Part shown: positions 1-64,000 of the stretch, piece by piece | Position numbering within the stretch: the first letter of the stretch is position 1 | How the letters are laid out: every line of letters begins with the position of its first letter | Origin: Acidobacteriota bacterium | Lineage (GTDB): Bacteria > Acidobacteriota > UBA6911 | Reading direction: 5' to 3' | DNA: 64,000 nt | Assembly: GCA_012729555.1 (NCBI GenBank) | Contig: JAAYCX010000012.1 | Coordinates: 86,519-150,518 of the forward strand | The notes under the pieces: model-generated | Told to the model about the DNA's origin: nothing | Databases searched by the model: none | Seen by the model: the letters and a program-made list of their open reading frames with translations, nothing else | Program-made: the position numbers and the translations under genes

Positions 1-1
1 G

Positions 2-1396
2 CGGGGGGGGACCGGCCGCTTCCGGGGGCTGCGCCTGGTCCACACCCACCTCGGCGGCGAACGGCTCACCCAGGACGACCTGACCGACCTCGCCCTGCTC
101 CGCCTGGACCTGGTCGCGGCCGTGCAGGTGGGGGAGGACGGGACCGCGGGGGCGATCGAACTCGCCCACATCCTCCCCGTCCAGGATGGCGCCCCCTCAC
201 CGGCCGAGCCCTTCCGCACCATCACGGCGCGCGACGTCTACAGTCTCGATTTCGACCCGGAGGAGGAAATCCGCGCCCTGGAAAGCGAGTTCTCCCGGAT
301 GACGGCGGCGCGGGCGGACCAGCCGGAGCGGGAACGCGCCCTGCTCCTGGTCACGGCGCCGGGGGAAAACACCAGGCTGGAAATCACCGAACTCGCGAAG
401 GCGGCGGGGGCCGATATCGCCGAGACCATCCAGCTCGCCCGGGGAAAGATCCACCCCCGCACCATCGTCGGTCAGGGGCGGCTCCGCGCCCTCGCCCTTT
501 CCGCCATGAGGCGCGGGGCCGACACGGTCCTGTTCGACATCGACCTCAAGCCGGCGCAGGCGCGCGCGTTCGAGGACTCCACGGGGCTCAAGGCCGTGGA
601 CCGCACCCAGCTCATCCTCGACATCTTCGCCCAGCGGGCCCGCAGCCGCGACGGCAAGCTGCAGGTGGAACTGGCGCAGCTGAAGTACTCCCTCCCCCGC
701 CTGACGGAGGAGGATGCCGGGCTGTCACGCCTGACCGGCGGCATCGGCGGGCGGGGGCCCGGGGAGACGGTGCTCGAGATCGGCCGCCGCCGCGCCCGCA
801 GCCGGATCCGCCACCTGGAAAAGGAGATCGAAAAACTCTCCCGGCAGCGGGGGGTCCGCCGCCGGCGCCGCATGCGCCAGGGGCTTCCCGTCCTCTCCAT
901 CATCGGGTACACCAACGCGGGAAAGAGCACCCTGCTGAACGCCTTGACCAGAAGCAGCATCGCGGCGGCCGACCAGATGTTCGTCACGCTCGACCCCACC
1001 TCGCGCCGGCTGCGCTTCCCGCGCCAGGGGGAGGTCATCATCACCGACACCGTCGGCTTCATCCGCGATCTCCCCCCGGACCTCGTTACGGCCTTCCGCG
1101 CCACCCTCGAGGAACTGGCCGACGCGGACCTGCTGCTGCACGTCGTGGACGCCGCCGACCCGAACCTGGAAAACAAGATGGAAGCCGTCAACCGCGTCCT
1201 CGGGGAGCTGGAGCTCGGGGCCATCCCGAAGCTCACGGTCCTGAACAAGGCCGACCGGGTCCCCCCCGGACTGCTCGAAGCCCTGTGCCGGCGTTACGAG
1301 GCCGTCGCCGTCAGCGCGCTCTGCCGCGACGGGCTCGACCGGCTCGTCGAGGCGGCGGAAGAGGTGGTCCGGCTGCGGCTGGCCCCCAGGGAGTGA
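2..1396 (+). CDS. hflX: GTPase HflX (5' partial; reading frame open to window start)
   Basis: G1 P-loop [16 protein letters not shown]3 DTVGFI, NKAD G4 motif; N-terminal HflX domain [26 protein letters not shown]; frame is open back to nt 2 with no stop. Confidence 0.85.
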
Positions 1397-1542
1397 GGAC
1401 CACGGACTTCCGCCGCCCCCGGACGCCCGTTTCCCCTTGTACGAAAAGGGGATATTGTGTTAAAAGAGGTCGGATCGAGGACACGTTCACCGGCGGCCCC
1501 CGCCGGGTGACCGATCGCCATATATCGGAAGGGAAGGAAAAC

Positions 1543-3294
1543 GTGAAGAATAAGCGAATTTTGACAGGCATCACCTTAACGATCGCGGCGGCCCTGGCAT
1601 TCGCCGGGCTGGCCCCGCTCCCCGCCCAGCAGGGCAAGGGCGCGTCGGGGCCGCTGATCACGGTCCTGAATCCGGCCATCGAGAGCAAGATGGTGGACCG
1701 CATCCCGCTCTCCCCGCGCCTGGACACGCTCGAAGGGAAAACGATTTACCTGGTGGATATCAGCTGGGGGGGGCCCGAAGCCGCCTACAGCGTGTTCGAG
1801 GAAATCCAGTCCTGGTTCGCGCAGAACATTCCCAGCGCGAAGATCGTCATCAAGAGAAAAGCGGGCATGTACACCCAGGATGACCCCGCCCTCTGGAAGG
1901 AAATCGCCAAGAACGGAAACGCCGCCCTGGTCGGCATATCGGGTTGAGATGGCTGTACGTCGGCCGTGAGCCAACATGCCAAAACCCTGGAACAGATGAA
2001 CATCCCCACCATCGGCGCCGCGGGCGCCAATGTCGTCAACTACGCGAGGGGGTACGATTTCGAGTATACCAACGGGATGCCGATCCGCTACGTGGGCTTC
2101 CCGTTCCCGGTCGCCGGCCAGCCCCGGTCGGTGGCCCACAGCTACGTGTTCGAGCGCAACGACGTCGTCACCGGGAAACCGATGATGCAGGCGATCGTCG
2201 ACGCCTGGACCAAGCCGTTGACCGAAAAGGAAAAGATCTCCGGGAAACCCCCGGAGGCGCGTCCGGAACCGCGGCTGCTCAAGGCGGACACCGAGGACAA
2301 CCTGCAGCAGCTCTTCAAGGACATGGACTGGACCGACTACAACCCGATCATCCTGCCGACCGAGGAGCGGGTGGCCGCCATGCTCAAGGGGACCAGCCGC
2401 AAGCCGGACGAGGTTGTGAAGGTCATCAACTGGCCCGGCGGAGCCCGGGCGATGACGGTGGAAAAAGTGGCCGTCTGCGCGGTGATGGCCGGGGCCAAAC
2501 CGGCGCACTTCCCCCTGATCCTCGCCGTTTCGACGGCGGTGCCGTTCGGCAACTCGACCAGTTCCATGGCCAACATGATCCTGGTCAACGGCCCGGTCCG
2601 GAACGAGCTCAAGATGAACTACGGCCTGAACGTCATGGGGCCCCACAGCGAGGTTAACAGCGTGGTGGGCCGCGCCTACACCCTGCTGTCGAAGACGGCG
2701 GGGAACCTCCATTCGGGCAAGACGACGTTCAGCGGGCTGGGAAGCAACATCCAGTACAACAACCTCTGCATCGCCGAGAACGAGGAAGCCCTGCCGGCCG
2801 GGTGGCAACCCACCCACGTGCTGAAGGGGTTCAAGCCCGCCGACAGCATCGTCACGGTGGGCACGGGCTGGAGCTACATCTCGAGCGTCGGGGAGGTCCA
2901 GTTGCACTACCCGCCGCAGCACCTGATCCGCGACTACATGCGGTCGCTGACCGGGATGGGGGCCACGGTCATCATGACCCCGGAGGTCGCCGGCATTCTC
3001 AAGGACGCCCAGGGGTTCTCGACCAAGCGCGACCTGAGCAAGTGGCTGGCGGAGAACGTGGAGAAGACCGTGGGTTCCTACTGGGGCAACGGCGTCATCT
3101 CCACGATGTATTCCTCCATGGCCATGCAGGGCCTGGAGCCCTTCGCCTCCCAGCGCAAGCAGGACCCGGAAACGATGATGAAGCCGCTGCAGGCGGGACA
3201 GGTGAACATCGTCGTGGCGGGACAGGGGCAGACCACCTGGTTCGTCACCGACTTCGGCGTCGGCCGCGGCACCAAGGTGGACGACTGGAAATAG
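1543..3294 (+). CDS. Secreted selenoprotein, UxxC motif, in-frame TGA (Sec) at 1945..1947; N-terminal ~130-aa domain fused to ~440-aa domain of unknown function (paralog of 7764..9497)
   Basis: GTG start at 1543 preceded by GGAAGGAAAA; signal peptide KNKRILTGITLTIAAALAFAGLAPLPAQQ; ORFs 1285..1947 and 1966..3294 are in the same frame separated only by TGA; translation across TGA gives GISG-U-DGCTSAVSQHAKTLE, conserved with paralog (GH-U-SQCAPAVVGHAITFE); conservation continues through the stretch between TGA and the ORF-finder start. Confidence 0.6.
1948..1975 (+). other. Candidate bacterial SECIS-like stem-loop immediately 3' of the in-frame UGA
   Basis: GGCU-GUACGUC-GGCC hairpin (1951..1965) starting 3 nt after UGA; needs RNA folding to confirm. 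Confidence 0.3.
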
Positions 3295-3320
3295 CCCGGC
3301 CGCCCGGGCGGGACAAACCA

Positions 3321-3361
3321 GCCGCGGATCCGGAATCCCCCGGGTCCGCGGCTTTTTTTTT
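3321..3361 (+). terminator. Rho-independent terminator after selenoprotein gene
   Basis: 13-bp GC-rich stem GCCGCGGATCCGG / CCGGGTCCGCGGC (one G-U pair), 6-nt loop, followed by T9 tract. Confidence 0.7.
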
Positions 3362-3399
3362 GCTCCCTCCCCGGGCGGAGGCGCGCCCCTCTGCTATGA

Positions 3400-4656
3400 T
3401 TGGGAATCATGGCCGGGATGACGGACGACAACGGAACGGTTCACGGGCCGGCCCCCGGTTCGGGGGAGATTCCAGATGCGAGGGACCGGCTGCTGGCGCG
3501 GGACTTCGTCCTGACGGCACTGGCCAATTTCACCAACTCCTTCGGCATGCAGATGCTGGTGGCCACCATGCCCGTCTACGTCATCAGCCTCGGCGGGAGC
3601 CAGACCGACGCGGGCATGGTGAGCGGGGCCCTCGCGCTGACGGCCCTCCTTTTCCGCCCGCTGATGGGGTGGCTGACCGACGCCTGGCGCCGGCGGCCCC
3701 TGATCCTGGTCGGGACTTCGTGCTACGGGTTCGCCAGCGTCATCTATTTCCTGACCGGGTCGATCCCGCTTCTGCTCGTCGGGCGCTTCGTGCACGGCTT
3801 CGGGTTGAGCTGCTACACCACGGCGAGCAACGCCTACATCGCCGACATCGCCCCGCGCGCCCGCCGGGGGGAGGCCGTGGGGCTGTTTGCGGCCGCGCAG
3901 GCCGTGGGCCTGATCATCGGCCCGGCCGTCGGCTTTCTGCTGATCGACACGATCGGGTTTCACCGCCTCTTCTACTTTTCGGGAGGGCTGGCTTTCGCCG
4001 CCTTCTTCATCTCGCTCTTCACGCGTGAGCGGCGCGCGCCGGGCGACCCTGCGCACGCCCGCTGGTCGCTGCGCACGGGGCTGGTGTCGGTCCGGGCCCT
4101 GCCGGTCGCGTGGATGGCCCTCTGCATGGGGATGGGGTTCGGGGCCGTCAGCGCCTTCATCGCCATCTTCGCCCGCACCCGCGGGTTTCCAAACCCCGGG
4201 TTCTACTTCATGATCCAGGCGCTGGCCCTCATCGTCTGCCGCATCGCCGCCGGCCGCCTGTCCGACCGCTACAACCGGGCGGTCACCATCGTGCCCGGCC
4301 TGGTGCTGGGCGCCGCGGCCCTGGCCCTCCTGCCGCTGGCCCACGGGACGGCCCTGTTCGTACTCTCCGCCTCCCTGTTCGGGTTCGGGTTCGGCTCGGC
4401 CCAGCCGGCCACCATGGCCCTGCTCATCGACCGGGTCGGGCCCGAGGAACGCGGGCTGGCCGTCAGCACCTACTACGCCGGGTTCGATGCGGGGGTCGCG
4501 ATCGGCTCCTTCCTGCTGGGGGTCGTGAGCCAGCGTTTCGGCTTCGGCGTCATGTGGCCCCTGGCGGCCTTCTGCATCCTGCTGGGGCTTGCCGGCTTCC
4601 TCCCCGGCGGGCACACGAAGCAAAAAGATTGCCCGGGGACGCACAATCAATGTTAG
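3400..4656 (+). CDS. MFS transporter
   Basis: 12-TM profile, MFS signature region GALALTALLFRPLMGWLTDAWRRRP, repeated halves. Confidence 0.8.
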   Translation: MGIMAGMTDDNGTVHGPAPGSGEIPDARDRLLARDFVLTALANFTNSFGMQMLVATMPVYVISLGGSQTDAGMVSGALALTALLFRPLMGWLTDAWRRRPLILVGTSCYGFASVIYFLTGSIPLLLVGRFVHGFGLSCYTTASNAYIADIAPRARRGEAVGLFAAAQAVGLIIGPAVGFLLIDTIGFHRLFYFSGGLAFAAFFISLFTRERRAPGDPAHARWSLRTGLVSVRALPVAWMALCMGMGFGAVSAFIAIFARTRGFPNPGFYFMIQALALIVCRIAAGRLSDRYNRAVTIVPGLVLGAAALALLPLAHGTALFVLSASLFGFGFGSAQPATMALLIDRVGPEERGLAVSTYYAGFDAGVAIGSFLLGVVSQRFGFGVMWPLAAFCILLGLAGFLPGGHTKQKDCPGTHNQC

Positions 4657-4694
4657 ACTCGCCGGGTCATCTTTTGCGCAAAAGGAGAAACATC

Positions 4695-5360
4695 ATGAGT
4701 TCGACCAAAGACGAGAAACCGGGCCGCAGGGCGTTCTTCCAGGAAATCACCGCGGGAACCGCGGGGTTTGCGATGGCGACGGCCCTGGCCCAGATGGCCG
4801 CGCCGGCCGCGGCGGCTCAGGACGCCAAGGCGCCCGCCCCCAAGAAGGCCGAATCGGCGTTTTTCAAAAACCCTCCGCCATGGCCCAAGGGGACCGAGGG
4901 GAGCAAGTACGACCACCTGTTCAGCACCAGGCTCCGGGAAAACACGATCGTGCCCGACATCGTTCCCGGCCCCCAGGCCTATTTCCGGGGAGACAGCGAC
5001 CTCCCGGGGGCGAAGATCAACATGGGGTGGCAGATCTTCACAAAGCCCTACCGGCTGGAGATGGAATCGCACCACCACGACACGGACGAATACCTCTTCT
5101 TCCTCGGTTCGACCCTGCCCGACCTGGCGGGTTCTTTCGACGCCGAGATCGAGTACTTCATGGGCAAGGAGTACGAACGGCACATCATCACCAAGGCGAC
5201 GGTGCTCTACATCCCGGCGGGACTGGAACACAATCCCTGCGACATCCGCAGGGTGGGCAAGCCGCTGCTCTTCAGCGCGCTTCAGCTCGCGCCTTACTTC
5301 AACGGCGTCTACCAGACGCAGGGCTACATGGAATTGCGGGGAATGAAGAAGATCGACTGA
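4695..5360 (+). CDS. Tat-signal cupin-domain protein
   Basis: RBS AAAGGAGAAA; twin-arginine motif GRRAFFQEI plus hydrophobic region; cupin metal motif HHHDTDEYLFFLG. Confidence 0.6.
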   Translation: MSSTKDEKPGRRAFFQEITAGTAGFAMATALAQMAAPAAAAQDAKAPAPKKAESAFFKNPPPWPKGTEGSKYDHLFSTRLRENTIVPDIVPGPQAYFRGDSDLPGAKINMGWQIFTKPYRLEMESHHHDTDEYLFFLGSTLPDLAGSFDAEIEYFMGKEYERHIITKATVLYIPAGLEHNPCDIRRVGKPLLFSALQLAPYFNGVYQTQGYMELRGMKKID

Positions 5361-5414
5361 ACCCCGGCCGCACGGGGGCCCGGAACGGTCCCCCGTGCGG
5401 CAATGGCGCCGGCC

Positions 5415-5912
5415 TCAGGCCAGCCCGAGCGCATTCTTCACATCGTCGAGGAAGGCCTGCTCCGCCCCGCTCACCCTTTCGCCGCCGAATCCCAAAAATC
5501 CTCCTTCCCTTGCGGCGCCTGCGGCTTTTTCGGCCACCTCCAGGATCAGGTGCCGGTACGCTGCGGCCTCTTCCGGCGCCGCCTTGCCCCCGAGCAGTTC
5601 CATCGCCTCGCCGATGCGCGCGAGCACGGCGGATTTGAGGTTTTCCATCTGCTGCCGGCGGTCCCCCTCGCCCAGGAGCGTTTTCGGATCGGGTGTCCCC
5701 GGGGTGCTCCGGTCCTCCAGCATCGCGGCAAGAAGTTCATGCCCCGCCCCCTGCCTGAGCGACCCGATCCATCCCGTCGCCCCGGCCGCCGCCTCCTTCA
5801 CGGCGCCGATGATGCCGCTGGGATCGGCGGCCGACACCCCGCTCGAGACCAGGGCGGGCAGGATCCTGAGCAGGTTCCACTCCTCGGCCGTGAACATGGC
5901 TCTGGTGGTCAT
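5415..5912 (-). CDS. Hypothetical protein
   Basis: 165-aa ORF convergent with cupin gene; no recognisable catalytic motif. Confidence 0.4.
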   Translation of the reverse strand: MTTRAMFTAEEWNLLRILPALVSSGVSAADPSGIIGAVKEAAAGATGWIGSLRQGAGHELLAAMLEDRSTPGTPDPKTLLGEGDRRQQMENLKSAVLARIGEAMELLGGKAAPEEAAAYRHLILEVAEKAAGAAREGGFLGFGGERVSGAEQAFLDDVKNALGLA

Positions 5913-5941
5913 GGCCCCTCTCCTTTCAGGAAAACGTCCGC

Positions 5942-6355
5942 TCAGGCGTTGGGGATCTTGAGCACCTGTCCCACCTTGATGAGGTTCGGGTCGGTGAGCT
6001 GGTCCTTGTTGGCGTCGAAAATCTTCATGTAGGCGCCGGCGTTGCCGTAGAACTGCTTCGCGAGCTTCGAGAGCGTGTCCCCCGGCTGGACCGTATAGGT
6101 CTTTGCCGCCGGGGCGGCCGCGGCTGGGGGCGCCATCGAGGGATCGATGACGATGTCGCAGGTCAGGTCGGCGTAGGCCGGGTCCACGAGCTTGATCTGG
6201 TTCCAGATGGCGTTTTTCTGTTCCTCGGTTCCGGCCGAGGCCTTGACGAAGAGTTTGTTGTCCTGCAGGTGGAGGTTGTGCATCCGGAGTTTCTTCTGCT
6301 CGATAAGGCGCAATACCGACTGATACTTCGCTTTGAGTTCCTCGAAACGGTCCAT
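5942..6355 (-). CDS. BON/LysM domain protein (YgaU/Kbp-like)
   Basis: C-terminal LysM YTVQPGDTLSKLAKQFYGNAGAYMKIFDANKDQLTDPNLIKVGQVLKIP; start at MDRFEEL with RBS GGAGGCAGC. Confidence 0.65.
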   Translation of the reverse strand: MDRFEELKAKYQSVLRLIEQKKLRMHNLHLQDNKLFVKASAGTEEQKNAIWNQIKLVDPAYADLTCDIVIDPSMAPPAAAAPAAKTYTVQPGDTLSKLAKQFYGNAGAYMKIFDANKDQLTDPNLIKVGQVLKIPNA

Positions 6356-6387
6356 GCTGCCTCCTTTATGAGAAAGAATGAGATTTC

Positions 6388-6418
6388 CTGCCGCGGCTTC
6401 GGATTGCGGCCGCGGTCC
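6388..6418 (-). terminator. Possible terminator downstream of FemAB-like gene
   Basis: 7-bp GC stem CCGCGGC/GCCGCGG with 11-nt loop, T-rich run following on minus strand. Confidence 0.3.
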
Positions 6419-6497
6419 CCGTAGCATTCAGCATACCCGCCCGCGCTCCGCTCCGTCAAACTCTTTGCCCTCGCCGGGCGGAGGCGCCCCGCCCCGG

Positions 6498-7685
6498 TCA
6501 TGCCGGCAGCGCCGCTTCGCAAAAATTGCTCTGCAGTTCGCGGCTCCGGTAGCTTTCGTATTTCTCCGGGTCGATGGGAAAGTCCCACGAACCGACCCGG
6601 TGCTCGATGCGGCCGCCGAAGCCGGTCTTGAACCGGTAGAGACCGTAGAACGGGTGGAGCGGGTCCCGGAGGGCCGACACCGCCCCCATGTCATAGGACA
6701 GGCAGCCGCTCCGCCGCGCCTCCCGGATGGCGTGCCACTGGACGGCGTAAGGCGCCATCAGGTTGCGGCAGGAGCTCGAGGAGGCCCCGAACAGATAGGT
6801 GGCGGCCTTCCCCGAACGCGCCACGATCGCGCCGGCCAGCGTCCGGCTCCCATGGAGGGCCAGGTAGAAGGCCAGGGTGGGGCCGTTCCGTGCGCCGGCC
6901 AGGGTGTCGAACAGGGCCGCGAAATGGGCATAATCGCGCGCGGGGAAACGGTTCCGCCGGCATGTCTCCAGGTACAGACCGTAAAACGCCGGCAGCGCCG
7001 CGGCGTCGGCGGCGACGACTTCGACCCCCTTCCTCCCGGCCAGGCGGACATTGTAGCGGGTCTTGGGCTTCATGCCGTTGAGCAGCTGCTCCTCGCTCCC
7101 GGCGAGGTCCAGGACCAGGGAGTCGGCGACGGTCAGGTCGAGCGGGGCCTTGCGCAGGTTCCACTGCCGGGTGGAAAAGTTCATGCGGATTTCGCGCAGC
7201 CGGTTCTCGGGGCGCCAGAGCCCCGCCGCGGCCCCTTCCCCTTCGGCCTCGCCGTCGAGGGCGTAGGGGTCGGCCCAGGGGAGATCGTAGCGGATGAACA
7301 CGCAGGCCGGGTCCAGGTAGCGGGAGACCGCATCGGACAGTTCCTCGAGGAACCGGCCGTAATCCTGCGGGTCCGGCCCGTGCTCGGGCCCCTGCGGGAC
7401 GCACGCCATCGCCGTGTCGCCGTCCAGGGGCCGGGTCAGGGCCATCATGTCCCCCGTCCCGGAGGGGCGGGAAATTTCGAAGGCCTCCACCTCCCACCCC
7501 AGGCGCCGCTTCACGCTCCCCCAGAAGGATGTCTGGAAAAGGATATCGGTGGGGTAAAGCCGGCTCGCGGGCTTGGGCGTCACCTCGAGATTCATGATGA
7601 CGAAGTTATCCCTCATTCGGCCCCCGATCTCAATGGGGGAAAGCAGGAAAAGACCTGCTCCAATGGAGGGCGGGGCGTCATCCAA
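6498..7685 (-). CDS. FemAB-family / GNAT-fold peptidoglycan bridge-forming aminoacyltransferase-like protein
   Basis: Length and composition typical of FemX/FemAB family (BioF2-like N-acyltransferase fold); alternative start at internal Met (7616). Confidence 0.55.
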   Translation of the reverse strand: MDDAPPSIGAGLFLLSPIEIGGRMRDNFVIMNLEVTPKPASRLYPTDILFQTSFWGSVKRRLGWEVEAFEISRPSGTGDMMALTRPLDGDTAMACVPQGPEHGPDPQDYGRFLEELSDAVSRYLDPACVFIRYDLPWADPYALDGEAEGEGAAAGLWRPENRLREIRMNFSTRQWNLRKAPLDLTVADSLVLDLAGSEEQLLNGMKPKTRYNVRLAGRKGVEVVAADAAALPAFYGLYLETCRRNRFPARDYAHFAALFDTLAGARNGPTLAFYLALHGSRTLAGAIVARSGKAATYLFGASSSSCRNLMAPYAVQWHAIREARRSGCLSYDMGAVSALRDPLHPFYGLYRFKTGFGGRIEHRVGSWDFPIDPEKYESYRSRELQSNFCEAALPA

Positions 7686-7763
7686 CCGCCCGGAACCAGC
7701 CTTGATGAAAAGAGCGGCGGCCGGGTCGCGGCCGCCGCCCTCTTTGCCCTCAGCCGCGCGCGG

Positions 7764-9497
7764 CTACCGCCAGTCGTCGATCTTGACGCTCCGGCCGTAG
7801 CGCAGCCCGCCGATGCTGTAATAATTATTGTTCGTCCCGCCGGTGACGATGATGGCGGTGTTGGAAAACCCGCCCATCATCGGCGGCATCTCCGCCTTGG
7901 GGGCCGGTTTCGCCTGGGCCCCGCCTTCCGGCTTCGCCTTGGGGGGCGCCATCTTTCCCATCGGGAACTGCGGCGCCGGCTCCAGGTACCTTTCAAACTT
8001 CTCCACAGTGTCGTAGCCCGCGTTCTTGATGAACTGGGCGATCGGGGGGCTCAGCACCGCGCAGGCTCCGAACAAAAACCCCTGCTGGTCGAAGATGTCC
8101 TTGATGATCTTGGGATAGTCCATCTCCTTTCCCCAGCTGGCGGCCTTCCAGTTGGCGGCCGAGAGCACGCCCCAGCCCTCGAAGAGGCTGACGATGTTCT
8201 CCCCCTTTTTGAACCCCTTGCGGACCGAGAGGGGGGCCCAGGGGGACTCCTCCTCGTTCTCGGCGATCACGATGTTGATCAGGTTCATCGGGTTGCCGAC
8301 GACGCCCATGTAGGTCGTCCCCACCTTGCCGCAGTTGCCGAGGTTGATCGACATCAGCGACCAGGCGCGCCCGATGGTGGTGTTGGCGTGGGCGTAGGGC
8401 CCCATGGCCCCCACCTTGGAGTTCAGGCCGATCTCGTCCCGGATGGCCCCGTTGATGACCAGGGCGCCCACGAAGGAGTTGTCCGACACCGAGATCGCCT
8501 CCTTCCCGGTGGAGGCCACCGCGAGGAGGAGGGGGAAATATTCCGGCTTGCACCCGGCCATGACCGCGTTCACCGCCACGTCCCGGACCGTGTAGGTCCA
8601 GTCCTTGAAATAGGTCCCGGTCTGGGTGGGCGACATCCTGCCCACGATCTCGTCCGGTTCGTGGCTCGTCCCCTTGAGCATGTCATCGACCCGCTCCGGG
8701 GTGGGCAGCACGATGGGGAGGAAATCGGTGTAGCGTTTTTCCAGAAACATCCTGTGCAGGTTTTCGGCCGTGTCGGTGAAGGTGCCCGGCCCCCGGCTCT
8801 GCTCGACCTTCCCCGTCCGCTTCTCTTCGGCCGTCAGCGGCTTGGTGAATTTTTCGACGATCTCCCGCATGACGGGCTGGCCCGTGATCGGGTTTTTTCC
8901 GTTGATGACGTCGCGCCGCAGTTCGTCGCGCGTCTTGGCCCAGACCGGGCCCCGGATCCACTGCGTCCGCAGCCCCGGCAACCCCTCCTGGAGCGCCTTG
9001 TCGACCTCCTGCTCGTAGAACTCGGAGAGGACGATCGGGACGGCGGGTTTGTTCAGCTTGGTTTCAAAAGTGATGGCGTGGCCGACAACCGCCGGCGCAC
9101 ACTGGCTTCAATGACCCAGGGCGATGATGATGCCGTCGGCCTTCTCCTTCATCTCCGCCCAGAGCTCCGGGTCCTCGGCGTCGAATCCTCCGCCCCCCTT
9201 GCGCTTGAACACGGTCGTGGTCCCGGGATGGTTCGCCTTGAACCAGTCCTGGATCTCGTAGAGCAGGTTGTCGCCGCCGATGAACCCGTCATCGACGAGG
9301 TAGATCGTCTTCCCCTCAAGCGTGTCGAGCCGGGGCGCCATCTGCTGGAGCGTGATCGGCGGGGGCGTTCCGAGCGGGTTCAGCACGGTGATCTTCTCTT
9401 CCGCGGCCGCCGCGGCCCGGCCGTCGAGGGCCGAATACGTGCAGGACAGGCCGAGGCACAGCAGCGCGATCAGGACTACGGGTTTGTGCCACTTCAT
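7764..9497 (-). CDS. Secreted selenoprotein paralog, in-frame TGA (Sec) at 9108..9110; same two-domain architecture as 1543..3294
   Basis: ATG 9497 with GGAGGAG RBS; signal peptide MKWHKPVVLIALLCLGLSC; ORFs 9108..9533 and 7764..8981 are in the same frame; read-through gives GIIIALGH-U-SQCAPAVVGHAITFETKLNKPAVPIV... conserved with paralog; both end KVDDWK/KIDDWR. Confidence 0.6.
9078..9100 (-). other. Candidate SECIS-like stem-loop 3' of UGA (minus strand)
   Basis: GUG-C-GCCG[GCGGUUGU]CGGC-CAC hairpin beginning 7 nt after UGA; G/U-rich apical loop. Confidence 0.3.
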
Positions 9498-9670
9498 AGG
9501 GACTCCTCCGTTGAATGCTTTGTGATACGACAATCCCCCGGGGCCCGGCCTTCGCTCGAACCGGCCCAGGGCATCGTCCTCCGAGACGTTCCAGCATAAT
9601 GCGGCCCGTCCCGGAAATCCCGATAAAAATCGCCTGGTTCCCCTCCCGCCGCGCTGCGGTTCTCATGGTG

Positions 9671-10087
9671 TCACAGGAAGGGATTTTCGATCCGCAGGCC
9701 CGCGATGATCTGTTTGTTGTTCAGATCTTCCGAAAGAATCCTTGCAGCCCCGCTCCTGACGGCGGAAGCCACAATGAGGGCATCCCAGAACCCGATCCTG
9801 GCTTCGTCCTCGATCCGAAACGCCAGGTCGAGTTCAGCCGATGTGATGACGGCGCACCAGAGGGCATAGCTGGCAAGAATGAGACGCGCGGTCGGCTTCG
9901 GCAGGGGTTGCGCGATCTTGCGGGTCACATTCACGTAAAATTCCTGCAATACCTGGGTACTGAGAACTCCGCAGCGATCCGCCCACAGATCAAGAAGGAT
10001 GCCCTTTGCCCTTGCCTGTTTGGCCCCGGAATCCGCATCGTGCGCATAAATCAGCACATTCGTGTCAATAAAGGTCTTATCGCTCAT
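9671..10087 (-). CDS. vapC: Type II toxin VapC (PIN domain ribonuclease)
   Basis: FIDTNVLIYA N-terminal PIN acidic residue, conserved D/E residues, 138 aa, overlaps upstream antitoxin gene by 11 nt. Confidence 0.8.
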   Translation of the reverse strand: MSDKTFIDTNVLIYAHDADSGAKQARAKGILLDLWADRCGVLSTQVLQEFYVNVTRKIAQPLPKPTARLILASYALWCAVITSAELDLAFRIEDEARIGFWDALIVASAVRSGAARILSEDLNNKQIIAGLRIENPFL

Positions 10088-10331
10088 GCAACTCTTCCCG
10101 GCCGGCGGAAATCACTCCGCCCATGTGAAAAGGCTTGTCCAGAAGAGCGATGGCCTGCCGTTCGGCTTGAATGTAAGCCTCGTCCGCCCGAACCAAATCC
10201 TCGAGCTGCTGGGAGAGAAGGCCGCTGATCGACGTTTCCCGCCGGGCCGCAATGACCTTGGCTTTTCGAAGTAAATGCCGGCTCAGGCTGATGGTGATGT
10301 TCTGCTTGTCGCTGTTTCCGGATGGCGTCAT
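10077..10331 (-). CDS. vapB: Type II antitoxin, ribbon-helix-helix (VapB/CopG-like)
   Basis: 84 aa, RHH-like ITISLSRHLLRKAKVIAARRETSISGLLS, immediately upstream of and overlapping PIN toxin. Confidence 0.6.
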   Translation of the reverse strand: MTPSGNSDKQNITISLSRHLLRKAKVIAARRETSISGLLSQQLEDLVRADEAYIQAERQAIALLDKPFHMGGVISAGREELHER

Positions 10332-10350
10332 GGCGAACCCCCTAAATTAG

Positions 10351-10374
10351 CACGTAATTTACGTGTATCACGTA
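10351..10374. promoter_or_regulatory. Putative VapB operator: inverted repeat CACGTA-att-TACGTG plus third half-site CACGTA
   Basis: Near-perfect palindrome 20-45 nt upstream of vapB start in AT-rich promoter region. Confidence 0.4.
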
Positions 10375-10651
10375 TTTTGCGTGGCGTCAAGCGGGTCCCG
10401 GCCGGTTCGCAAATCGTTGAGAAGGATATGACGGATCCTCTGCCGTTTTCCTCCGGGTACCGGCATTCGCTTCCCTGATAGGCGTCATTATGTCGACTGC
10501 GAAGGCATCATCTCGAATATGGGGGCAGTGCAACCGACGGTCGGGCCAATCATCATCGATTTTGAACGAACCGGTGTTTTTTGCATCCTGGTCGTGTTTT
10601 GCCTCATTTTCGCAATGCCGTCGGGTGACTGAAGAGCATCGGATCTCTTTT

Positions 10652-12448
10652 TCAATAAAGGTAGACGGCCCCACTGTAGGAGGCCAGGTTGTTGTCTGCG
10701 TCGCCACCGATACCGGTTGCATTGCTTTCTTCATCAGGAGCGCCGGCCGCCAGGGTCAATCCGTCCCAGGAAAGATCGACGGCGTGGCCGAAGACGTCCA
10801 GGGGTTCCGTGTTTGAAGCCTTGATATAACTGTAAACAAAAAAGTTCCTGTCCGGACGATAGAACAGGTAGACGGCTCCGCTGTCTTCGGCGGAATCGTC
10901 CGAGCTGTCTCCGCCGATTCCTATATCCCAGCTGTCCTCGAACGGTGCTCCCACCGCCAGGGAAACGCCGTCGCCGGAAAGCGAAACCGAACTTCCGAAT
11001 GCATCCCCGGTTCCCGCGCTCGAGGCTTTGAGGTAGTCCTTCTGTGTCCAGAGACCGCTGGAATATTCAAAGACATAGACGGCGCCGCTATCGACAACGG
11101 CCTCGTTGCCCGCGCCCGGGCCGTTCCCGTCTTCGCCGGGCGCTCCGACCGCGAGAGTGTTTCCGTCCGCGGAAAGAGAAACCGAGAAACCGAAATAATC
11201 CATCGATTCGGCGTTGGAAGCCTTGATGAATGCCGCAGCGTTCCCCCAGGTGTTTCCGGTCCGGGTAAATACGAAAACAGCGCCGCTGTCCGGCAGGGCG
11301 TTGTCCTGTCCAAAGCTGCTTTCGCTGTCGTTGAAATCGTTCCCTACGGCCAGAACGCCGCCATCCTCCGAGAGAGCCAGGGAGGAACCGAACTGGTCGT
11401 TGATGTCGACATCCAAGGGGGGCTTGAGGTACGCCTGCTGTTGCCAGTCAAGGCCGTCCCGGAAAAACAGATAGACGGCTCCGCTGTCCGGGACGGAGTT
11501 GTCGATCGGGTTGCCCGCGCTGTCTTCTCTCATTGCGGAGACGGCGAGGGTGTTTCCGTCTCCCGAAAGCGCGAGCCTTTCACCGAACCGATCCCCCTCG
11601 TCCTGAAGGAAAGCCTTTATGAGGGAACCAGGGGCCCATGAGTTCCCGGCGCGCGTGAAGATATAGACCGCGCCGCTGTCCGGCATGGAATTGTCATCCT
11701 CCCCACCGGTGGAGCCGCTGTCTTCATACATCGCTCCAACCGCAAGGGTGTCTCCATAATACGAAAGGGCAACCTGTCCCCCGAATTCATCGAAGGATTC
11801 CGCGTTCCAGGCCTTGAGGTATGCCTCCTGCTCCCAGCCGGATATCGTATAGGCGAAAATATAGACCGCTCCGCTTGCCGGTGCGGAGTTGTCCATCTGG
11901 CTGCCGGAATAGCCCGGATCGCCCGGATGCCATGCGCCGGTGGCGGCGCTGCTTTCATAGGGGGCCCCGACAGCCAGCGTCCGTCCGTCCCCGGAAAGCG
12001 CCACCGAGACGCCAAAACCATCGTATTCCCCGGTATTCGATGCCTTGAAATATCCCACGGCATCGGCCAGGGACCCGGTCACGAAAACCTCGCCCATACT
12101 CTGGTAAAACCCGTTACGCAAGGCTTCCAGAATATAGGAGGCGTTGATTCGGTCGGGCAGCGGAACATACAGGTCGTAGAACGTGGTGTCTGCATCGATC
12201 GTGGCTATGACGCTATAGCCCGATTGGCCATCAGGGTCTTCCAGCAGCCTGTACGCGGTTTCATTGGAAACATCCGTCCATGTAAAATGAAAAATATTCA
12301 CCTGCCGGAATTCGAGTTGGAGCGTGGGAGACGGAGGATTGCCTCCTGTCCGCCCGTCACCAGCGCAGGAACAAAGGCCCAGGATGAGGACCAGGTGAAG
12401 GATGGACCATAGGAAATTCTGAATTCTAGGCGAATGTGACAGCTTCAT
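10652..12448 (-). CDS. FG-GAP repeat (integrin-alpha-like beta-propeller) lipoprotein
   Basis: ~7 repeats of FG..-GDG-T/LAVGAP...DSGAVY; signal/lipobox LILGLCSC; RBS AAGGAG; upstream extension of the ORF rejected. Confidence 0.7.
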   Translation of the reverse strand: MKLSHSPRIQNFLWSILHLVLILGLCSCAGDGRTGGNPPSPTLQLEFRQVNIFHFTWTDVSNETAYRLLEDPDGQSGYSVIATIDADTTFYDLYVPLPDRINASYILEALRNGFYQSMGEVFVTGSLADAVGYFKASNTGEYDGFGVSVALSGDGRTLAVGAPYESSAATGAWHPGDPGYSGSQMDNSAPASGAVYIFAYTISGWEQEAYLKAWNAESFDEFGGQVALSYYGDTLAVGAMYEDSGSTGGEDDNSMPDSGAVYIFTRAGNSWAPGSLIKAFLQDEGDRFGERLALSGDGNTLAVSAMREDSAGNPIDNSVPDSGAVYLFFRDGLDWQQQAYLKPPLDVDINDQFGSSLALSEDGGVLAVGNDFNDSESSFGQDNALPDSGAVFVFTRTGNTWGNAAAFIKASNAESMDYFGFSVSLSADGNTLAVGAPGEDGNGPGAGNEAVVDSGAVYVFEYSSGLWTQKDYLKASSAGTGDAFGSSVSLSGDGVSLAVGAPFEDSWDIGIGGDSSDDSAEDSGAVYLFYRPDRNFFVYSYIKASNTEPLDVFGHAVDLSWDGLTLAAGAPDEESNATGIGGDADNNLASYSGAVYLY

Positions 12449-12682
12449 GAGATACATATCTCCTTGGTTTTCGGAATCACAGCTCTTCCCTTTATTGATT
12501 GGATGATGATCGTTGAATTTCTTATCAGAAAGAATTCCCGGTTCTTCGGAGGACGCCGTTTTGCCGGTCCTTTTCCATTCTGTGCCATTCAATCCGGCCG
12601 GCCCGGGGGGACTTTTCGAACGCGCTGTGACATAATGGCGTTTGGTGCCTTACGCTATGAACAGAGACGGAACCGGCAATCG

Positions 12683-14032
12683 ATGAAATGGCGGCTGCTC
12701 CTATTCCTGCTCCTTCTGGGCCCCGCGGAGCTTCACGCGGACGTGGCGCTGCTGCTCGAGCAACCGCACAGCGCCTTCGGGTCGTTCAACCCCACCGGGC
12801 ACATGGCCGTCTACCTGTCGCGCGTCTGCGCCGAGTCTCCCACCGAGCTGCGCCGCTGCCGCGCCGGCGAGCGCGGGGTCGTCCTCAGCCGCTACTCCGG
12901 CATCGGGGGCTACGACTGGCTCGCCATGCCGCCGGTCCCCTACTTCTACGCGGTCGAGCAGCCGGAGGAGGCGCCCGCCGCCGCCGACCGGGCGGAGGTC
13001 GCCCGGCTGCGCGAGGAGTACCGGGCGCGGCACCTGCGGGAGCTGGTGCCGGACGAAGCGGCGCGGCGGGAGCCCGAGGGGCGCTGGACCCAGCTCGTGG
13101 GAGCGGCCTACGAACGCAAGATCTACGTCTTCCAGCTGGAAACGGACGCGGAGGCGGACGACGCTCTCATCGAGCGCCTCAACTCGGGCCCCAACCGGAG
13201 GCGCTTCCACCTCCTGTTGCGCAACTGCGCCGATTTCGCCAAGGACATCGTCAATTTCTACTATCCCAGGGCGCTGCGGCGCAGCATCCTGGCCGACGCC
13301 GGGATCACCACCCCGAAGCAGATGGCCAAGGGTTTGGCCCGGTTCAGCCGGCGCCGGCCCGAACTCGCTTTTTCCGCTTTCGCCATCCCCCAGGTCGAGG
13401 GGGAACTGGGGCGCAGCCGGCCGGTGCGCGGGGTGCTGGAATCGCTGGTGCGCTCGAAGAGGTATATCGTACCCCTGGCGCTGGTGACCCCATGGGTCGC
13501 CGTCGGGGGCGCGGTGGCGTACGTGACCGGGGGGCGTTTCAATCCCGAAAAGCTCGCTCCGGACCTCCTCGAGCCCGGGGAACTGGCCCGTTTCCTTGCG
13601 ACCGGCCCATCCCCCTCGCGCCTCTCAGTGGATCTTCTCGACCTCGGCCTGCCTCCGGCCGAGGAGGAAGGCGGCCACGACGATGAGGGCGGCCCCCGCG
13701 ACGATCAGGACGCCCGAGGCGGCCCGGGGAGGCTCGAGGGCATAGACGTAAAAGTAGAAGAAGATGGGGGTGATCTGGACCGACAGCTGCTGCACCGGGA
13801 TCACGTTGCTGGCCTGGGCGAACTTGAAGGCCTCGTTGGTCTGCCGGATGCCCAGGACGTTGCAGCCCACGAGGATGACGCTCGCCAGCGCGAACAGCCC
13901 CGTCTGGCCCCACGACCCGTCGCCGGCCAGGACGACGGCGCCGACGGCCAAAAGCGGGCTGATCCAGAAGTTCGAGATCGCGAAGGGAAACCCGTTCGAA
14001 AAGGCCATGACGGTCCCCTTGCGCCGGGATAG
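12683..14032 (+). CDS. Hypothetical secreted protein; 3' end uncertain (no stop until 14032, overlaps convergent transporter gene)
   Basis: Signal peptide MKWRLLLFLLLLGPAELHA; conserved-looking core to ~13620; C-terminal ~135 aa are charged low-complexity typical of antisense-of-membrane-gene translation. Confidence 0.4.
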   Translation: MKWRLLLFLLLLGPAELHADVALLLEQPHSAFGSFNPTGHMAVYLSRVCAESPTELRRCRAGERGVVLSRYSGIGGYDWLAMPPVPYFYAVEQPEEAPAAADRAEVARLREEYRARHLRELVPDEAARREPEGRWTQLVGAAYERKIYVFQLETDAEADDALIERLNSGPNRRRFHLLLRNCADFAKDIVNFYYPRALRRSILADAGITTPKQMAKGLARFSRRRPELAFSAFAIPQVEGELGRSRPVRGVLESLVRSKRYIVPLALVTPWVAVGGAVAYVTGGRFNPEKLAPDLLEPGELARFLATGPSPSRLSVDLLDLGLPPAEEEGGHDDEGGPRDDQDARGGPGRLEGIDVKVEEDGGDLDRQLLHRDHVAGLGELEGLVGLPDAQDVAAHEDDARQREQPRLAPRPVAGQDDGADGQKRADPEVRDREGKPVRKGHDGPLAPG

Positions 14033-14527
14033 GCGCATGGCCTGCAGGTGGGTGGCGGCCCAGAGCAGGAAGAGGCCCGCGGTGAGGATGGCGACGCGCG
14101 ACGCCGTGCCGGGGTCGCCGAGGCGCTCCCGGACGACGTCGACGCTGATTTCGAGCTCGCTCAGGCCGAGCAGGACGATGCCGGCCATCAGCATGGCGAT
14201 GCCCGCGCACTCGGACAGGTTGAGCGCCTCCCCGATGAGGCGGACCGAACCGACGGCCAGGACGACCAGTCCCGCGGCCATCAGCCCCGGTACCAGCGCC
14301 GGCCCGATCAGCGCCTGCGCGATCATGAAGGCGCAGGTGCCGACCCCGTATTCGAGCCCCAGCCCGGCCAGCCAGCGCCGGTCCCGGAGCAGCGTCTTCA
14401 GGAACCGTTGCGCCCTGTCATCGGGCGTCATGTCGTTGACGGCCTTTTTCTGCAGCAGGATGCCCGACTGCATGCAGACCCCGCAGAAGACGGCGGAGGC
14501 GACGCCGAGAGCGTAATCGAGATTCAT
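13625..14527 (-). CDS. DMT-superfamily (EamA/NIPA-like) membrane transporter
   Basis: 300 aa, ~10 predicted TM helices with two repeated halves. Confidence 0.6.
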   Translation of the reverse strand: MNLDYALGVASAVFCGVCMQSGILLQKKAVNDMTPDDRAQRFLKTLLRDRRWLAGLGLEYGVGTCAFMIAQALIGPALVPGLMAAGLVVLAVGSVRLIGEALNLSECAGIAMLMAGIVLLGLSELEISVDVVRERLGDPGTASRVAILTAGLFLLWAATHLQAMRLSRRKGTVMAFSNGFPFAISNFWISPLLAVGAVVLAGDGSWGQTGLFALASVILVGCNVLGIRQTNEAFKFAQASNVIPVQQLSVQITPIFFYFYVYALEPPRAASGVLIVAGAALIVVAAFLLGRRQAEVEKIH

Positions 14528-14588
14528 AACCCTCTAAGGATGGCACACCCGGCGTCGCCGCCGCAGGGCGGATTCCGAATCATGCGGA

Positions 14589-16457
14589 TTACCACGTCAA
14601 ACCGTGGCCGTATGGGAAGAGCGGATCGTACCGCTCTTCGGGCGTGTGGATGTTGAGCGGAAGCTGCCCGTTCGCGCGCGGCCAGGAGAAGGACAGCTTC
14701 CCCGTCGGCGTGTGGTCCCCGAACAGGACGTCCGTGATCCCCTTCCCCTCGGTCCCCGGGAGGAAGGCGGCCAGGAGGGCGGCCGACTGCCCGGGCACGT
14801 CGCCGAGGACCAGCGGCCGGCCCGAGATCACCAGGGTCACCACCGGGATCCCCGCCTTTTTCAGGTTGGCCATCGTCGCCCGGTCCTCCGGGTCGAGCCC
14901 CAGGTCGTCGCGGTCCCCCACCCCTTCGGCGTACGGCTTCTCCCCGATCACGGCGACGGCGATCGTGGCCCCCTCGGCCCCGGCGCCGTCCCGCGAGTAG
15001 GTCACCCGCGTCTCCGGGGAAACGGCCGACCGGATGGCCGCGAGCACGGTGGTCCCCCCCGGGGTGACGCGCCCGCCCTGCCCCTGCCAGCGGATGGTCC
15101 AGCCGCCGCACTGGTTGCCGATGTCGTCCGCGTTCTTGCCCGCCACGTGAATGCGGGCCGTCTCCTTCGCCAGCGGCAGAACCCCGCCCTCGTTCTTGAG
15201 CACCACCACCGATTTGCGCACCGCCTCGCGGGCCACGGCCCGGCGGGCTTCGGAACCGAAGACCTGGTGCAGTTTGCGGTCCGCCAGCTGCGACCGGCCC
15301 TTGTCCATCAGCCCCATGGCGAACTTCACCCGCAGGATGCGGGTCACGGCGTCGTCGATGCGCGCCATCGGCACCCGCCCCTCGTCGACCAGTTCCCTGA
15401 GGGTGTCGAAGAACCTCCGGTATCGGTCCGTCTCCATGGCCATGTCGATCCCGGCGTTGACGGCGATTTCGACCGAGGTCTTGTAGTCGTCGGGCCGGAT
15501 CTCGGCGATGGCGTTGTAGTCGGAAATCAGGAAGCCTTCGAATCCCAGCTCCCCCTTGAGAATCTCGGTCAGCAGCCGGCGGCTGCCGGTGCACTTGACC
15601 CCGTTCCAGCTGCTGTAGGAGGGCATGATGCTGCCGACTCCGGCCCGGATGGCCGCGACATAGCCCGGGAGGTGGATCCGGCGCAGCGTCGATTCGTCCA
15701 CCCGCGTGTCCCCCCGGTCGAGCCAGAGGCGGGCGCCCGGCGCCGCCGGCGCCCCAGGTATCGGTGAGACGCTCGGCCCGGTCCCGCCGTCCCCCACGAA
15801 GTGTTTGGCGCAGGCCAGGACCGAGAGCGGGTGCCCGAGGTCCCCCTGCAGCCCGCGCACCGCCGCCTCCCCGAGGGTGGCCACCAGTTCGGGGTCTTCG
15901 GAAAAGCCTTCGTAGGTGCGCCCCCAGCGGATATCCTGGGGAACGGCGACGCAGGGGCTGAAGGTCCACTGGATCCCCGTGGCTCGCACCTCCTCGGCCG
16001 TGATCCGGTTGATCTTCTCGACCAGTTCCGGGTCGCGCGTGCACCCCAGGGCGATGTTATGGGGAAAGATGACGGCGCCCAGGACGTTGCTGTGGCCGTG
16101 CACCGCGTCCACCCCGTACAGCACCGGAATCCCGAGCCGCGACTTCATCGCCTCCGCCTGCACCCGGTCGTACAGGTCGGTCCAGGCCTCGAGCGTGTTC
16201 CCCTCCACGGGATCGGAATCCCCCCCGCTGAGCACCGAGCCGATGAAATATTTCTGCATGTCGCCCGGGCTGGCCATCACGGGCCCCTGCTCCGGCTGGG
16301 TCATCTGCCCGATCTTCTCCTCGAGCGTCATCCGCGCCACGAGCGCCTTCGCCTCGGGGTCGTAGGACGCGAGGCTTTTGGGTTTGGGGTCCACAGGTGC
16401 CGTACTGCACCCAAGCAGAAGGCAGCAGACCGCCGCCGCGCACAGAGTGTATTTCAT
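14589..16457 (-). CDS. Glycoside hydrolase family 3 (beta-glucosidase/BglX-like) lipoprotein
   Basis: GH3 N-domain motifs [22 protein letters not shown]; lipobox LLGCS after [14 protein letters not shown]. Confidence 0.8.
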
Positions 16458-16513
16458 CGGTTCTCTCCGTTCCCGTAGTAAGGGTGAACCCGCGTTGTAT
16501 GCGATGACGGGCA

Positions 16514-16963
16514 TCAGGTTTCCAGCGTTTTCCCGCCGCCCCCCGCCGCATAGGACATGAGGATGTCCTTTCCCGCGGGGGTGGTCCGCCAGCCCTCTTC
16601 CCCGGGGGGGCGCTCGATGGCGCCCGCCTCCACCATCCAGAAGAGGAGGGTCTCCGGGTGATGGGACCCCGCGCGGATTTCGGGAAAGGGCCGCATCCAG
16701 CCGTAGATGTCCTTCTCGGCCCGGGGGGTGACGCAGAACTCGAGCAGCCTCAACAGCGGCCCCCGCAAGGCGGGATCCGCCTCGATCCGGCGCCGGATCC
16801 CTTCCGCGCTCACCGGCTCCGGCTCCGGCTCCGGTTCGGGCAGGGGCGGGGGGGTGGTTTCGGTGGAGGCGGGGGGCGCGCTCTCATCCTGTTCGGACCG
16901 CCGCGCCGGGAAGAGGCTGCGCCGCAGCAGGCCCCGGCGGCCGAACCGCTCCGCCGCAGCCAT
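16514..16963 (-). CDS. Hypothetical proline-rich protein
   Basis: 149-aa ORF between bactofilin and GH3 genes; PEPEPEPEP stretch. Confidence 0.35.
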
Positions 16964-17352
16964 CAGGAGGCCCTCGCCCCGGCGGTTTCCGCTTCTTCGG
17001 GCGCGTGCTCCGGTGCGGCAGCCGGCATCTCGATCCGGCCGTCGAACGTCCCCCCGCTTGCCATGAGGACCCGCCGGGCGACGATATCCCCCTGGACCCG
17101 CCCCTTCGGCCCTATTTCCAGGAGTTCCTCGGCCCGGAGCACCCCCTCGGCCCTGCCGCCCACGATGATACGGCGCGCCGCGATCTCTCCCCGGATCACG
17201 GCCCTTTCGGTGAGGATGACCTGGTCCGCTCTGATCTTGCCTCTTACGGTCCCGTCGAGGCGGAGGATCCCGGTCGAGGAGAGATCCCCCTCGAGCTCCG
17301 AGTCGGAGCCGAGGAAGGATTTCAGCTTCTCCCCGTCCCGGTTGAAGATCAC
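16963..17352 (-). CDS. Bactofilin family cytoskeletal protein
   Basis: Repetitive beta-helix pattern GxVxGxIxAxxV (LRLDGTVRGKIRADQVILTERAVIRGEIAARRIIVGGRAEG), ~130 aa. Confidence 0.7.
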   Translation of the reverse strand: MIFNRDGEKLKSFLGSDSELEGDLSSTGILRLDGTVRGKIRADQVILTERAVIRGEIAARRIIVGGRAEGVLRAEELLEIGPKGRVQGDIVARRVLMASGGTFDGRIEMPAAAPEHAPEEAETAGARAS

Positions 17353-18221
17353 ATCCTCACCGCGAGGTACGGCTGCGGATTGATGTTCCGGCCGTCCTTC
17401 CAGATCTCGTAATGAAGATGGGGGCCGGTGGCCCGTCCGGTGGAACCGACGTAGCCAATGACGTCCCCCTTGGACACCTGCTGTCCGACCTGGACCGCGT
17501 TCTTCTTGTTATGCGCGAAAATGGTGGAGAAACCGCAGCCATGCTCGACGACCACCACGTAGCCGCTCGTCCGGGTCCACCCCGAGTGGCTGACCACCCC
17601 GTCGGCGGTGGCCCGGATGGGGGTCCCGGGCCCCGAGGAGATGTCGATCCCCGAATGGAACGCGTCCCCCCCCGTCAGGGGGTCCTTCCTCCTCCCGTAG
17701 GAGGAGGTGATCCTTCCCTGCACCGGGTAGCCCCTGGGGGTGGCGACGAAAATATCCTTCTGGATGCGCAGGTAATTCTTGATCTCGTCCACGCTTTCCA
17801 GGGTGTGCTGGAGCTCTTCCACCAGCTCGGGGATTTCGAGCGAGCCCTTGAAGGAGGTATCGGCCTGTTCCAGGACCGCTTCCTTCGATCCCAGTGAAAA
17901 CAGGTTCCGGAACTCCTGCTCCACCGTCCTGAGCGAAGTCACCGTAGAGCTCCACTGGTAGAACTGGTCGGAATAGAAGCGGACCCTGGCGGCCATGGCG
18001 TTGTGCTGGGCCCGGTACTGCAACCCGCTGACGGCCAGGCTCACCACGCAGACGCCGCCGATGACGGCCAGCAGGAGGGAGAGCGCCAGCAGGGCGGCGG
18101 GGACCCTCACGTTCAGCGTCCTGACATGATCGTGGGGGATCACCAGGATGGTCACGGAGACACACGCCTTTTTCAAAAAAGCGCGCAGCTGCTTCATCGC
18201 GGATCTCAATGGTTCCATCAT
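17349..18221 (-). CDS. M23 family metallopeptidase (LytM-like)
   Basis: HSGIDI...G.VEHG.G..T.YAH, HLHYEI motifs; N-terminal TM; stop/start overlap with bactofilin gene. Confidence 0.8.
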   Translation of the reverse strand: MMEPLRSAMKQLRAFLKKACVSVTILVIPHDHVRTLNVRVPAALLALSLLLAVIGGVCVVSLAVSGLQYRAQHNAMAARVRFYSDQFYQWSSTVTSLRTVEQEFRNLFSLGSKEAVLEQADTSFKGSLEIPELVEELQHTLESVDEIKNYLRIQKDIFVATPRGYPVQGRITSSYGRRKDPLTGGDAFHSGIDISSGPGTPIRATADGVVSHSGWTRTSGYVVVVEHGCGFSTIFAHNKKNAVQVGQQVSKGDVIGYVGSTGRATGPHLHYEIWKDGRNINPQPYLAVRM

Positions 18222-18345
18222 TCGTTTGTCCCGCTTTGCCGGAAAATGGCTGCCCGAAATGCTCCCAGGCTAACACGCCCCCGATATCAAAACCGTGATC
18301 CCACTCACCAAAGCGCGCTTTTGCGTCCTTCCGGCCCGAGGGGCG

Positions 18346-19569
18346 TCAGCGCACCATGGCCTCGATCCGCTCCATCGCCTCGACCACCCGCTCGTACCGG
18401 TTGAAAGCGCTGATGCGGATGTAACCGCCGCCGCAGGGACCGAATCCGCTTCCCGGGGTGCACACCACGGCAGCCTCGCCCAGCATCCGGTCGAAAAAGT
18501 CCCAGGAATCGCCCCCCACCTGGACCCAGATATAGGGCGAGTTTTCACCGCCGACGGAGTGGAACCCGAGCCGGGTCATGACCGTCCGGATCAGTTCCGC
18601 GTTCCTGAGGTAGTCATCCGTCAGCGCGCGGACCTGCTGCTTCCCCTCCTCGGAGTATACGGCCTCGGCCGCCCGCTGGACGGGGTAGGCCACGCCATTG
18701 AACTTGGTCGTGTGCCGGCGGGTCCAGAGCGCGTGCAGGCTGTGGGCCTGCCCGGAATCGTCGGTCACCACGAGCGATTTGGGCACCACGGTGAAGGCGC
18801 AGCGGGTGCCGGTAAACCCCGCGGTCTTGGAAAAACTCCGGAACTCCACCGCGACCTCGCGCGCCCCCTCGATCTCGTAAATGGAGTGCGGGATCTCCGG
18901 GTCGCGGATGAAGGCCTCGTAGGCGGCATCGAAGAGGATCAGCGCCTTGCGCCTGTGCGCGTACTCCACCCACTCGGCCAGCTGGCCGCGGGTGGCGGTA
19001 GCGCCCGTGGGGTTGTTCGGAAAGCAGAGGTAGATGACGTCCACGCCCTCGTCGGGCGGGGCCGGCACGTAGTCGTTCTCCCGGGTCGAGGCAAGGTAGA
19101 CCAGTCCCTCGTAGCGGCCGTCCACGAAACGGCCCGTCCGTCCGGCCATGACGTTGGTGTCCACGTACACCGGGTAGACCGGGTCGGGGACCGCGACCCG
19201 CACGTCCGCCGGCAGCAGTTCCTGGAAATTCCCCGTGTCGCACTTGGCGCCGTCGCTGACGAAAATCTCGTCGGCCGATACTTCCGCCCCCAGCGCCTGG
19301 TAGTCGTTCCGGGCGATCGCCTCGCGCAGGAAACCGTACCCCTGCTCGGGGCCGTAACCGCGGAAGTGCTTTTCGGAGCCCATTTCGTCGATCGCCGAGT
19401 GAAAGGCGGAGATGCAGGCGGGGGGGAGCGGCCGGGTGACGTCCCCGATGCCCAGCCGGATGATGCTCCTGCCGGGGTTACGGCTCTCGAAAGCCTCGAT
19501 CCTCCGGGCGATGTCGGAGAACAGGTAGGAGGACTGGAGCTTTCGGTAATGCTGGTTAAACCGGACCAT
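18346..19569 (-). CDS. dapL: LL-diaminopimelate aminotransferase
   Basis: N-terminus [48 protein letters not shown] characteristic of DapL; PLP Lys region [10 protein letters not shown]. Confidence 0.8.
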
Positions 19570-19684
19570 CGTCTATTCGTCCCTTTCAGCCATGGGGCAT
19601 GGAACTCCCGCACCCGGCAGGCGACGGGAAGGGTTGATCATAAGGCATTTTCGGGCGGTGAGTCAAATCGGATCGACATTACCG

Positions 19685-19712
19685 TTGACACCTTCCCGGA
19701 GCCCCCTATTAT
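19685..19712 (+). promoter_or_regulatory. Sigma70-like promoter for ilvE (-35 TTGACA, 16-nt spacer, -10 TATTAT)
   Basis: Consensus hexamers 22-49 nt upstream of ilvE ATG with GGAGGA RBS between. Confidence 0.45.
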
Positions 19713-19733
19713 AACAGCGGAGGATCGCGGGCC

Positions 19734-20588
19734 ATGAAAATCTGGATAGACGGCAGGTACTGCAGCCGGGAGGATGCCCGGGTCTCGGTGTTCGACCACG
19801 GCCTCCTTTACGGGGACGGGGTGTTCGAAGGAATCCGGGCCTACGGCGGCAGGGTCTTCCGGCTCCGGGAGCACCTGGAGCGGCTGTACCGGAGCGCCCG
19901 GGCGCTCCTGCTCGAGATCCCCCTGCCCCCGGAGGAGCTCCAGCGCACCGTCACCGCGGCCGTAGAGGCCAACGGCGCCCCCGACGCCTACATCCGCCTC
20001 GTGGTGACCCGCGGGGCCGGCGCCCTCGGCATGAACCCCCGCCTCTGTCCGAAGCCCTCCATCATTCTGATCGTGGACGAGATCCGGTTCTACCCCGAAA
20101 AATGTTACGCGGAGGGGATAGCGCTCATGACCTCCTCCCTGCGCAGGATCCCCCCCGCCTGTTACGATGTCCGGATCAAGTCGCTCAACTACCTCAACAA
20201 CCTCCTGGCCAAGATCGAGGCCAACCAGGCGGGCTGCCTCGAGGCCGTCATGCTCAACCAGGAGGGACGCGTGGCCGAGTGCACCGGGGACAACATCTTC
20301 ATCTGGTCGGGCGGCACGCTCAAGACGCCGTCCGCCATGGACCAGGCGCTCGAGGGGATCACGCGCGACGTCGTCCTCGGGCTCGCGGCCGCGGCCGGCA
20401 TCCCGTGCGCGGAGGCCTCCCTGACCCAATACGACCTGTACACCGCCCAGGAGTGCTTCCTCACCGGCACCGGGGCCGAGCTCATGCCGGTGACGAAGAT
20501 CGACGGGAGGACGATCGGGGACGGAAAACCGGGCCCCGTCACCCGCAGGATCCTCGGGCTCTTCCACGAGGAGGTCCGCAAGCCCTGA
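19734..20588 (+). CDS. ilvE: Branched-chain amino acid aminotransferase (class IV)
   Basis: VFEGIRAY, class-IV fold motifs, ~285 aa short BCAT type. Confidence 0.75.
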   Translation: MKIWIDGRYCSREDARVSVFDHGLLYGDGVFEGIRAYGGRVFRLREHLERLYRSARALLLEIPLPPEELQRTVTAAVEANGAPDAYIRLVVTRGAGALGMNPRLCPKPSIILIVDEIRFYPEKCYAEGIALMTSSLRRIPPACYDVRIKSLNYLNNLLAKIEANQAGCLEAVMLNQEGRVAECTGDNIFIWSGGTLKTPSAMDQALEGITRDVVLGLAAAAGIPCAEASLTQYDLYTAQECFLTGTGAELMPVTKIDGRTIGDGKPGPVTRRILGLFHEEVRKP

Positions 20589-20595
20589 CGGAGGG

Positions 20596-21459
20596 TCAGA
20601 AGGGCGAGCGGTGCTCGAGCGAGAGCGCGTCGGGCATCCGGGAAAAGTCGAAGTAGCGGTGCCGGACCCCCCCGGGGCCCACCTCCACCAGCCGCATCCC
20701 GCTCCCCCGGTCCCCGAACGGCATGGAGACCGGCCCGGTGACCGTCATTTCCAGATCTCCCGCGCGCCCGGTCGAATCCTGGTGGGCGTGCCCGGCGAAG
20801 ACCTGCCGCACGCCGTACTCCCGGAGGAGCTCCAGCATCGGTTGTCTCCGCGCCGCCGGGATATTGGAGTAGCCGTCGGCCTCGCCGGCGTCGGCGACGA
20901 ACCAGGGGTGGTGCTGAAAGACGATGACGTGCGGGGCGCCCGATTTCCGGGCCGCCGCCAGTTCCTCCCGGAGCCAGGCGGCCTGGCGCGCGTACTCGTC
21001 CGCCACCTTCCGCGGGGAGTGGATCAGGCCCGAATTCAGCACGATGCCGTAAACCGGGCCGGCGCGGAAGGAATAGTAGTCCCGGCCGAAGTCGCGCCGG
21101 TAGGCCGCGAGCGACTCGGGCGTCGGCTCGTGGCCGATGTCGTGGTTTCCGGCCACGAGGTGGACGGGAACGGTGATCCGGCTCGTGATCCGCTTGAACT
21201 CGCGCACCTGGTCCGGGTCCCCCGGCCTGTTCACCAAATCCCCCAGGATCACGACGAACTCCGGGCGGAGCCGGTTGACCGTCGCCGCCGCGAACTCGTA
21301 GTTGGCGGTTTCGCGCACGAAATCCCGGTCGGACGCATACATCCCCATCTGCGTGTCCGCGAGCAGGGCGAAATGGAAGGGGGGTTCCTGGCCGGCGCCC
21401 GGAACCCGCAAAAGAACACACAGCAGCGCGGTCAGGACCCATCTGGTTTTCATCATCAC
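20596..21459 (-). CDS. Secreted calcineurin-like metallophosphoesterase
   Basis: Signal peptide; GDLVNRPG, GNHD, FQHHP, GHAHQ motifs. Confidence 0.7.
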   Translation of the reverse strand: MMMKTRWVLTALLCVLLRVPGAGQEPPFHFALLADTQMGMYASDRDFVRETANYEFAAATVNRLRPEFVVILGDLVNRPGDPDQVREFKRITSRITVPVHLVAGNHDIGHEPTPESLAAYRRDFGRDYYSFRAGPVYGIVLNSGLIHSPRKVADEYARQAAWLREELAAARKSGAPHVIVFQHHPWFVADAGEADGYSNIPAARRQPMLELLREYGVRQVFAGHAHQDSTGRAGDLEMTVTGPVSMPFGDRGSGMRLVEVGPGGVRHRYFDFSRMPDALSLEHRSPF

Positions 21460-21497
21460 CCCCGTTGTGAAAGCTTTCGGAGAGCGGGCGGCGCCCG

Positions 21498-22592
21498 CTA
21501 CCGCTGGATACGGGCGGACCCCCCGCGGGCGAACGCCCGCACGGAATCGAGCGTCGCCATGGTGGTGTCGCCCGGAAAGGTCGTCAGCAGCGCCCCGTGC
21601 GCCCAGCCGAGGCGCACGGCGTCCTCGGCCGGCTCCCCCGCGAGCAGCCCGTAGATGAAACCGCTGGCGAAGCCGTCCCCCCCTCCCACCCGGTCATAGA
21701 CATCCAGCTCGCACGTCGGCGCGACGCACTCCTTCCCATCTACCCAGGCGACGGCCCCCCAGCCGTGACGGCTGGTCGAATGGACCTCGCGGAGGGTGGT
21801 CGCCACCGCCCGGACCCGGGGGAACTTCCTCCGGACGTTCCTGATCATGCCGAGGAACGCCGCCGGGTCGAGTTTGGACGCCCCCGCAGCCTCCGGCCCG
21901 GGGATGCCCAGCCCCTTCTGCAGGTCCTCCTCGTTGCCGATCAGCACGTCCACGTGCTCCACGATGCGGGCGATCACCTCGGCCGCCCGGCTCTCCCCCC
22001 CCCAGACGCCCCAGAGCTTCTGGCGGAAATTCAGGTCGAAACTGGTGGTCGCCCCCGCTTCCCTGGCCGCCCGCATTCCCTCGACGATGAGGGGGCCGGT
22101 GGACTCGGAGAGGGACGCGAAGATGCCCCCGCTGTGGAACCAGCGGACGCCGCCGGCGAAGATCTCCCCCCAGTCGAAATCGCCCGGCCCGAGCAGGGCC
22201 GCCGCCTCGTTGGAGCGGTTATAGAACACCACCGGCGCCCGCACCCCGTATCCCCGGTCGCTGTAGACCGTGGCCATGTTGGGGCCGTTGACCCCGTCGT
22301 GCCGGAAGGTCTTGTAGAACGGCCGGACGCCCATGGCCCGCACGCGTCGCGCGATCAGCTCCCCGATCGGGTACTCGACCATGGCGGAGACGACGGCCGT
22401 CTTCATCCCGAAGCAGTCGGAGAGGTTGGCCGCGACGTTGTATTCCCCGCCGCTCACGTGGATGCGGCACTCGGCGGCCTTGTGGAAGGGGACGATGCCC
22501 GGGTCGAGGCGGTGCACCAGCGCCCCCAGCGAAACCAGGTCGAAGGCGCCGCCCGGAAGAAGGTCGAGTCCGTCGTTTGTGGTCGTCTCCAT
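21498..22592 (-). CDS. PfkB-family carbohydrate kinase
   Basis: Ribokinase-like fold; C-terminal GGGDGFASGF anion-hole motif; start METTT 14 nt after gnd stop. Confidence 0.7.
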   Translation of the reverse strand: METTTNDGLDLLPGGAFDLVSLGALVHRLDPGIVPFHKAAECRIHVSGGEYNVAANLSDCFGMKTAVVSAMVEYPIGELIARRVRAMGVRPFYKTFRHDGVNGPNMATVYSDRGYGVRAPVVFYNRSNEAAALLGPGDFDWGEIFAGGVRWFHSGGIFASLSESTGPLIVEGMRAAREAGATTSFDLNFRQKLWGVWGGESRAAEVIARIVEHVDVLIGNEEDLQKGLGIPGPEAAGASKLDPAAFLGMIRNVRRKFPRVRAVATTLREVHSTSRHGWGAVAWVDGKECVAPTCELDVYDRVGGGDGFASGFIYGLLAGEPAEDAVRLGWAHGALLTTFPGDTTMATLDSVRAFARGGSARIQR

Positions 22593-22605
22593 GGTGTCGC
22601 GCTCC

Positions 22606-24075
22606 TCAGACCGAGTAGGCGGACGATGCGGTGTCGCCCCCCTGGCCGGTCCAGTTGGTGTGGTGGAACTCCCCGCGGGGCCGGTCGACACGCTCGTACT
22701 GGTGGGCCCCGAAATAATCCCGCTGGGCCTGCAGCAGGTTGGCCGGCAACCGCGCGCTGCGCAGCCCGTCGTAGTAGGCCAGCGCCGAGGACATGGCGGG
22801 GGCCGGGACTCCGTAGAGGGCCGCGGCCGCGACCACGCGGCGCCACCCCTCCCCGGCCCGGCCGACCCGCTCGCGGAAGAAAGGGTCGAGCAGCAGGTTC
22901 GCGAGGGCGGGGTTCTGCACGTAGGCGTCCCGGATCTTCCCCAGGAAGGCCGAACGAATGATGCAGCCGCCGCGCCAGAGCAGGGCGATGGCGCCGTAAT
23001 CGAGCTTCCAGCCGTACTCCCGCGCCGCCTCGGCCATCAGGCCGAAACCCTGGGCATAGGAGACGATCTTGGCGGCGTAGAGCGCGGCCTCCAGGTCCCG
23101 CAGAAAATCCCCCCGGTCCCCGGAGAAGGTCCGCTCCGGGGCCGGGAGGAGGCCCGAGGCCTCCACCCGCAGCTCCTTCATGGCCGAAAGGCACCGGGCG
23201 TAAACCGCCTCGGTGATCAGCGTGAGCGGAACCCCCAGGTCGAGCGACGCCACCCCGGTCCACTTCCCCGTCCCCTTCTGCCCCGCGGTGTCGAGGATCT
23301 TGTCGACCAGGGGCGCCCCGTCCTCGTCCTTGCGGGCGAGGATGTCGCCCGTGATCCCGACGAGGTAACTGTCCAGGTCCCCCCGGTTCCAGGCGCGGAA
23401 CACTTCCGCCATCTCCCCGGCGCCCATGCCGGGGAGATGGCGCATCAGCTGGTAAGCCTCGCAGATGAGCTGCATGTCGCCGTATTCGATCCCGTTGTGG
23501 ACCATCTTCACGAAGTGACCGGCGCCCCCCTGCCCCACCCATTCGCAGCAGGGGGTGCCGTCCTCCACCCGGGCCGCGATCGCCTGCAGGACCGGCCGCA
23601 CCCGGGGCCAGGCGGCCTCGGATCCCCCGGGCATGATGGAAGGCCCGCGCAGCGCCCCCTCCTCCCCCCCCGACACCCCGGTCCCGATATAGAGCATCCC
23701 CGCGGACTCGAGCCGGGCGGTGCGCCGGGCGGTGTCGGCGAAATGGGAATTCCCGCCGTCGATCAGGATGTCGCCCCGGTCGAGCAGGGGGACGAGCCGC
23801 TCGATCAGTTCGTCCACCGGCCTGCCCGCCTTCACCATCATCAGGATCCGGCGCGGGGATTCGAGCGGCCGGACCAGGGCCTCCAGCGTCTCCGCCCCCA
23901 GGAAATTCCTGCCCCGCCCCCTCCCGTCGAGGAACCGGGCGACGACCCCCTCTTCGACCCCCGGCACCGTGCGGTTGTGGACGGCGACGGTGAAGCCCCT
24001 GCTTTCCAGGTTCAGGGCGAGGTTCTCCCCCATGACGGCCAGACCTATGATTCCGATATCCGCCTGCACTTTCAT
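22606..24075 (-). CDS. gnd: 6-phosphogluconate dehydrogenase (decarboxylating)
   Basis: MKVQADIGIIGLAVMGENLALN Rossmann start, full-length collinear Gnd sequence, RBS GGAGTCC. Confidence 0.9.
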   Translation of the reverse strand: MKVQADIGIIGLAVMGENLALNLESRGFTVAVHNRTVPGVEEGVVARFLDGRGRGRNFLGAETLEALVRPLESPRRILMMVKAGRPVDELIERLVPLLDRGDILIDGGNSHFADTARRTARLESAGMLYIGTGVSGGEEGALRGPSIMPGGSEAAWPRVRPVLQAIAARVEDGTPCCEWVGQGGAGHFVKMVHNGIEYGDMQLICEAYQLMRHLPGMGAGEMAEVFRAWNRGDLDSYLVGITGDILARKDEDGAPLVDKILDTAGQKGTGKWTGVASLDLGVPLTLITEAVYARCLSAMKELRVEASGLLPAPERTFSGDRGDFLRDLEAALYAAKIVSYAQGFGLMAEAAREYGWKLDYGAIALLWRGGCIIRSAFLGKIRDAYVQNPALANLLLDPFFRERVGRAGEGWRRVVAAAALYGVPAPAMSSALAYYDGLRSARLPANLLQAQRDYFGAHQYERVDRPRGEFHHTNWTGQGGDTASSAYSV

Positions 24076-24115
24076 ACTGGACTCCGATCGATGCGATGGA
24101 ACAGAAACGCCGTCC

Positions 24116-25399
24116 TCAGGACCCGGAGCGTTCGAAGCGCTCCCTCGACGCCCACAGCCCGAGGCCGGGGTTCGGGACGAAATAGACCTCTTCCCCGTCC
24201 GGCATCGTATGGTACCCCTCGGCGAGGGATCCCGGATCGTAGCGCCCGAGGGCGGCTTCCAGGCTGCCGTAACGGAAATGCACCCCCTCGACCTCCTCCC
24301 GCCGGAGCCCCCCGGGGCAGTAGGTGATCGAAAACCGCCCTTCCGAGGAACCATGGATGAGGTGGGCGGCGGCCGCGAGATTCCGCCCGAGTTCGCCGCC
24401 GGAGGCGACCTCCCCGAGGACGCGCTCCGTCCCCGCGTACCCGTAGCGCCGGATCAGACGGTCCATCCCGTCGTCCTCGCCGAACCGTTCGACGCCCGGG
24501 GCGATGACGAGCAGTTCCCCGCCGTCCTCGAGCGCCATGCGGGTCCGGTAGATGGCCTTGTTACCGAGCCAGGTGCTCTTGAACTCGGCGGGGTCGAGAT
24601 AGACCACCGCTTTCCGGAGCGGCCGGTCGAGGATCCGGACGTTGACCTCCAGCGCCAGCGCCGACGCCCGGAGATGGCACTCCGGCTCGTCGCCGATGAA
24701 GAGCCCGCGCACGACCGGCTCCCCCCGCCCGCCGGCGCCCACCACGGTCAGCACGTACACGATCGGCAGGTGGCGGGCGAAGCGCTCGGACTGGTAATCG
24801 AACACCCGGCGCACCGGGGTGTCGGCCCGGCCCAGGATCCGCTCCATGCCGAAAACGGCGCCCAGGAAATGGGTCTTGTGGATCGCCTCGGCCCCCCCGG
24901 CGCCCACGAACACGTTCTTGTTGTACCCCGCCATCCCCGCCACCTCGTGGGGGACCACCTGGCCGAGCGAGAGGACGAGGTCGTGCCCCCCTCGGGCCAG
25001 GAGCCGGCTGACCTCGGCCGGGATGGCGTAGCGCACCCGCCCCCCCGATACCTCCGCGACAAAATCTTCGGGCACCGTCCCGAGGCTGTCCACGCCGCGG
25101 CGCCAGTCGTGTTCCCGGAAGAGCCGGGCGGGCGTCCGGCCGAACATGCGGGAGATCTCCCCCGGCGTCATCGGCCGGTGGGTGCCCAGGGCGGGGAGCA
25201 CGTCCACGAGCGCCGGGCCGTAGTATTCGTAAAGGAGTTCGGTCAGGACCCCGGCCTGGGAATGCACGCGCGTGCAGTCGGGGGGGAGGGCCAGCACCCG
25301 CCTGCGGGGGCCCAGCCGGTCGAGGGCGCCGAAGAGCGCCTCCCTCAAATCCTCCCTTGAAAACACACGCCCCGAAGACCCGTCGCTCGCAAGTATCAT
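24116..25399 (-). CDS. LarA-like (DUF2088) lactate-racemase-family protein
   Basis: ~428 aa, overall resemblance to nickel-pincer LarA family; start at MILASDG chosen over long upstream extension. Confidence 0.45.
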   Translation of the reverse strand: MILASDGSSGRVFSREDLREALFGALDRLGPRRRVLALPPDCTRVHSQAGVLTELLYEYYGPALVDVLPALGTHRPMTPGEISRMFGRTPARLFREHDWRRGVDSLGTVPEDFVAEVSGGRVRYAIPAEVSRLLARGGHDLVLSLGQVVPHEVAGMAGYNKNVFVGAGGAEAIHKTHFLGAVFGMERILGRADTPVRRVFDYQSERFARHLPIVYVLTVVGAGGRGEPVVRGLFIGDEPECHLRASALALEVNVRILDRPLRKAVVYLDPAEFKSTWLGNKAIYRTRMALEDGGELLVIAPGVERFGEDDGMDRLIRRYGYAGTERVLGEVASGGELGRNLAAAAHLIHGSSEGRFSITYCPGGLRREEVEGVHFRYGSLEAALGRYDPGSLAEGYHTMPDGEEVYFVPNPGLGLWASRERFERSGS

Positions 25400-25586
25400 G
25401 AAGTTTTCCTGCCCGGGGGCCCTCCCCCGCATCCGTCGCTTATATGTATCCGAGAACGCGCAGCCGGCGCAAGCGCGGATTTCCGCCCCCCGATCCGCCC
25501 GATGGCCGCCCGGGGCTGGAATCGATTGACTATTCAGCCCTTTTGGATTATTAAAGACTCGCGCCCCTTCATGCAGAGACCCCGAC

Positions 25587-26672
25587 ATGGCTTCGAAAAT
25601 TCTGGCTGTCGATGACGACCCGCAGGTGGCAAAGCTGACAGTGCTGCTGCTCGAGGGGCTCGGGTACGAGGCGCTGGGCCTGACCGATCCCCGCCGGGCC
25701 CTCGACGCCGTCCGCTCCTTCCGGCCCGAAGCCTGCATCGTGGACCTCAACATGCCCTTTGTCTCCGGCTCCGACCTCCTCGACCAGATCAGGGCCGAGA
25801 GTCCGCACACGGAGGTCATCCTGCTCACCGGAATGGACGACACGTTGATCGCCGTCGATTTCATGAAGCGGGGGGCCGCCGACTTCCTCCTCAAGCCGAT
25901 CGGCGCCGAGCAGCTGGATGTCGCCGTCACCAGGGCCCTGGAACACCGGCGCCTGCTGCTGGAGAACGCCGCTTACAAACAGGGCCTGGAGGCGCTGGTC
26001 GAGGAGCGGTCGCGGGCGCTCAACGAAGCGCTCTCCAACCTGGGCGAACTCCACGAGGCCACCATCGAAACGCTGGCGCAGGCTTTGGACATGCGCGACC
26101 AGGGGAGCGGCGGGCATTCGCGCCGGGTGGCCGACATGACCGTGGGGATCGCGCGCCACCTGGGGATCCGCGACGGGCAGCTCGTGCAGATCGAGCAGGG
26201 GGCGCTGCTGCACGACATCGGCAAGCTGCGGATCCCGGACAGCATCCTCTGGAAACCTTCGGCCCTCACCCCCGCGGAATGGGACACGATGCGGCGGCAC
26301 CCGGAGTACGGGTACGAGTTCGTCAGCAAGATCGGATTCCTGAGGGGCGCGGCCGACATCGTGCTCTCCCATCACGAACGCTACGACGGCTCGGGGTATC
26401 CCCGCGGCCTCAAGGGGGACGAGATTTCGCTCGGCGCCCGCATCTTCTCCATGGTCGACACCATCGACGCCATCCTGTACGACCGCCCCTATCACCGGGC
26501 CTCCGCCTTCCCCGTCGCCCGGGACGAGATCCTCGGCAAAGCGGGCACCCACTTCGACCCCACCCTGGTCCGCCCCACTCTGGAACATCTGGAATCCTGT
26601 TTCCATAACCCCGGGCGGGCGCGCGGAGACGGGGAGGCCGCATCCAGGGAAAACAACGGAGGCCACCCATGA
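25587..26672 (+). CDS. Response regulator with HD-GYP phosphodiesterase output domain
   Basis: Receiver domain (DDD..., phospho-acceptor D in IVDLNMPF, K at LLKP); HD-GYP motifs HDIGK and DGSGYP. Confidence 0.85.
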   Translation: MASKILAVDDDPQVAKLTVLLLEGLGYEALGLTDPRRALDAVRSFRPEACIVDLNMPFVSGSDLLDQIRAESPHTEVILLTGMDDTLIAVDFMKRGAADFLLKPIGAEQLDVAVTRALEHRRLLLENAAYKQGLEALVEERSRALNEALSNLGELHEATIETLAQALDMRDQGSGGHSRRVADMTVGIARHLGIRDGQLVQIEQGALLHDIGKLRIPDSILWKPSALTPAEWDTMRRHPEYGYEFVSKIGFLRGAADIVLSHHERYDGSGYPRGLKGDEISLGARIFSMVDTIDAILYDRPYHRASAFPVARDEILGKAGTHFDPTLVRPTLEHLESCFHNPGRARGDGEAASRENNGGHP

Positions 26673-27418
26673 CAGGAAAAGAAGCAGTGCGCCTGGCGGC
26701 GGGGCTCGCCCTGTTTTTTGCCGGATGGGGCCGGGCCGTGGAGGAGGGGGCGCGCGGGCCGGACCACGCCGGGTTCCGGGAGTGCGCCGAGTGCCACGCG
26801 CAGCAGGACGCCGCCTGGCGGTCGTCCGCCCACAACCCGGCCACCGGCTGCCTGCGGTGCCACGAACCGGCGGCGAATTCTCCGGGCAGGCTGGCCGCGG
26901 AGCCGGAGGCCCTCTGCTCCTCCTGCCATTCCCAGCGGGCCGTGCTCAGGGGAACGGGGGCCGAGGGGATCGAGGAGACCCGCAGCTTTCACTCCGGCGT
27001 CGCCTGCGTCTCCTGTCACATGACGGGCGGCGGCCACGGCATGAAGCTGCTCCGTCCCGACGACCCCGCCCTGCCCGAGGACCGGGTCGACAGCTGCACC
27101 GCGTGCCACAAGGACAACAACCGGAATACGCGCGCGCGCCAGCTCCGGGACTGGCAGGCATGGTATCGGGAAACCATGGAACCCCTCCAGGCGGGCCTGG
27201 CCGAAATCGAAGCGCGGATGAAAGATCGTCCCGATCTCTTCACCGACGAGGCCCAGCGGAAACTCTCCGGCGTCCGGCGCAACCTCGCGATCATCGAGCG
27301 GGACGGCTCCGCCGGGGCGCATAACCTGGACTATGCCCTGGAAATCATGGCTCTGGCCTCCCGCCGGCTCAAGGAGATCGGTGCGGCGACGGCTCCCGCC
27401 GGGCTCGGGGGACAGTGA
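26669..27418 (+). CDS. Secreted pentaheme c-type cytochrome
   Basis: Signal peptide; five CxxCH motifs (CAECH, CLRCH, CSSCH, CVSCH, CTACH); start overlaps HD-GYP stop by 4 nt. Confidence 0.75.
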   Translation: MTGKEAVRLAAGLALFFAGWGRAVEEGARGPDHAGFRECAECHAQQDAAWRSSAHNPATGCLRCHEPAANSPGRLAAEPEALCSSCHSQRAVLRGTGAEGIEETRSFHSGVACVSCHMTGGGHGMKLLRPDDPALPEDRVDSCTACHKDNNRNTRARQLRDWQAWYRETMEPLQAGLAEIEARMKDRPDLFTDEAQRKLSGVRRNLAIIERDGSAGAHNLDYALEIMALASRRLKEIGAATAPAGLGGQ

Positions 27419-27437
27419 CCCACCGGCGATTCCTCAC

Positions 27438-28106
27438 CTATCTCGAGCGTTTGAGGCCGATCCGGGGGCAGAAGCGGGCGACCGGGCAGCGGCTGCACCA
27501 GGGGGAGGAGGGGACGCAGAGGTTCTGGCCGAAGGTGACCAGGATGTCGTTGAGGCTGATCCAATGGCGCCGGGGGAGCTTCCGGCGCAGGGCGGACTCG
27601 GTCTCGTCCGGGGTCCGGGTCGCCACGTAGCCCCACAGGTTGCAGATGCGGTGGACATGGGTGTCCACGCAGATGCCGTAGTCCCCGAACCCCACGGTGA
27701 GCACCAGGTTGGCCGTTTTCCTCCCGACGCCGGGCAGCGCGAGCAGCCCGTCCATGGACCGGGGCACCCGTCCCGAATGCTCCCGTTCGAGGCGGAGCCC
27801 GATCGCGACGAGGTGCGCCGCCTTGGTACGATAGAAGCCGACGGGGTAGATCAGCCGCTCCACCTCCTCCCGAGCGAGTCCGGAGAGCGCCCGTGGAGTC
27901 GGCGCCCGCCCGAGCAGGCGGCGCGAGGCGGCCTCGGTCACCTTGTCCCTCGTGCGCAGCGAAAGGACGGTGCTGACCAGGGTTTCGTAGGGGCGGTCGA
28001 CCGCCCCGTCGGCGATCACCCCCACCGCCGGGACTTTCCATAGAGGGAGTTCCCGCTTGAGCCGGGCCAGCACCCTGCCCAGCGTCCGCGTATCCATCCC
28101 TTTCAA
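27438..28106 (-). CDS. nth: Endonuclease III (DNA glycosylase/AP lyase)
   Basis: HhH-GPD region LPGVGRKTANLVL and [4Fe-4S] cluster C-x6-C-x2-C-x5-C at C-terminus. Confidence 0.8.
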   Translation of the reverse strand: MKGMDTRTLGRVLARLKRELPLWKVPAVGVIADGAVDRPYETLVSTVLSLRTRDKVTEAASRRLLGRAPTPRALSGLAREEVERLIYPVGFYRTKAAHLVAIGLRLEREHSGRVPRSMDGLLALPGVGRKTANLVLTVGFGDYGICVDTHVHRICNLWGYVATRTPDETESALRRKLPRRHWISLNDILVTFGQNLCVPSSPWCSRCPVARFCPRIGLKRSR

Positions 28107-28579
28107 GGAAGCGCCGGGATCTGGAAGACCGGACCGAGGGCCGAGCGTTTCGGGGCAAGGGCGCGCATGGAAGGCTCCGGGAGGAGTTCCAGGGGTTTGA
28201 TCCCCGACGGGGGGAGGGTGGGGCCGTTCCAGGTCATCATGCCACCGGCGTTGTACACCCGCTCGTAGCCTTCGGACGCCAGGTAGTTCGCCGCGAAGGC
28301 CGCGCGGCCGCCGGTCCGGCAGTAAACGACGACGGCCCGGTCCTTCGGGATCCGGGCCGATTCCCGCATGAAGGGCTCGGGCCAGGCGAGGTGGTAGGGA
28401 CGGCAGGAGTCGTTGCCGATGACGGCGTCGATTTCCTCGATCGTCCTCAGGTCGATAAGGATGAAGTCGAAAGCCGCCCCGCCGGACAGGAACCCCGCCA
28501 GCTGGCCCTGCGCCATCGGGCTGACGGCCGCGTGGCCCGCCGCAACCGCAAAAAGAATCAAAAGCAGGATCTTTTTCAT
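28103..28579 (-). CDS. Periplasmic rhodanese-domain sulfurtransferase
   Basis: Signal peptide MKKILLLILFAVAAGHA; active-site loop CRTGGRA; 4-nt overlap with nth start. Confidence 0.7.
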   Translation of the reverse strand: MKKILLLILFAVAAGHAAVSPMAQGQLAGFLSGGAAFDFILIDLRTIEEIDAVIGNDSCRPYHLAWPEPFMRESARIPKDRAVVVYCRTGGRAAFAANYLASEGYERVYNAGGMMTWNGPTLPPSGIKPLELLPEPSMRALAPKRSALGPVFQIPALP

Positions 28580-28716
28580 GAAATGTCCCTCAAAAACCGC
28601 ATTCTTGACCTGGATCAATCCCATCCGTCCCCCCTGTCTTCATTATTGCAGGTGTAGGGCGCAAAATAAACCCGCGGGTTGAGGATGCGCGATAACATGA
28701 AAAAGGAGGGGCGAAA

Positions 28717-29562
28717 ATGAAGCGCAACATAATCCGGATCGACCAGGAAAAATGCACCGGGTGCGGCCTGTGCGTGTCGGGGTGTCCCGAAGGCGCGCTG
28801 CAGCTCATCGACGGCAAGGCGAGGCTGGTGGGAGACCTGCTCTGCGACGGCCTCGGCGCCTGTATCGGCCAATGCCCCGAGGGGGCGCTGACGGTGGAGG
28901 TACGGGAGGCGGAGGCGTACGACGAAATCCGGGCGCTGGGCAACATCGTCCCCCAGGGGCCGAACGTCCTCGCCGCCCATCTCAAGCACCTGAAGGACCA
29001 TCGTCAGGAGGAGTACCTCCGCCAGGCCGTCGCCTACCTCGAGGAAAACGGGATCCCGTTCGACCCTCCCGCCGACAACGCCCCCGCCGCGCCCGCCGCC
29101 GGGTGCCCCGGGTCCCGGAGCGTAACCTTCGCACCCAGGAGAGAGGGGGAAAACGACGGGGCGAAACACCCCTCGAGGTTGACCCACTGGCCGATCCAGC
29201 TCCACCTGATCTCCCCGGCGGCCCCGCAGTACCGCGACGCCGACCTGCTGATCGCGGCCGATTGCGTCGCCTTCTCCCACGGAGACTTCCACCGGGACTT
29301 TCTCGAGGGGCGCGCCCTGGTCATCGCCTGCCCCAAGCTGGACGCGCGCCAGGAGGCCTACGCCGAAAAACTGACGGCCCTGATCGAGCAGGCCCGCTCG
29401 GTCCGGATTGCCATCATGCAGGTCCCCTGCTGCGGCGGCCTTCTCAACCAGGTGCTCCAAGCCGCCGCGCGGGCCGGGCGCAAGCCTCCCATGAGCTGCG
29501 TCGTCGTAGGGCTGGAAGGGGAAATCCTCCGCGACACCCCCGTGGAGGCGGGTGCGGCCTAA
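28717..29562 (+). CDS. 4Fe-4S dicluster ferredoxin-domain protein
   Basis: Two CxxCxxCxxxCP motifs (CTGCGLCVSGCP, CDGLGACIGQCP) at N-terminus; C-terminal domain with CC pair, unknown function. Confidence 0.55.
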   Translation: MKRNIIRIDQEKCTGCGLCVSGCPEGALQLIDGKARLVGDLLCDGLGACIGQCPEGALTVEVREAEAYDEIRALGNIVPQGPNVLAAHLKHLKDHRQEEYLRQAVAYLEENGIPFDPPADNAPAAPAAGCPGSRSVTFAPRREGENDGAKHPSRLTHWPIQLHLISPAAPQYRDADLLIAADCVAFSHGDFHRDFLEGRALVIACPKLDARQEAYAEKLTALIEQARSVRIAIMQVPCCGGLLNQVLQAAARAGRKPPMSCVVVGLEGEILRDTPVEAGAA

Positions 29563-29765
29563 TCCTCGAGGATGAAGGTGACCTTCAGCTGAACCCGGAA
29601 TTCGGTCACCCGGCCGCCGTCGTCGACGACCACTTCCTGGTTTTCGATCCAGGCGGATTTGACGTTCTTGAGGGTCTTGGAAGCGCGGGCGACCCCTTCC
29701 CTGATGGCGTCTTCAAAGCTCTTGGCGGACGATGATTTGATTTCGGTAACGCGTGCGATGGCCAT
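29559..29765 (-). CDS. Dodecin family flavin-binding protein
   Basis: ~68 aa, pattern IELIGSS...FEDAIREGVARASKTLKNV....E.....V.....V.LKV.F.LE typical of dodecin. Confidence 0.55.
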   Translation of the reverse strand: MAIARVTEIKSSSAKSFEDAIREGVARASKTLKNVKSAWIENQEVVVDDGGRVTEFRVQLKVTFILED

Positions 29766-29837
29766 GAGAGGCTCCTTTTGATAGAGGATTGAGGGAAAAG
29801 CTATGGATCCCATTGTACCACAAAGCCCGCGCGCGCG

Positions 29838-31523
29838 TCAGGATCGGGGTGGCGCGGCCGGGTAGCCCAGAGCGGCCAGCGCGTGCGGGATCGAGAGGTA
29901 TCGATAGGTCTCGCCGTATTTTTCCCCCCACCCGGCGTGCTCGACCAGGTCCCGCACCGGCCCCTTCATCCCGGCGAACGCGAAGCGGATCCCCTGGTGG
30001 GCGTACGCCTCCATGAGTTCCTCCAGTTCGTCGATCGAGACGGCGTCGATGTCGTTGACGCCCGAAAGATCGAGCAGGATCAGTTTCACCCCCGGACGCC
30101 CGGAGAGGTCCCCGGCCAGGCGGTCCTCCAGGAATTTCATGTTGGCGAAAAAGAGGGACGCGTCCGGCCGGAGAATCAGGACCTCGGGGTGGCGCTTCAC
30201 CTCCGGGTAACGGAGGACGTTGCGGAACACCCCCTCGCTCTCGAGGTACCCGAGCTCGGCGGTGTGCGGGTGCGAACTGCGCCAGATGAAAAGCCCCAGG
30301 GAGAAGACCATCCCGATCAGGAGCCCCCGATCGAGCCCCACGCCCAGGGTGCAGGCGAAGGTGATCAGGAGGATCGCCCCGTCCGATTTCTTGATCCGGA
30401 AAAGGCGGATGGCGTCGCGGGCGTCGATGAGGCCGACGACGGCCACGATGATGACGGCGGCAAGGACCGCGTTGGGGAGGTGATAGAACAGCGGAGTCAG
30501 AAAGATGAGGGTGAGCAGGATGAGGGCGGCCGTGACCAGCGACGCCACCTGGGTGCGCGCGCCCGACTGGTGATTGACCGCCGTCCGGGAGAACCCCCCG
30601 GTCACCGGGTAGCCGGAGGAAAACGCGGCCGCCATGTTGGCCGCGCCCAGGCCGATCAGTTCGCGGTTGGGGTCCACCTTGTACCCCGACTTCGCCGCCA
30701 TGTACTTGGCCACCGATATCGATTCCATGAAACTCACGAAGACGATGGCCAAGGCGTCCAGGAAGAGCTCCTGGATCGCCAGCGGGTTGAACGAGGGGAG
30801 CGACAGGGGCGGGAGGCCGCGCGGCACCTCCCCCACGGTCCGGATGCCGAGCTCCCCCCAGGTCCAGGTCAGCAGGGAGCCCGCGATGACGAAGAGGATG
30901 GCCGAGGGGAGCCGTGGATACATCTTCCGGAGCACTACCATCCCGGCGATCGAGGCGAGGCCGAGAACCAGGGTCGGCGCGTGGATGTCCCCCGCCCCGC
31001 GAACGATTTGCTCCAGCAGTTCGAAGACCGAATGCCCCCCGCCCCCTTCCACTCCCATCAAATGCCGGACCTGGCTCAGCGCGATGACCAGGGCGGCGGC
31101 GGCCGTGAATCCCCCGATGACGGCGTGGGAGAAGAAATTGATCAGGAAACCGAACCGGAGCAGGCCGGCCGCGAGCTGGAGGACGCCCACCATCAGGGCC
31201 AGCAGCAGCACCAGGCGCACGTATTCGGGGGAGCCCGGGGGCGCGAGGCGCGAGCAGGCGGACAGGGTGAGGAGCGAGGCCATCGCGACCGGGCCGACGG
31301 CGAGATGGCGCGAACTTCCCAGAAACGCGTAGACGGCGAGCGGGATCACCGAGGCATAGAGCCCGATGACCGGGGGCAGTCCCGCAAGCATGGCGTAGGC
31401 CATCCCCTGCGGCACCAGCATCACCGCGATCGTCAGCCCGGCGGCGGCGTCGGCGGAGAGATCCCCCCGGTCATAGCCCGGCAGCCATCCCCGGCGCCTG
31501 CGGGTGGAACGCGCCATGGTCAC
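29838..31523 (-). CDS. SulP family anion permease with C-terminal STAS domain
   Basis: SulP TM core and STAS domain (ILLDLSGVNDIDAVSIDELEEL); 561 aa. Confidence 0.85.
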   Translation of the reverse strand: MTMARSTRRRRGWLPGYDRGDLSADAAAGLTIAVMLVPQGMAYAMLAGLPPVIGLYASVIPLAVYAFLGSSRHLAVGPVAMASLLTLSACSRLAPPGSPEYVRLVLLLALMVGVLQLAAGLLRFGFLINFFSHAVIGGFTAAAALVIALSQVRHLMGVEGGGGHSVFELLEQIVRGAGDIHAPTLVLGLASIAGMVVLRKMYPRLPSAILFVIAGSLLTWTWGELGIRTVGEVPRGLPPLSLPSFNPLAIQELFLDALAIVFVSFMESISVAKYMAAKSGYKVDPNRELIGLGAANMAAAFSSGYPVTGGFSRTAVNHQSGARTQVASLVTAALILLTLIFLTPLFYHLPNAVLAAVIIVAVVGLIDARDAIRLFRIKKSDGAILLITFACTLGVGLDRGLLIGMVFSLGLFIWRSSHPHTAELGYLESEGVFRNVLRYPEVKRHPEVLILRPDASLFFANMKFLEDRLAGDLSGRPGVKLILLDLSGVNDIDAVSIDELEELMEAYAHQGIRFAFAGMKGPVRDLVEHAGWGEKYGETYRYLSIPHALAALGYPAAPPRS

Positions 31524-32077
31524 ACTCCAGATTTCTCCAGGAAGCAGAGAAGCGCGAAAATCGCTGCGGCCACGACCGCCACCACCACCCAGGCGTTGAG
31601 CTTGAGGATCTCGGGAATCGTCCGGGCGCCGAAATCCCCCCGCTCCAGGACCGGTTTCTGCAGGGCGGGATAGGCTGCGGCGAATATCCCGGCCCCGATC
31701 AGGATGCCGAGAACGCCGCCGAACAGGGCGTCGAGCGACCCCTGCCCCACCGCCCCCGCCGCCGTCCCCGGACAGTAGCCCAGGATGCCGAAGCCGAGTC
31801 CGAAGATCAGCCCGCCCGGGACGATGGCGCCCATGGACCCCGGCTTGGGGTGGAGCCGGGCCAGGCCCAGGCTTCGGAGGGCGTGGACCCCGATCATCCC
31901 GGTCAGGACGGCGCTCAGCATGATCTTGACCACCGTAAAATCCTCGAAGAGCAGCTGCCCGATGATGACGTCGAACCGGGTCGCCCCCCCCCTTTGGAGC
32001 AGGAAGCCGAAACCGATCCCCAGGAGGAAGCCCAAAGTCAGCTGCAGCCCTTTCCTGCCATGTATCGCCTCGAGCAT
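31520..32077 (-). CDS. YeeE/YedE family sulfur-compound transporter, second half
   Basis: 185-aa multi-TM protein with GxxxG-rich helices; RBS AAAGGGGGGG; ORF-track N-terminal extension rejected. Confidence 0.6.
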   Translation of the reverse strand: MLEAIHGRKGLQLTLGFLLGIGFGFLLQRGGATRFDVIIGQLLFEDFTVVKIMLSAVLTGMIGVHALRSLGLARLHPKPGSMGAIVPGGLIFGLGFGILGYCPGTAAGAVGQGSLDALFGGVLGILIGAGIFAAAYPALQKPVLERGDFGARTIPEILKLNAWVVVAVVAAAIFALLCFLEKSGV

Positions 32078-32088
32078 GCGCCCCCCTT

Positions 32089-32616
32089 TCAGAGCAGAAC
32101 CCGGTAGATCAGCATCGCGGTGGCGATGCCGCCGGCGAAGAAGCAGACGACGGCGAGCCAGCTGCTCGCCGCCAGCTGCAGCGTCCCGCTGATGCCGTGC
32201 CCGCTCGTGCACCCCCCGGCCCAGCGGGCGCCGATTCCCATCAGAACCCCGCCCGCCAAGGCGACGCCCCAGCGGAGGAGGCCGCTGTCTCCCGCCGCCT
32301 CGCGCCACAGCGGCGGGACCCAGGCCAGTCCGAACCCCCCCGAAAGGAGGGAGGAGAGCAGCGCCCCCAGGACGATGCCCACGACGAGCATCCACTCCCA
32401 GTCGATCACCGGGGCGAACTGCCGGTAATAGGGCTTCTCGACGACCCCTTTTCCCCTGAAGGCCTTTTCGATCATCCCGCTGCTGCGCGCGAACGCGGTC
32501 GAACAGCCGATGGGCTTGTCCGAGAGCAGGAAAGCGAGCCAGCTCAAAACGCCGATGCCGGCCCCGACGGCGTAGGGCGACCAGCGTTCCATCGTCAGCC
32601 AATGCAGCCAATCCAT
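32089..32616 (-). CDS. YeeE/YedE family sulfur-compound transporter, first half
   Basis: Conserved GCTSGHG motif, ~5 TM. Confidence 0.65.
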   Translation of the reverse strand: MDWLHWLTMERWSPYAVGAGIGVLSWLAFLLSDKPIGCSTAFARSSGMIEKAFRGKGVVEKPYYRQFAPVIDWEWMLVVGIVLGALLSSLLSGGFGLAWVPPLWREAAGDSGLLRWGVALAGGVLMGIGARWAGGCTSGHGISGTLQLAASSWLAVVCFFAGGIATAMLIYRVLL

Positions 32617-32673
32617 GGCAACCTCCCGAACCCGATAACGGTTTTCGTCTCCCCCCTCCCCGAGGCGATGTTC

Positions 32674-34086
32674 CTACGAGGTCCTCGGGACGTGCGGCGC
32701 CACGCACATGGGACATTCGGGGCTGAACCCCGCGGCGCTGTATCCCGTCATGCCGCCGGCGACGTTGCACACGTTCGCAAAACCCGCCTGCTTGAGCAGG
32801 GAGGCCGAAAGGCTGGAGCGGTGCCCCGTGCTGCAGATCACGGCCACCGGCCGGCTCTTCTTCAGGGAACCGTGCCGGGTACGCAGGTCGGGAGCGGGAA
32901 TATTGACGGCGCCCTCGATATGAACGGCTTCGTACTCGCCGGCGGCCCGCACATCGACCAGCGTGAGTTCCGACCGCCCTTTCATGAGCTGGTTCAATTC
33001 CCGGACCGAAACCTGCGGCACGTGCCCGGTCGGGAGCCCTTGGCGCGACCACTCGAACATGCCGCCGTCGAGATACCCCACGACGCGGTCCAGGCCGACG
33101 CGCCGGAGCAGGACGCCGGCCTCGTAGGCCTCCTCGCCCGATCCGGCCACGAGCAGGATGTCGTGGTCGGGCGGGAGGACCCAGCCGGCGAAGGTGGAGA
33201 AATTCCCGCTGATGTCGATGTTGTACGCGCCGGGGACATGCTGCCCGCCGAAGGCGTCGTAGCTCCGGATGTCGAGCACGATCGTGTTCTTCTTTCCCGC
33301 GGCCTTGCTGAACCGCGCGGGGTCCATCAGGAGAATGCCGGGGAGGGTGTGGACCCTGGCGGGCCCCTTGCCGTTGATGGCGCTGCAGCGGCTGAAATGG
33401 TCCGGGGCTGCCGGCATGTCGGTGGTCAGCGAGCGGATGAACTGCTCGCGGTCCGGGATCTGCAGCGCCGGGTTGCAGCGCCGCTCGTACCCGATCGTCG
33501 TCCAGCGTTTCGCCCCCATGGCGCGCCCGCAAAGGCTGCCGGCGCCGTGGGCGGGATAGACGTCGCAGAAATCGGGAAGCGCCATGAGCTTGCCGTGGAG
33601 GCTGTCGTAGAGCTTATGGGCCAGATCGCGCGCCTTGCCGGGGAAGAGGTCGGGCCGGCCGACGTCGCCGACGAACAGGGTGTCCCCGCAGAAAACGGCC
33701 GCCGGCTCCTTTCCGCGGCTGCGGTCGGTGACGACATAGCTGATATGCTCCGGGGTATGGCCCGGGGTCTCCAGCACCCGGATGCTCATGTTTTCGATCC
33801 GGAAACTGTCCCCTTCCGCGACCGCGCGGTGCCTGAAGCGGCATTTGGCCGATTTGGGGGCGTAGATCACCGCCCCGGTGGCGTCCGCCAGGTCCAGGTG
33901 CCCGGAAATGAAATCGGCATGCAGATGGGTTTCCAGGATATGGGTGATCTTCATCCCCATCTCCTCCGCGGCGTGCAGGTACACTTCGATGTCGCGCTGC
34001 GGGTCCACGATGGCACAGGTGTCCGTCCCGCCGAGGAGGTAGGAACTGTGCGCAAGGCCTTTCACGAAAAACTGTTCTACATACAT
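32674..34086 (-). CDS. Persulfide dioxygenase (MBL fold) fused to tandem rhodanese domains (CstB-like)
   Basis: MBL metal motif THLHADFISGH, two rhodanese domains with C-terminal catalytic CSTGHRS. Confidence 0.8.
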   Translation of the reverse strand: MYVEQFFVKGLAHSSYLLGGTDTCAIVDPQRDIEVYLHAAEEMGMKITHILETHLHADFISGHLDLADATGAVIYAPKSAKCRFRHRAVAEGDSFRIENMSIRVLETPGHTPEHISYVVTDRSRGKEPAAVFCGDTLFVGDVGRPDLFPGKARDLAHKLYDSLHGKLMALPDFCDVYPAHGAGSLCGRAMGAKRWTTIGYERRCNPALQIPDREQFIRSLTTDMPAAPDHFSRCSAINGKGPARVHTLPGILLMDPARFSKAAGKKNTIVLDIRSYDAFGGQHVPGAYNIDISGNFSTFAGWVLPPDHDILLVAGSGEEAYEAGVLLRRVGLDRVVGYLDGGMFEWSRQGLPTGHVPQVSVRELNQLMKGRSELTLVDVRAAGEYEAVHIEGAVNIPAPDLRTRHGSLKKSRPVAVICSTGHRSSLSASLLKQAGFANVCNVAGGMTGYSAAGFSPECPMCVAPHVPRTS

Positions 34087-34285
34087 ATCTCATCTCCTGT
34101 CTGAGGTGCGTGGGAAAGATGCCGATCGATCATCTCGTTCTTTTACCCTAAATCCGAGCCCCCTGTCATCGCAAATCGGCGCCGGCGGCCCGGCCGCGGG
34201 GGGGTTGACACGTCCCGCGGGCCGATGGACAATGCCATCGGCCCCCGCTTCGGGGAGCGCGCACAGGACAAGGAGAGCATCCCCC

Positions 34286-35290
34286 ATGAGCCGATTCACA
34301 TTGACCCTGTTGGCCCTGTTTCTCACGGCGGCGCCCGCCCCGGCCCAGACGGAAGCGCGGGACGGCGGCCTCGTCGTGCTCCGGGTGGCGGGCGAACCGA
34401 TTACGGAAGGCCGGCTGCTGGAGGTCATCGACGACCTGGCGCGGCAGCAGGAGATGACGCTCGAACAGCTCCGGCAGCGCAACTCGCTCCTGTTCGACGA
34501 CGCGATCGACAGCATCGTCACCGTCACCCTTTTGAAGGAACAGGCCGGCAGGGGGAAGGTAACGGTGGACCCGTCGAAGGTGGACGCGGCCATGGGGGAA
34601 CTGCAGAAGCGCTACACGTCCCCCGAGGCTTTCGCCGCCGCCCTCGAGCAGCAGGGGATCACGGATGCGGCGCTGAGGTCGAACATCGAACAGAGCCTGG
34701 CGGTGCAGCAGGTGCTCGAAGGCGTCATCCGCGGCGTGCCCGAGGCGACCGGGGCCGAGGTGGAAACCTTCTACGCCGACAATCCCGACAAGTTCTCCCT
34801 GCCGGAACGGGTGCACGCGGCCCATATCCTGTTGCGGGCAGGGGCCGGGGATACGCCGGAGCGGAAGCTCGCGATCCGGAAGAAGCTCGAAGCGCTCCGT
34901 GCGGAAATCGAATCGGGCGCCGTCGCCTTCGCCGACGCGGCGGCGAAACACTCCGAGGACACGGTCACGGCCTCCCGGGGGGGGGACCTGGGGGTCTTCA
35001 TCCGGGGCCAGATGCCGAAGCCGTTCGAAGACGCCGCCTTTGCCGCCCGTCCCGGGGCCCTCTCCCCGGTCGTGGAAACCCAGATCGGCTATCACCTCAT
35101 CCGGACGATCGAGCTGAGGCCCGCGGGACAGGCGTCGCTGGAAGAAGCCCGTCCGGCCATTAAAAAGCACCTGGACCAGCTCTCGCAACAGGAGGCCACG
35201 AAGGCGTTCCTCGACGGGCTGAAGGCCGGGGCCAGGATCGAGTCCTTCATGACCCGCGAGGAATTCGCCCGGCGGCACCCCGTGGAGTAG
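34286..35290 (+). CDS. Periplasmic parvulin-type peptidyl-prolyl isomerase (SurA/PrsA-like)
   Basis: Signal peptide; parvulin PPIase core HILLRAG...GGDLGVF...GYHLIRT. Confidence 0.7.
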   Translation: MSRFTLTLLALFLTAAPAPAQTEARDGGLVVLRVAGEPITEGRLLEVIDDLARQQEMTLEQLRQRNSLLFDDAIDSIVTVTLLKEQAGRGKVTVDPSKVDAAMGELQKRYTSPEAFAAALEQQGITDAALRSNIEQSLAVQQVLEGVIRGVPEATGAEVETFYADNPDKFSLPERVHAAHILLRAGAGDTPERKLAIRKKLEALRAEIESGAVAFADAAAKHSEDTVTASRGGDLGVFIRGQMPKPFEDAAFAARPGALSPVVETQIGYHLIRTIELRPAGQASLEEARPAIKKHLDQLSQQEATKAFLDGLKAGARIESFMTREEFARRHPVE

Positions 35291-35308
35291 GGGCCGCCCG
35301 GCCGGGGA

Positions 35309-37153
35309 TCAATCCCCGTCCTCTCCCGGGAGGACGCGCACCGCCCCCTGGTCGGCCGAGGCCGCAAACAGGGCGTAGGCCCGCAGCGCCTCGGACACCT
35401 TCCGGTCGCGCCTCGGCTTGAAAGCCGCCTTCCCCCTGGCCAGCTCCTCCCTCCTGCGCGCCTCGAGTTCCCCTTCGCCGACCCGGACTTCGATGGTCCT
35501 GGCGGGGATGTCGACGGCGATCGTGTCCCCGTCCCTCACCAGGGCGATCGCCCCTCCGGAGGCGGCTTCGGGCGACACGTGCCCGATGCTGAGCCCGGAG
35601 GTCCCCCCGGAAAACCTGCCGTCGGTGATGAGGGCGCATTCCGTCCCCAGGTGCCGTGACTTGATATAGGAGGTGGGGTAGAGCATCTCCTGCATGCCGG
35701 GGCCGCCGCGGGGCCCCTCGTAGCGGATGACCACCACGTTGCCCGCCTGTACCTCCCCGCCCAGGATCCCTTCGCACGCCGCTTCCTGCGAATCGTACAC
35801 GCGGGCGGTGCCCGTGAAGCGGTAGATCGACGGGTCCACCCCCGCGGTCTTGACGATGCAGCCGCTGGGTGCCAGGTTGCCGGTGAGCACCGCGAGCCCG
35901 CCGTCCCTGGAATAGGAGTGTTCCGTGTCCCGGATGCACCCGTTTTCCCGGTCCAGGTCGAGCTCCGGGTAGGCGTTGTCCTGTGAGGCCAGCACCAGGT
36001 TGCGCCCCCGGGCGCCCGGCGCGCTCAGGTAGAGAGTGCGGGCCTCGTCGCCCGCCGTGGGCCGCGCGATGTCGTACCGGTCGAGGACGGCCCCGAGGCT
36101 CGGGGCGTCGACCCGGCCGACGGCCGGGTCGACGAGGCCCGCCCGGTCGAGTTCGCCCAGGATGGCCATGATCCCTCCCGCGCGGCTGACATCCTCGAGG
36201 TGGTAGGAGGAACTGGGCGCCACCTTGCACAGGACCGGGATCCGGCGCGAAAGCGCATCGATGTCGGCGAGGGTGAAATCGACCTCCGCGGCCCGGGCGA
36301 CGGCCAGGAGGTGGAGCACGGTGTTGGTCGACCCCCCCATGGCGATATCCAGGGCCATCGCGTTCAAAAACGCCTGCCGAGTCGCGATCGAACGCGGGAG
36401 GACCGAGGTATCCCCGTCCCCGTAGTAGGCCTCGGCCATCTCGACGATGCGCCGGGCTCCCTGCTCGAACAGCCCCATCCGGTTTCGGTGGGTGGCCACC
36501 AGGGTGCCGTTGCCCGGAAGCGCCAGGCCGAGCGCCTCGGTGAGGCAGTTCATGGAATTGGCCGTGAACATGCCCGAACAGGACCCGCAGGTGGGACAGG
36601 CGACGGTTTCCAGCTCGGCCACCTCCCGGTCGGGAACGGCCGGGTCGGCCGCCATCACCATGGCGTCGATCAGGTCGTAGCGCCGGTCCCCCATCACCCC
36701 CGCCTCCATGGGGCCGCCGGAGACGAAGATGGCGGGGATGTTGAGCCGCATCGCCGCCATCAGCATGCCGGGGGTGATCTTGTCGCAATTCGTGATGCAG
36801 ATCATGGCGTCGGCCGTGTGGGCGTTCACCATGTATTCGACGCTGTCGGCGATCAGTTCCCTCGAGGGGAGGGAGTAGAGCATGCCCCCGTGCCCCATGG
36901 CGATCCCGTCATCGATGGCGATGGTGTTGAATTCGGCGGCAAAGCACCCCTGGGCCTCGATGATGCCCTTGACCCGCTGCCCGATTTCGTGGAGGTGGAC
37001 ATGGCCGGGGACGAACTGGGTGAAGGAGTTGACGACGGCGATGACGGGCCTGCCGATCTGCTCCTCGCGCATGCCGTTGGCGCGCCAGAGGCTGCGGGCT
37101 CCCGCCATTCTTCTCCCCTCCGTGGACGTCGCGCTTCTGAGTCTGATTGCCAT
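35309..37153 (-). CDS. ilvD: Dihydroxy-acid dehydratase
   Basis: N-terminus [30 protein letters not shown]-type cluster region [11 protein letters not shown], 614 aa. Confidence 0.9.
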
Positions 37154-37187
37154 GATGGTCCTTTCTCCCCGGCGGCCGGCCGGGCGG

Positions 37188-37373
37188 TTACGGTTCCCCG
37201 TCGCCCGCGTGCGCCAGGGTCTTGACGATGAAGAGGGCGAAGACCGCCAGCAGCATCCCAAGGAGGAACCGGTCGTCCCCGGTCCTCACGGGCAAAAACG
37301 CGTACAGGGCGATCCCGATCAGCACGGCGTAGCACGCCAGGGCCGCGATCACCCGGCGGCGGGATCCCCTCAT
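37188..37373 (-). CDS. Possible small 2-TM membrane protein
   Basis: 61-71 aa ORF with two hydrophobic helices between ilvD and Fe-S oxidoreductase genes. Confidence 0.25.
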
Positions 37374-37389
37374 CCGCCGCGACGGCCGG

Positions 37390-39423
37390 TCACTTTCGGG
37401 CATCGTCCAGGCTTTCCGCGGTCAGCGACGCGATATCGATGACACGCATGCTCTCGTCGACATTGAGCAGCTTCAGCGAATCCCCGAGCATGTGCATGCA
37501 GTAGGCGCAGCCGGTCACGATCGTATCCGCACCCGCTTCATGCGCCTGCCGGACGCGCAGGTTGTTGATCCGCTCCCCCCGCTTCAGGTCCATGAAATAA
37601 TGCCCTCCCCCCGCGCCGCAGCAGAGGCTCTTTTCGCGCCTGTTTTTCATTTCGGCGAGCTCCGCGCCCGGGATCGCCCGGAGCACCGAGCGGGGGGCGT
37701 CGTAGATCCCCTGGTAGCGGCCGAGGTAACAGGGGTCATGGTACACCATCCGCCCCCTCCCGCTCCCCGGCCGGATCCTGCCGGACGCCATCAGCCTCTC
37801 GATGTACTCGGTGTGGTGAACGACATTGTACGAGGCCCCGAACTGGGGGTATTCGTTCTTGAAAACGTTATAGCAATGGGGACACCCGGTCAGGAGCGTG
37901 TGGAACCCGCGCTGTCCGAGCAGCTCGATCTGTTCCCGGGCCGCCTGCTGAAACACCATCTCCTGCCCCAGGATACGGGCGGGGTCGCCGCAGCACCTCT
38001 CGTCCGCGCCGAGAACGCCGTAATCCACGCCGCAGCGCTCTAGCAGGCGGCAAAGGTCCTCGGCGATCCTGTGCTTCTGGGGATCGAACGTCACGCAGCA
38101 GCCGATCCAGTACAGGACATCGACCGACTCCCCCGGCTTGACCACGCGCAGCCCGGCCCGTTCGATCCAGTCGGTCCGTTCCGACTGCGGGCCGAAGGGG
38201 TTGCCTCCGGTCTCGAACAGGCGCAGGGCGCGGCCCGCTTCCTCAGGAATGCGCCCCTGGATCAGCACCTCGTTGCGCCGCAGCTCCATCAGGGTATCCA
38301 CGTGCTCGATCATGGCGGGGCAGACCTCCACGCAGGCGGCGCAGGTCCGGCAGTGCCAGATGAACTCCTCGTCGAACGCCCTGCCCACGATATCGGCCTT
38401 CTCCCCCTCCTCCGCGCCCGCCGCCTCGTCGAGCTGGGCCTTCATGCGCGCGATCAGCTGCCGCGGGGAAAAATAGTCCCGGTCCGCCATGTAGGCGGGG
38501 CAGACCTCGTCGCAGCGTCCGCACAGGATGCAGGCGTCCAGGTCCAGGCGCTGCTTCCAGCTGAACTCCTCCGGTTTCTGGATCCCGATCCGGATCTCCT
38601 CGCTTTCGGCGCTCTCCATCAGCTTCTCGATGTCCTGGCGCCGGAGCTCCCCCCGCGGCCCGAGCTTGGAGAGGAAGGCGTTGGTCGGCAGCGCCAGCAT
38701 GTGAAAGAACTTGGTGTAGGGAATGAGGGCGATCCAGCCCATGACCAGGACGGTGTGGAGCCACCATAGCGCCGCATGCGCCCCCCGGGCGGTTTCCCCG
38801 GCCATCCCCGCAAAAATCGGGCTGAGGCCCCACCCCACGAACGAGAGCTCCTTCCAGGGATCCCCGTTGGCCCCGATCCTCGCCCCCTCGACCAGGTAGC
38901 CGGTCACGACCAGGGCGGCGACCAGGAGGAGCACCAACCCGTCTTCACGGGCGACGGGGAGCGTCCCCGGCCTGGCGACATACCGGCGCCAGGCGGCCAT
39001 GCCCAGGCCGGCCAGGATCAAGAGCCCGGCCAGCTCGCTCGCCACGGAAAAGAAGACGTAGACCCCCCCCTTGAAGATCTCGAGATCCAGGCCGAACAGG
39101 AGGTTCCCATCATACTGGACCATGACGATCAGGGTGGTGATGAAAAGAACGAGGAAGGAGTAGAAGAGCAGGCCGTGCAGGAGTCCCGGGTAGAAATTCC
39201 GGCGCACCCGGTTCTGGAGCAGCGTCTCGCCCAGGAGGATCTTCAGGCGCTTTCCCCAGTCGGAAAATCTCTCGCCGTCCTCCTTCCCCCGGCGCCAGGA
39301 CCGCACGCGCCGGCACATTCCCCAGGCAAAGACGGCGACGGCAGCGGCAAACAGCACATACATCACCCAGGCCTGGGAGACATTCCACATCAGGGGGCGG
39401 GTAGCTTCGGAAAGGGGGGGCAT
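37390..39423 (-). CDS. Membrane-bound Fe-S oxidoreductase: NarI/HdrE-like cytochrome b fused to HdrD-like 2x[4Fe-4S] plus CCG domains
   Basis: N-terminal ~6 TM with conserved His; ferredoxin motifs CILCGRCDEVCP and CRTCAACVEVCP; CCG motifs (CCVTFD, CCGDP, CPHC, CCGAGGG, CAYC). Confidence 0.75.
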   Translation of the reverse strand: MPPLSEATRPLMWNVSQAWVMYVLFAAAVAVFAWGMCRRVRSWRRGKEDGERFSDWGKRLKILLGETLLQNRVRRNFYPGLLHGLLFYSFLVLFITTLIVMVQYDGNLLFGLDLEIFKGGVYVFFSVASELAGLLILAGLGMAAWRRYVARPGTLPVAREDGLVLLLVAALVVTGYLVEGARIGANGDPWKELSFVGWGLSPIFAGMAGETARGAHAALWWLHTVLVMGWIALIPYTKFFHMLALPTNAFLSKLGPRGELRRQDIEKLMESAESEEIRIGIQKPEEFSWKQRLDLDACILCGRCDEVCPAYMADRDYFSPRQLIARMKAQLDEAAGAEEGEKADIVGRAFDEEFIWHCRTCAACVEVCPAMIEHVDTLMELRRNEVLIQGRIPEEAGRALRLFETGGNPFGPQSERTDWIERAGLRVVKPGESVDVLYWIGCCVTFDPQKHRIAEDLCRLLERCGVDYGVLGADERCCGDPARILGQEMVFQQAAREQIELLGQRGFHTLLTGCPHCYNVFKNEYPQFGASYNVVHHTEYIERLMASGRIRPGSGRGRMVYHDPCYLGRYQGIYDAPRSVLRAIPGAELAEMKNRREKSLCCGAGGGHYFMDLKRGERINNLRVRQAHEAGADTIVTGCAYCMHMLGDSLKLLNVDESMRVIDIASLTAESLDDARK

Positions 39424-39695
39424 ACTTCAAACCTCTCTTTCTTTTCTGTTCTTTGTCCCGAGGGTCATGGCACCGTGAGCATGGGTCGAACGCACTTCCA
39501 TCCCGTTACAAAATGATCCATTTTACCCTAATCCACGGCCTTCAGGAAGACCGCTTCCGGTAAATCAGGGGAGTATACCCACCCGGAGCCCGTCCGAAAA
39601 GGAGGAATCGGCGGTGGAATCCCCCGGGCATTTCTGGTTAACTCAGTCCGGGGCCGTCGCCCCGCGGATATTGTCACCCGAGAGGAGCCCATACC

Positions 39696-40271
39696 ATGAA
39701 GGTCGTCGCGGTCAACGGCAGCGGGAAGAAGGACGGGAATACCTTCCTCCTGCTGAACATCGTCATGCAGGAGCTTCGGGCCGAGGGGATCGAAACGGAC
39801 CTGATCCAGCTCGCCGAGGGCGCCCCCATTCAGGGGTGCACCGCCTGCATGAAATGCCTGGAGAGGAAGAACCTGAAGTGCGCGGTCGACTCCGACCCGT
39901 TCAACGAGTACTTCGAGAAGATCGGCAGGGCGGACGGGCTGCTGCTCGGCTCGCCCGTCTATTTCGCCGACATCACCGCCGGGATGAAAGCCCTCATCGA
40001 GCGCTGCGGCTTCGTGGCGCGGGCCAACGGCAACGTCCTGAGGCGCAAGGTGGGGGCGGGGGTCCTGGCCGTCCGCCGTGCGGGGTCGAACCACTCCCTG
40101 GCCAGCCTGAACCATCTCTTTCTCATCAACGAGATGATCATTCCCGGCTCGAACTACTGGAACGCGGGGGTCGGACGGATGCCGGGCGAAGTCCTGGCCG
40201 ACGCCGAGGGGGTGGCCACGATGAAGACGCTGGGGGTCAACATGGCCTGGCTCCTCAAGCGCCTGGCCTGA
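39696..40271 (+). CDS. Iron-sulfur flavoprotein / NAD(P)H-dependent FMN reductase (Isf-like)
   Basis: Flavodoxin-like fold MKVVAVNGSGKKDGNT; compact Cys motif CTACMKC...C typical of Isf. Confidence 0.7.
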   Translation: MKVVAVNGSGKKDGNTFLLLNIVMQELRAEGIETDLIQLAEGAPIQGCTACMKCLERKNLKCAVDSDPFNEYFEKIGRADGLLLGSPVYFADITAGMKALIERCGFVARANGNVLRRKVGAGVLAVRRAGSNHSLASLNHLFLINEMIIPGSNYWNAGVGRMPGEVLADAEGVATMKTLGVNMAWLLKRLA

Positions 40272-40321
40272 ACCCCGTGCTTCGGCGGCCGGCGGGTTTC
40301 CGCCGGCCGCCGCCGGTTCCC

Positions 40322-40984
40322 CTATTTGAAATGGGCCACCGTCTGGGCCAGGATCGCCTTCTGCTCCGGCCGCAGCTTCAGCGTTTTCGCGATGGCGGCC
40401 GGGTCGATCATCGCCCGCACGATGCAGGCGAGGTTCTCGCTCGCGCAGAAGAGGTACACGTTCTGGGCGATGAACCCGGTATTGGCGAAAGACCAGGTCT
40501 CCTCCACCTCCGGCATCCGCTTCCCCCCGAAGGAAGCCCGGGCCATGTCGGCGACATAGATCAGGTTCAGCGGCGCCTCCGTGACGAACGGCTGCTGACC
40601 CGCGACGGCCCGCACGTCCTCGCGCCCCAGCACCTTGAGCTCGTGCTTCTTCGGGTCATAGAGATAGAGCCCGTCGGCCGTGGTCAGGTAGATGTCGATG
40701 TTCTGCCAGTCGGCCGCCGACGGGGCCGTTCGGTGACCCCCTTCCCGGTTCACCCCGTCCGCCGCCCAGAGCAGGTTGGAGACCACCTGCATCGACAGGG
40801 GCTTGTCCGGTCCGAAGCCCCCCCGCGTGCTCTTGCGCAGCTTGAGCGCCTGCATCAGGGGCATCCCCCCGTCGGTCTGGGCCGGCGGCAGCTTGATCAC
40901 GTCCTCCCCCTGGGCCGAGGCCGGCCCCGGGGCCACCCACAGCATCAACCCGACAACGGCACAGGCTATCAATGTCCTTCTCAT
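40322..40984 (-). CDS. Secreted SagB-type/nitroreductase-family protein
   Basis: Signal peptide MRRTLIACAVVGLMLWVAPGPASA; nitroreductase-like fold. Confidence 0.5.
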   Translation of the reverse strand: MRRTLIACAVVGLMLWVAPGPASAQGEDVIKLPPAQTDGGMPLMQALKLRKSTRGGFGPDKPLSMQVVSNLLWAADGVNREGGHRTAPSAADWQNIDIYLTTADGLYLYDPKKHELKVLGREDVRAVAGQQPFVTEAPLNLIYVADMARASFGGKRMPEVEETWSFANTGFIAQNVYLFCASENLACIVRAMIDPAAIAKTLKLRPEQKAILAQTVAHFK

Positions 40985-41988
40985 CGCTCCTCCTCCTGGC
41001 TGCATAACAAATTCGGATCGTGTCGCTCCCGGCGGCCCGAGCCGCCCGCGAAAATCGCGCGCGGGTTGCCGACCAGCATCGCCCGGATCTGGGCCCGGTC
41101 GACCCCGCGGGACAGGAGCGCCGGAATCACGTCGTCGGAAAGGTGGCCATAATGCCAGTTCGGCACCTCCGCCGCCCGTTCTTCCGGGAATGCATCATTG
41201 TAGCAGGAGGCGTCGTGCGAGAGGACCATTTTCGCCGCGTACCCCATCCGGCAGAGCCGGGCCACGGTGTCGACCCGCCTCTCGAACCCGAGAAGGGGGT
41301 CGATGCCGAACCGGTCCATCCCGATGCAGGCCCCCTTCTCCATCATCTCCCGGAGGTAGTCGAGATCGGTCGTGTCGCCCGAGTGGCCGATGACGACGCG
41401 CGCGGGGTCCACCCCCTCCCCGGCGAAGACGCGGAGCTGGTCGAGCCCGTTGCGGCTGCGGGCATGGGTGTGGGTACAGATCGGCACCCCCGTGGCCAGC
41501 TGCGCCCGTGCCGTCGCCCGCAGGACCAGCTCCACGTCCGGGGTCAGCCCGCGCCGCCCGGTGGCGCACTTGAGCACCGCCGCCCTCACCCCCGTCCCCC
41601 CGATCCCCTCCCGGACCTCCCCGATGAAGGTCTCGACGAGCGCCCGGCCCGGATCGGGGTGCGCCCCGAGCTCCGGGGGCAGCCGGTCGAGCACGAAGAC
41701 CCCGGCCGCAACGATGATGTGAAGGTCGACCCGGGCGGCGACCTCCTGGATCCTCGGAAGGTACCGCCCGGCTCCCACGACGGTCAGGTCCACCAGGGCG
41801 TCGATCCCCCGCTCCTTGAGCCGGCCGAGGCGGTCGACGGCCTCGCCCACCCGCCGCTCCTCGTCCGGAATGCTCTCGGGATGCCTGAGGCCGGCGGGGG
41901 AGGAGAGGAGAAAGAGGTGCTCGTGCATCAGCACGGCCCCCAGCTCCGCCGCATCCACCGGCCCCCTGACCGTATCCACCCATGCCAT
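40981..41988 (-). CDS. Phosphotriesterase-related (PTE family) amidohydrolase
   Basis: HEH metal motif (LMHEHLF), carboxylated Lys region AVLKCATG, HTH...GHSGD motifs. Confidence 0.7.
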   Translation of the reverse strand: MAWVDTVRGPVDAAELGAVLMHEHLFLLSSPAGLRHPESIPDEERRVGEAVDRLGRLKERGIDALVDLTVVGAGRYLPRIQEVAARVDLHIIVAAGVFVLDRLPPELGAHPDPGRALVETFIGEVREGIGGTGVRAAVLKCATGRRGLTPDVELVLRATARAQLATGVPICTHTHARSRNGLDQLRVFAGEGVDPARVVIGHSGDTTDLDYLREMMEKGACIGMDRFGIDPLLGFERRVDTVARLCRMGYAAKMVLSHDASCYNDAFPEERAAEVPNWHYGHLSDDVIPALLSRGVDRAQIRAMLVGNPRAIFAGGSGRRERHDPNLLCSQEEER

Positions 41989-42103
41989 GGACCGATCTCA
42001 CCCCAAAAAGGACCGGGGCGCAACCGGAAAACACGGCAAAAAGGGTGAACGCGGCCCCGTTTTTCGCTAGACTTGGGTTTCACCCTGACACCCAGGAGGC
42101 GCG

Positions 42104-43939
42104 ATGAAAGATTCGTATGTCAAGGAGCGCGACCGGAGCCGGATCCCGGAACAATTCCAGTGGGACCTCTCCCAGGTCTATGCCGGGGACGACGCCTGGG
42201 AAGCGGCCAAGCGGAAGCTGCTGGCCGAACTCCCCTCGATCGCCTCCTGGGAGGGGACCCTGGCCGAGTCCCCGGAGCGGCTGCTCGGCTGCCTCGAGCG
42301 TCAGAACCTCCTTCACAAGGAGCTCACCCGCCTGGCCTGCTACGCCGGCATGAAGTCGGACCTGGACACGCGCGACTCCCGCTACCTCGCCATGGACCAG
42401 GAGATGACGCGGATCGCGTCGGAATTTTCCACCCTGGCGGCCTTCATCGAGCCCGAAATCCTGCGCATGGATCCCGCGCGGATCGAGGACTTCACCGAGC
42501 GCGAGCCCCTTCTGGCCCCCTACCGGCACGTCCTCGACGACATCGTGCGCAACCGGCCCCACACCCTGGGCGAAGGCGGGGAGAAGATCCTGGCCACGGC
42601 CGGCCTGATGGCCGACGCCCCCGGTACCATCAACGGCATCTTCACCAACGCCGACTTCCCCTACCCGGAGGTGGCCCTGGAGGAGGGGACGGTGCGGCTC
42701 GACCCGGCCGCCTTCAACCTGCACCGCCGCTCGCACGACCGCGAGAGCAGGAAAAAAGTCTTCGCGGCGTACCTCGGGAAGATGCACGACTTCCGCCGGA
42801 CCTTCGGGGCCCAGCTCGCCGCCGAGGTGCGCAAAAACATGTTTTTCTCCCGCACGCGCTCCTTCGGCTCCTGCCTCGAGCGCGCCCTGAACAACTACAA
42901 CATTCCCGTAGCCGTTTACCGCAACCTGATCGCGGGGGTTCGGGCCCACCGGAGGACCCTCTACCGCTATCTCGACCTGCGCCGGCGGCTGCTGGGACTC
43001 GACTCCCTCCACTACTACGACCTCTACGCCCCGATCGTGGCCGACCTCGACCTGGACTACACCTATGACGAGGCTGCGGCGCGCGTGCTCGACTCGCTCG
43101 CGCCCCTCGGGCCGGAGTACGCAGAGGTCGCCCGGCGCGCCCTCTCCGAGCGCTGGGTCGACGTCTACCCGAGCGACGGGAAGCGCTCGGGCGCCTACTC
43201 GAACGGCTCCGTCTACGACGCCCACCCCTACATCCTGCTCAACTTCAACGGCAAGCACGACGACGTGAGCACCCTGGCCCACGAGCTGGGGCACACGATG
43301 CACAGCTACCTGGCCAACCGGGCGCAGCCCTACGCCCTGTCGCACTACTCGATCTTCGTGGCCGAGGTCGCCTCCACCTTCAACGAGGCGCTGCTGCTCC
43401 ATTACATGCTGCAGCGCGAAACCCGGGACGAGGTCCGGCTCTCGCTGCTGGGCAACTACCTCGACAACGCCCGGGCGACGGTGTTCCGCCAGACCCAGTT
43501 CGCCGAATTCGAGCTCCGGATCCACGAGCTGGCCGAGGGGGGGGAGGCGCTGACGGGGGACGCGCTCGGCGAACTGTACGCTACAATCGCGCGCGAGTAC
43601 TACGGCCAGGAGGTCGGGGCCTGCGTGGTGGACGACGAGGTGAAGGCGGAGTGGGCCTACATCCCCCACTTCTACTATAATTTCTACGTCTACCAGTACG
43701 CCACGTCCTTCATCGCCTCCGCGGCCCTGTCCGAACGGGTCCTGGCGGGGGAGCCGGGCGCGGTCGAGTCGTACCTGGAACTCCTCTCGGCCGGCGGCTC
43801 CGACTATCCGATCGCCCTGATGGCCCGGGCGGGGGTGGACATGACCTCCCCCGAACCGCTCACGGCCATGATGGCGCACCTCGGCCGGGTCATGGACGAG
43901 ATCGAGACGATCGCCCGGCGGCTGGGAAAGCTGAAGTAG
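42104..43939 (+). CDS. pepF: Oligoendopeptidase F (M3B family)
   Basis: HELGH zinc motif, 611 aa, collinear PepF architecture. Confidence 0.85.
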   Translation: MKDSYVKERDRSRIPEQFQWDLSQVYAGDDAWEAAKRKLLAELPSIASWEGTLAESPERLLGCLERQNLLHKELTRLACYAGMKSDLDTRDSRYLAMDQEMTRIASEFSTLAAFIEPEILRMDPARIEDFTEREPLLAPYRHVLDDIVRNRPHTLGEGGEKILATAGLMADAPGTINGIFTNADFPYPEVALEEGTVRLDPAAFNLHRRSHDRESRKKVFAAYLGKMHDFRRTFGAQLAAEVRKNMFFSRTRSFGSCLERALNNYNIPVAVYRNLIAGVRAHRRTLYRYLDLRRRLLGLDSLHYYDLYAPIVADLDLDYTYDEAAARVLDSLAPLGPEYAEVARRALSERWVDVYPSDGKRSGAYSNGSVYDAHPYILLNFNGKHDDVSTLAHELGHTMHSYLANRAQPYALSHYSIFVAEVASTFNEALLLHYMLQRETRDEVRLSLLGNYLDNARATVFRQTQFAEFELRIHELAEGGEALTGDALGELYATIAREYYGQEVGACVVDDEVKAEWAYIPHFYYNFYVYQYATSFIASAALSERVLAGEPGAVESYLELLSAGGSDYPIALMARAGVDMTSPEPLTAMMAHLGRVMDEIETIARRLGKLK

Positions 43940-43948
43940 CGGAGGCGG

Positions 43949-44935
43949 TCAGGGCCCGGGTTTCCGCATCATGCCCATAAGGTCCAGGTTCACGGAAAAG
44001 AAGAGCGAGTCGGAGTCGTAGGAGACGCTGCGGCTGTAGCCGATTTCGAGCATCACGTTGCGGCCCGGGTAGAAATCGACCCAGGCGGAAAAACCGTGGT
44101 CCCGGGCCAGGTCGCTCTCCCCGATGATGACGCTTTCGGTCTCGAAGGGCCGGTTCCCCCCCGCACCGGCCGTGGGACCGCCCCCCGCGCCTCCGTCTCC
44201 CGCCGTGGTGCCGTTGCCGGAATCGGAGCCGCCCGGGCCGCTCCCCGCGGCCATGAGCGAAACCATCCCGGTCACCGCTCCGGGGCCGGACCCGGACCCC
44301 GCTCCCGCCCGCTCCACCAGTCGGCTGTAGATCTTCTGCTCCCCGCTCGGGACCACCGCGTAGCCGGAGGCGCCGACACCGGCCCAGTGTACCGGGTGCC
44401 AGCCGATCCCCCCCTCGAAGTGGCCGACCAGGCCGAGGGAGGAAAAGGGGCGGGTGAAGAAATGGGTGTCGGAAACGGTGTTGGCGATCCCGGCCCGGCC
44501 GAACGGGTTCCAGTCGCCGAGGGCGACATCGACATAGTTGCTCCAGTCGACCGTCACGCGGCCGGTGCTGAGGCCCCGATCGACGTCCCCCGTGGGCGCC
44601 GAGGCCCGGACGCCGCTGCTGAAATAGACGCTCGACCGGCGCACCATCCCCCGCACCCCGACCCAGGCGTTGCCGATCCCGCCGCCGGCGCCTGAAAGCT
44701 CCAGATCGTCCGACGGGGCATGCACGAAATAGACGGGCACCCCGGCTTCCACCTCGAAATGCGGATTGAAGCGGTAGCCGGCCGACGGGTCGAGCCGGAA
44801 GACCCATGACGGGTCCATGCTGCTGCCCGAAAAGCCCAGGTTCACGAGCGGGCCGCGCTCCTGTCCGAAAACGTTCGCGCCAAAAGAGAGGACCAGCGCC
44901 AGGGCGCCGGCCGCGCTGAGGAAGATCCGGCTCAT
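43949..44935 (-). CDS. Hypothetical outer-membrane beta-barrel-like protein
   Basis: Signal peptide; alternating amphipathic beta-strand pattern; Gly/Ser-rich loop; C-terminal aromatic-rich strand. Confidence 0.4.
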   Translation of the reverse strand: MSRIFLSAAGALALVLSFGANVFGQERGPLVNLGFSGSSMDPSWVFRLDPSAGYRFNPHFEVEAGVPVYFVHAPSDDLELSGAGGGIGNAWVGVRGMVRRSSVYFSSGVRASAPTGDVDRGLSTGRVTVDWSNYVDVALGDWNPFGRAGIANTVSDTHFFTRPFSSLGLVGHFEGGIGWHPVHWAGVGASGYAVVPSGEQKIYSRLVERAGAGSGSGPGAVTGMVSLMAAGSGPGGSDSGNGTTAGDGGAGGGPTAGAGGNRPFETESVIIGESDLARDHGFSAWVDFYPGRNVMLEIGYSRSVSYDSDSLFFSVNLDLMGMMRKPGP

Positions 44936-44963
44936 GCTTCTCCTTCCAACGGGACGGACCCCG

Positions 44964-45488
44964 TTATCGGCGGTTTCGTTCGTTGCGGCGCTGGATCGAC
45001 TCCCGCCGCATCCTGTTGCGTTGTTCGTTCGTCATCCGCCGCCACTTGTCGAGGTTCCGGAGCACCCGGGTACGCTCTTCGGGCGCCATCTTCTGGAACT
45101 CGCGGTAGGTCTTGCGCAGCTGCTGCTGCCGTTCGGGGGGAAGCTCCCTGAACCGCTCGTAGTTCTTCTCGAGCCTCTCGCGCTCTTCGGGGCCGAGGTT
45201 CCGGAAGCGTTCATAATTCTCGAGGATGAGCTTCCGCTCCTGCGGGTCCATGTCCCGGACCTGTTTCTGGAGCTCCGCGAGCCGCTCCTTCTCTTCCGCC
45301 GTCATGCGGCTGTAGCGGCGGTAGCGCTCGGTGAGCTCCGCCTTCTGTTCCGGGCTCAGGCGGTTCCATTCGGCTTCCTCACCCGCCTGGGTCTGCGGAG
45401 CCGGGGACGGCTCCTGGCCCCGAAGCAGGGGCGCGGCGCCCAGCGCCAGCAAAAACCCGAGAACCCACGTAATCGCGTGATTTTTCAT
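44964..45488 (-). CDS. Periplasmic DUF3106-like repeat protein
   Basis: Signal peptide then repeats ERxRLxxNYERFRxLxPEER; typical partner of ECF sigma/anti-sigma operons. Confidence 0.55.
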   Translation of the reverse strand: MKNHAITWVLGFLLALGAAPLLRGQEPSPAPQTQAGEEAEWNRLSPEQKAELTERYRRYSRMTAEEKERLAELQKQVRDMDPQERKLILENYERFRNLGPEERERLEKNYERFRELPPERQQQLRKTYREFQKMAPEERTRVLRNLDKWRRMTNEQRNRMRRESIQRRNERNRR

Positions 45489-45769
45489 TTCTTTTCCCGC
45501 CCCTCTTCTTCGGGTTCTCCGGACGTGTCCGGATCCCCCAGGAACAGATCCAAAAGCCGGCACTTGTCCAGGTTCTCCAGCAGTTCGAGGTCCTCGAGGA
45601 TCGCGCGGTTGCGCAGGATCTCCCTCTGCTCCGCCGTGAGCGGGGGCGGATTGCCGGGATTTTTCGCCTCTTCCCTCTCCCCTGCCAGCGCCACCTCCGC
45701 GCCGAGGACCAGCAGCAGAACCCAAAGCCCGCTCTTGCCCATAAACACCCGCCTAGTTGATGGCTTCAT
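45485..45769 (-). CDS. Small secreted hypothetical protein
   Basis: 94-aa ORF with signal peptide between anti-sigma and DUF3106 genes. Confidence 0.35.
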   Translation of the reverse strand: MKPSTRRVFMGKSGLWVLLLVLGAEVALAGEREEAKNPGNPPPLTAEQREILRNRAILEDLELLENLDKCRLLDLFLGDPDTSGEPEEEGREKK

Positions 45770-46250
45770 CCTGCGCGAGGGCTCCGAGATCGGCTATCGT
45801 CTCGAAGTCCTCGAGCAGGTCCAGGTGGTGGAGCACCCCCATATCCTTAAGGATGGCCACGGTCTCCTCCATCCCCGGCTCGACGGCTGGACCGGACATC
45901 GTCCTCGCGCCCCAGGGGAGCCGGCCGAGAATCACGCCCAGGAGCACGACCAGGACGAGGGCGCCCGCACCGGCCAGGTGCCCGGGCCGCGCCCACGTCA
46001 CGCTCCACCAGGGAGCCCGCCCGGCCTCCCGCCGGCGGTCCAGTTTCCGGTAAAACCCCCGGGCGAAGTCCGCGGAGGGCTCGACCTCCTCCGCCATCCC
46101 GGGGAGGACCTCCACCCATTCCTCGGGCGTAAGCCTGGCGGAGCAGGAGGGGCAGGACAGGAGATGCCTGCGGGTCTCCCGCGCCTCGCCGGCGGGGAGT
46201 TCCCCTTCCATGAGGGCCTTCAGGTTGTCCACGGCCAGTTTGCAGTTCAT
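45753..46250 (-). CDS. Anti-sigma factor (zf-HC2, single TM)
   Basis: HLLSCPSC zinc-finger motif, one TM helix, 4-nt overlap with sigma gene. Confidence 0.65.
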   Translation of the reverse strand: MNCKLAVDNLKALMEGELPAGEARETRRHLLSCPSCSARLTPEEWVEVLPGMAEEVEPSADFARGFYRKLDRRREAGRAPWWSVTWARPGHLAGAGALVLVVLLGVILGRLPWGARTMSGPAVEPGMEETVAILKDMGVLHHLDLLEDFETIADLGALAQDEAIN

Positions 46251-46897
46251 GGTTTTCTGTACTCCGGCAGCATCGGGGCCAGCCGCGCCGCCAGGGCCTC
46301 CCTCGCCCGGTGGATCATCGATTTCACCGCCTTCTCACTCGTCTTCATCACCTCGCCCACCTCGGCGTACGACAGTTCCTGGTACTTGTTCAGGATGAAG
46401 GCCGCACGCTGCCTGTCGGGGATCAGGGACAGGGCCTCGGCGAGCGCGCGGGCGATCGCCTGCCGCTCGAGGTCCCGGACCGGATCGGGATCCGTCCGCA
46501 ACTCCCGGTGTGTCGCCACGGCCGCTTCGGGAGAAGCGTCGATCGACCGGCGGGCGGCGCGGAACCAGGGTCTCCGGATCTCGTTCAGGCACACATTGGT
46601 GGCGATCCGGTAGAGCCAGGTGGTGAACTTCGCCGTCGGCCGGTACCGGTCCGCTCCTTCGTACACCTTCAGCAGGATCTCCTGCGCCAGTTCCTCCGCC
46701 CTTTCGCGGTTATGGACGAAGCGGGAGGCGAAACGGATCAGGGGCCTCGAATGGCGCGCAAACAGGGCCTCGAACGCCCCCTCGTCCCCCGCCTGGAACA
46801 GGAGCATCAGTTCGGTATCACGGTCTCCCGCCGGCGCTTCTTCCGTCATGAGGAAATCATCGTCCCAGTCGAGGGCCCATTCCATTTCACGCCTCAA
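46247..46897 (-). CDS. ECF (sigma-70 family group IV) RNA polymerase sigma factor
   Basis: Region 2 (FTTWLYRIATNVCLNEIRR) and region 4 HTH (LSYAEVGEVMKTSEKAVKSMIHRAR). Confidence 0.8.
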   Translation of the reverse strand: MRREMEWALDWDDDFLMTEEAPAGDRDTELMLLFQAGDEGAFEALFARHSRPLIRFASRFVHNRERAEELAQEILLKVYEGADRYRPTAKFTTWLYRIATNVCLNEIRRPWFRAARRSIDASPEAAVATHRELRTDPDPVRDLERQAIARALAEALSLIPDRQRAAFILNKYQELSYAEVGEVMKTSEKAVKSMIHRAREALAARLAPMLPEYRKP

Positions 46898-47045
46898 TCA
46901 TAGCACTGTCGCCTCTACGGAATCTTAAACACCGCCCGGGGGGGAAAGTTCCGGAATAAAGGGTCTTCACGGAACGACGAAACGGGTATCATAATGGGGA
47001 CGCCGGGACGGGAGGAGGGATACCGTCGCCTTATTTCGGGAAAGG

Positions 47046-47774
47046 ATGCCGATGGACCAGGCCGAGGGTGGGAACGAAAGGGAATTGAGGGAGCTGAAAG
47101 GCAGGCTGCAGGCCTTCATCGAGCGGTCGGCCATCGACGGCTTCGAGAGTGAGGACATCATCGAACTGGTCGAGGAGGGGGAAGACCCCGGCTGGATCCT
47201 CGACCGGCTCGGGAGCGGCAACCCCGGGATGGACCGGGAAGAGGCGGCGGCGCTGCTGACGGAGCTCCGCTCGCTCGTCGGACCGGCGCCCGATCCCGGA
47301 TCCGCCGCCGAAGGGGAGGACCCCCTCCCGGGCACGGCCGGTCCCGAGGCGCCCCCCCCGGCGGACGGCGCGGACCTTTCCACGCTCGATTTCGGTCAAT
47401 TGCTCGATTCGCTCCCCCCGGGCGTGAAACTCCCCCCCGGGATGAGCCTCGGCAAGATCAAGGAACTGATGGAATCGCCGCAGGCGAAGGTCATGTCCGA
47501 CTTCCTCCTCTTCTGTCAGGAGCGGGGGATCGAGATGAACGAAAGGGCCATGACCGACCCCCGGACGGAGAAGCTGCAGGAGGAATGGAAAAGCACCCCG
47601 CGCGACGCCTTCGACGGCAGGACCCCGGCCGAAGTCCTCGAGGACGGCCAGGGGATCCTGCCGGGCAAGGTGGAAACGTTCCGGCGGGAGGAACCGCGCA
47701 TCGGGCGTAACGACCCCTGCCCCTGCGGCAGCGGGAAAAAATACAAAAAATGCTGCGGGAGAACGAGCCATTGA
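47046..47774 (+). CDS. SEC-C motif domain protein
   Basis: C-terminal [18 protein letters not shown] metal-binding SEC-C motif. Confidence 0.6.
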
Positions 47775-48196
47775 ACCCTGAAACCAACAAACGCCTGGTC
47801 CTGGATTTCTACGAAGAGGTCCTGTGCGGCCGCAACCTGGAGGCGGCCCCGCGCTTTCTGCACGAGGTCTACGTGCAGCACAATCCTTACGCGGCGCAGG
47901 GGATCGCCGGCTTCCTGGAGTTCCATAGAGGGTTTTTCTCCGCCATTCCCGATGCGCGGGTCGCCGTCAACATGGTGGCGGCGGAAGGCGACCTGGTGTT
48001 CGTTTACGGCACCTACACCGGCACCCACACCGGCAAGGGGTTCCTGGATCTCCCCCCCACCGGGAACCGGGTGTGCTACGACGTCGTCGACATCTTCCGG
48101 GTGCGGGACGGCAAACTGGCCGAGCACTGGGACGTGGCCGACACTCGCGCCATTTTCACCCAGCTCGGCGCCCTCCCCCCGGTCCCCGGGCCCTGA
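47750..48196 (+). CDS. SnoaL-like/NTF2-fold ester cyclase family protein
   Basis: 148 aa; LVLDFYEEV...HNPY...[14 protein letters not shown] pattern of SnoaL-like polyketide cyclase fold. Confidence 0.6.
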
Positions 48197-48288
48197 CCCC
48201 CGTTTTTGTTTTCAGAATCCACCCGGTCCTGCCGATATGCAGAGCTCCGGGCGATGTCGCCCGGAACCACGCGGGAACCATCAGCCCC

Positions 48289-49848
48289 ATGACAGGTTCT
48301 GAAAGAGACAATTCCGGCGCTAAAAGGGAAAAACGCCCGCCGGCGGCACGGGAGGGTGGACCGTCCGCTCCTTTCGGCGAAGCGGAATGGCGCCGGATGA
48401 AGGAGGAGCTGGAGTATTCCAACACCCTGATGCGGACCCAGCAGGAATGCGCCCTGGACGGCATCCTGGTGGTGAGCGAGGACGGGAGGATCGTTTCGTA
48501 CAATCGGCAGTTTGTGGATATCTGGAAGCTCCCCGAGGAGATCCTGGCCTCGCGCTCGAACGAACGGGCCCTCGAGTACGCCTCCCGGCTGGTGCTGAAC
48601 TGCGAGGCCGCCAACGCCGTGGTGCGCGGCCTGTACGAAAACCGCAGCAGCAGCAGCCATGACGAGGTTCAGCTTCGGGACGGCAGGGTGCTGGACCGGT
48701 ACTCCGCCCCCCTGGAGGCGGCCGACGGCCGCTTCTACGGGCGGGTGTGGTATTTCCGCGACATCACCGCCCAGAAGAGGGCGGCGGAGCGGATCCGGCA
48801 GGCCAACGAGCGCCTGCGCGCCACGGTGAGCCAGCTGAAGGAACAGAAAAAACAGAGCGGCATCCTGAGCGAGATGCGCGAAATATTGCAGGCCTGCGAC
48901 TCCACCTCGGAAGTCGGGTCGATCGTGCGGAGATCGATGCTGAAGCTGTTCCCGCATGCATCCGGGGCCCTGTACATGATGGCCGAATCAGGCCGGGAGC
49001 TCGAAGCCGTCGATGCCTGGGGTCCGGGCGCCGATGTTGCAGGACCGCGGAGTTTCCCGACGGACGATTGCTGGGCGCTGCGGCGCGGGCGCCTCCACCT
49101 GGTGGACGAACCCGGTATGGGTCCCGTGTGCGCCCACCTGCGAAAGGGACCCCGGGCCCCCTCGGCCTGCGTGCCGCTCGCGGCCAAGGGTGAGGTCCTT
49201 GGGATCCTTCACCTGCGGGTGGAGGAGGGCGCCCCTGACGGAATCCAGGCCCGAACCACCGGACAGATCGGCAGGCTGGCGACGACGATCGGCGAATACC
49301 TGTCCCTTTCCATCGCCAACCTCCGGTTGCGCGAGCGGCTGGCCGAACAGTCGATCCGGGACCCGCTGACGGGGCTGTACAATCGCCGTTACATGGAAGA
49401 AGCGCTCGCGAGGGAGATCAGCCGGGCCGAGAGAAACCGCACCCCCGTCGCCCTCGTCATGATGGACATCGACCATTTCAAGCCCTTCAACGACCGGTAC
49501 GGTCACCCGGCCGGAGATGCGCTGCTCGAGAGCCTGGGCGCTTTCCTGAAAACGAACCTCCGGGGAGGGGACGCCGCCTGCCGCTACGGCGGGGAGGAAT
49601 TCATCCTGTTCCTGCCCGACACCTCCCTGGAGGGGGCCCGCCGGAACATGGAGCGGATCAGGAAGGGGATCGGGAGCCTCCGGATCTCCCACATGGGACT
49701 GACGCTTCCCCCTGTGACCCTGTCGATGGGAGTCGCCGTCTACCCGGACCACGGCCGGGATATGGGGGCTCTCATCGGGGCGGCGGACGCGGCCCTGTAC
49801 CGGGCCAAGAAGGAGGGACGCAACCGCATACTCCCGGCCGCGGGCTGA
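48289..49848 (+). CDS. PAS-GAF-GGDEF diguanylate cyclase
   Basis: PAS-like (ILVVSEDGRIVSYNRQFVDIW), GAF-like middle region, GGDEF active site RYGGEEF with I-site RxxD. Confidence 0.8.
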   Translation: MTGSERDNSGAKREKRPPAAREGGPSAPFGEAEWRRMKEELEYSNTLMRTQQECALDGILVVSEDGRIVSYNRQFVDIWKLPEEILASRSNERALEYASRLVLNCEAANAVVRGLYENRSSSSHDEVQLRDGRVLDRYSAPLEAADGRFYGRVWYFRDITAQKRAAERIRQANERLRATVSQLKEQKKQSGILSEMREILQACDSTSEVGSIVRRSMLKLFPHASGALYMMAESGRELEAVDAWGPGADVAGPRSFPTDDCWALRRGRLHLVDEPGMGPVCAHLRKGPRAPSACVPLAAKGEVLGILHLRVEEGAPDGIQARTTGQIGRLATTIGEYLSLSIANLRLRERLAEQSIRDPLTGLYNRRYMEEALAREISRAERNRTPVALVMMDIDHFKPFNDRYGHPAGDALLESLGAFLKTNLRGGDAACRYGGEEFILFLPDTSLEGARRNMERIRKGIGSLRISHMGLTLPPVTLSMGVAVYPDHGRDMGALIGAADAALYRAKKEGRNRILPAAG

Positions 49849-49849
49849 A

Positions 49850-49874
49850 CCGGGGGGATCGACGACCCCCCCGG
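49850..49874. terminator. Possible bidirectional terminator hairpin between convergent genes
   Basis: 8-bp G/C stem CCGGGGGG...CCCCCCGG with 9-nt loop; no clear U-tract. Confidence 0.3.
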
Positions 49875-49888
49875 CTTCCGGAGGGCGG

Positions 49889-51490
49889 CTACTCCGCCGA
49901 CGCCTTCTGCTTCTGGCGGTATTCCTCCTTGGAGCATGAGAACTGCTTCTCGATCTGCTCGCGGAACACGGGCCCGGAATTATAGGTGCAGAACGGGTAG
50001 AGGCGCTTGTCCGGCGTGGAGTAGTGGATGACGCAGCGCTTCACCCGCTCCACGTCGTAGTTGTAGCCGTCCATGAAATGCATGCCGGCCACCATGAGGG
50101 TCTTGTAGGTGTAGGTGCCGTCGTTGGCCCCGCGCCCCGCCTTCTTGTCGAGCAACCCTTCGATCGTCTGCCCGAGCTTGGTCAGCGTCAGGCCTTCCGG
50201 CGCCTGGCTCGCATCGAAATGCTTGTTGGCGCTCGAGAAGAGGCTGAACTTGCTCAGGTTGTTGTAGAGCGACTTGAAGGTGGTCCGGTTCTTGAGCTTG
50301 TCCGCCTGTTTCTGGATGTCGTCGAAAAGCCCCTTTATGTCGAGGAAACGGGTGACGGGCGTCGGCTTCCGGTTCTGGTCCACGAAGAAGTAGGTCCCGA
50401 TCCCGCAGAGCGGGTGGCAGGAGACCATGACGTTGGGTTCGTTTCTGAGGGCCTGGATCAGTTCGGTGATCGGCGTGGTGCAGGAGAGGGGGAACCAGTC
50501 CTCCCTGGAGGTGTACCCCAGGGTGTTCACCCCTTCCGCCAGGTCGGAGAGCGTGTAGCGCATCCGGTCCCGCTCCGCCTGGTCGATCCGGCCGGTGATC
50601 GCCACGGGCTGGAAGCTGATCCCGGAACAGACGTCGATGGTGTCCAGCGCGAACTGGACGATCTTCGGGACCTGGTCGTCGTTGACCCCCTTGACGATGG
50701 TCGGGACGTAGACGATCTTGAGCCCCGCCTTGCGGACGTTGTCGATCGCCTTCATCTTGATGTCGAGCAGGTCCTTGCGCCCCCGGATCTTCCCGTACAG
50801 TTCGGGGTCGAGCCCGTCGAACTGCAGGTAGAGGGTGTGGAGCCCCGCCTCGCGCGATTTTTCCGCGAAGGAATCCTCGGCGAACTTCAGGCCGTTGGTG
50901 GCGCACTGCACGTGGGAGAAACCCATCTCGTTGGCCTTGGCCAGGATACGGAACCAGTCGGGGTGCAGGGTGGGTTCGCCGCCGGCGAACTGCACGACGC
51001 GGCCCGCGACCGGGCGGGAATCACGCAGGGTCTGCAGCGTGTCCACGATCTGCTCGAAGGAGGGCTCGTAGATGTAGTCCTGGACGCTCGCGTTGGCGAA
51101 ACAGATCGGGCAGGCGAGGTTGCAGCGGTTGGTCAGATCCACGTTGGCCAGCACCGTGTGGCTGGCGTGCAGGTTGCACATGCCGCAGTCTTCGGGACAC
51201 GATTTCGCGTCGGGAATGGCCGGGTTGGACACGCCGCAACCGACATCGCGGTTCCACGCCATCATGCGATGAAAATATTCGGCATGCGACAGGAGGGTGT
51301 CCCTGAAGGAACCATGCTCGGGACAGGTCTTCTCCATGATGATCTTGCCGTCCTCTTCGAACACCCGGGCCTCCACGTGAACCCCGCATTCGGGGCAAAG
51401 GGAAACCGTCGTATACGGCACGTCACCGGGCAACGGATTGATGGGAGCACCGGTCAGGGTTTTCTTTTGAGACGGAACCTTGGTAGCCAT
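49889..51490 (-). CDS. Radical SAM enzyme with N-terminal rubredoxin-like zinc ribbon and extra Cys clusters (tetraether-lipid-synthase-like?)
   Basis: CNLACPIC (Cx3Cx2C) radical-SAM cluster; N-terminal CPECG...CPEHG; additional Cys clusters (CPEDCGMC, SCHPLCG). Confidence 0.7.
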   Translation of the reverse strand: MATKVPSQKKTLTGAPINPLPGDVPYTTVSLCPECGVHVEARVFEEDGKIIMEKTCPEHGSFRDTLLSHAEYFHRMMAWNRDVGCGVSNPAIPDAKSCPEDCGMCNLHASHTVLANVDLTNRCNLACPICFANASVQDYIYEPSFEQIVDTLQTLRDSRPVAGRVVQFAGGEPTLHPDWFRILAKANEMGFSHVQCATNGLKFAEDSFAEKSREAGLHTLYLQFDGLDPELYGKIRGRKDLLDIKMKAIDNVRKAGLKIVYVPTIVKGVNDDQVPKIVQFALDTIDVCSGISFQPVAITGRIDQAERDRMRYTLSDLAEGVNTLGYTSREDWFPLSCTTPITELIQALRNEPNVMVSCHPLCGIGTYFFVDQNRKPTPVTRFLDIKGLFDDIQKQADKLKNRTTFKSLYNNLSKFSLFSSANKHFDASQAPEGLTLTKLGQTIEGLLDKKAGRGANDGTYTYKTLMVAGMHFMDGYNYDVERVKRCVIHYSTPDKRLYPFCTYNSGPVFREQIEKQFSCSKEEYRQKQKASAE

Positions 51491-51670
51491 TCACATTCCC
51501 TCGTCGAAATCAGGGGCCGGGCGCGGCAGGCGCCCCACCCATGAGTTATCTCCACTTCACGCCCCCCGCAGGCGGGCAATCCCGCCCGTACGCCGTCCCC
51601 GCGAACCGGCCGGGGGCCAGGGGCCGTAAACCCTGGATTCTACCGTCAACGAGACGGGAGAAACAAGAAA

Positions 51671-52195
51671 TTATCTGTCGGTCCCGAAAGGGGAGCCGGC
51701 GGCCGGAGTCCCCAGGACGCACTGCCAGTACTCCACGTCCAGCCACCGCCCGAACTTCCGCCCCACCCCGTGGAGGCGCCCGGCACGCCGGAAGCCCGCC
51801 CGTTCGTGCAGCCGGACACTGGCCGGGTTCGGGAGGGCGATGATCGCTACGGCATTGACGATCCCCCGCTGCAGGAGGTCCGAAAGGAGATGGGCGTACA
51901 ACCGCCGGCCATACCCTTTGCCGGTCGCATCCGGCCTCAGGTAGATGGTGGTTTCCGCGCTGAACCGGTAGGCGGAGCGATCCTTGAATAGGTCGGCGTA
52001 GGCGTAGCCGATGACCTCCCCCCCCGCTTCCCCCACGAACCAGGGGTAGCGGGCGGCGACGCGGTCGACGCGCCGCGCCATCTCCTCGACGGTCACCTCC
52101 TCCTCTTCGAAGGTAACGATGGTACGGCGCACGAAGTGGTTGTATATCCCGGCCACGGCGGCCGCGTCTTCAGCAAGGATGGGACGGATGCGCAC
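51671..52195 (-). CDS. GNAT family N-acetyltransferase (PAT-like)
   Basis: AcCoA motif A region KGYGRRLYAHLL; 174 aa. Confidence 0.75.
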   Translation of the reverse strand: MRIRPILAEDAAAVAGIYNHFVRRTIVTFEEEEVTVEEMARRVDRVAARYPWFVGEAGGEVIGYAYADLFKDRSAYRFSAETTIYLRPDATGKGYGRRLYAHLLSDLLQRGIVNAVAIIALPNPASVRLHERAGFRRAGRLHGVGRKFGRWLDVEYWQCVLGTPAAGSPFGTDR

Positions 52196-52332
52196 CTTTT
52201 ACCCCTCCGGGTCACGGCGACCGACGCCCGCGGTCGCCGGGTTCACCCTATGGGTATACACCCGTCGACAGGCCGCAGTCTCCCAAATTCATTTTCATGT
52301 TGACCGGCCGCTCCGCGGAGTAAAATGAGCCA

Positions 52333-52602
52333 ATGGTCAGATACGCAAGACGCGTCGTCGTGTTCATGGTCGGCATGACGGTATTTCTTTTCGGAATCGC
52401 ACTGGTCTTCCTCCCGGGGCCCGCCTTCGTCGTCATTCCCGTCGGGCTGGCCATCCTGGCCACGGAATACGCCTGGGCCCGGCAGTGGCTGCGCGTCATG
52501 AAGGAATCGGCGGAAAAAGGAGCCGAAAGGCTGAACCTCCGTTCGCTGTTTTCCAGGACCCCCGGACCCGACGGGGGAGGAGCGTCGGCCGATAGCCCAT
52601 AA
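52333..52602 (+). CDS. Small membrane protein with PGPGW-like motif
   Basis: LPGPAFVVIPVGLAIL motif, two TM helices, 89 aa. Confidence 0.45.
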   Translation: MVRYARRVVVFMVGMTVFLFGIALVFLPGPAFVVIPVGLAILATEYAWARQWLRVMKESAEKGAERLNLRSLFSRTPGPDGGGASADSP

Positions 52603-52684
52603 ATTCCCTGATTGCAACGGTTCCCCCCCATCGTCAAATGAGATACAATGCATACCTCGACCGCGTTGGCGGGTGGGGAGAGCG

Positions 52685-55600
52685 ATGAAGAAGCGCTGGA
52701 TCGGACGCATAACCAAGGCGCTGGCGGCACTGGCCGTCCTCGTTGCCCTCATTCCGCTTCTGCTGCTGGCGCCGCCGGTCGGAAACTGGGCGTTCCACAA
52801 GGCGGGCGGATATCTCCGGCGCAGCGCGAAGATCGAACTGCGGGCGGACCGGGTCCGGTTGAACCTGTTCACCGGATCGGTCCGGCTGGAAAACCTGTCG
52901 CTCGCGGCCGCGCGCGCCCCGGGGCTCCCCCCCCTGCTGCGGGCCGATCACGCCTACGCCGACCTCGGCCTGCTCGATGCCGTCAGGGGGGTGTGGACGG
53001 TGGAAACCGTGCGGGTCCACGAGCCCAGGGTGCATTATTTCGTGGGCCCGGACGGGGAAACGAACCTGCCCGAGACGGACGCCTCCGGGGACGCCTCCCT
53101 GGATCTGCGGATTCTCCAGGCCGGCATCACCGACGGCGCCCTGCAATGGGAAGACCGCCGGCGCGGACTGTGGATCGAACTGCCCGGCTGGGATCTTGCC
53201 GTCGAGGGAAACCGGGGGTCGCGCGCGCACCGTATCACCTTCACCGGCGGCCCGGTTTCGACCTTCACCCTGGGGGACCTTTCGATCCCCGTCGATTCCC
53301 TCGGCTTCTCAGGCGTTCTGGACGGCCCCCTATGGCGCATAGACTCGGCCCGGGTCGTTGCCGCCCGGTCCACGCTCGAGTTCGGGGGATCGGTACGGAA
53401 CCTCCGGGAACTGGACCTGGAACTGGCGCCCGGGCTGGATACCGGAGCGATCGCCGAAGCCGCGGGTCACGGGGGCAGGATCGCCGGCCGGGTCTCCGGA
53501 ACAATCAGGGTTCACGGCCCGCTCGACAACCTGCGGATAGAGGGCCGGCTCGCGGGAGATGGGGTGCAGCTGGAGGGGGCGCCTCCGCTCGACCTCCGGC
53601 TTGCCGCGGACCTGGAGTGGGACGCGGCCGGGGACAGGGTGTCGATCCAAAGCCTGGACCTCGCTTCCCCGGAAGGATCGCTCCGCGCCGAGGGGACGCT
53701 CTGCACCGGGGAGGAGTGCGCGGCCAGTGTCCTGAGGGCGCGGCTCCGTGACATCGATCTCCTCCCCTTCTCGCACAGCCTCGGGCTCCCCTTCCGCCTG
53801 GCCGGCCGGGCGGGGGGGACGGTCTCCGTCGAGTGGAGGGGGAAGCCCGTACCTGCAAACCTCCGCGCCGACGCCTCCCTCGAACTCGGGAGCACCCGCC
53901 CGGCGCCGGAAGCCGATCTTCTCCCTGTCTCCGCGACGGTCGACGCGGAGTACGCATCCGGCCGGCTGCGGGGACGGATACGCTCGCTCTCGGTCCTGGG
54001 TGCGCGCGCGGCCGGCGAGTTTTCCCTCCGGTCTTTTCGCACCCTCGAGGGGCGCCTCCAGGGGGAGGCCGCCGACCTGGACGATTCCGCGCAGCAGCTC
54101 GCGCGCTTTCTGGGAAAGCCGGGATCCCGCGCGGGGGTCAGCCTGGCCGGCAACCTGGACTTTGACGTCCGGGCCTCGGGGGAACTGGACGACCTGGAGA
54201 TCGAGGCCAGGCTGGACGCCCCGTCGCTCGCGGTCGCGGGCCTCGGGGGGATGGGGACCGAGGCGCGCGCCGTCTACCGAAACGGGGTCCTCTCGTTTCA
54301 GAACAACCTGCGTCTTCCCGGCGAGAGCCTGCTGGAGACCCAGGGCACGCTCGATTTCGGAGGGGAGGAGCCCCGCTTGCGCCTCGCGGCCAAATCCGCG
54401 GCCCCGGTGCCGCTCGAGGTCCTCAACTCCCTGCTCGGGCGCTCGATTCCGATGTCGGGCACCCTGGAGACCTCGCTGCGCCTGGACGGCCCCGTCGACA
54501 ACCTCGCCGGGGATCTCTCCATCACCGGAGAAGCCCTCTCCCTGTACGCACTGCCCCTGGGACGGCTGGACATCCTCCTCGGCCTGGCCGACCGGGAGAT
54601 CCGGTCCAGCCGCATACGGTTGTCGCGGAGTCCCGAGCATCCATCGAGCGATCTGCTGGCGGCCCGCGTTTCCTACGCCCTGGACAGCGGCCGCTACGAA
54701 CTCGAGGCGGAGGGGACGGGGCTGGCCCTCGTCCCCGCGCACCTTCCCGGCGGAGCCCAAATCAACGGGACCCTCTCGCTCGAGGCTTCGGGAACGGGGA
54801 CGATCGAAAATCCTTCCTTCGACCTCGAAATCGGATCGAACGACCTGCACGCATGGCGCCAACCCCTGGGCCCGGTTTCGGTCACGGCCCGGATCCGGGG
54901 GAAGGAAGCCGGCATCCGGGCGCTGGCACCCGATCTGGATCTTTCCTCCGACGCCACCCTGACACTGAGGGCCCCCTGGCCCTTCCGGGTCACCGTCGAG
55001 GCGCGGGACTCCGACCTGGCCGCCGCCGGACTCGAGTGGCGCGGCCGGCCGGTGACCGGGTCGCTCAGGGCGGACATCTCGGGTTCCGGAGAGTTGGGCG
55101 ACCTGGAGGCGTCCCGGATCGAGGCGCTGATCGAAGAGGTGACGGCGCGGGCGGGCGAACTCGAGGTGCGCACCGGGGCGCCGGCCGGAATCCACTATCG
55201 GGGCCGCTCCCTGGAGTTCGCACCGCCCCTCGCCCTGGCCGTCGGCCGTTCGGCGATCGAGCTCGGCGGCCGCCTCCCCGTCCGGGCGGGGGCGCCGGCC
55301 GGAACCGTCGACCTGAAAGGGCGGCTCGACCTGGCGGACACCGGAACAGTCTTCACCCCCCCAGAAGGGTTCGGGCTCGAAGGAGTCCTCGATCTCGACC
55401 TGGTGCTCTCCGGCGCCTACGGGGATTTTGCCGTCACGGGCGGATTCGGCCTGGACGACGGAACGATACGCATTCCCAGGGCCGCCGCACCCATGACGGA
55501 AGCCTCCGTCCGGGGAAAGATCGAGAGCGGGGTGCTGGTCCTCGAGCGGGCGGGCGCGAAATGGGGGAGAGGCCGCATCGGGCTCTCGGGCACCGTCCCC

Positions 55601-58600
55601 CTCGGGTTGCTGCCCGAAGACCTTCCCCTGGAATTTGCGCGCGGGACAGGGCCGGCCGAGTTCGTCCTCGACGTTGAAGATTTCGCCCCGGAAGCGACGG
55701 GGTTCCTTCCCGAGGGAATTTCGGGCCTGGTTTCGCTCCGCGCCACGGGGCGCGCCGACCATCCGGACCTCCAGGCCCTGGACGGCGAAATCCGGTTCGG
55801 CGCCCTGGACCTCAAGGTCGACACCATCGGCTTCAGCCAGGCGGAACCGGTCCTGATCGAAATCCGCCGCGGCGTCGCCACCATCGCCCGACTGGCGCTC
55901 TCCGGGCCGGAAACCCGTATCGAGGCGTCCGGAACGGCGGGAGTGTACCCGCGGGGGCCGCTGGACCTCGCCGTCGAAGGCTCCCTCGACGCCGGGCTGC
56001 TCGGCGTTTTCAGCGAGGGGGTGAAAACGGCGGGCGAACTGCGGATCGACGCGCGGGTCGCGGGCTCGCTCGACGCCCCGGTGCTTTCGGGCCGGGCGGA
56101 AATGGACAACGGGAAGCTGGCCCTCCAATCCCCCCGGATCGCGGCCGACGACCTGAAGATGCGGCTGGACCTCACCTCCGATTCCATCATCGTGCGCGAA
56201 CTCACCGGCGTCCTCAACGGCGGCGCCATGTCGGTCGAGGGTTCGATCGGGTACCGTGACGGAATCCTCAACGGCATAGATCTCGAGGCGCGCGTGCAGG
56301 ACGTCTTCCTCGAATTCCCCGAGGGGCTGAAATCGGCGTCGAGCGGGAACCTGACCATGAAATCGGGGGAAGACACCATCGTCGTCGGCGGCAGCCTGCG
56401 GATCATGGAAAGCGCCTACCGGGAATCGATCGAAGTCGGGGGGCAGCTGATCAACTACCTGAAATCGCAGCAGGTGGTGACCCTCGACGAGGAACCCAAT
56501 CCCTTCCTGGACCGGCTCCGGTTCGACATCGCCGTCCGCACCTCGACCCCGCTGCTGGTGCAGAACAACATCGCCAGGGTCGAAGCCTCCGCCACCAATC
56601 TCCGCCTTGTCGGAAGTTATGCCGACCCCTCGGTCGTCGGCCGCGTCACCCTCGGCGAGGGGGGGGAGATCGTCCTGAACCAGCAAAGCTACTACATCAA
56701 CCGGGGGGTGATCACCCTGGTGAACCAGAGCCGCATCGAACCGGAATTCAACATCCAGGCGCAGACGAAGATCGACATCTACGAGATCACGCTCCAGCTG
56801 ATCGGGAACCCCGAACGGATGTCCACCCTGCTCTCTTCCGACCCGCCGCTTTCGGAGAGGGACATCCTCTCGCTCCTCCTCACGGGCAAGACCATCGCCG
56901 AGACCCAGGGGCGCGAAATGCAGATGGCCCGGACCCAGGCGCTGTCGCTGATCGCCGGACAGGCGGGTGCGGGAGTCACCAACGAGGCGCGCAAGGCGCT
57001 CCACCTGAGCACCTTCCGGATCGACCCGGGGCTGATCGCCTCGGAATCCAACCCGGGGGCCCGCCTGACGATCGGGGAGGACGTCACGCGCGACCTCAGC
57101 CTCGTCTATTCCATGAACCTCGTCAACGGGGGGGACCAGATCTGGGCGGCCGAGTACGATATCGGCCGGCGCCTCTCGACCCAGGCCACCAAGCAGCAGG
57201 ACAACAGCTACCGCTTCGAGTTCCGCCATGACCTCCGCTTCGGGGGCGCGGGGGCGCGCCGCGGGGCGCGGCGGCAGGCGGCCCGGTTCGAGATCGGATC
57301 GGTCCATTTCCAGGGGGAGGAGGCGCACTCCGAAAAGGACCTTATGGACCGGTTCAAGAACAAGGCGGGCGACCGGTACGAGTTTCAGAAAGTCCAGAAA
57401 GGGCTGGACCGCCTGCACGACTTCTACTTCAGCCAGGACCGCCTGGAAGCCGATATCCGGCTCCAGCGCGAAACCGGGGACAGGACCGTCGACCTGAAGG
57501 TCGGCATCGACCCCGGGCCGGTGGTGCAGTTCGACTACGGCTCCTTCCCCCTAGGCAAGGATGTACGCGAGCAGGTCGCCAGGGCGTGGGCGGACGGGGT
57601 TTTCGAGGCCGAAAGACTGGACGAGGCGGCGCTCGTCATCCGCCGCTCCCTGACCGAAAGCGGCTTCCTCCAGGCCACGGTCGCTGCTGAAATGGCGGAG
57701 GCGGACGGGCGGAAGCAGGTCCGGTTCACCATCGACTCCGGCCCCCGGTACGCCGAGATTCCCCTCTCCTTCCCGGGGGCAAAGGGGATTTCCCCCGGCG
57801 CCCTCGGCGAACTCGTGGAGGACGCCGACCTGGAGCGCGAGATCTACGTCAACCCGAAAAAGGTGGCCGATTTTCTCCGGCGCTACTACCGCAACCGCGG
57901 GTACCTCCAGGCGGAGGTCTCCCCGCCGCAGTTCCGGCCGGCCGCACGGGAAACGGTGATCGCGGTTACCGAGGGGCCGCTGTTCGTGATCGGCGAGCTC
58001 GAGTTCTCCGGCAACAAGGTCTTCAGCTACGACGAACTCTGGATGGTCATCCCCACCTCGAGCGGCAGCGTCTACAACCCGGACTCGCTGAGGGAATCGG
58101 TCCGGGAGATGGAGAACCTCTACCACGGCCGGGGGTACAACGACGTCACCATCACCTTCCGGGTAGTCCAGGACACCTCCAGGACCCGGGCCGACGTGAA
58201 CTTCCAGATCACCGAACGGCGGCAGTCGGTCATCCGCGATATCGTGATCGAGGGGAACCGGGACACCCGGCCGGGATTCGTCACCCGGCAGATCGACTTC
58301 CGGGTCGGCGACCCCCTGGATTACGAAAAGATCAACGAAGCCCGGAGGCGGCTGTACTCCACGGGGGTGTACACGACCGTCGATTTCCAGATGGAGGAAC
58401 TCCCCTCCGAGGCGCCGGCCCCGGAGCGAAAGGAGATGCGGGTGCGGGTCCGGCTGCGCGAGACCCAACCCTACCGCCTGCAGTACGGGCTCTTCTACGA
58501 TACCGACCGCGGCGTCGGCGGCCTGGTGGAGGCGCAGCACCTGAACCTCCTGGGGCGGGCGACCAACCTCGGCCTCCGCCTCCGCTACGACTCCGACCTC

Positions 58601-59491
58601 AAGGAGGGGCGGCTGTACTATCACCAGCCCTTCGTGACCCGGCTCCACCTCAAGATGGACGCCAGCGCGTTCTGGCAGCAGGAGACCCGCTCCTTCTTCT
58701 CGGCGAAGCGGATCGGGTTCTCCCTGATGCAGGAGCGGGAGCTTCCTCGGGAGTTCCGCCTCGATTACGGCTACCGCTACGACCATGTCCGCTGGAACGG
58801 ACTGCCGCCCGACCCGATCCTCTTCCAGGCCAGCGACCCCGTCGCCCGGCTGACCGGGACCCTGACCCGCGACACGCGCGACAGCGTGCTCGACCCCACG
58901 CGCGGCGAGTTCACCTCCCAGACGTTCGAATTCGGCCCCCGCTGGCTCGGGTCCGAGGTCGGTTTCGCCCGTTACTCGGGGCAGTATTTCCGCTACTTCC
59001 CCCTGGACAAGTACCTGGGGAAACCGATCGTGGACCGAAAGGGGGAACCGCTGCCGACGAACTTCGTCTACGCCGCGGCGCTGCGCCTGGGGCTGACGTC
59101 CCCCTTCGGGAAAAAATCGCTGATCGCGCCCGAGCGCTTCTTCGCCGGGGGCGGCACCACCATGAGGGGGTTCGAGCAGGACCTGATGGGGCCGGTGGAG
59201 GAGCAGCCGGACGGCAGCCTGCGGCCGAGCGGGGGGGAAGCCATGTTCCTGCTCAACAACGAACTCCGCTTCCCGATCGTGGGCATCCTCCAGGGGGTGG
59301 CGTTCCTCGACATCGGCAACGTCTACAGGAAACTGACCGACTTCGATTTCACCCTGCGCAAGACGGCCGGGGCGGGGCTCCGGCTGAAGATCCGGTCGAT
59401 CCCCCTGAGGTTCGACTACGGGTTCAAGCTCGACCGGAAAACGGGCGAGAGCGGGGGCGAATTCTTCTTCAGCATCGGGCAGGCGTTCTAG
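52685..59491 (+). CDS. Single-chain TamB-like / TamA(Omp85)-like fusion protein (translocation and assembly module)
   Basis: N-terminal signal-anchor then ~1500 aa TamB/AsmA-like beta-rich repeats ending in DUF490-like region; then POTRA repeats and Omp85 barrel motifs (FFAGGGTTMRGF, FLLNNELRFP) ending in C-terminal Phe; one uninterrupted 2268-codon ORF. Confidence 0.7.
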   Translation: MKKRWIGRITKALAALAVLVALIPLLLLAPPVGNWAFHKAGGYLRRSAKIELRADRVRLNLFTGSVRLENLSLAAARAPGLPPLLRADHAYADLGLLDAVRGVWTVETVRVHEPRVHYFVGPDGETNLPETDASGDASLDLRILQAGITDGALQWEDRRRGLWIELPGWDLAVEGNRGSRAHRITFTGGPVSTFTLGDLSIPVDSLGFSGVLDGPLWRIDSARVVAARSTLEFGGSVRNLRELDLELAPGLDTGAIAEAAGHGGRIAGRVSGTIRVHGPLDNLRIEGRLAGDGVQLEGAPPLDLRLAADLEWDAAGDRVSIQSLDLASPEGSLRAEGTLCTGEECAASVLRARLRDIDLLPFSHSLGLPFRLAGRAGGTVSVEWRGKPVPANLRADASLELGSTRPAPEADLLPVSATVDAEYASGRLRGRIRSLSVLGARAAGEFSLRSFRTLEGRLQGEAADLDDSAQQLARFLGKPGSRAGVSLAGNLDFDVRASGELDDLEIEARLDAPSLAVAGLGGMGTEARAVYRNGVLSFQNNLRLPGESLLETQGTLDFGGEEPRLRLAAKSAAPVPLEVLNSLLGRSIPMSGTLETSLRLDGPVDNLAGDLSITGEALSLYALPLGRLDILLGLADREIRSSRIRLSRSPEHPSSDLLAARVSYALDSGRYELEAEGTGLALVPAHLPGGAQINGTLSLEASGTGTIENPSFDLEIGSNDLHAWRQPLGPVSVTARIRGKEAGIRALAPDLDLSSDATLTLRAPWPFRVTVEARDSDLAAAGLEWRGRPVTGSLRADISGSGELGDLEASRIEALIEEVTARAGELEVRTGAPAGIHYRGRSLEFAPPLALAVGRSAIELGGRLPVRAGAPAGTVDLKGRLDLADTGTVFTPPEGFGLEGVLDLDLVLSGAYGDFAVTGGFGLDDGTIRIPRAAAPMTEASVRGKIESGVLVLERAGAKWGRGRIGLSGTVPLGLLPEDLPLEFARGTGPAEFVLDVEDFAPEATGFLPEGISGLVSLRATGRADHPDLQALDGEIRFGALDLKVDTIGFSQAEPVLIEIRRGVATIARLALSGPETRIEASGTAGVYPRGPLDLAVEGSLDAGLLGVFSEGVKTAGELRIDARVAGSLDAPVLSGRAEMDNGKLALQSPRIAADDLKMRLDLTSDSIIVRELTGVLNGGAMSVEGSIGYRDGILNGIDLEARVQDVFLEFPEGLKSASSGNLTMKSGEDTIVVGGSLRIMESAYRESIEVGGQLINYLKSQQVVTLDEEPNPFLDRLRFDIAVRTSTPLLVQNNIARVEASATNLRLVGSYADPSVVGRVTLGEGGEIVLNQQSYYINRGVITLVNQSRIEPEFNIQAQTKIDIYEITLQLIGNPERMSTLLSSDPPLSERDILSLLLTGKTIAETQGREMQMARTQALSLIAGQAGAGVTNEARKALHLSTFRIDPGLIASESNPGARLTIGEDVTRDLSLVYSMNLVNGGDQIWAAEYDIGRRLSTQATKQQDNSYRFEFRHDLRFGGAGARRGARRQAARFEIGSVHFQGEEAHSEKDLMDRFKNKAGDRYEFQKVQKGLDRLHDFYFSQDRLEADIRLQRETGDRTVDLKVGIDPGPVVQFDYGSFPLGKDVREQVARAWADGVFEAERLDEAALVIRRSLTESGFLQATVAAEMAEADGRKQVRFTIDSGPRYAEIPLSFPGAKGISPGALGELVEDADLEREIYVNPKKVADFLRRYYRNRGYLQAEVSPPQFRPAARETVIAVTEGPLFVIGELEFSGNKVFSYDELWMVIPTSSGSVYNPDSLRESVREMENLYHGRGYNDVTITFRVVQDTSRTRADVNFQITERRQSVIRDIVIEGNRDTRPGFVTRQIDFRVGDPLDYEKINEARRRLYSTGVYTTVDFQMEELPSEAPAPERKEMRVRVRLRETQPYRLQYGLFYDTDRGVGGLVEAQHLNLLGRATNLGLRLRYDSDLKEGRLYYHQPFVTRLHLKMDASAFWQQETRSFFSAKRIGFSLMQERELPREFRLDYGYRYDHVRWNGLPPDPILFQASDPVARLTGTLTRDTRDSVLDPTRGEFTSQTFEFGPRWLGSEVGFARYSGQYFRYFPLDKYLGKPIVDRKGEPLPTNFVYAAALRLGLTSPFGKKSLIAPERFFAGGGTTMRGFEQDLMGPVEEQPDGSLRPSGGEAMFLLNNELRFPIVGILQGVAFLDIGNVYRKLTDFDFTLRKTAGAGLRLKIRSIPLRFDYGFKLDRKTGESGGEFFFSIGQAF

Positions 59492-60294
59492 CCGGCATCC
59501 TTTCCCCGGCCGCGGTGGACCCAGCGGAAGACGGGGTCGTGCCCCTCCTCCCCGGGAGCGCGCCGGCGCCTGAGGTCCGCGAGGTTGCGCCCCATGATCG
59601 AGTGGACGTCCTCCATGAGACGGCGCTTTCCCCCCCTCGAGTAGGATGCCAGGTCGATCGGGCGGTCGATCCGGATACGGATGACGGTGCCGGGGTTCAC
59701 CTCGAGGGTCCCGGGCACGATCACGCGGCTGCTGCCGTCGAGCGTCACCGGGACCAGAGGGACGCCCGCGCGCAGGGCCAGGGCGAAGGCCCCGCCGTGG
59801 AAGGGGCCCAGTTCCCCCGTCCGGCTCCGCGTCCCTTCCGGGAAGGCGATGGCGCTGACCCCCCCGGCGATCGTCCCGGCCGCGGCCACGATGCTCCTGG
59901 CCGCCTCGCGGGGATTTTCCCGGTCGATGGGGATGTAGCCCGAACGCCGCATGTGCCATCCCATGAACGGGACGCTGAAAAGCTGCTTTTTGGCGATCCA
60001 GCGGAACTGGATCGGCAGATGCGCCGCGAGCGACAGGATGTCGTGCAGCCCGCTGTGGTTGGCCACGAAGATCTGCGGCCGGCGGCGATCGACGTGTTCC
60101 AGCCCCTCGATCTCCACGCGGGCGCGGCTGAGCCAGAGGTTGTCGCGGGACCAGCGCCGCATGCAGAAGTGCTGGATGCGGCCGCCCCGGGACAGGAGGC
60201 TCCCCAGAAGCGACACCGTCGCCCAGAAGGCGGTGCTGAGCCCGCAGCCGGTCCAGCACCAGATCGTATACGTCCTCGCCCTTGCCTTTTTCAT
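59488..60294 (-). CDS. plsC: 1-acyl-sn-glycerol-3-phosphate acyltransferase
   Basis: HxxxxD motif ANHSGLHD and FPEGTRS motif; N-terminal TM. Confidence 0.75.
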   Translation of the reverse strand: MKKARARTYTIWCWTGCGLSTAFWATVSLLGSLLSRGGRIQHFCMRRWSRDNLWLSRARVEIEGLEHVDRRRPQIFVANHSGLHDILSLAAHLPIQFRWIAKKQLFSVPFMGWHMRRSGYIPIDRENPREAARSIVAAAGTIAGGVSAIAFPEGTRSRTGELGPFHGGAFALALRAGVPLVPVTLDGSSRVIVPGTLEVNPGTVIRIRIDRPIDLASYSRGGKRRLMEDVHSIMGRNLADLRRRRAPGEEGHDPVFRWVHRGRGKDAG

Positions 60295-60327
60295 CCGGAA
60301 GAATGTATCACAGCCGCCGGCGCGCTC

Positions 60328-60876
60328 CTATGGCGCCGACCCGGCCCCGGCCCGCTCCTCTTCCCGCGCCTTCTCCGCCTCGCGCGCCTTCTCCGCCTCG
60401 CGCGCCTTCTCCGCCTCGCGTGCCTTCTCCGCCTCCTCCAGCCACCCGCGGCGCAGCCGCTCCATGGGGATGCTGGAGGTGTAGGGCTTGATGTCGAGCA
60501 CCGGCGTGCCGTCGAGCATGTCGACCCCCCCCAGCACGAGACGCGCCCCTTCGCGCCGGATCAGCTGCACCGCCGTAAGCCCGATCGCGTTCGGCCGGTG
60601 GGGGGAACGCGTGGCGAACACCCCGTGCTCCCTCCCGTCGGTGGGCGTCCCCCCCACGAGCGAGTACCCGTCCGCCCGGTGGAAGACCCAGAGGATCCAG
60701 AGGTGGGAGAAACCCTCGATATCCTCGAGGCCCGCGGCGAATTCGGGCAGGAGCTCGAGGACCCCCTCCATGGTGTGCTCGGCCCCCAGCCCCTTCGGCA
60801 CCTGGCTCGTTTCGGTGTAAGCGCTCCGGATATGCCCGATCGGGCGCATAGTGTACTCTTCCACAGGCCGTCTCAT
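60328..60876 (-). CDS. tsaA: tRNA (adenine37-N6)-methyltransferase TsaA (YaeB family) with C-terminal (EAEKAR)4 repeat
   Basis: TsaA core PIGHIRS...NAIGLT...LDGTPVLDIKPY; strong RBS GGAGGAAGGA before ATG 60876. Confidence 0.7.
   Translation of the reverse strand: MRRPVEEYTMRPIGHIRSAYTETSQVPKGLGAEHTMEGVLELLPEFAAGLEDIEGFSHLWILWVFHRADGYSLVGGTPTDGREHGVFATRSPHRPNAIGLTAVQLIRREGARLVLGGVDMLDGTPVLDIKPYTSSIPMERLRRGWLEEAEKAREAEKAREAEKAREAEKAREEERAGAGSAP
60365..60436. repeat. 18-nt tandem repeat x4 (3 perfect + 1 imperfect) in coding region
   Basis: CGCGCCTTCTCCGCCTCG repeated head-to-tail; encodes EAEKAR repeats at TsaA C-terminus. Confidence 0.8.
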
Positions 60877-62564
60877 TCCTTCCTCCCCTCCCGCCCGTAC
60901 TCCTCCTCGAGCCGCCGGGCCGTAACGAATTCCGGCGCGACGTCCACCGGGATCGATTTCAGCCGATCCAGCATCCTCCCGACTTCGGGCCGGAGGACCC
61001 CCAGCCGCCCGAGCAGGTCGCGCGCCCGGGCGGCGTCCCCTTCCGCTTCGATCGTGAGGATCTCGCGCGTGAGCGCCCGCACCCCATCCCGGATCTTTTC
61101 GCGGTTCACCCGGAAGGTGCCGTCCCCCGCGGTCTCGAACGCGCCGTAATCGAGGAGGAAGTTGAGCTGGACGGCGATCCCCCGCCCGTGCGCCTCGTTG
61201 ATCCCGAAGCGGATCGAGCGGAAGGCGGAAGCGAGGAAGGTGTCGTAAACGCTCTCCTCGAGCCCCCGGCCGAGCACCCCCTTGTCGGCGAGATGCCCGA
61301 GGGCGAACAGGCCGGAGACGTCGGCCTTGGCCTCCTCGATCGCGCTGTAGGCGTCCGACAGGGCCTGGCGCACGCTGATCTCCTCGCCGTCCACCACCGC
61401 CCGGTGCGGGCCGAGGCCGTGCATCAGCTCGTGCAGGACGGTGTGGGTGAAAAAGGCCTCGAAACGGACCCTTTTGGCGTCCTCGGGAGCAAGCACGACG
61501 GCGGCGATGGGGGCCAGCACCTTGTCGAATTTCGCCCGCTGCACGTTCCGGAGCATGACGCGCTTGGCCCCTTTTTCCCGGATGACGCGCTCGTCGTTGG
61601 GAAGGTTGAAGGCCGCCGTCTGCACCCCGCGGTTGCCGTCCCCGGAGGCGAAGACCAGGTTCACCACCCTGATGGGGGCCATCGCCCCGAGCTTCGGGTT
61701 CCGGTAGCGGGGATCGACGGGGAGGTGGTCCTCGATCCCCTGCAGTTCGGCCCCGAGGCGCCCCAGCTTCCGCGTCTCCTCCTCGTCGCGCACGGCGATG
61801 AAGGCCTCGAAGGCGGCCTTGGCGTTGAACCACTCGTCTTCGTAGACCTCGTAGGGTCCGATGGTCGGTTCGATCGCCCCCTCGATTTCCATCCAGGCGA
61901 GGTCGCTCGCGTAGTAATCGTTGTCCAGAAAAGCCTGCGCGCGCTTTTCCAGGAATGCCCTGAGGGTGGGCTCGGCCGTAAGCGCCGCGGCCTCCCGGAG
62001 CAGCCCGGCGCAGAGCGCCAGTTCCCCCTGGTACTCCAGGCTGTAGGGAACGGCCGTAAAAGGTCCCCCGCCCGGCGCACGCCGGATCACGGTGAAGAAG
62101 CCCCTGGCCTCCGACTCCTCCCCCGGCGGCAGCGACCGGAGCCACGCCTCCACCTCCTCCCTGGTCGAGCCCACGGGATAGAAGCCGCCCCCGGCGGGCT
62201 TCGGGGGGACCCCCGCGATGAAGCCCGCATTGTGGTCCAGGCGGGACCAGGGCCCCTTGTTGAGCAGAAAATGGTCCAGCCGGGCCTTCCCGAGCGGGGT
62301 CGGGTCGCGGAGCAGGTCGAGCAGCAGGGTTTCGTTCCCGGCCCAGACCTGGCGCAGGAAAAGGGAGTCCATGACCCTGGCGGCCTCCACCAGCCGGCCG
62401 AGGGCCCGGCGTTCCCCCTCGGGCAGGGGGGACAGGTCGGCCGAAATCTCCACCGGGGCGAATCGGTCGGTCATGGCCTGGAATTTTTCGAGATCGGGCA
62501 TGGACCCCTCCAGGAAAGTCACGAAAACGCCGGCGGCCGCCAGCGCAAGAGTCGACTTGTTCAT
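60873..62564 (-). CDS. Zinc metallopeptidase, dipeptidyl-peptidase III (M49)-like
   Basis: HELMHGLG ... EEAKAD zinc-binding motifs; possible signal peptide; start could be 62582. Confidence 0.5.
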   Translation of the reverse strand: MNKSTLALAAAGVFVTFLEGSMPDLEKFQAMTDRFAPVEISADLSPLPEGERRALGRLVEAARVMDSLFLRQVWAGNETLLLDLLRDPTPLGKARLDHFLLNKGPWSRLDHNAGFIAGVPPKPAGGGFYPVGSTREEVEAWLRSLPPGEESEARGFFTVIRRAPGGGPFTAVPYSLEYQGELALCAGLLREAAALTAEPTLRAFLEKRAQAFLDNDYYASDLAWMEIEGAIEPTIGPYEVYEDEWFNAKAAFEAFIAVRDEEETRKLGRLGAELQGIEDHLPVDPRYRNPKLGAMAPIRVVNLVFASGDGNRGVQTAAFNLPNDERVIREKGAKRVMLRNVQRAKFDKVLAPIAAVVLAPEDAKRVRFEAFFTHTVLHELMHGLGPHRAVVDGEEISVRQALSDAYSAIEEAKADVSGLFALGHLADKGVLGRGLEESVYDTFLASAFRSIRFGINEAHGRGIAVQLNFLLDYGAFETAGDGTFRVNREKIRDGVRALTREILTIEAEGDAARARDLLGRLGVLRPEVGRMLDRLKSIPVDVAPEFVTARRLEEEYGREGRKE

Positions 62565-62700
62565 GCCTCCAGCATACCTCATCCCGACTTCCCGGGCAGG
62601 GCAAAATCGGGCCGCGTCCGGGAGCGGGGATCGCCCCGGGCGAGGTTGCAATGAAGGATCGGATTCTCTATGATGTGCCTTTCCAAACCGGGGAGTTGCC

Positions 62701-64000
62701 GTGACCGAGACTCAAGCCGCCGCCGCGGGGACCCGCAAGCGCCAGACCGCGGAAAGCATGGCCGAGCGCCAGCGTGAAATTTCGATATCGGAATTTTTCA
62801 GCAAGAACCGGCACCTGCTGGGATTCGACAACCCGCAGAAGGCGCTGCTGACCGCCGTCAAGGAGGCCGTGGACAACTCGCTCGACGCCTGCGAGGAAGC
62901 GGGCTTCCTCCCCTCGATCCGCATCGCCATCCGGCAGGTCGGAGAGGACCGCTTCCGCGTGTCGGTGGAGGACAACGGGCCCGGGATCGTCAAGGCGCAG
63001 ATCCCGAAGATCTTCGGCAAGCTCCTGTACGGATCGAAGTTTCACACTCTCAAGCAGGCGCGGGGGCAGCAGGGGATCGGCATTTCGGCGGCCGGAATGT
63101 ACGGGCTGCTCACCACCGGGAAATCGATCGTCATCACCTCCCGCACCGGCGCGGGCAAGCCCGCCCACTACTACGAGATCCAGATCGACACCCGGAAGAA
63201 CACGCCCCAGATCATCACCGACCGGATCATCGACTGGGAGCCCCCGCACGGGACCCGGGTGGAAATCGAGCTGATCGGGACCTACAAGAAAGGGCGGCAC
63301 TCGGTCGAGGACTACGTGCGCCAGACGGCCATCGCCAACCCCCACTGCGAAATCTTCTACACCCCCCCCGACGCGGACGAACCGATGCACCTGGTCCGGG
63401 GCTCGGACCTGCTGCCGCCGGAGCCGCGCGAAATCAGGCCCCACCCCTACGGGGTGGAACTCGGCGTGCTCATCCGGATGATGAAGGAAACCTCCGCCCG
63501 CCAGCTGGGCGCCGCCCTGCAGAAGGATTTTTCGCGCGTGAGCGCCAAAATCGCGGCGGAGATCTGCAAGGCGGCCGGGCTGCGGCCCAGCGCCAACCCC
63601 CACACCCTCCAGGGGCAGGAGACCGAGCGGCTCTACAAGGCGATCAACGGGGTGAAGATCATGAGCCCGGCGACCAACTGCCTCTCCCCCATCGGGGAGG
63701 AGCAGATCCTGGCGGGCCTCCGGAAGGAGATCGACGCCGACTTCTTCACCGCCATCACGCGCGCGCCGGCGGTCTACCGGGGCAACCCCTTCCAGATCGA
63801 GGTCGGGCTCGCCTACGGCGGGCGCCTCCCGGGGGACGAGCTGGTGGACCTGCTTCGCTTCGCCAACCGCGTCCCCCTGCAATACCAGCAGTCGGCCTGC
63901 GCCATCACCAAGGCCGTCCTCGGCATCGACTGGCGCAGCTACGGCCTGCCGCAGTCCAAGGGGGCGCTCCCGACGGGGCCCGTGGCGCTGTTCGTGCACA
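62701..64000 (+). CDS. top6B: DNA topoisomerase VI subunit B (3' partial at window end)
   Basis: Collinear with archaeal Top6B: [17 protein letters not shown]...[19 protein letters not shown] (Bergerat ATPase), [22 protein letters not shown]; no stop before window end. Confidence 0.8.

Follow-up and report, generated by a model that had tools for sequence, protein, structure and literature searches.

The functional unit in this part of the genome is probably a horizontally mobile cassette of four genes (29838-34086, minus strand) that clears sulfane sulfur, i.e., persulfides and polysulfides, rather than the whole 6-kb stretch in which the genes lie. The four genes encode a CstB-like persulfide dioxygenase-sulfurtransferase, two half-size YeeE proteins (YeeE_A and YeeE_B) and a SulP permease. 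The cassette is found widely and is of a known kind; its likely function agrees with that of the published yeeE-yedE-pdo operons. The host is an uncultured Acidobacterium, probably an anaerobe.

The window, which refers here to the whole 64-kb stretch of DNA that was analyzed, had been the subject of a sequence-only reading that described one 6-kb sulfur-trafficking cluster. All eight genes it named are present (28103-34086, plus nth at 27438-28106), each with domain or profile matches, and independent gene calls on identical metagenome contigs give each of them (Table 1). The single cluster stood only in part: its four-gene core held, and the rhodanese, nth, Fe-S protein and dodecin genes did not belong to it.

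Table 1. Features in and around the cassette.
Feature	Positions	Strand	Domains or profiles	Placement
nth, endonuclease III-like DNA glycosylase	27438..28106	-	HhH-GPD + HHH domains	backbone gene
Rhodanese, single-domain	28103..28624	-	PF00581; CRTGGR	backbone gene
Fe-S protein, function unknown	28717..29562	+	Fer4 families + PF27217	backbone gene
Dodecin, 68 aa	29559..29765	-	PF07311, 75 bits	passenger in inserted block
SulP-STAS permease	29838..31523	-	TIGR00815; Pfam Sulfate_transp + STAS	last conserved cassette gene
YeeE_B, 185 aa, PmpB/YedE2 type	31520..32077	-	PF04143, 53 bits	
YeeE_A, 175 aa, PmpA/YedE1 type	32089..32616	-	PF04143, 92 bits	
CstB-like persulfide dioxygenase-sulfurtransferase, 470 aa	32674..34086	-	Pfam Lactamase_B + 2x Rhodanese	first cassette gene
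Intergenic, dioxygenase gene / divergent PpiC/SurA-like gene	34087..34285			presumed site of cassette promoter

The genes of this stretch are transcribed as at least three units rather than one, and they lie on both strands. The core unit runs dioxygenase-YeeE_A-YeeE_B-SulP with spacings of 57 bp, 11 bp and then an overlap, and this packing indicates that the four genes are one operon. Two SulP starts are candidates, a GTG at 31523 that overlaps the YeeE_B stop and an ATG at 31517, and SulP translation is coupled to that of YeeE_B. Dodecin lies 72 bp beyond SulP and has its own extended -10 promoter-like site (29812-29841); the Fe-S gene converges on it, with a 4-bp overlap of the gene ends. 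The rhodanese and nth genes are co-transcribed as a separate minus-strand unit, in which the rhodanese stop overlaps the nth start.

The comparison of YeeE-SulP-dioxygenase arrangements that had been proposed as a check was run, and it speaks for the core. The order dioxygenase, YeeE_A, YeeE_B on one strand occurs in 49 of the 58 related loci with sufficient sequence, at 56-77% identity, and the triad occurs in numerous bacterial phyla and in several lineages of archaea; this arrangement is far beyond chance. No YeeE pair accompanies the dioxygenase in eight of the 58 loci or in a 90%-identical relative. The Hadarchaeota copy is closer to Deltaproteobacteria than to the remaining archaea, and the cassette flanks are heterogeneous, with no recurrent partner.

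The permease slot displays a pattern of its own. The SulP protein scores 471 bits with TIGR00815 (cut-off 380), and tblastn places a SulP gene after YeeE_B in about 14 related loci, which span five or more phyla. Among the 34 loci with good flanks, ten have SulP only, 14 have an SLC13-type permease only, one has both and nine have neither, and so the two permeases are almost mutually exclusive companions of the triad. The inclusion of SulP in the original cluster is borne out by this recurrent link (11 of the 34 loci).

The dioxygenase has three domains: at the N-terminus a Fe-type MBL/ETHE1-like domain, then a pseudo-rhodanese domain that lacks the Cys, and at the C-terminus a rhodanese domain, which bears C418. 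It has no hydrophobic segment and is predicted to be cytoplasmic. Its best solved relatives, both matching over the full length, are 3TP9 (E 3e-89) and Staphylococcus aureus CstB (3R2U, E 8e-68), which has the same three-domain architecture. The residues T53-H54-x-H56-x-D58-F59, H110, D135, H180, C186-G187, C418 and R423 are invariant in 181 of 181 homologues, and R380 is kept in 180. The CstB-like assignment made from sequence is well founded, as C186-G187, C418, R380 and R423 correspond to CstB C201-G202, C408, R370 and R413; the Fe-site motif, the Cys-Gly self-S-sulfonation loop, the Cys-less middle domain, the rhodanese Cys and both steering arginines are all conserved. However, the enzyme has His at position 13, where CstB has Gln13, and the S. 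aureus cst operon has CstR, CstA, SQR and TauE, whereas this cassette has none of these and has a split YeeE pair and SulP instead. Unlike S. aureus, the hosts of the cassette are anaerobes, and the CstB-like activity here is a prediction. The nearest solved relative, 3TP9, is the Alicyclobacillus acidocaldarius "beta-lactamase and rhodanese domain protein"; it aligns over residues 1-457, has the same three domains and also has His at position 13, but it is a structural-genomics entry whose record assigns no function.

The assignment of the two small genes as halves of a split YeeE also holds. YeeE_B, which NCBI names "DUF6691", corresponds to the N-terminal half of TsuA (alignment to TsuA 4-182; PF04143 profile positions 13-148), and YeeE_A, which bears the GCTSGHG motif, to the C-terminal half (TsuA 238-329; profile positions 168-309). 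The equivalents of the two essential TsuA cysteines (PMC7449682) are invariant: C102 of YeeE_B, in LGYCPGT (= TsuA C91), is kept in 51 of 51 homologues and C136 of YeeE_A (= TsuA C293) in 55 of 55, while C38 of YeeE_A is kept in 52 of 55. YeeE_B has about five hydrophobic segments, including one additional C-terminal helix that aligns to the central helix of TsuA. The TsuA/YeeE-TsuB/YeeD thiosulfate importer (6LEO, 8J4C) thus shares the PF04143 fold family with the pair, but TsuA is one protein, its Cys22 is a Thr in YeeE_B, and no TusA-like partner accompanies the cassette.

Closer counterparts are found in the proteobacterial yeeE-yedE-pdo2 and bigR-type operons (the yeeE-yedE-pdo2 operon of A. 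baumannii [PMC7315123], Serratia PmpAB-BlhA, Agrobacterium/Xylella Blh) and in C. pinatubonensis YedE1E2, which likewise have two adjoining half-size COG2391 genes beside a persulfide dioxygenase. In these, PmpA/YedE1 is the C-half and PmpB/YedE2 the N-half of full-length YeeE (PMC11582611), with one essential Cys each, the same mapping as here (PMC7315123, PMC11582611, PMC10812762). There are also differences. The characterized YedE1E2 and PmpAB proteins have about 130 aa and 4+4 helices, whereas the pair described here has 175 and 185 aa and roughly 4+5, PmpB lacking the extra central helix; identity to the one proteobacterial pair compared is only about 35-43%. The bigR-type operons have an ArsR/BigR-type repressor, and none adjoins this cassette; their dioxygenase is Blh (DUF442-PDO) or, as in the yeeE-yedE-pdo2 operons, a single-domain PDO2, rather than a CstB-type PDO-RHD-Rhod protein; and their third transporter is TauE, where the cassette has SulP or else SLC13 with DUF1622. 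In a published survey YedE1/2 was nearly confined to Proteobacteria, in contrast to the Acidobacteria, many other phyla and archaea found here. A Cupriavidus plasmid has the same order (CstB-like, YeeE_A-like, "DUF6691"), with a frameshifted dioxygenase gene.

We suggest that YeeE_A and YeeE_B would form a heterodimeric membrane protein of the YedE1E2/PmpAB type, in which the two invariant pore cysteines would pass zero-valent sulfur inward, making low-molecular-weight persulfides, by analogy with the characterized proteobacterial pair. The CstB-like enzyme would then load the persulfide onto its Cys186-Gly187 loop, oxidize it to Cys-S-sulfonate with O2 at the Fe(II) site and transfer it to the persulfidated Cys418 of the C-terminal rhodanese domain, with release of thiosulfate; we predict these steps because the catalytic residues of S. 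aureus CstB are all conserved. The oxyanion might be exported by SulP, or in other hosts by the SLC13/DASS permease in the SulP slot, which usually occurs with DUF1622; the direction is taken only from the analogy with TauE in cst and bigR operons. Import of sulfane sulfur followed by its oxidation, as originally proposed, fits the published work in which YedE1E2 imported S0 without exporting it, needed both Cys and accelerated the PDO-dependent oxidation to thiosulfate (PMC10812762). The proposed product does not fit: CstB yields thiosulfate via C201 and C408 in a strictly O2-dependent reaction, and so thiosulfate, not sulfite or sulfate, would be expected (PMC12934615). Anaerobes living in sulfidic, anoxic settings might need the cassette whenever small amounts of O2 convert sulfide to toxic persulfides. 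Several observations count against this function, namely the need for O2 in hosts that are mostly strict anaerobes, the better-known role of SulP and DASS transporters in import, the longer YeeE halves, the loci without a YeeE pair and the lack of an adjacent regulator or SQR; no persulfide-sensing regulator (CstR, BigR, SqrR, FisR) or SQR was found beside the cassette or in the 64-kb window.

An importer for sulfur assimilation is an unlikely alternative function, in which the YeeE pair would take up thiosulfate like TsuA, SulP would take up sulfate or thiosulfate, and the enzyme's rhodanese domain would split thiosulfate to give sulfite and a persulfide that feeds biosynthesis, a role that has been suggested for BpPRF, the PDO-rhodanese fusion of Burkholderia. 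The dioxygenase is detectably related to BpPRF (E 4e-27), TsuA is nearest to the YeeE halves among solved structures and NCBIfam models, and the SulP and SLC13/DASS families are classically known as anion importers, a reputation in tension with the export assumed above. However, the halves score 43-46 bits with the NCBIfam TsuA models, roughly a tenth of the cut-offs (400 and 645). The suggested search for TusA and DsrE partners found neither gene in the 64-kb window, and TusA/YeeD-type partners are rare and more than 5 kb off in related loci; according to reports cited in PMC11582611 and PMC13047784, uptake by TsuA requires such a partner. The cassette has no adjoining cys or assimilation genes, and the host habitats are rich in sulfide. 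The CstB-specific Cys-Gly loop suggests that the dioxygenase makes, rather than consumes, thiosulfate (PMC12934615), and in published work S0 entered through split YedE1E2 pairs, whereas the full-length YedE3 gave no stimulation of S0 oxidation (PMC10812762). The hosts are, by taxon name and sample source, mostly strict anaerobes, though the chemistry needs O2. They might use the enzyme independently of O2, mainly as a sulfurtransferase or hydrolase acting on persulfides and polysulfides, or to remove O2 at the expense of persulfide, which would serve as the sacrificial reductant; we regard such a role, which either way is not that of a sulfide-detoxifying oxidase, as a minor possibility. Nearly all members of the recovered subfamily belong to anaerobic lineages (ANME-1-type archaea, Hadarchaeota, Atribacterota, Fermentibacteria, Syntrophus, Synergistales, Geobacter), but the scan was queried with peptides of this dioxygenase, which biases the taxon list toward close relatives. 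Peroxiredoxin genes lie beside three loci, and the same question has been raised for the Rho-PDO fusions of Desulfobulbales in a recent genomic paper (PMC13047784). Against this, the full 2-His-1-Asp iron site and Cys-Gly loop are invariant, which argues for unchanged Fe/O2 chemistry, and CstB S-sulfonation in vitro is strictly O2-dependent (PMC12934615).

It is highly improbable that all eight genes make up one composite system for trafficking sulfur, and possibly selenium, in which the periplasmic rhodanese, Fe-S protein and dodecin each have a part to play, and synteny largely refutes it. The genes are physically close, it is plausible for a rhodanese and a redox protein to supply a sulfur pathway or draw on it, and a 96%-identical relative keeps the arrangement. 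However, the peripheral genes fall in different operons on two strands; they accompany the cassette only in that relative and in none of the 60 other loci, and the 90%-identical relative has dioxygenase-SulP-rhodanese-nth only, without Fe-S gene or dodecin. Five related Acidobacteria have a cassette-free backbone of rhodanese, nth, Fe-S gene, PpiC and ilvD. In four (L070-L072 and L074) the Fe-S gene lies beside rhodanese, PpiC and ilvD; in L076 only ilvD and an HdrD-like gene were identified beside it. In one MAG, cassette (L059) and backbone (L072) are on separate contigs. Therefore, cassette and dodecin form an inserted block, flanked by the Fe-S gene and PpiC, and this explains why dodecin, the Fe-S/AF_0155 protein and rhodanese-nth adjoin the cassette. 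Dodecin, found among 65 loci only in the window and the 96%-identical relative, is a lineage-specific passenger outside the conserved cassette. The suggested selenium link finds no support either: the YeeE halves score 21 bits with the selenium-type YedE/FdhT model (cut-off 350), and the sole selenoprotein candidate found is about 19 kb away.

The backbone proteins have some features of their own. The Fe-S protein has an N-terminal 2x[4Fe-4S] ferredoxin domain, a C-terminal AF_0155 domain and five further invariant Cys (C130, C183, C205, C238, C239). The rhodanese, with its CRTGGR active-site motif, likely starts at the ATG at 28579, and its sole hydrophobic segment (residues 4-22) is read as a signal peptide; in cassette-free relatives its orthologues are 57-60% identical and divergent from the Fe-S gene. 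The nth product (TIGR01083, 167 bits, under the cut-off of 211.7) is 70-74% identical in those relatives.

The cassette promoter presumably lies in the intergenic region 34087-34285, which no regulator gene adjoins. This region has 89% mean identity among four relatives and contains an inverted repeat with 13-nt arms (34216-34247); its sole sigma-70-like match is on the plus strand, at 34205-34233.

The genes for the dioxygenase, the two YeeE/YedE halves (YeeE_A and YeeE_B) and the SulP permease form a unit of a known kind, a variant in its composition and unusual in its host range. Every gene that the sequence-only reading had listed for 28103-34086 is present there, together with nth. That reading had also taken all eight genes as one composite sulfur cluster; the four-gene core holds up as a real unit, but the rhodanese, nth, the Fe-S protein and the dodecin are bystanders. 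The window itself (64 kb, about 67% GC) comes from an uncultured Acidobacterium whose closest genome record is an Acidobacteria MAG with 96% protein identity, and identical contigs are also found in metagenomes from ENA and JGI.

As judged from the sequence, the eight genes fall into at least three transcription units on both strands. Within the core, the dioxygenase and YeeE_A genes are 57 bp apart, YeeE_A and YeeE_B are separated by 11 bp, and YeeE_B and SulP have a stop/start overlap. The dodecin gene begins 72 bp beyond SulP and has its own extended -10 promoter-like site in front; the Fe-S gene is on the opposite strand, convergent with dodecin (4-bp overlap), and is divergent from the rhodanese-nth pair, in which the rhodanese stop overlaps the nth start. 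A terminator scan gave the number of hits expected from shuffled sequence. An inverted repeat with 13-nt arms (CGCGGGCCGATGG and CCATCGGCCCCCG), considered as a possible operator of the cassette, is located between the dioxygenase gene and PpiC, where it overlaps a sigma-70-like site for PpiC; it is kept in close relatives, two of which have one arm altered without compensation. The dodecin matches its domain family and scores 45 bits with the NCBIfam bacterial-dodecin equivalog (cut-off 75); it is predicted to bind flavin.

Features of the window discussed in the text
Feature	Position	Strand	Remarks
Candidate selenoprotein	7764-9662	-	
HD-GYP response regulator and multi-haem cytochrome c	25587-27418	+	cytochrome 249 aa
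nth	27438-28106	-	
Rhodanese	28103-28624	-	one N-terminal hydrophobic segment, CRTGGR active site
2x[4Fe-4S] protein (Fe-S/AF_0155)	28717-29562	+	
Dodecin	29559-29765	-	PF07311, 75 bits (cut-off 22.5)
SulP-STAS permease	29838-31523	-	TIGR00815, 471 bits (cut-off 380)
YeeE_B, half-size YeeE/YedE	31520-32077	-	
YeeE_A, half-size YeeE/YedE	32089-32616	-	
Dioxygenase, MBL protein with two rhodanese domains	32674-34086	-	470 aa
Block that breaks the backbone	29559-34086		between Fe-S gene and PpiC
Backbone segments	27438-29562 and 34106-39423		
Inverted repeat	34216-34247		
Very large ORF	52673-59488	+	about 2270 aa

Homologues of the Fe-S protein are abundant, and five long contigs from relatives (L070-L072, L074 and L076) show the gene order into which the cassette would have been placed. 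In these contigs nth and the rhodanese are on one strand, followed by the divergent Fe-S/AF_0155 gene, usually PpiC, then ilvD, an ORF of 60-70 aa and a DsrMK-like membrane HdrD fusion (Nitrate_red_gam + Fer4 + CCG); the dioxygenase, YeeE, SulP and dodecin genes are absent from all five. The identities between L070-L072 and the window are 70-74% for nth, 57-60% for the rhodanese, 63-67% for the Fe-S protein and 80-82% for ilvD; these genes are true orthologues of their counterparts in the window. There the backbone is broken between the Fe-S gene and PpiC, which on the basis of synteny would suggest that the cassette was inserted. Neither direct nor inverted flanking repeats beyond chance-size matches, nor an integrase, a tRNA or a GC shift, mark the edges of the block. 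One MAG has the cassette on one contig (L059) and the backbone on another (L072). A 90% relative (L005, 10001-14420) has the order dioxygenase-SulP-rhodanese-nth and no YeeE pair, Fe-S gene or dodecin, and therefore gene content at this locus changes rapidly within the lineage. Only the window and the 96% relative have dodecin next to the cassette.

The signal-peptide rhodanese and the Fe-S gene are a divergent pair in four of the five relatives examined, and the two proteins might be a functional pair in their own right. Among thousands of metagenome proteins, members of the Fe-S/AF_0155 family share 60-70% identity; in addition to two ferredoxin clusters they have five invariant cysteines (C130, C183, C205, C238 and C239) and a His-rich helix, AHLxHLxDH. 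A PDB sequence search matched the ferredoxin domain only. The AlphaFold model, built with 30 homologues, was poor (pLDDT 64.5, pTM 0.44), and Foldseek searches with it gave no match at E <= 0.001.

The dioxygenase aligns over its full length with 3TP9 (E 3e-89) and 3R2U (E 8e-68). We take 3R2U to be CstB. This identification is supported by the residue numbering, which, once the 24-residue tag is subtracted (chain residues 225-226 become 201-202), reproduces C201-G202, R370, C408 and R413 of the published enzyme (PMC12934615). The N-terminal ETHE1-like MBL domain has the Fe-site motif (HxHxD, second His and Asp); T53-H54-L-H56-A-D58-F59, H110, D135 and H180, which align with 3R2U and 3TP9, do not vary among 181 homologues. 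Presumably the metal ligands are among these residues; we assigned them from what is known of the family. C186-G187 (in AHGAGSLCGR) is retained in all 181 homologues and matches C201-G202 in the mobile loop of CstB, the site of self-S-sulfonation. The middle domain is a pseudo-rhodanese with a variable loop (313-318) that contains no Cys. In the C-terminal rhodanese domain all 181 homologues have C418 and R423, and 180 have R380; these correspond to C408, R413 and R370 of CstB, i.e., the catalytic Cys and two steering Arg. The only difference noted is at residue 13, which is Gln in S. aureus CstB and His in the window enzyme. By every sequence criterion, then, the protein is a CstB-type enzyme. 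CstB itself makes thiosulfate from two thiol persulfides in a reaction that strictly depends on O2 and Fe and in which no sulfite is released (PMC12934615, a 2026 preprint); the window enzyme would be predicted to carry out the same Fe(II)/O2-dependent conversion of 2 RSSH to thiosulfate.

The YeeE genes are adjacent half-size PF04143/COG2391 genes whose products correspond to the two halves of a full-length YeeE. YeeE_A covers profile positions 168-309 of PF04143 and 238-329 of TsuA (the C-half) and YeeE_B covers 13-148 and 4-182 (the N-half), exactly as PmpA and PmpB represent the C- and N-halves of the full-length protein (PMC11582611). C136 of YeeE_A (55/55 homologues) is at the position of TsuA C293 and C102 of YeeE_B (51/51) at that of C91, both of which are essential in TsuA (PMC7449682); they would also be the equivalents of CpYedE1 C104 and CpYedE2 C101. 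The TsuA C22 position is Thr in YeeE_B, and in YeeE_A the pseudo-symmetric position is taken by a conserved Cys, C38. The YedE1E2/PmpAB halves are about 130 aa long with four TM helices each, whereas the window halves have 175 and 185 aa and, by crude hydropathy, about four (YeeE_A) and five (YeeE_B) hydrophobic segments. The additional segment, YeeE_B residues 162-180, is a C-terminal TM helix that aligns with the central helix of TsuA and that PmpB does not have (PMC11582611). The pair therefore resembles a nine-helix YeeE divided over two genes, and not the minimal 4+4 PmpAB form.

The TsuA/YeeE importer is a single nine-helix polypeptide with an adjacent TusA-like TsuB/YeeD, whereas the window has two genes, and no CPxP motif of the TusA/YeeD type was found in any of its six frames; we reject a TsuA orthologue, given the split, the absence of such a partner and scores of 43-46 bits against NCBIfam cut-offs of 400 and 645. 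The selenium YedE/FdhT family (NF033796) is also rejected, as YeeE_A reaches 21 bits against a cut-off of 350 and YeeE_B has no match. The cst operon has the CstR repressor, cstA, sqr and tauE in one locus, whereas the cassette has none of these, and none was found elsewhere in the window or flanking any of the 65 related loci. The split pair of YedE1E2 type is the assignment that we retain, and by analogy it may import zero-valent sulfur, an activity demonstrated only for the pairs of C. pinatubonensis and S. meliloti (PMC10812762).

The fourth gene encodes a SulP/SLC26 protein (PF00916, 368 bits) with a C-terminal STAS domain (PF01740, 56 bits); presumably it moves an anion. The permease varies between loci. 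Among 34 loci with good flanks, SulP alone follows YeeE_B in 10, an SLC13/DASS-type permease (CitMHS + TrkA_C domains) alone in 14, both in one and neither in nine. DUF1622, a small membrane protein, is present in 13 of the 15 SLC13 loci and never without SLC13. The related loci in which SLC13 and DUF1622 replace SulP include L013, L014, L027, L029, L032, L039, L042, L043, L046, L047, L049, L056, L061 and L067, and four others (L033, L036, L041 and L062) have the dioxygenase, SLC13 and DUF1622 and lack the YeeE pair. A Gemmatimonadota locus (L057) has two tandem dioxygenase copies with SLC13, SulP and DUF1622, and L024 has two YeeE_A/YeeE_B pairs, the second lying a few kb further downstream.

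The 65 loci, obtained by scanning one genome per species for close relatives of the dioxygenase, come from taxa that include Acidobacteriota, Planctomycetota, Desulfobacterota-type lineages, Syntrophus, Geobacteraceae, Atribacterota, Fermentibacteria, WOR-3, Synergistales and Gemmatimonadota, and, among the archaea, ANME-1-type organisms and Hadarchaeota. A comparison of the YeeE-SulP-PDO arrangement across genomes, proposed with the sequence-only reading, bears out the core: YeeE_A and then YeeE_B are directly behind the dioxygenase on the same strand in 49 of the 58 loci whose downstream sequence extends for 1.3 kb or more (YeeE identities 56-77%), and eight of the 58 have neither half. The Hadarchaeota dioxygenase is 68% identical to deltaproteobacterial copies and 65% to other archaeal copies. 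This affinity and the 65-68% identity between domains suggest that the cassette has been transferred horizontally more than once, as judged from pairwise identities rather than a tree. When 2509 flanking ORFs were clustered all against all and the 150 nearest ORFs were surveyed with Pfam, only SulP, SLC13, DUF1622, scattered ABC transporters, peroxiredoxins and Y-family polymerases came up around the cassette, and no recurrent regulator, SQR, TusA or TauE. Likewise, no HTH or ArsR gene, such as the ArsR-family persulfide-sensing repressor next to BigR/PigS-regulated operons, is beside the cassette in the window or among the recurrent families of the 150 ORFs.

Operons of a persulfide dioxygenase and YedE1E2 serve in the detoxification of sulfide and reactive sulfur in aerobic Proteobacteria. 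[quoted passage not shown] These precedents make uptake, oxidation and efflux the best-supported model, in which sulfane sulfur would enter through YeeE_AB, the CstB-type enzyme would oxidize it to thiosulfate, and the anion would leave via SulP or its SLC13 substitute. The identities of the parts are established; what the transporters carry, the direction in which SulP works and the activity of the enzyme are our predictions.

The main tension is between this O2-dependent chemistry and hosts that are mostly strict anaerobes, a puzzle also posed for Rho-PDO fusions in Desulfobulbales (PMC13047784). The invariant iron site argues that O2 chemistry has been kept, perhaps to deal with pulses of oxygen in sulfidic settings. 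A broader proposal is that a very strongly conserved CstB-like/YeeE_AB cassette (with 60-77% identity between the copies of Acidobacteria, of a dozen further bacterial phyla and of two or more archaeal lineages) spread horizontally specifically among strict anaerobes, as a sulfide/oxygen-interface defence or for a novel oxygen-independent persulfide chemistry, with interchangeable SulP or SLC13+DUF1622 and no dedicated regulator; taken as a whole, we consider it rather unlikely. What sets the cassette apart from the known operons is that a putative CstB-type, thiosulfate-forming enzyme is combined with a split YeeE pair and with SulP or SLC13 as permease, that no regulator gene adjoins it at any locus examined, and that it is widespread, and under strong purifying selection, in strict anaerobes, both bacterial and archaeal, of digesters, sediments and seeps. 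If active, the cassette would give its hosts a means to survive oxygen pulses in sulfidic habitats and would act as a cryptic thiosulfate source for sulfur cycling under anoxic conditions. For annotation, the cassette consists of four genes, and the adjacent rhodanese, ferredoxin-like protein and dodecin should be left out.

The suggested connection with nearby selenoproteins finds no support: the score with the YedE-type model is low (21 bits against 350), and the only selenoprotein candidate found is about 19 kb away. In that candidate an in-frame TGA at about 9108-9110 joins two strongly coding ORFs ('...IIIALGH-U-SQCAPAVVGH...'), the upstream one of which has a match to the Pfam family UGSC (PF24696, E 3e-8). 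The window has no tRNA, tRNA-Sec included, and its remaining ORFs contain no other sulfur-pathway genes. Just past nth, an HD-GYP response regulator is translationally coupled to a multi-haem cytochrome c; no link of this pair to the cassette was found. The window also contains a very large ORF with a strong coding signature.

Follow-up and report, generated by a model that had tools for sequence, protein, structure and literature searches.

A probable EtfD/EMO-family electron wire encoded divergently from an Isf-type flavoprotein in uncultured Acidobacteriota

A 677 amino acid protein encoded in the 64-kb stretch of DNA analysed here (the window) is probably a one-polypeptide electron wire of the EtfD/EMO family, with ETF as the most likely donor and menaquinone as the acceptor. 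[quoted passage not shown] In the literature, EMO is found in fatty-acid degraders containing MK/MMK, and cryo-EM structures are available for the proteins of M. smegmatis (9OJN; residues marked Ms) and S. aciditrophicus (residues marked Sa). For the uncultured Acidobacteriota of anoxic habitats, the assignment would provide a plausible route from β-oxidation (or reverse enoyl-CoA respiration) to menaquinone. The EtfD/EMO respiratory enzyme is also a tuberculosis drug target. The features of the locus are:

37390..39423, minus strand: EtfD/EMO-family gene, 677 aa (ORF, Pfam, phmmer against 9ojn, Foldseek)
38659..39423, minus strand: NarI-like 5-TM heme-b domain, residues 1-255 (hydropathy, AF2 helices, 9ojn alignment)
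38299..38559, minus strand: segment with Fer4_8/Fer4_10 matches (aligned to Ms EtfD Cys301/304/307/311 and 412/415/418/422)
37393..38133, minus strand: HdrB-like non-cubane-cluster (2xCCG) domain, residues 431-677 (two CCG matches, Ms EtfD alignment)
37188..37403, minus strand: 71-aa ORF with two hydrophobic helices (~18-40 and ~45-66), with a 14-nt overlap at the stop codon of the 677-aa gene
39424..39695, no strand: divergent intergenic region of 272 nt between the 677-aa and 191-aa ORFs
39696..40271, plus strand: Isf-type iron-sulfur flavoprotein, 191 aa, FMN_red fold (Pfam, Cys motif)

Domain architecture and family membership

The 677-aa ORF begins with an ATG codon and has a third-position GC content (GC3) of 0.88, compared to 0.93 for the divergent 191-aa ORF in a genome with 67% GC; both ORFs thus carry a strong coding signature. 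Identical copies of the 677-aa protein are present in at least 24 public contigs, and both its architecture and the Isf-type neighbour are confirmed as real, far above chance. Pfam searches assigned Nitrate_red_gam to residues 126-248 (28.3 bits, gathering threshold 22.9), Fer4_8 to residues 295-371 (44.9 bits) and two CCG domains to the C-terminal part (114.4 bits), the latter two also above their gathering thresholds. Hydropathy analysis and an AF2 model place five TM helices within residues 14-251, with hydropathy segments at residues 14-38, 77-110, 119-145, 154-184 and 217-235. The model, which is of moderate confidence (pLDDT 70.7, pTM 0.59), also has short helices that follow TM I and TM IV, and this topology equals the one published for EMO. 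The earlier note on this DNA had described a single chain that combines a NarI-like cytochrome b with two [4Fe-4S] motifs and two CCG domains, and ORF, Pfam and AF2 data all agree with this description, which is also the published three-domain layout of EtfD/EMO. The common LutA/GlpC type, which has no membrane cytochrome, does not apply, as the 5-TM heme domain is present.

Comparison with solved structures points to the same family. When phmmer was used, 9ojn was matched over the full length and in both halves with E=5e-90, while the runners-up, SdhB and HdrB fragments, reached E values of 7e-10 or higher. Foldseek likewise retrieved 9ojn as the sole full-length structural match (E=2e-27, TMq 0.73/TMt 0.68), whereas LutA and HdrB cover the CCG part alone (TMq ~0.3). 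The first CCG region aligned significantly to EtfD alone (E=5.8e-27); HdrB could not be aligned there with significance (E=1.1), and the absence of the capping His from HdrB is taken from the published papers.

In all 120 homologs listed, the NarI-like and CCG Pfam domains are joined in one chain of 654-706 aa, although databases label these proteins as '4Fe-4S dicluster domain-containing protein' or 'Fe-S oxidoreductase/nitrate reductase gamma subunit'. With the membrane domain as query, 912 representative clusters were found at E<=1e-10, and about half of the best 150 are full-length fusions. The view that such a fusion is unusual, because the two parts are normally split into two subunits, does not hold for a family that is defined by it: the architecture is already described and widespread, and the window protein adds one more member.

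Cofactor ligands and the predicted electron path

The 677-aa protein contains two CxxCxxCxxxCP motifs (C298/301/304/308 and C358/361/364/368), the first of which aligns to Ms C301/304/307/311. They are followed by two CCG motifs, CCG1 with C442, C477, C478, C514, H516 and C517, and CCG2 with C565, C601, C602, C639 and C642, whose ten Cys fit the HdrDE motif pair CX31-39CCX35-36CXXC. CCG1 aligns to Ms C503/C538/T539/C581/H583/C584. Across the 120 homologs, the mapped residues are invariant except for C361 (119/120) and W230 (at least 90%).

In the heme domain, H83 and H241 align to Ms H78/H241 and are invariant in the 120 homologs and in all loci. In the solved enzymes, the corresponding residues on TM II and TM V are the axial ligands of the proximal heme b (Ms H78/H241, Sa H87/H251). 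A third invariant His, H223, precedes H241 by 18 residues, a spacing that is the same in Ms (223/241) and Sa (233/251), and His216 is invariant as well. R303 corresponds to Ms R306, the partner of the heme propionate in the 9ojn alignment, and Phe90 and Trp230 occupy the positions of the menaquinone-contacting Phe85 and Phe230 of M. smegmatis. The published residues for the twin heme, quinone and Ca2+ in Sa EMO are E22, A101, H109 and E187; spacing, not an alignment, suggests that the invariant T97 and D105 lie near the A101 and H109 positions. A 706-aa protein (P0177) was considered as the S. aciditrophicus EMO and rejected, as it is without the published residues.

The C514-P-H516-C517 segment aligns to Ms C581-P-H583-C584, and in both EMO structures the proximal non-cubane cluster is completed or capped by the His (Ms H583, Sa H534) that neighbours the last ligand position of the first CCG motif. 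This EMO signature is present in every homolog examined. About 60 homologs from several phyla were compared, and nearly all of them retain H83/H223/H241, the 18 ligand Cys and H516; the exceptions are substitutions of the published type at C478 (two loci, Ms-type CT/CS) and at C517 (eight loci, Sa-type CxHG, with 48-52% identity to the window protein). These motif variants provide indirect support for placing the window protein inside the EMO radiation. In the window protein itself, the five-Cys distal-cluster site is complete (CC...CPHC), which is a clade-level feature and unlike either solved EMO. Because all five Cys are present, an Hdr-like non-cubane [4Fe-4S] cluster is predicted, and not the linear [3Fe-4S] cluster of Ms or the [4Fe-5S] cluster of Sa. 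As the distal Fe-S site of the family varies between the latter two forms, the full Cys ligand set of the window protein and of most relatives would be a third state, for which a structure appears worthwhile.

The domain architecture, the conserved ligands, the fold match and the ETF genes beside relatives are observations, whereas the cofactors, the way in which electrons flow and the donor used by the window organism are inferred by homology to the two cryo-EM structures, as follows. The C-terminal HdrB-like domain would be the docking site of a cytoplasmic flavoprotein in its reduced state, most likely ETF (EtfAB) that is recharged by acyl-CoA dehydrogenases. Electrons would then pass through the two non-cubane Fe-S clusters (ten Cys and His516) and the two cubane [4Fe-4S] clusters (eight Cys) and reach menaquinone by way of the proximal heme b (His83/His241), with the five helices anchoring the protein in the membrane. 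If His223 carries a distal or twin heme, quinone chemistry could occur at the outer face and be coupled to the proton-motive force. The quinone linkage proposed in the earlier note stands.

The same note had further suggested a disulfide or thiol redox module. Spelled out, the protein would then be a menaquinol-linked reductase of disulfides, thiols or other sulfur compounds that resembles HdrDE or DsrMK and uses its CCG clusters for catalysis. All ten CCG Cys are indeed present, as in catalytic HdrB/HdrD, the top NCBIfam match is the thiol:fumarate reductase TfrB, and several sulfur genes are located 3-10 kb away (an MBL-rhodanese fusion, two YeeE/YedE-type Sulf_transp genes, SulP-STAS and a rhodanese). 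Nevertheless, this function is very unlikely. His516 is invariant and, as judged from the EMO structures, caps the proximal cluster at the position of the Hdr substrate, for which reason the clusters are better explained by electron transfer than by catalysis. The first CCG region is related significantly to EtfD and not to HdrB, and the TfrB match stays far below its cut-off (168.5 versus 385 bits). This also applies to DsrK (57.5 versus 400), HmcF (60 versus 750), TmcB (68.5 versus 735), GlpC (79 versus 278), GlcF (44.8 versus 333) and LdhH (100 versus 800). The linkage to sulfur genes was rejected, because the MBL-rhodanese neighbour (family 26) recurs in just three near-identical loci. Between the sulfur genes and the 677-aa gene lie ilvD and a SurA-like gene.

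Gene neighbourhood and candidate partners

The divergently encoded 191-aa protein matches FMN_red (PF03358) with 101.4 bits and contains the motif C48-x2-C51-x2-C54-x7-C62, which agrees with the compact Isf motif CX2CX2CX5-7C (PMC3164229). Both hallmarks of Isf, the FMN_red fold and the compact Cys motif, are therefore present, and all 28 tblastn matches, among them several copies of the window's own contig, retain the motif. By sequence, no solved Isf chain was recovered from the PDB, where all matches were weak and the best was the Fe-S flavoprotein 'Cd1' (7d38, E=1.9e-5). Thus, the presence of an Isf-type flavoprotein gene 272 nt away is well founded, but its pairing with the 677-aa gene as one module is not. 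At 68% identity or more, most loci of the clade have Isf in divergent orientation and 115-750 nt from the EMO-like gene, yet several clade members (L005/L078, L016, L017, L018, L022, L057) either lack it or have it shifted by 3-4.6 kb; it is absent beside relatives at 63% identity or less, with the exception of L063, and beside all relatives below ~56%. The adjacency is restricted to one Acidobacteriota clade, where it co-varies with ilvD, nitroreductase, PTE and SurA-like genes. As these unrelated neighbours co-vary within the clade, the pairing reads as lineage-specific, inherited synteny, and Isf as a putative partner at most. Neither a sigma-70 nor a sigma-54 consensus nor an Rfam family was found in the 272-nt region, and its sequence blocks are conserved no further than the three nearest relatives.

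This distribution also bears on a variant in which Isf acts instead of, or besides, ETF as the cytoplasmic redox partner in the clade. Ferredoxin or other low-potential electrons would flow via Isf and the EMO-like wire to menaquinone, or quinol would reduce Isf for detoxification, and the small membrane protein encoded downstream might be an extra subunit. The close spacing in most loci, the strict retention of the Fe-S motif and the absence of ETF genes from all those neighbourhoods speak for this variant, as does the published statement that the EMO non-cubane clusters take electrons from a flavin. On the other hand, the synteny pattern, the losses of Isf within the clade and the lack of a shared conserved intergenic element argue against it, and no Isf-EMO interaction was found in the literature searched, which makes the variant unlikely. 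A bolder version is rather improbable, according to which the EMO scaffold of the clade was re-equipped with a fully Hdr-like cluster pair (ten CCG Cys and the capping His), a translationally coupled 2-TM mini-subunit and the divergently encoded Isf, giving a distinct module of three parts, an Isf:menaquinone oxidoreductase. If it were true, Isf and not ETF would exchange electrons with the menaquinone pool, and the respiratory chain of anaerobic Acidobacteriota would have a further point at which electrons enter or leave.

The 71-aa mini-ORF is called as a gene in public contigs and is kept directly downstream in about 24 Acidobacteriota loci of other genomes; the window itself and copies of its contig are among the 31 tblastn subjects. 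It has no significant Pfam match, and its product is a candidate small membrane companion of the 677-aa protein.

ETF and acyl-CoA dehydrogenase genes were found neither in the window nor in ~18 kb beyond its ends (~82 kb together), and no ETF genes occur within +/-7 kb in about 25 loci of the Acidobacteriota clade. Linkage is seen in more distant relatives, where ETF is adjacent in 3 of 70 loci: Siminovitchia terrae (L075, 42% identity) has the order etfA-etfB-EMO-FadH-like, in L060 (51% identity) EMO is divergent from etfB-etfA-iclR-acyl-CoA DH-CoA transferase, and L072 (35% identity) has etfA-etfB-EMO-ACAD. In addition, a 70%-identical relative carries fadB-like and thiolase genes 2.4-5.7 kb upstream. 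In M. tuberculosis, etfD is likewise not known to be linked to etfBA, and the lack of nearby ETF genes is therefore not decisive. Two further observations were counted against the EtfD/EMO reading, namely that the clade keeps Isf and the 2-TM mini-ORF adjacent, and that the full 10-Cys set is as in catalytic Hdr.

The rarity of ETF at these loci would also fit an EMO-fold quinone reductase that serves another dehydrogenase or pathway, as the partners in nearer non-Acidobacteriota relatives could imply. In about 25 loci with 43-70% identity, from Acidobacteriota, Myxococcota, Bdellovibrionota, Nitrospirales and other groups, the EMO-like gene is immediately preceded by a co-oriented gene for a resolvase-N-terminal-like protein of ~167 aa (F1). 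A divergently encoded sCache-HAMP histidine kinase recurs in 13 loci and a sigma-54 response regulator in 11. However, the window has neither F1 nor the two-component system, and two-component regulation is no argument against an ETF donor. Moreover, the ETF-linked L060 falls into the same identity range and shares all signature residues, and service in another pathway thus seems improbable. A possible remnant of F1 in the window was rejected, as tblastn gave no match. As companions of a respiratory enzyme, the mini-ORF and the cross-phylum F1 gene are both uncharacterised; none of these findings overturns current understanding.

Relation to known systems

Among the closest known systems is MsEMO, the mycobacterial EtfD (Rv0338c / M. 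smegmatis EtfD, 9OJN), which likewise combines a 5-TM heme-b domain, two cubane and two CCG motifs in one polypeptide. Both proteins have in common the heme ligands, the third His, the propionate Arg, aromatic residues at the menaquinone site and the C-P-H-C segment, at a Foldseek identity of 26%. Ms EtfD comes from an aerobe and has a disordered C-terminal tail of ~265 residues that is absent from the window protein (1042 versus 677 aa), which belongs to an uncultured Acidobacteriota MAG lineage from anoxic samples. C477-C478 of the window protein correspond to Ms C538-T539, for which reason the linear [3Fe-4S] cluster would not be expected. The S. aciditrophicus EMO (706 aa) is similar in size and has the same three-domain layout, three His with the 18-residue spacing on TM V, the CC dipeptide of the CCG in motif 1 and the His before the last ligand position. 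Its Gly535 is replaced by Cys517, so that a [4Fe-5S] cluster is not predicted.

Methanogen HdrDE resembles the window protein in its overall fold, its cofactor logic (cytochrome b, HdrC-like and HdrB-like parts) and the 10-Cys CCG set. In contrast, HdrDE consists of separate HdrE and HdrD subunits, has an open catalytic site without a capping His and uses methanophenazine and CoM-S-S-CoB, while the window protein is bacterial, encoded by one continuous ORF and equipped with His516. EMO and HdrDE also form distinct phylogenetic clusters (bioRxiv preprint). The DsrMK/HmeCD/TmcBC/HmcEF complexes of sulfate reducers similarly pair a NarI-like cytochrome b with a CCG protein, but as separate subunits, and the DsrK, HmcF, TmcB and QmoC models scored 28-68 bits versus NCBIfam cut-offs of 300-750. 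LutA/GlpC/GlcF are soluble CCG proteins without a membrane cytochrome, unlike the window protein with its 5-TM heme domain. The 191-aa neighbour finally shares the FMN_red/flavodoxin-like fold and the compact Cys motif with the Isf prototype of Methanosarcina thermophila, from which it differs in being bacterial.

A fused membrane protein of the EtfD/EMO family

The locus contains two divergent genes and a small ORF that overlaps the first of them (window positions):

37390..39423, minus strand: EMO-like gene (EMO, ETF:(methyl)menaquinone oxidoreductase), 677 aa, ATG start
39696..40271, plus strand: Isf-type (iron-sulfur flavoprotein) gene, 191 aa
37188..37403, minus strand: 71-aa ORF, with a 14-nt overlap across the stop of the 677-aa gene

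The two longer ORFs are separated by 272 nt and show a third-position GC content of 0.88 (677 aa) and 0.93 (191 aa), which is the bias of genuine genes in a sequence of 67% GC. In Pfam, the 677-aa protein matches Nitrate_red_gam at residues 126-248 (28.3 bits; gathering threshold 22.9), a 4Fe-4S dicluster domain at residues 295-371 and two CCG domains (114.4 bits summed), the latter two also over threshold. Hydropathy predicts five membrane segments (14-38, 77-110, 119-145, 154-184 and 217-235). The 191-aa protein scores 101.4 bits as an FMN_red flavoprotein, and its motif C48-x2-C51-x2-C54-x7-C62 matches the compact Isf motif CX2CX2CX5-7C (quoted in PMC3164229). All 28 full-length matches by tblastn, among them several copies of the contig that carries the window, keep the motif. 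The earlier note had thus described the sequence accurately.

The same note considered the HdrE+HdrD or DsrM+DsrK-like fusion unusual, but it corresponds to the known EtfD architecture, and the 677-aa gene is a previously unannotated member of the EtfD/EMO family. The sole strong PDB sequence match spanning both the membrane and the soluble half is 9ojn_A, 'Iron-sulfur-binding reductase' (E=5e-90), while the runners-up are SdhB and HdrB fragments (E>=7e-10). The protein in 9OJN is Mycobacterium smegmatis EtfD, solved by cryo-EM (PMC13083937). A 2021 study of EtfD (Rv0338c) calls it a 'chimeric enzyme' that joins a NarI-like cytochrome-b, a 4Fe-4S dicluster and two CCG domains; beta-oxidation requires the enzyme, which also interacts with ETF (PMC8593149). 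In syntrophs, the same family is named EMO (ETF:methylmenaquinone oxidoreductase), and a 2026 preprint reports the structure of the Syntrophus aciditrophicus enzyme and its ETF complex (10.64898/2026.08.18.745454). An AlphaFold2 model of the window protein, built on a 45-sequence alignment (A1), is of moderate confidence (pLDDT 70.7, pTM 0.59) and contains five long membrane helices with short helices after TM I and TM IV, a layout that equals the published EMO topology. In Foldseek against the PDB, 9ojn alone matches over the full length (E=2e-27, TM 0.73/0.68, 737 columns); LutA and HdrB align to the CCG part alone (TMq ~0.3).

The family is widespread. A word-indexed search with the window protein gave 377 matches, and the 120 listed range from 654 to 706 aa, each with PF02665 and CCG; they are labelled 'Fe-S oxidoreductase/nitrate reductase gamma subunit' by JGI and named as Acidobacteria MAGs by NCBI. 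Searching the membrane domain alone (residues 1-260) against 1.84 billion representatives returned 2037 proteins at E<=1e-3, 912 at E<=1e-10 and 86 at E<=1e-30. By listed length, 76 of the best 150 of these have the fused size of 600-750 aa, and the remainder mostly look like short-contig fragments. A scan of GTDB species genomes identified 70 homolog loci in Acidobacteriota, Myxococcota, other 'Deltaproteobacteria', Eisenbacteria, Bdellovibrionota and Nitrospirales, as well as in a cultured Bacillaceae species, Siminovitchia terrae. The nearest named record is the Acidobacteria MAG Zod_Metabat.919 (96% identity); a homolog with 69% identity is encoded on the chromosome OY761556.1.

Ligand residues and the capping histidine

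Residues were mapped by HMMER alignment to 9ojn and from the ligand lists of the published EMO structures.

Residues of the window protein and their counterparts in M. smegmatis EtfD (Ms) and S. aciditrophicus EMO (Sa)
His83, His241 (Ms His78, His241; Sa His87, His251): proximal heme b ligands
His223 (Ms His223; Sa His233): third conserved His
Arg303 (Ms Arg306): heme propionate contact
Phe90, Trp230 (Ms Phe85, Phe230): menaquinone-contacting positions in Ms
Cys298/301/304/308 (Ms Cys301/304/307/311): cubane cluster ligands
Cys358/361/364/368: cubane cluster ligands, second set
Cys442, Cys477-Cys478, Cys514-Pro-His516-Cys517 (Ms Cys503, Cys538-Thr539, Cys581-Pro-His583-Cys584): first CCG motif
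Cys565, Cys601-602, Cys639, Cys642: second CCG motif

Across 120 homologs with 63-100% identity, almost every one of these residues is invariant; the less strict positions are Cys361 (119 of 120) and Trp230 (at least 90%). In about 60 proteins of the wider locus set, the heme histidines, the ligand cysteines and His516 are retained, barring substitutions of Cys478 and Cys517. The third conserved His precedes the proximal ligand His241 or its counterpart by 18 residues in the window, Ms and Sa proteins. Even the mono-heme mycobacterial enzyme retains all three histidines; what decides the number of hemes is the position of TM helix II (10.64898/2026.08.18.745454). A fourth membrane-domain histidine, His216, lies seven residues N-terminal to His223 and is invariant down to about 45% identity, with A, Y or F in remoter homologs; by its spacing from His223 it corresponds to Ms Glu216, where the HMMER alignment is gapped.

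In both solved EMOs, the proximal non-cubane cluster is completed or capped by the equivalent of His516, at the CoM-binding position of heterodisulfide reductase (PMC13083937; 10.64898/2026.08.18.745454). The clusters of EMOs are therefore electron carriers and not a catalytic site. A quinol-linked disulfide reductase, in line with the disulfide or thiol redox module that had been proposed for this locus, is argued against by the presence of this capping histidine, by sub-threshold scores for DsrK, HmcF, TmcB, TfrB and GlpC, and by the first CCG region, which matches EtfD only.

ETF linkage and proposed electron path

Neither Pfam searches of the other ORFs nor tblastn with three ETF seed sets revealed an ETF or acyl-CoA dehydrogenase gene in the window, and none was found in the ~18 kb of flanking sequence covered on this 240-kb contig. 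In M. tuberculosis, etfD is likewise not known to be linked to etfBA, so that the missing adjacency is weak negative evidence. Within the family, the ETF link is explicit: Siminovitchia terrae (42% identity) has the order etfA-etfB-homolog, followed by a FadH-like Oxidored_FMN/Pyr_redox_2 gene; one locus (L072, 35%) is arranged as etfA-etfB-homolog-ACAD; and in another (L060, 51%), the homolog is divergent from etfB-etfA-iclR-acyl-CoA dehydrogenase-CoA transferase. In an Acidobacteria relative with 70% identity, fadB-like and thiolase genes are located 2.4-5.7 kb upstream of the homolog.

A different electron donor is hinted at by companion genes that recur across phyla in relatives, but these are not present in the window. 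One of them (F1) encodes a resolvase-N-terminal-like protein of ~167 aa directly upstream of the homolog and on the same strand in about 25 loci of several phyla. Its only domain is PF00239 (40.7 bits, matching from profile position 16), without an HTH, and L050, L053, L055 and L067 carry two or three copies of it in tandem. Its frequent companions are a divergent sCache-HAMP histidine kinase, present in 13 loci, and a sigma-54 response regulator, present in 11.

Examples of F1
L031: 9490-9996
L008: 7390-7863
L007: 7441-7890

The donor is most likely ETF, which would be recharged by acyl-CoA dehydrogenases and, once reduced, would dock on the CCG domain. Electrons would then pass from the distal non-cubane cluster to the proximal one capped by His516, and further via both cubane clusters and then the proximal heme b (His83/His241) to menaquinone. 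A distal or twin heme on His223, if there is one, would place quinone reduction at the outer face and couple it to the proton-motive force, which is the situation in Syntrophus. In an anaerobe, reverse operation (enoyl-CoA respiration) could also occur.

Neighbouring genes and comparison with the solved EMOs

With the EMO-like gene set as plus, the gene order is PepF, PTE, nitroreductase, Isf (minus), EMO-like (plus), 71-aa ORF, ilvD, SurA-like (minus) and sulfur-related genes. ORFs within 7 kb of the homolog were clustered over all 70 loci, and the outcome was checked by tblastn. Isf is possibly a redox partner of the EMO-like enzyme, as the adjacency of the two genes suggests, but this adjacency is limited to one clade. 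The Isf gene is close and divergent in most Acidobacteriota loci with at least 68% identity, and is absent or kilobases away in several of them (e.g. L078/L005, L016, L017, L018, L022 and L057); among relatives with up to 63% identity, it is nearby only in L063, and at 3.7 kb in L069. Its distribution parallels those of the ilvD, nitroreductase and SurA-like genes, which have no evident functional link, and this is the pattern expected of inherited gene order. Neither a sigma-70 or sigma-54 consensus nor an Rfam family was found in the 272-nt intergenic region, and no block in it is conserved past the three nearest relatives. The adjacency noticed earlier is real, but a functional module with Isf is unsupported; the initial observation was confirmed, and its interpretation holds in part, without the functional pair and the unusual fusion.

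At 40322-41988 (minus), a gene of the phosphotriesterase family (335 aa) overlaps by 25 nt with a gene for a nitroreductase/SagB-like protein with a signal peptide (227 aa); both are syntenic with the EMO-like gene across the clade. A sulfur-related cluster lies at ~27400-34100, and its position beside the EMO-like gene is shared by the nearest relatives only:

32674-34086: metallo-beta-lactamase and two-rhodanese fusion, persulfide-dioxygenase-like
29838-31523: SulP-STAS
28717-29562: Fer4/AF_0155 protein
28103-28624: rhodanese

The cluster further includes two YeeE/YedE-type Sulf_transp genes and a dodecin, with a multiheme cytochrome c gene just past it; the MBL-rhodanese gene recurs in only three near-identical loci of the 70. 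Elsewhere in the window, a 2272-aa ORF (52673-59491, plus) has DUF748/YhdP/TamB regions together with three POTRA repeats and, at the C-terminus, an Omp85 barrel. It appears to be a single-polypeptide fusion of the TamB-TamA (or BamA-like) kind, and its counterpart on the public contig L079 is a single 2268-aa gene call. On this bacterial contig, ~2-4 kb past the window's right end, Topoisomerase VI A and B genes (TP6A_N/Topo_VI_alpha; Topo-VIb_trans) are found beside a baeRF-family gene (L079 7082-9864).

The 71-aa ORF has two hydrophobic helices by hydropathy, no significant Pfam match and a gene call in public assemblies. Its sequence is conserved immediately 3' of the EMO-like gene in about 24 Acidobacteriota loci of other genomes, and its product may be a small membrane companion or subunit of the enzyme. 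The mechanical ilvD ORF (35309-37261, minus; 650 aa from TTG) overlaps it; in public gene calls, ilvD starts at ~37108 (599 aa), which leaves a 79-nt gap to the 71-aa ORF.

Both solved EMOs lack a subunit resembling the 71-aa product, and they also differ from the window protein at the first CCG motif. In M. smegmatis, Thr at the second 'C' results in a linear [3Fe-4S] cluster, whereas the window protein has Cys478; in Syntrophus, Gly at the last ligand results in a [4Fe-5S] cluster, whereas the window protein has Cys517. The Syntrophus-type CxHG occurs in eight loci with 48-52% identity (L045, L047, L048, L049, L066, L068, L070 and L071) and the Mycobacterium-type CT or CS...CxHC in two (L059 and L061); a 706-aa homolog (P0177) has CNG at the distal non-cubane cluster site, where most members, including the window protein, have all five cysteines. 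Thus, the full-Cys, Syntrophus-type and Mycobacterium-type states share one homolog radiation, in which the window protein represents an EMO-like enzyme whose distal-cluster site is full-Cys and whose gene has two neighbours specific to the clade.

Follow-up and report, generated by a model that had tools for sequence, protein, structure and literature searches.

An intact tetraether lipid synthase (Tes) family enzyme encoded by an uncultured acidobacterium from an anaerobic digester

Overview

The 64-kb stretch of acidobacterial DNA analyzed here (the window) encodes an intact radical SAM protein of the Tes/GDGT-MAS family. Its host belongs to family UBA6911 (group 18 Acidobacteria), genus Ga0209509, and is an uncultured organism from an anaerobic digester. 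By analogy with the archaeal enzymes, the protein is probably functional and would join the glycerolipid tails of its host into membrane-spanning or macrocyclic lipids. The first-pass annotation of this region had suggested homology to the tetraether lipid synthase, and profile, sequence, fold and metal ligands all agree with that suggestion.

Results

Gene structure and family assignment

The 533-residue radical SAM protein described in the first-pass annotation corresponds to a complete open reading frame on the reverse strand, in which the Pfam Radical_SAM domain is recognized (Table 1). GC content at the three codon positions is 0.56/0.40/0.89, like that of real genes of this window, which has 67% GC. 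Independent gene calls on at least 23 contigs of ENA and JGI assemblies, including Ga0209509_1000043, give the identical 533-residue protein, which is thus neither an assembly artefact nor a chance reading frame. The 180 nt that separate the gene from the upstream GNAT gene contain no recognizable sigma-70-like promoter, and a scan for promoters and terminators between positions 49700 and 52400 gave no signal exceeding the shuffled expectation.

Table 1. Features of the Tes-family gene and its product, in window coordinates
Feature	Position	Strand	Basis or detail
Tes/GDGT-MAS-family radical SAM CDS, complete	49889..51490	-	533 aa, ATG start
Shine-Dalgarno-like GAGGGA	51497..51502	-	6 nt 5' of ATG; read from the letters, weak evidence
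Rubredoxin-like mononuclear Fe domain, residues 26-66	51293..51415	-	Pfam PF23545 Zn_ribbon_HMPTM, E 8.7e-17
N-terminal auxiliary [4Fe-4S] motif, C98-X3-C102-X2-C105-X2-H108	51167..51199	-	Alignment to M. jannaschii C73/C77/C80 and conserved His
Radical SAM core, residues 119-281	50648..51136	-	Pfam PF04055 (Radical_SAM), E 1.5e-27
CX3CX2C motif, C123/C127/C130	51101-51124	-	Within radical SAM core
C-terminal auxiliary cluster domain, residues 362-501	49988..50407	-	C362, C486, C501, labile M470, Y490

Against the NCBIfam equivalog model NF045702, 'tetraether lipid synthase Tes', the protein scores 562 bits (E 9.9e-169) where the cutoff is 450, and the match spans residues 28-519 and model positions 2-484 of 486. 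The archaeal reference set consisted of this model, the sequence of the Methanocaldococcus jannaschii crystal structure and 16 archaeal homologs, among them one from a Methanosarcinales MAG that is 41% identical to the query. The M. jannaschii GDGT-MAS (MJ0619; PDB 7TOL and 7TOM) is of the same length class and aligns with residues 24-531 at 42% identity (7tol, E 2.9e-127). The first-pass annotation had pointed to M. acetivorans Tes for the HMM and sequence comparison; the expected Tes match was obtained, with M. jannaschii, the source of the solved structure, as the reference instead.

An AlphaFold model of the query (pLDDT 82.9, pTM 0.88) superposes on the crystal structures, with a Foldseek E of 7e-46, TMq of 0.81-0.82 and TMt of 0.87 over 512 columns of the alignment to 7tol/7tom. 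The four-domain fold of the solved GDGT-MAS is reproduced, with the rubredoxin-like domain followed by the N-terminal cluster, the radical SAM core and the C-terminal cluster. The next-best structural match is MoaA with a TM score of 0.36, a value that no other radical SAM structure exceeds. The best matches are therefore to Tes throughout and not to the unrelated radical SAM subfamilies that had been considered at the outset.

Metal sites and SAM contacts

All four metal sites are complete in the query, comprising 12 cysteines, two histidines, the labile methionine and the conserved tyrosine, and the ligand sets are identical to those of M. jannaschii GDGT-MAS. The multi-cluster architecture with a rubredoxin-like site that had been proposed from the sequence holds, with a refinement of detail: the rubredoxin-like and N-terminal sites each comprise three cysteines and one histidine, and the C-terminal site has three cysteines and the labile methionine. 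The N-terminal ribbon noticed earlier (CPECG...CPEHG) is present as C32-P-E-C35-G and C56-P-E-H59-G. Its ligands C32, C35, C56 and H59 align with C9, C12, C33 and H36 of the M. jannaschii enzyme and are unchanged across 71 homologs, save for gaps arising from truncated contigs.

The two or more further cysteine clusters of the first-pass annotation can be located at C98/C102/C105, accompanied by H108, and at C362/C486/C501, accompanied by M470. The former residues, H108 included, are invariant in bacterial and archaeal homologs alike. In the C-terminal domain, M470 and Y490 align with Met 439 and Tyr 459 of the M. jannaschii enzyme. C362, C486 and C501 are the sole invariant cysteines of this domain, and C438 and C456 of the M. 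jannaschii enzyme are not conserved; from this pattern of conservation, the three residues are the putative ligands of [4Fe-4S]C.

The radical SAM motif reported as CNLACPIC is found as C123-N-L-A-C127-P-I-C130. Of the 12 contacts to SAM or 5'-dA in M. jannaschii GDGT-MAS, 11 are identical in the query: F131, N133, A134, G171, Y221, D225, V262 and T264 within the core, and Q294, T299 and R301 slightly past it. The remaining contact, Ser 271 in the archaeal enzyme and Ala 297 here, is made by the backbone. Compared with M. jannaschii GDGT-MAS, the query has ~23 extra residues at its N terminus and six additional cysteines (85, 196, 288, 337, 358 and 519) that are peculiar to the UBA6911 clade.

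Placement among bacterial homologs

In a neighbour-joining tree, which is built roughly from distances, carries no support values and allows coarse placement only, the query is nested in a large bacterial Tes clade, apart from the archaeal sequences. The same clade holds the homologs from Ca. Solibacter usitatus, Ca. Koribacter versatilis and Bryobacteraceae MAGs, which are 54-58% identical to the query (54% for a Solibacteraceae homolog) and have the same Pfam architecture. NCBI names the Bryobacteraceae proteins 'tetraether lipid synthase Tes', and the same role as brGDGT synthase has been proposed for the acidobacterial homologs. The query comes from a different class-level lineage, and from an anaerobic digester whereas these relatives come from soil. 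The soil setting that the first-pass annotation mentioned for bacterial homologs thus does not apply to this host; an anaerobic-digester lineage fits an oxygen-sensitive radical SAM enzyme. The paper describing UBA6911 genomes nowhere mentions lipids.

Genomic neighbourhood

Within the 64-kb window, the tes gene stands alone, outside any lipid operon. Open reading frames from 76 homologous loci and the window were clustered, and the order TamB-fusion...Tes...GGDEF recurs only in the relatives at 95% and 91% identity, the two nearest, with synteny lost past ~90% identity. The clustering revealed no conserved lipid gene near tes in the close clade. In the wider clade, the recurring neighbours are an M50 protease, LptE, HolA, AprA and a MarR-like protein, which by eye look like housekeeping genes. 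Two other neighbour families (c3 and c42) were dropped because they proved to be reading frames antisense to Tes or to the Ger-like gene, in DNA of high GC content.

A bacterial brGDGT pathway would combine Tes or Mss with a partner that forms the ether bond, either Ger/PlsAR or Elb (elbD/agps). No ger, elb or mss-like partner was found in the 64-kb window. A tblastn search for Ger-like BBD gave no match in the window or in the close-clade flanks, and among the ~50 Pfam-annotated window genes there is neither an elb/agps-like gene nor one resembling GGGPS, DGGGPS or G1P dehydrogenase. The window does encode a bacterial PlsC-type acyltransferase. Unlike the archaeal Tes proteins MJ0619, Maeo_0574 and MA_1486, the query has a bacterial host with bacterial lipid genes, so its substrate is presumably not archaeol. 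MA_1486 also differs in that its gene adjoins GGR/ferredoxin, whereas the query tes does not.

In eight other bacterial loci, tes adjoins a co-oriented gene for a Ger-like BBD protein (an ester-to-ether lipid reductase). This adjacency is seen in Vicinamibacterales-type Acidobacteriota and in Planctomycetales, with the Ger-like gene present, for example, in locus L034. These eight loci support the view that enzymes of the bacterial clade act on lipids.

Discussion

Proposed mechanism and substrates

A mechanism can be proposed for the query by extension from the archaeal enzyme (Lloyd 2022). Reductive cleavage of SAM by the RS cluster would yield a 5'-deoxyadenosyl radical that takes a hydrogen from the last carbon of a glycerolipid tail accommodated in the hydrophobic tunnel. 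The resulting alkyl radical would be parked on the C-terminal cluster as a C-S bond; in the archaeal enzyme, it is this cluster that captures the first substrate radical (Lloyd 2022). A second SAM would then produce a radical on another tail, likewise at its terminal carbon, and this would attack the parked carbon to form a C(sp3)-C(sp3) bond, at a cost of two SAM per bond.

The substrates would be glycerolipids made by the host itself. Their tails, in ester or ether linkage, are probably of the iso-branched C15 type, with isopropyl ends that may mimic the phytanyl end. Iso-fatty-acid and phytanyl termini have the same structure (Zeng 2022). In the GDGT-MAS crystals, ester-linked phosphatidic acid from E. 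coli occupies both lipid pockets, and the head-group pocket is non-specific. Coupling of such tails would yield membrane-spanning lipids of the iso-diabolic-acid or branched GTGT-GDGT type, or macrocyclic lipids. S. usitatus, which carries Tes homologs, makes brGDGTs, brGTGTs and iso-C15 diethers.

Alternative readings

A lesser but real chance is that the query is a true Tes-family enzyme whose product in the cell is something other than a membrane-spanning glycerolipid, either because it acts on another hydrophobic substrate or because it is cryptic or rarely expressed. There are apparent precedents, as the M. acetivorans paralog MA_1114 gives merely traces of macrocyclic archaeol, and Halobacteria possess Tes homologs and do not make GDGTs; membership of the family is thus no guarantee of tetraether formation. 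The solitary position of the query gene, its lack of conserved synteny and the six clade-specific cysteines also point this way. However, all catalytic and cofactor residues are kept, an argument for unchanged chemistry at a long alkyl terminus, and related bacterial tes genes adjoin ger-like genes for ether lipids. We regard this reading as unlikely, and prefer the coupling of host glycerolipid tails.

It is considerably less probable that the bacterium itself makes archaeal-type isoprenoid diethers, which the query would convert into true isoprenoid GDGTs. The only proven substrates of the family are archaeol-type lipids, archaeal-type lipid synthesis has been proposed for some FCB-group bacteria, and some bacteria are reported to encode archaeal lipid genes (PMC7852524). 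Nevertheless, the enzymes expected of such a pathway (GGGPS, DGGGPS and G1P dehydrogenase) have no counterpart among the annotated window genes, where a PlsC-type acyltransferase is found instead, and the query sits in a broad bacterial clade separate from the archaeal sequences. Moreover, no bacterium is known to make such GDGTs.

Two further readings would remove the protein from lipid coupling altogether, and both are highly improbable. Many database homologs bear the legacy name '7,8-dihydro-6-hydroxymethylpterin dimethyltransferase' (HMPTM), still used by JGI and echoed in the name of the Pfam ribbon domain, which would make the query a class D radical SAM pterin methylase. The structure of GDGT-MAS, the founding member, contradicts this, since its active site is formed by a long, hydrophobic tunnel for lipids and is unfit for a pterin; in addition, the activity was not reproducible (Lloyd 2022), and the host is a bacterium with no methanopterin pathway seen in the 64-kb window.

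Derivation from a neighbouring radical SAM family (TrsS, a SPASM peptide maturase or a MoaA-like protein) can be dismissed with near certainty, because the partial TrsS match and the generic core matches that might suggest it all score below their cutoffs, and the corresponding structures align over the core only. TrsS (NF045646) is the nearest curated family outside Tes, and its model aligns with the N-terminal ribbon and the radical SAM core. It scores 323.8 bits against a cutoff of 490 and covers residues 27-323 only (the N-terminal 60%), leaving the C-terminal cluster domain of the query unmatched. TrsS is also a (seleno)protein, whereas the query gene has no in-frame UGA that could serve as a selenocysteine codon. 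The models for SPASM/twitch peptide maturases, MoaA and NirJ/Ahb reach at most 78 bits, against cutoffs of 180-725, and match the core alone.

Significance for branched GDGT synthesis

Bacterial Tes homologs, including acidobacterial ones, have been known since 2022 and were proposed to make brGDGTs. The hypothesis is in print, papers published between 2022 and June 2026 explicitly call it unvalidated, and our literature searches turned up no direct experiment on a bacterial Tes homolog. Bacterial copies of Tes are already well catalogued, and the query is an ordinary member. As one among thousands of homologs, and in an uncultured host, it is no better a test case than S. usitatus, which is cultured and a demonstrated brGDGT maker; the loci in which tes and a ger-like gene are neighbours may serve better for choosing a test system.

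The question is of wide interest, as brGDGTs rank with the molecular thermometers and pH meters most often applied to past climates, and neither their producers nor the coupling enzyme is yet established. Bacterial Tes and Mss are the candidate enzymes. Mss, known from Thermotoga maritima and Thermoanaerobacter ethanolicus, is a radical SAM enzyme of anaerobic bacteria shown to make diabolic or iso-diabolic acids by joining a pair of fatty-acyl tails tail-to-tail. Judged by its published description, it is a likely functional analogue of the query, although it is related to Tes only remotely, and no mss homologs were found in the acidobacterial genomes covered by a published study. Tes homologs, in turn, occur in just three of 14 Acidobacteria that produce iso-diabolic acid, and Tes is therefore not the general acidobacterial coupling enzyme.

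With the query, a fully intact Tes is on record for a lineage of anoxic engineered and sulfidic habitats, settings in which brGDGTs are formed but classical soil Acidobacteria are scarce. We tentatively suggest, as a possibility short of an expectation, that group 18 (UBA6911) of digesters and sulfidic sediments builds lipids of the iso-diabolic or branched-GDGT type by means of a stand-alone Tes. If so, UBA6911 would be a previously unrecognized anaerobic acidobacterial source of brGDGTs, and the Tes route, as against the Mss route, would work in strict or facultative anaerobes.

Tes family membership

The tes product is almost certainly a member of the Tes/GDGT-MAS family of tetraether lipid synthases, as judged by all sequence and structure criteria tested. 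With the NCBIfam equivalog model NF045702 ('tetraether lipid synthase Tes') it reaches 562 bits, above the curated cutoff of 450, and virtually the whole model is covered; the next-ranked models are an intein-containing Tes variant and TrsS. TrsS was rejected at 323.8 bits (cutoff 490), the N-terminal part alone being matched, as were MoaA, NirJ/Ahb, PqqE and SPASM peptide maturases, which reach at most 78 bits against cutoffs of 180–725. Among PDB sequences, the sole strong match is M. jannaschii GDGT-MAS (7TOL/7TOM; E 2.9e-127), with query residues 24–531 aligned to chain residues 21–518 (42% identity, 494 aligned positions). An AlphaFold model built from 42 homologs (pLDDT 82.9, pTM 0.88) superposes on 7TOL/7TOM with a TM score of 0.81–0.87 over ~512 columns; the second-best structure, MoaA, reaches 0.36 over the core only. 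The homology to Tes proposed in the first-pass annotation is thus borne out, the best matches being to this family and not to unrelated radical SAM proteins. The name '7,8-dihydro-6-hydroxymethylpterin dimethyltransferase' persists on many JGI homologs, as does HMPTM for the Pfam ribbon domain; both are a legacy annotation, superseded and contradicted by the 2022 structure.

The ORF lies at exactly the coordinates proposed for a 533-aa radical SAM protein, and its codon-position GC (0.56/0.40/0.89) is like that of genuine genes of the window (~67% GC). Pfam assigns residues 119–281 to a Radical_SAM core (E 1.5e-27) and residues 26–66 to the N-terminal zinc-ribbon family PF23545 (E 8.7e-17), where both ribbon motifs given in the first-pass annotation are found; at least two further Cys clusters had been noted there, and two more conserved groups are present. 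A GAGGGA lies 6 nt 5' of the ATG, and a promoter and terminator scan around tes gave no signal above chance.

Metal sites and SAM contacts

GDGT-MAS has four metal sites, as defined by Lloyd et al. 2022 (PMC9433317) and in a 2026 review (PMC13459092). In M. jannaschii numbering, C9/C12/C33/H36 coordinate a rubredoxin-like Fe, C73/C77/C80 together with a His ligate [4Fe-4S]N, the radical SAM cluster sits on CX3CX2C, and [4Fe-4S]C has three Cys ligands plus the labile Met439; Tyr459 is fully conserved. We transferred these sites to the query through an HMMER alignment and assessed their conservation with MAFFT across the query and 71 homologs, of which 21 are close relatives, 34 are from other bacteria and 16 are archaeal. 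The query has all four residue sets, and they are essentially invariant in bacteria and archaea, except where truncated contigs leave gaps and for a single Tyr-to-Phe change per domain. For the C-terminal cluster, Met439 is the sole ligand named by Lloyd et al. (PMC9433317). We infer from the alignment that C362, C486 and C501 are its Cys ligands in the query, because they are the only invariant cysteines of the C-terminal domain; M. jannaschii C438 and C456 lack conservation among homologs. Eleven of the 12 listed SAM/5'-dA contacts are identical between the query and the M. jannaschii enzyme, and the twelfth, S271 there and A297 here, contacts the adenine via its backbone.

Six cysteines of the query (85, 196, 288, 337, 358 and 519) are additional to those that bind metal in GDGT-MAS. 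With the exception of C519, they are largely kept within the UBA6911 clade and variable outside it: C196, C337 and C358 each occur in at least 19 of 20 close-clade sequences, and C519 in 8 of the 19 aligned at that position. C358 lies four residues N-terminal of C362.

Features of the window, of the tes product and of homologous tes loci (L numbers, from the 76 compared)
Feature	Position	Strand	Remarks
PIN-domain protein	9671-10087	-	within low-GC patch
FG-GAP-repeat protein	10652-12592	-	646 aa; within low-GC patch
tes	49889-51490	-	533 aa, ATG start
GNAT acetyltransferase	51671-52195	-	ArsN1/phosphinothricin-acetyltransferase-like; 180 nt upstream of tes, same strand
TamB-Omp85 fusion	52673-59491	+	2,272 aa
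PlsC-type 1-acylglycerol-3-phosphate acyltransferase	59488-60294		~8 kb from tes
Topoisomerase VI subunit B-like	62701-63999	+	HATPase_c, Topo-VIb transducer domain; runs off window end
Rubredoxin-like Fe site	C32/C35/C56/H59		CPECG (C32/C35), CPEHG (C56/H59); HMMER, MAFFT
[4Fe-4S]N site	C98/C102/C105/H108		HMMER, MAFFT
Radical SAM cluster site	C123/C127/C130		CNLACPIC; HMMER, MAFFT
[4Fe-4S]C site (Cys ligands putative)	C362/C486/C501, M470, Y490		HMMER, MAFFT
tes with Ger-like gene downstream	L034 (10001-16309), L023, L024, L026, L031, L044		co-oriented
tes with Ger-like gene upstream	L041, L047		co-oriented

Genomic neighbourhood

Among the ~50 annotated window genes, none is lipid-related apart from the PlsC-type gene. 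tes is convergent with a PAS-GGDEF gene and follows the GNAT gene, which is probably unrelated to it; the GNAT product scores 196 bits with the arsinothricin-resistance ArsN1-B model, just under the cutoff of 210, and 144 bits with a phosphinothricin N-acetyltransferase model. Gene order around tes is shared with the 95% and 91% relatives only, and neighbours differ already at 82–87% identity. In the UBA6911-type lineage tes stands alone, without conserved gene context, and Ger-like sequence is absent from the window and from close-clade flanks.

Several other window genes deserve mention. The fusion ORF combines an AsmA/DUF748-TamB-like part (TamB domain 1178–1517), three POTRA repeats and a C-terminal Omp85 barrel (1958–2272). 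TamB is anchored in the inner membrane and TamA/BamA resides in the outer membrane; here the two would therefore form a single polypeptide. A frameshift artefact is ruled out, since independent ENA/JGI assemblies and the relatives at 95% and 91% likewise encode an unbroken product (2,268–2,274 aa); a literature search, judged by titles, turned up no description of a natural TamB-Omp85 fusion. Topoisomerase VI is an archaeal or plant-type enzyme, uncommon in bacteria. A patch at ~9600–12600 has a GC of 0.58 against ~0.67 elsewhere and may have been acquired horizontally. Redox and sulfur genes at 26669–34086 and 37390–39423 (multihaem cytochrome c, ferredoxin-domain protein, SulP sulfate permease with STAS domain, sulfur-transport protein, two rhodanese-domain proteins, and an HdrD/DsrK-like CCG and 4Fe-4S membrane protein) fit the anaerobic, sulfur-linked lifestyle proposed for the UBA6911 family.

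tes loci of other bacteria

In eight bacterial loci outside the close clade, tes directly adjoins, on the same strand, a gene of ~1,050–1,150 aa with two BcrAD_BadFG domains and DUF2229, the 'BBD' core conserved in Ger, the ester-to-ether lipid (glycerol ester) reductase (Sahonero-Canavesi et al.). Six of these loci are from Acidobacteriota (including Vicinamibacterales) and two from Planctomycetales; in four, a ~420–450-aa protein without Pfam match follows the Ger-like gene. Published work reports that tes and ger or elbD occur together at the genome level, and we found no description of physical tes/ger linkage in that literature. The adjacency is new here and supports a bacterial glycerolipid substrate.

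Elsewhere, a second, smaller radical SAM protein (330–370 aa, SPASM/twitch-like Cys-rich C terminus) abuts tes (L025, L029, L032, L036, L039, L052). Its scores stay below the cutoffs of all curated NCBIfam models, the highest being 86 bits with the PTO1314 family (cutoff 306). A MacB/FtsX-type permease, an ABC ATPase and an unannotated ~296-aa protein occur in L025, L036, L039, L048 and L052, in L048 without the second radical SAM protein. Together, these genes may constitute a candidate module for lipid modification and export, with Gms as a possible analogue.

Source lineage and distribution

The neighbours of tes are plainly bacterial (ECF sigma/anti-sigma pair, PAS-GAF-GGDEF, TamB/Omp85 protein, PlsC). 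At least 23 contigs encode the identical Tes protein, and its neighbours are the same each time; among them is Ga0209509_1000043 of JGI 3300026194, the assembly after which 'Ga0209509', a genus in family UBA6911 (group 18 Acidobacteria), is named. Members of this genus come mainly from an anaerobic digester and have a GC above 65%, genomes of ~3.5 Mb and nitrite-ammonifying respiration; a full aerobic chain is encoded in only 6 of 11 genomes.

Ranked by Tes identity, a Zodletone spring MAG (95%) and a digester MAG (91%) come first among the species-representative genomes, followed by other UBA6911-type MAGs (82–87%), two further Acidobacteriota (~67%), Solibacteraceae, Vicinamibacterales and Terriglobia (50–55%), Planctomycetota, Desulfobacterota, Krumholzibacteria, Nitrospinota and Elusimicrobiota (42–52%), and Archaea (36–41%). 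A rough neighbour-joining tree places the query in a tight UBA6911 clade within a large bacterial clade, apart from archaeal sequences. One nominally bacterial Tes (L067, 10001–11431, 'uncultured Eubacteriales' MAG contig CAZLLG010000053.1) falls among archaeal sequences in the distance tree, and its 40% identity to the query is comparable to that of archaeal Tes; the contig is either mis-binned and archaeal or reflects a recent archaea-to-bacteria transfer.

Proposed chemistry and substrate

The query shares fold, cofactor sites and SAM-site conservation with the archaeal enzyme, from which its chemistry can be proposed by analogy. Reductive cleavage of SAM at the radical SAM cluster would yield a radical that takes a hydrogen off the terminal carbon of a lipid tail in a hydrophobic tunnel, and the C-terminal cluster would capture the alkyl radical as a C–S bond. 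A second SAM would then generate a radical on a second tail, which would attack the parked carbon; each C(sp3)–C(sp3) bond formed in this way would consume two SAM.

By this analogy, the query probably couples the bacterium's own glycerolipids tail to tail into membrane-spanning lipids. The substrates would be glycerolipids with iso-branched tails, giving iso-diabolic or branched GTGT/GDGT-type lipids. Besides the tes/Ger-like adjacency, three observations support such a substrate: crystals of the archaeal enzyme contained ester-linked phosphatidic acid from E. coli in both lipid pockets, the enzyme's head-group binding being non-specific; phytanyl and iso-fatty-acid termini are identical; and Solibacter usitatus, which has Tes homologs, makes brGDGTs, brGTGTs and iso-C15 diethers. 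The main rival, which we consider rather unlikely, is a Tes-type enzyme whose physiological product is different or cryptic. Counted against the coupling function, or limiting it, are the presence of a Tes homolog in only 3 of 14 iso-diabolic-acid-producing Acidobacteria, and MA_1114 and the halobacterial homologs, for which family membership is no guarantee of tetraether formation. To these are added the lack of Ger-like sequence in the window and near the close-clade genes, and the statements of papers from 2022, 2025 and June 2026 that bacterial Tes function awaits an assay.

Bacterial Tes homologs are well documented: Zeng et al. 2022 listed 456 and singled out Acidobacteria, Lloyd et al. 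(PMC9433317) also noted them, and in a Black Sea survey 281 bacterial MAGs carried them, 17 of the 97 Acidobacteriota MAGs among these. Some Bryobacteraceae proteins are already named 'tetraether lipid synthase Tes' by NCBI, and more than 7,900 query homologs, a lower bound, were found at E <= 1e-20 among the 8,000 candidates scored. UBA6911 has not been discussed as a Tes carrier, because its genome paper makes no mention of lipids or radical SAM enzymes; Tes in this lineage is thus a small increment to the known bacterial homologs.
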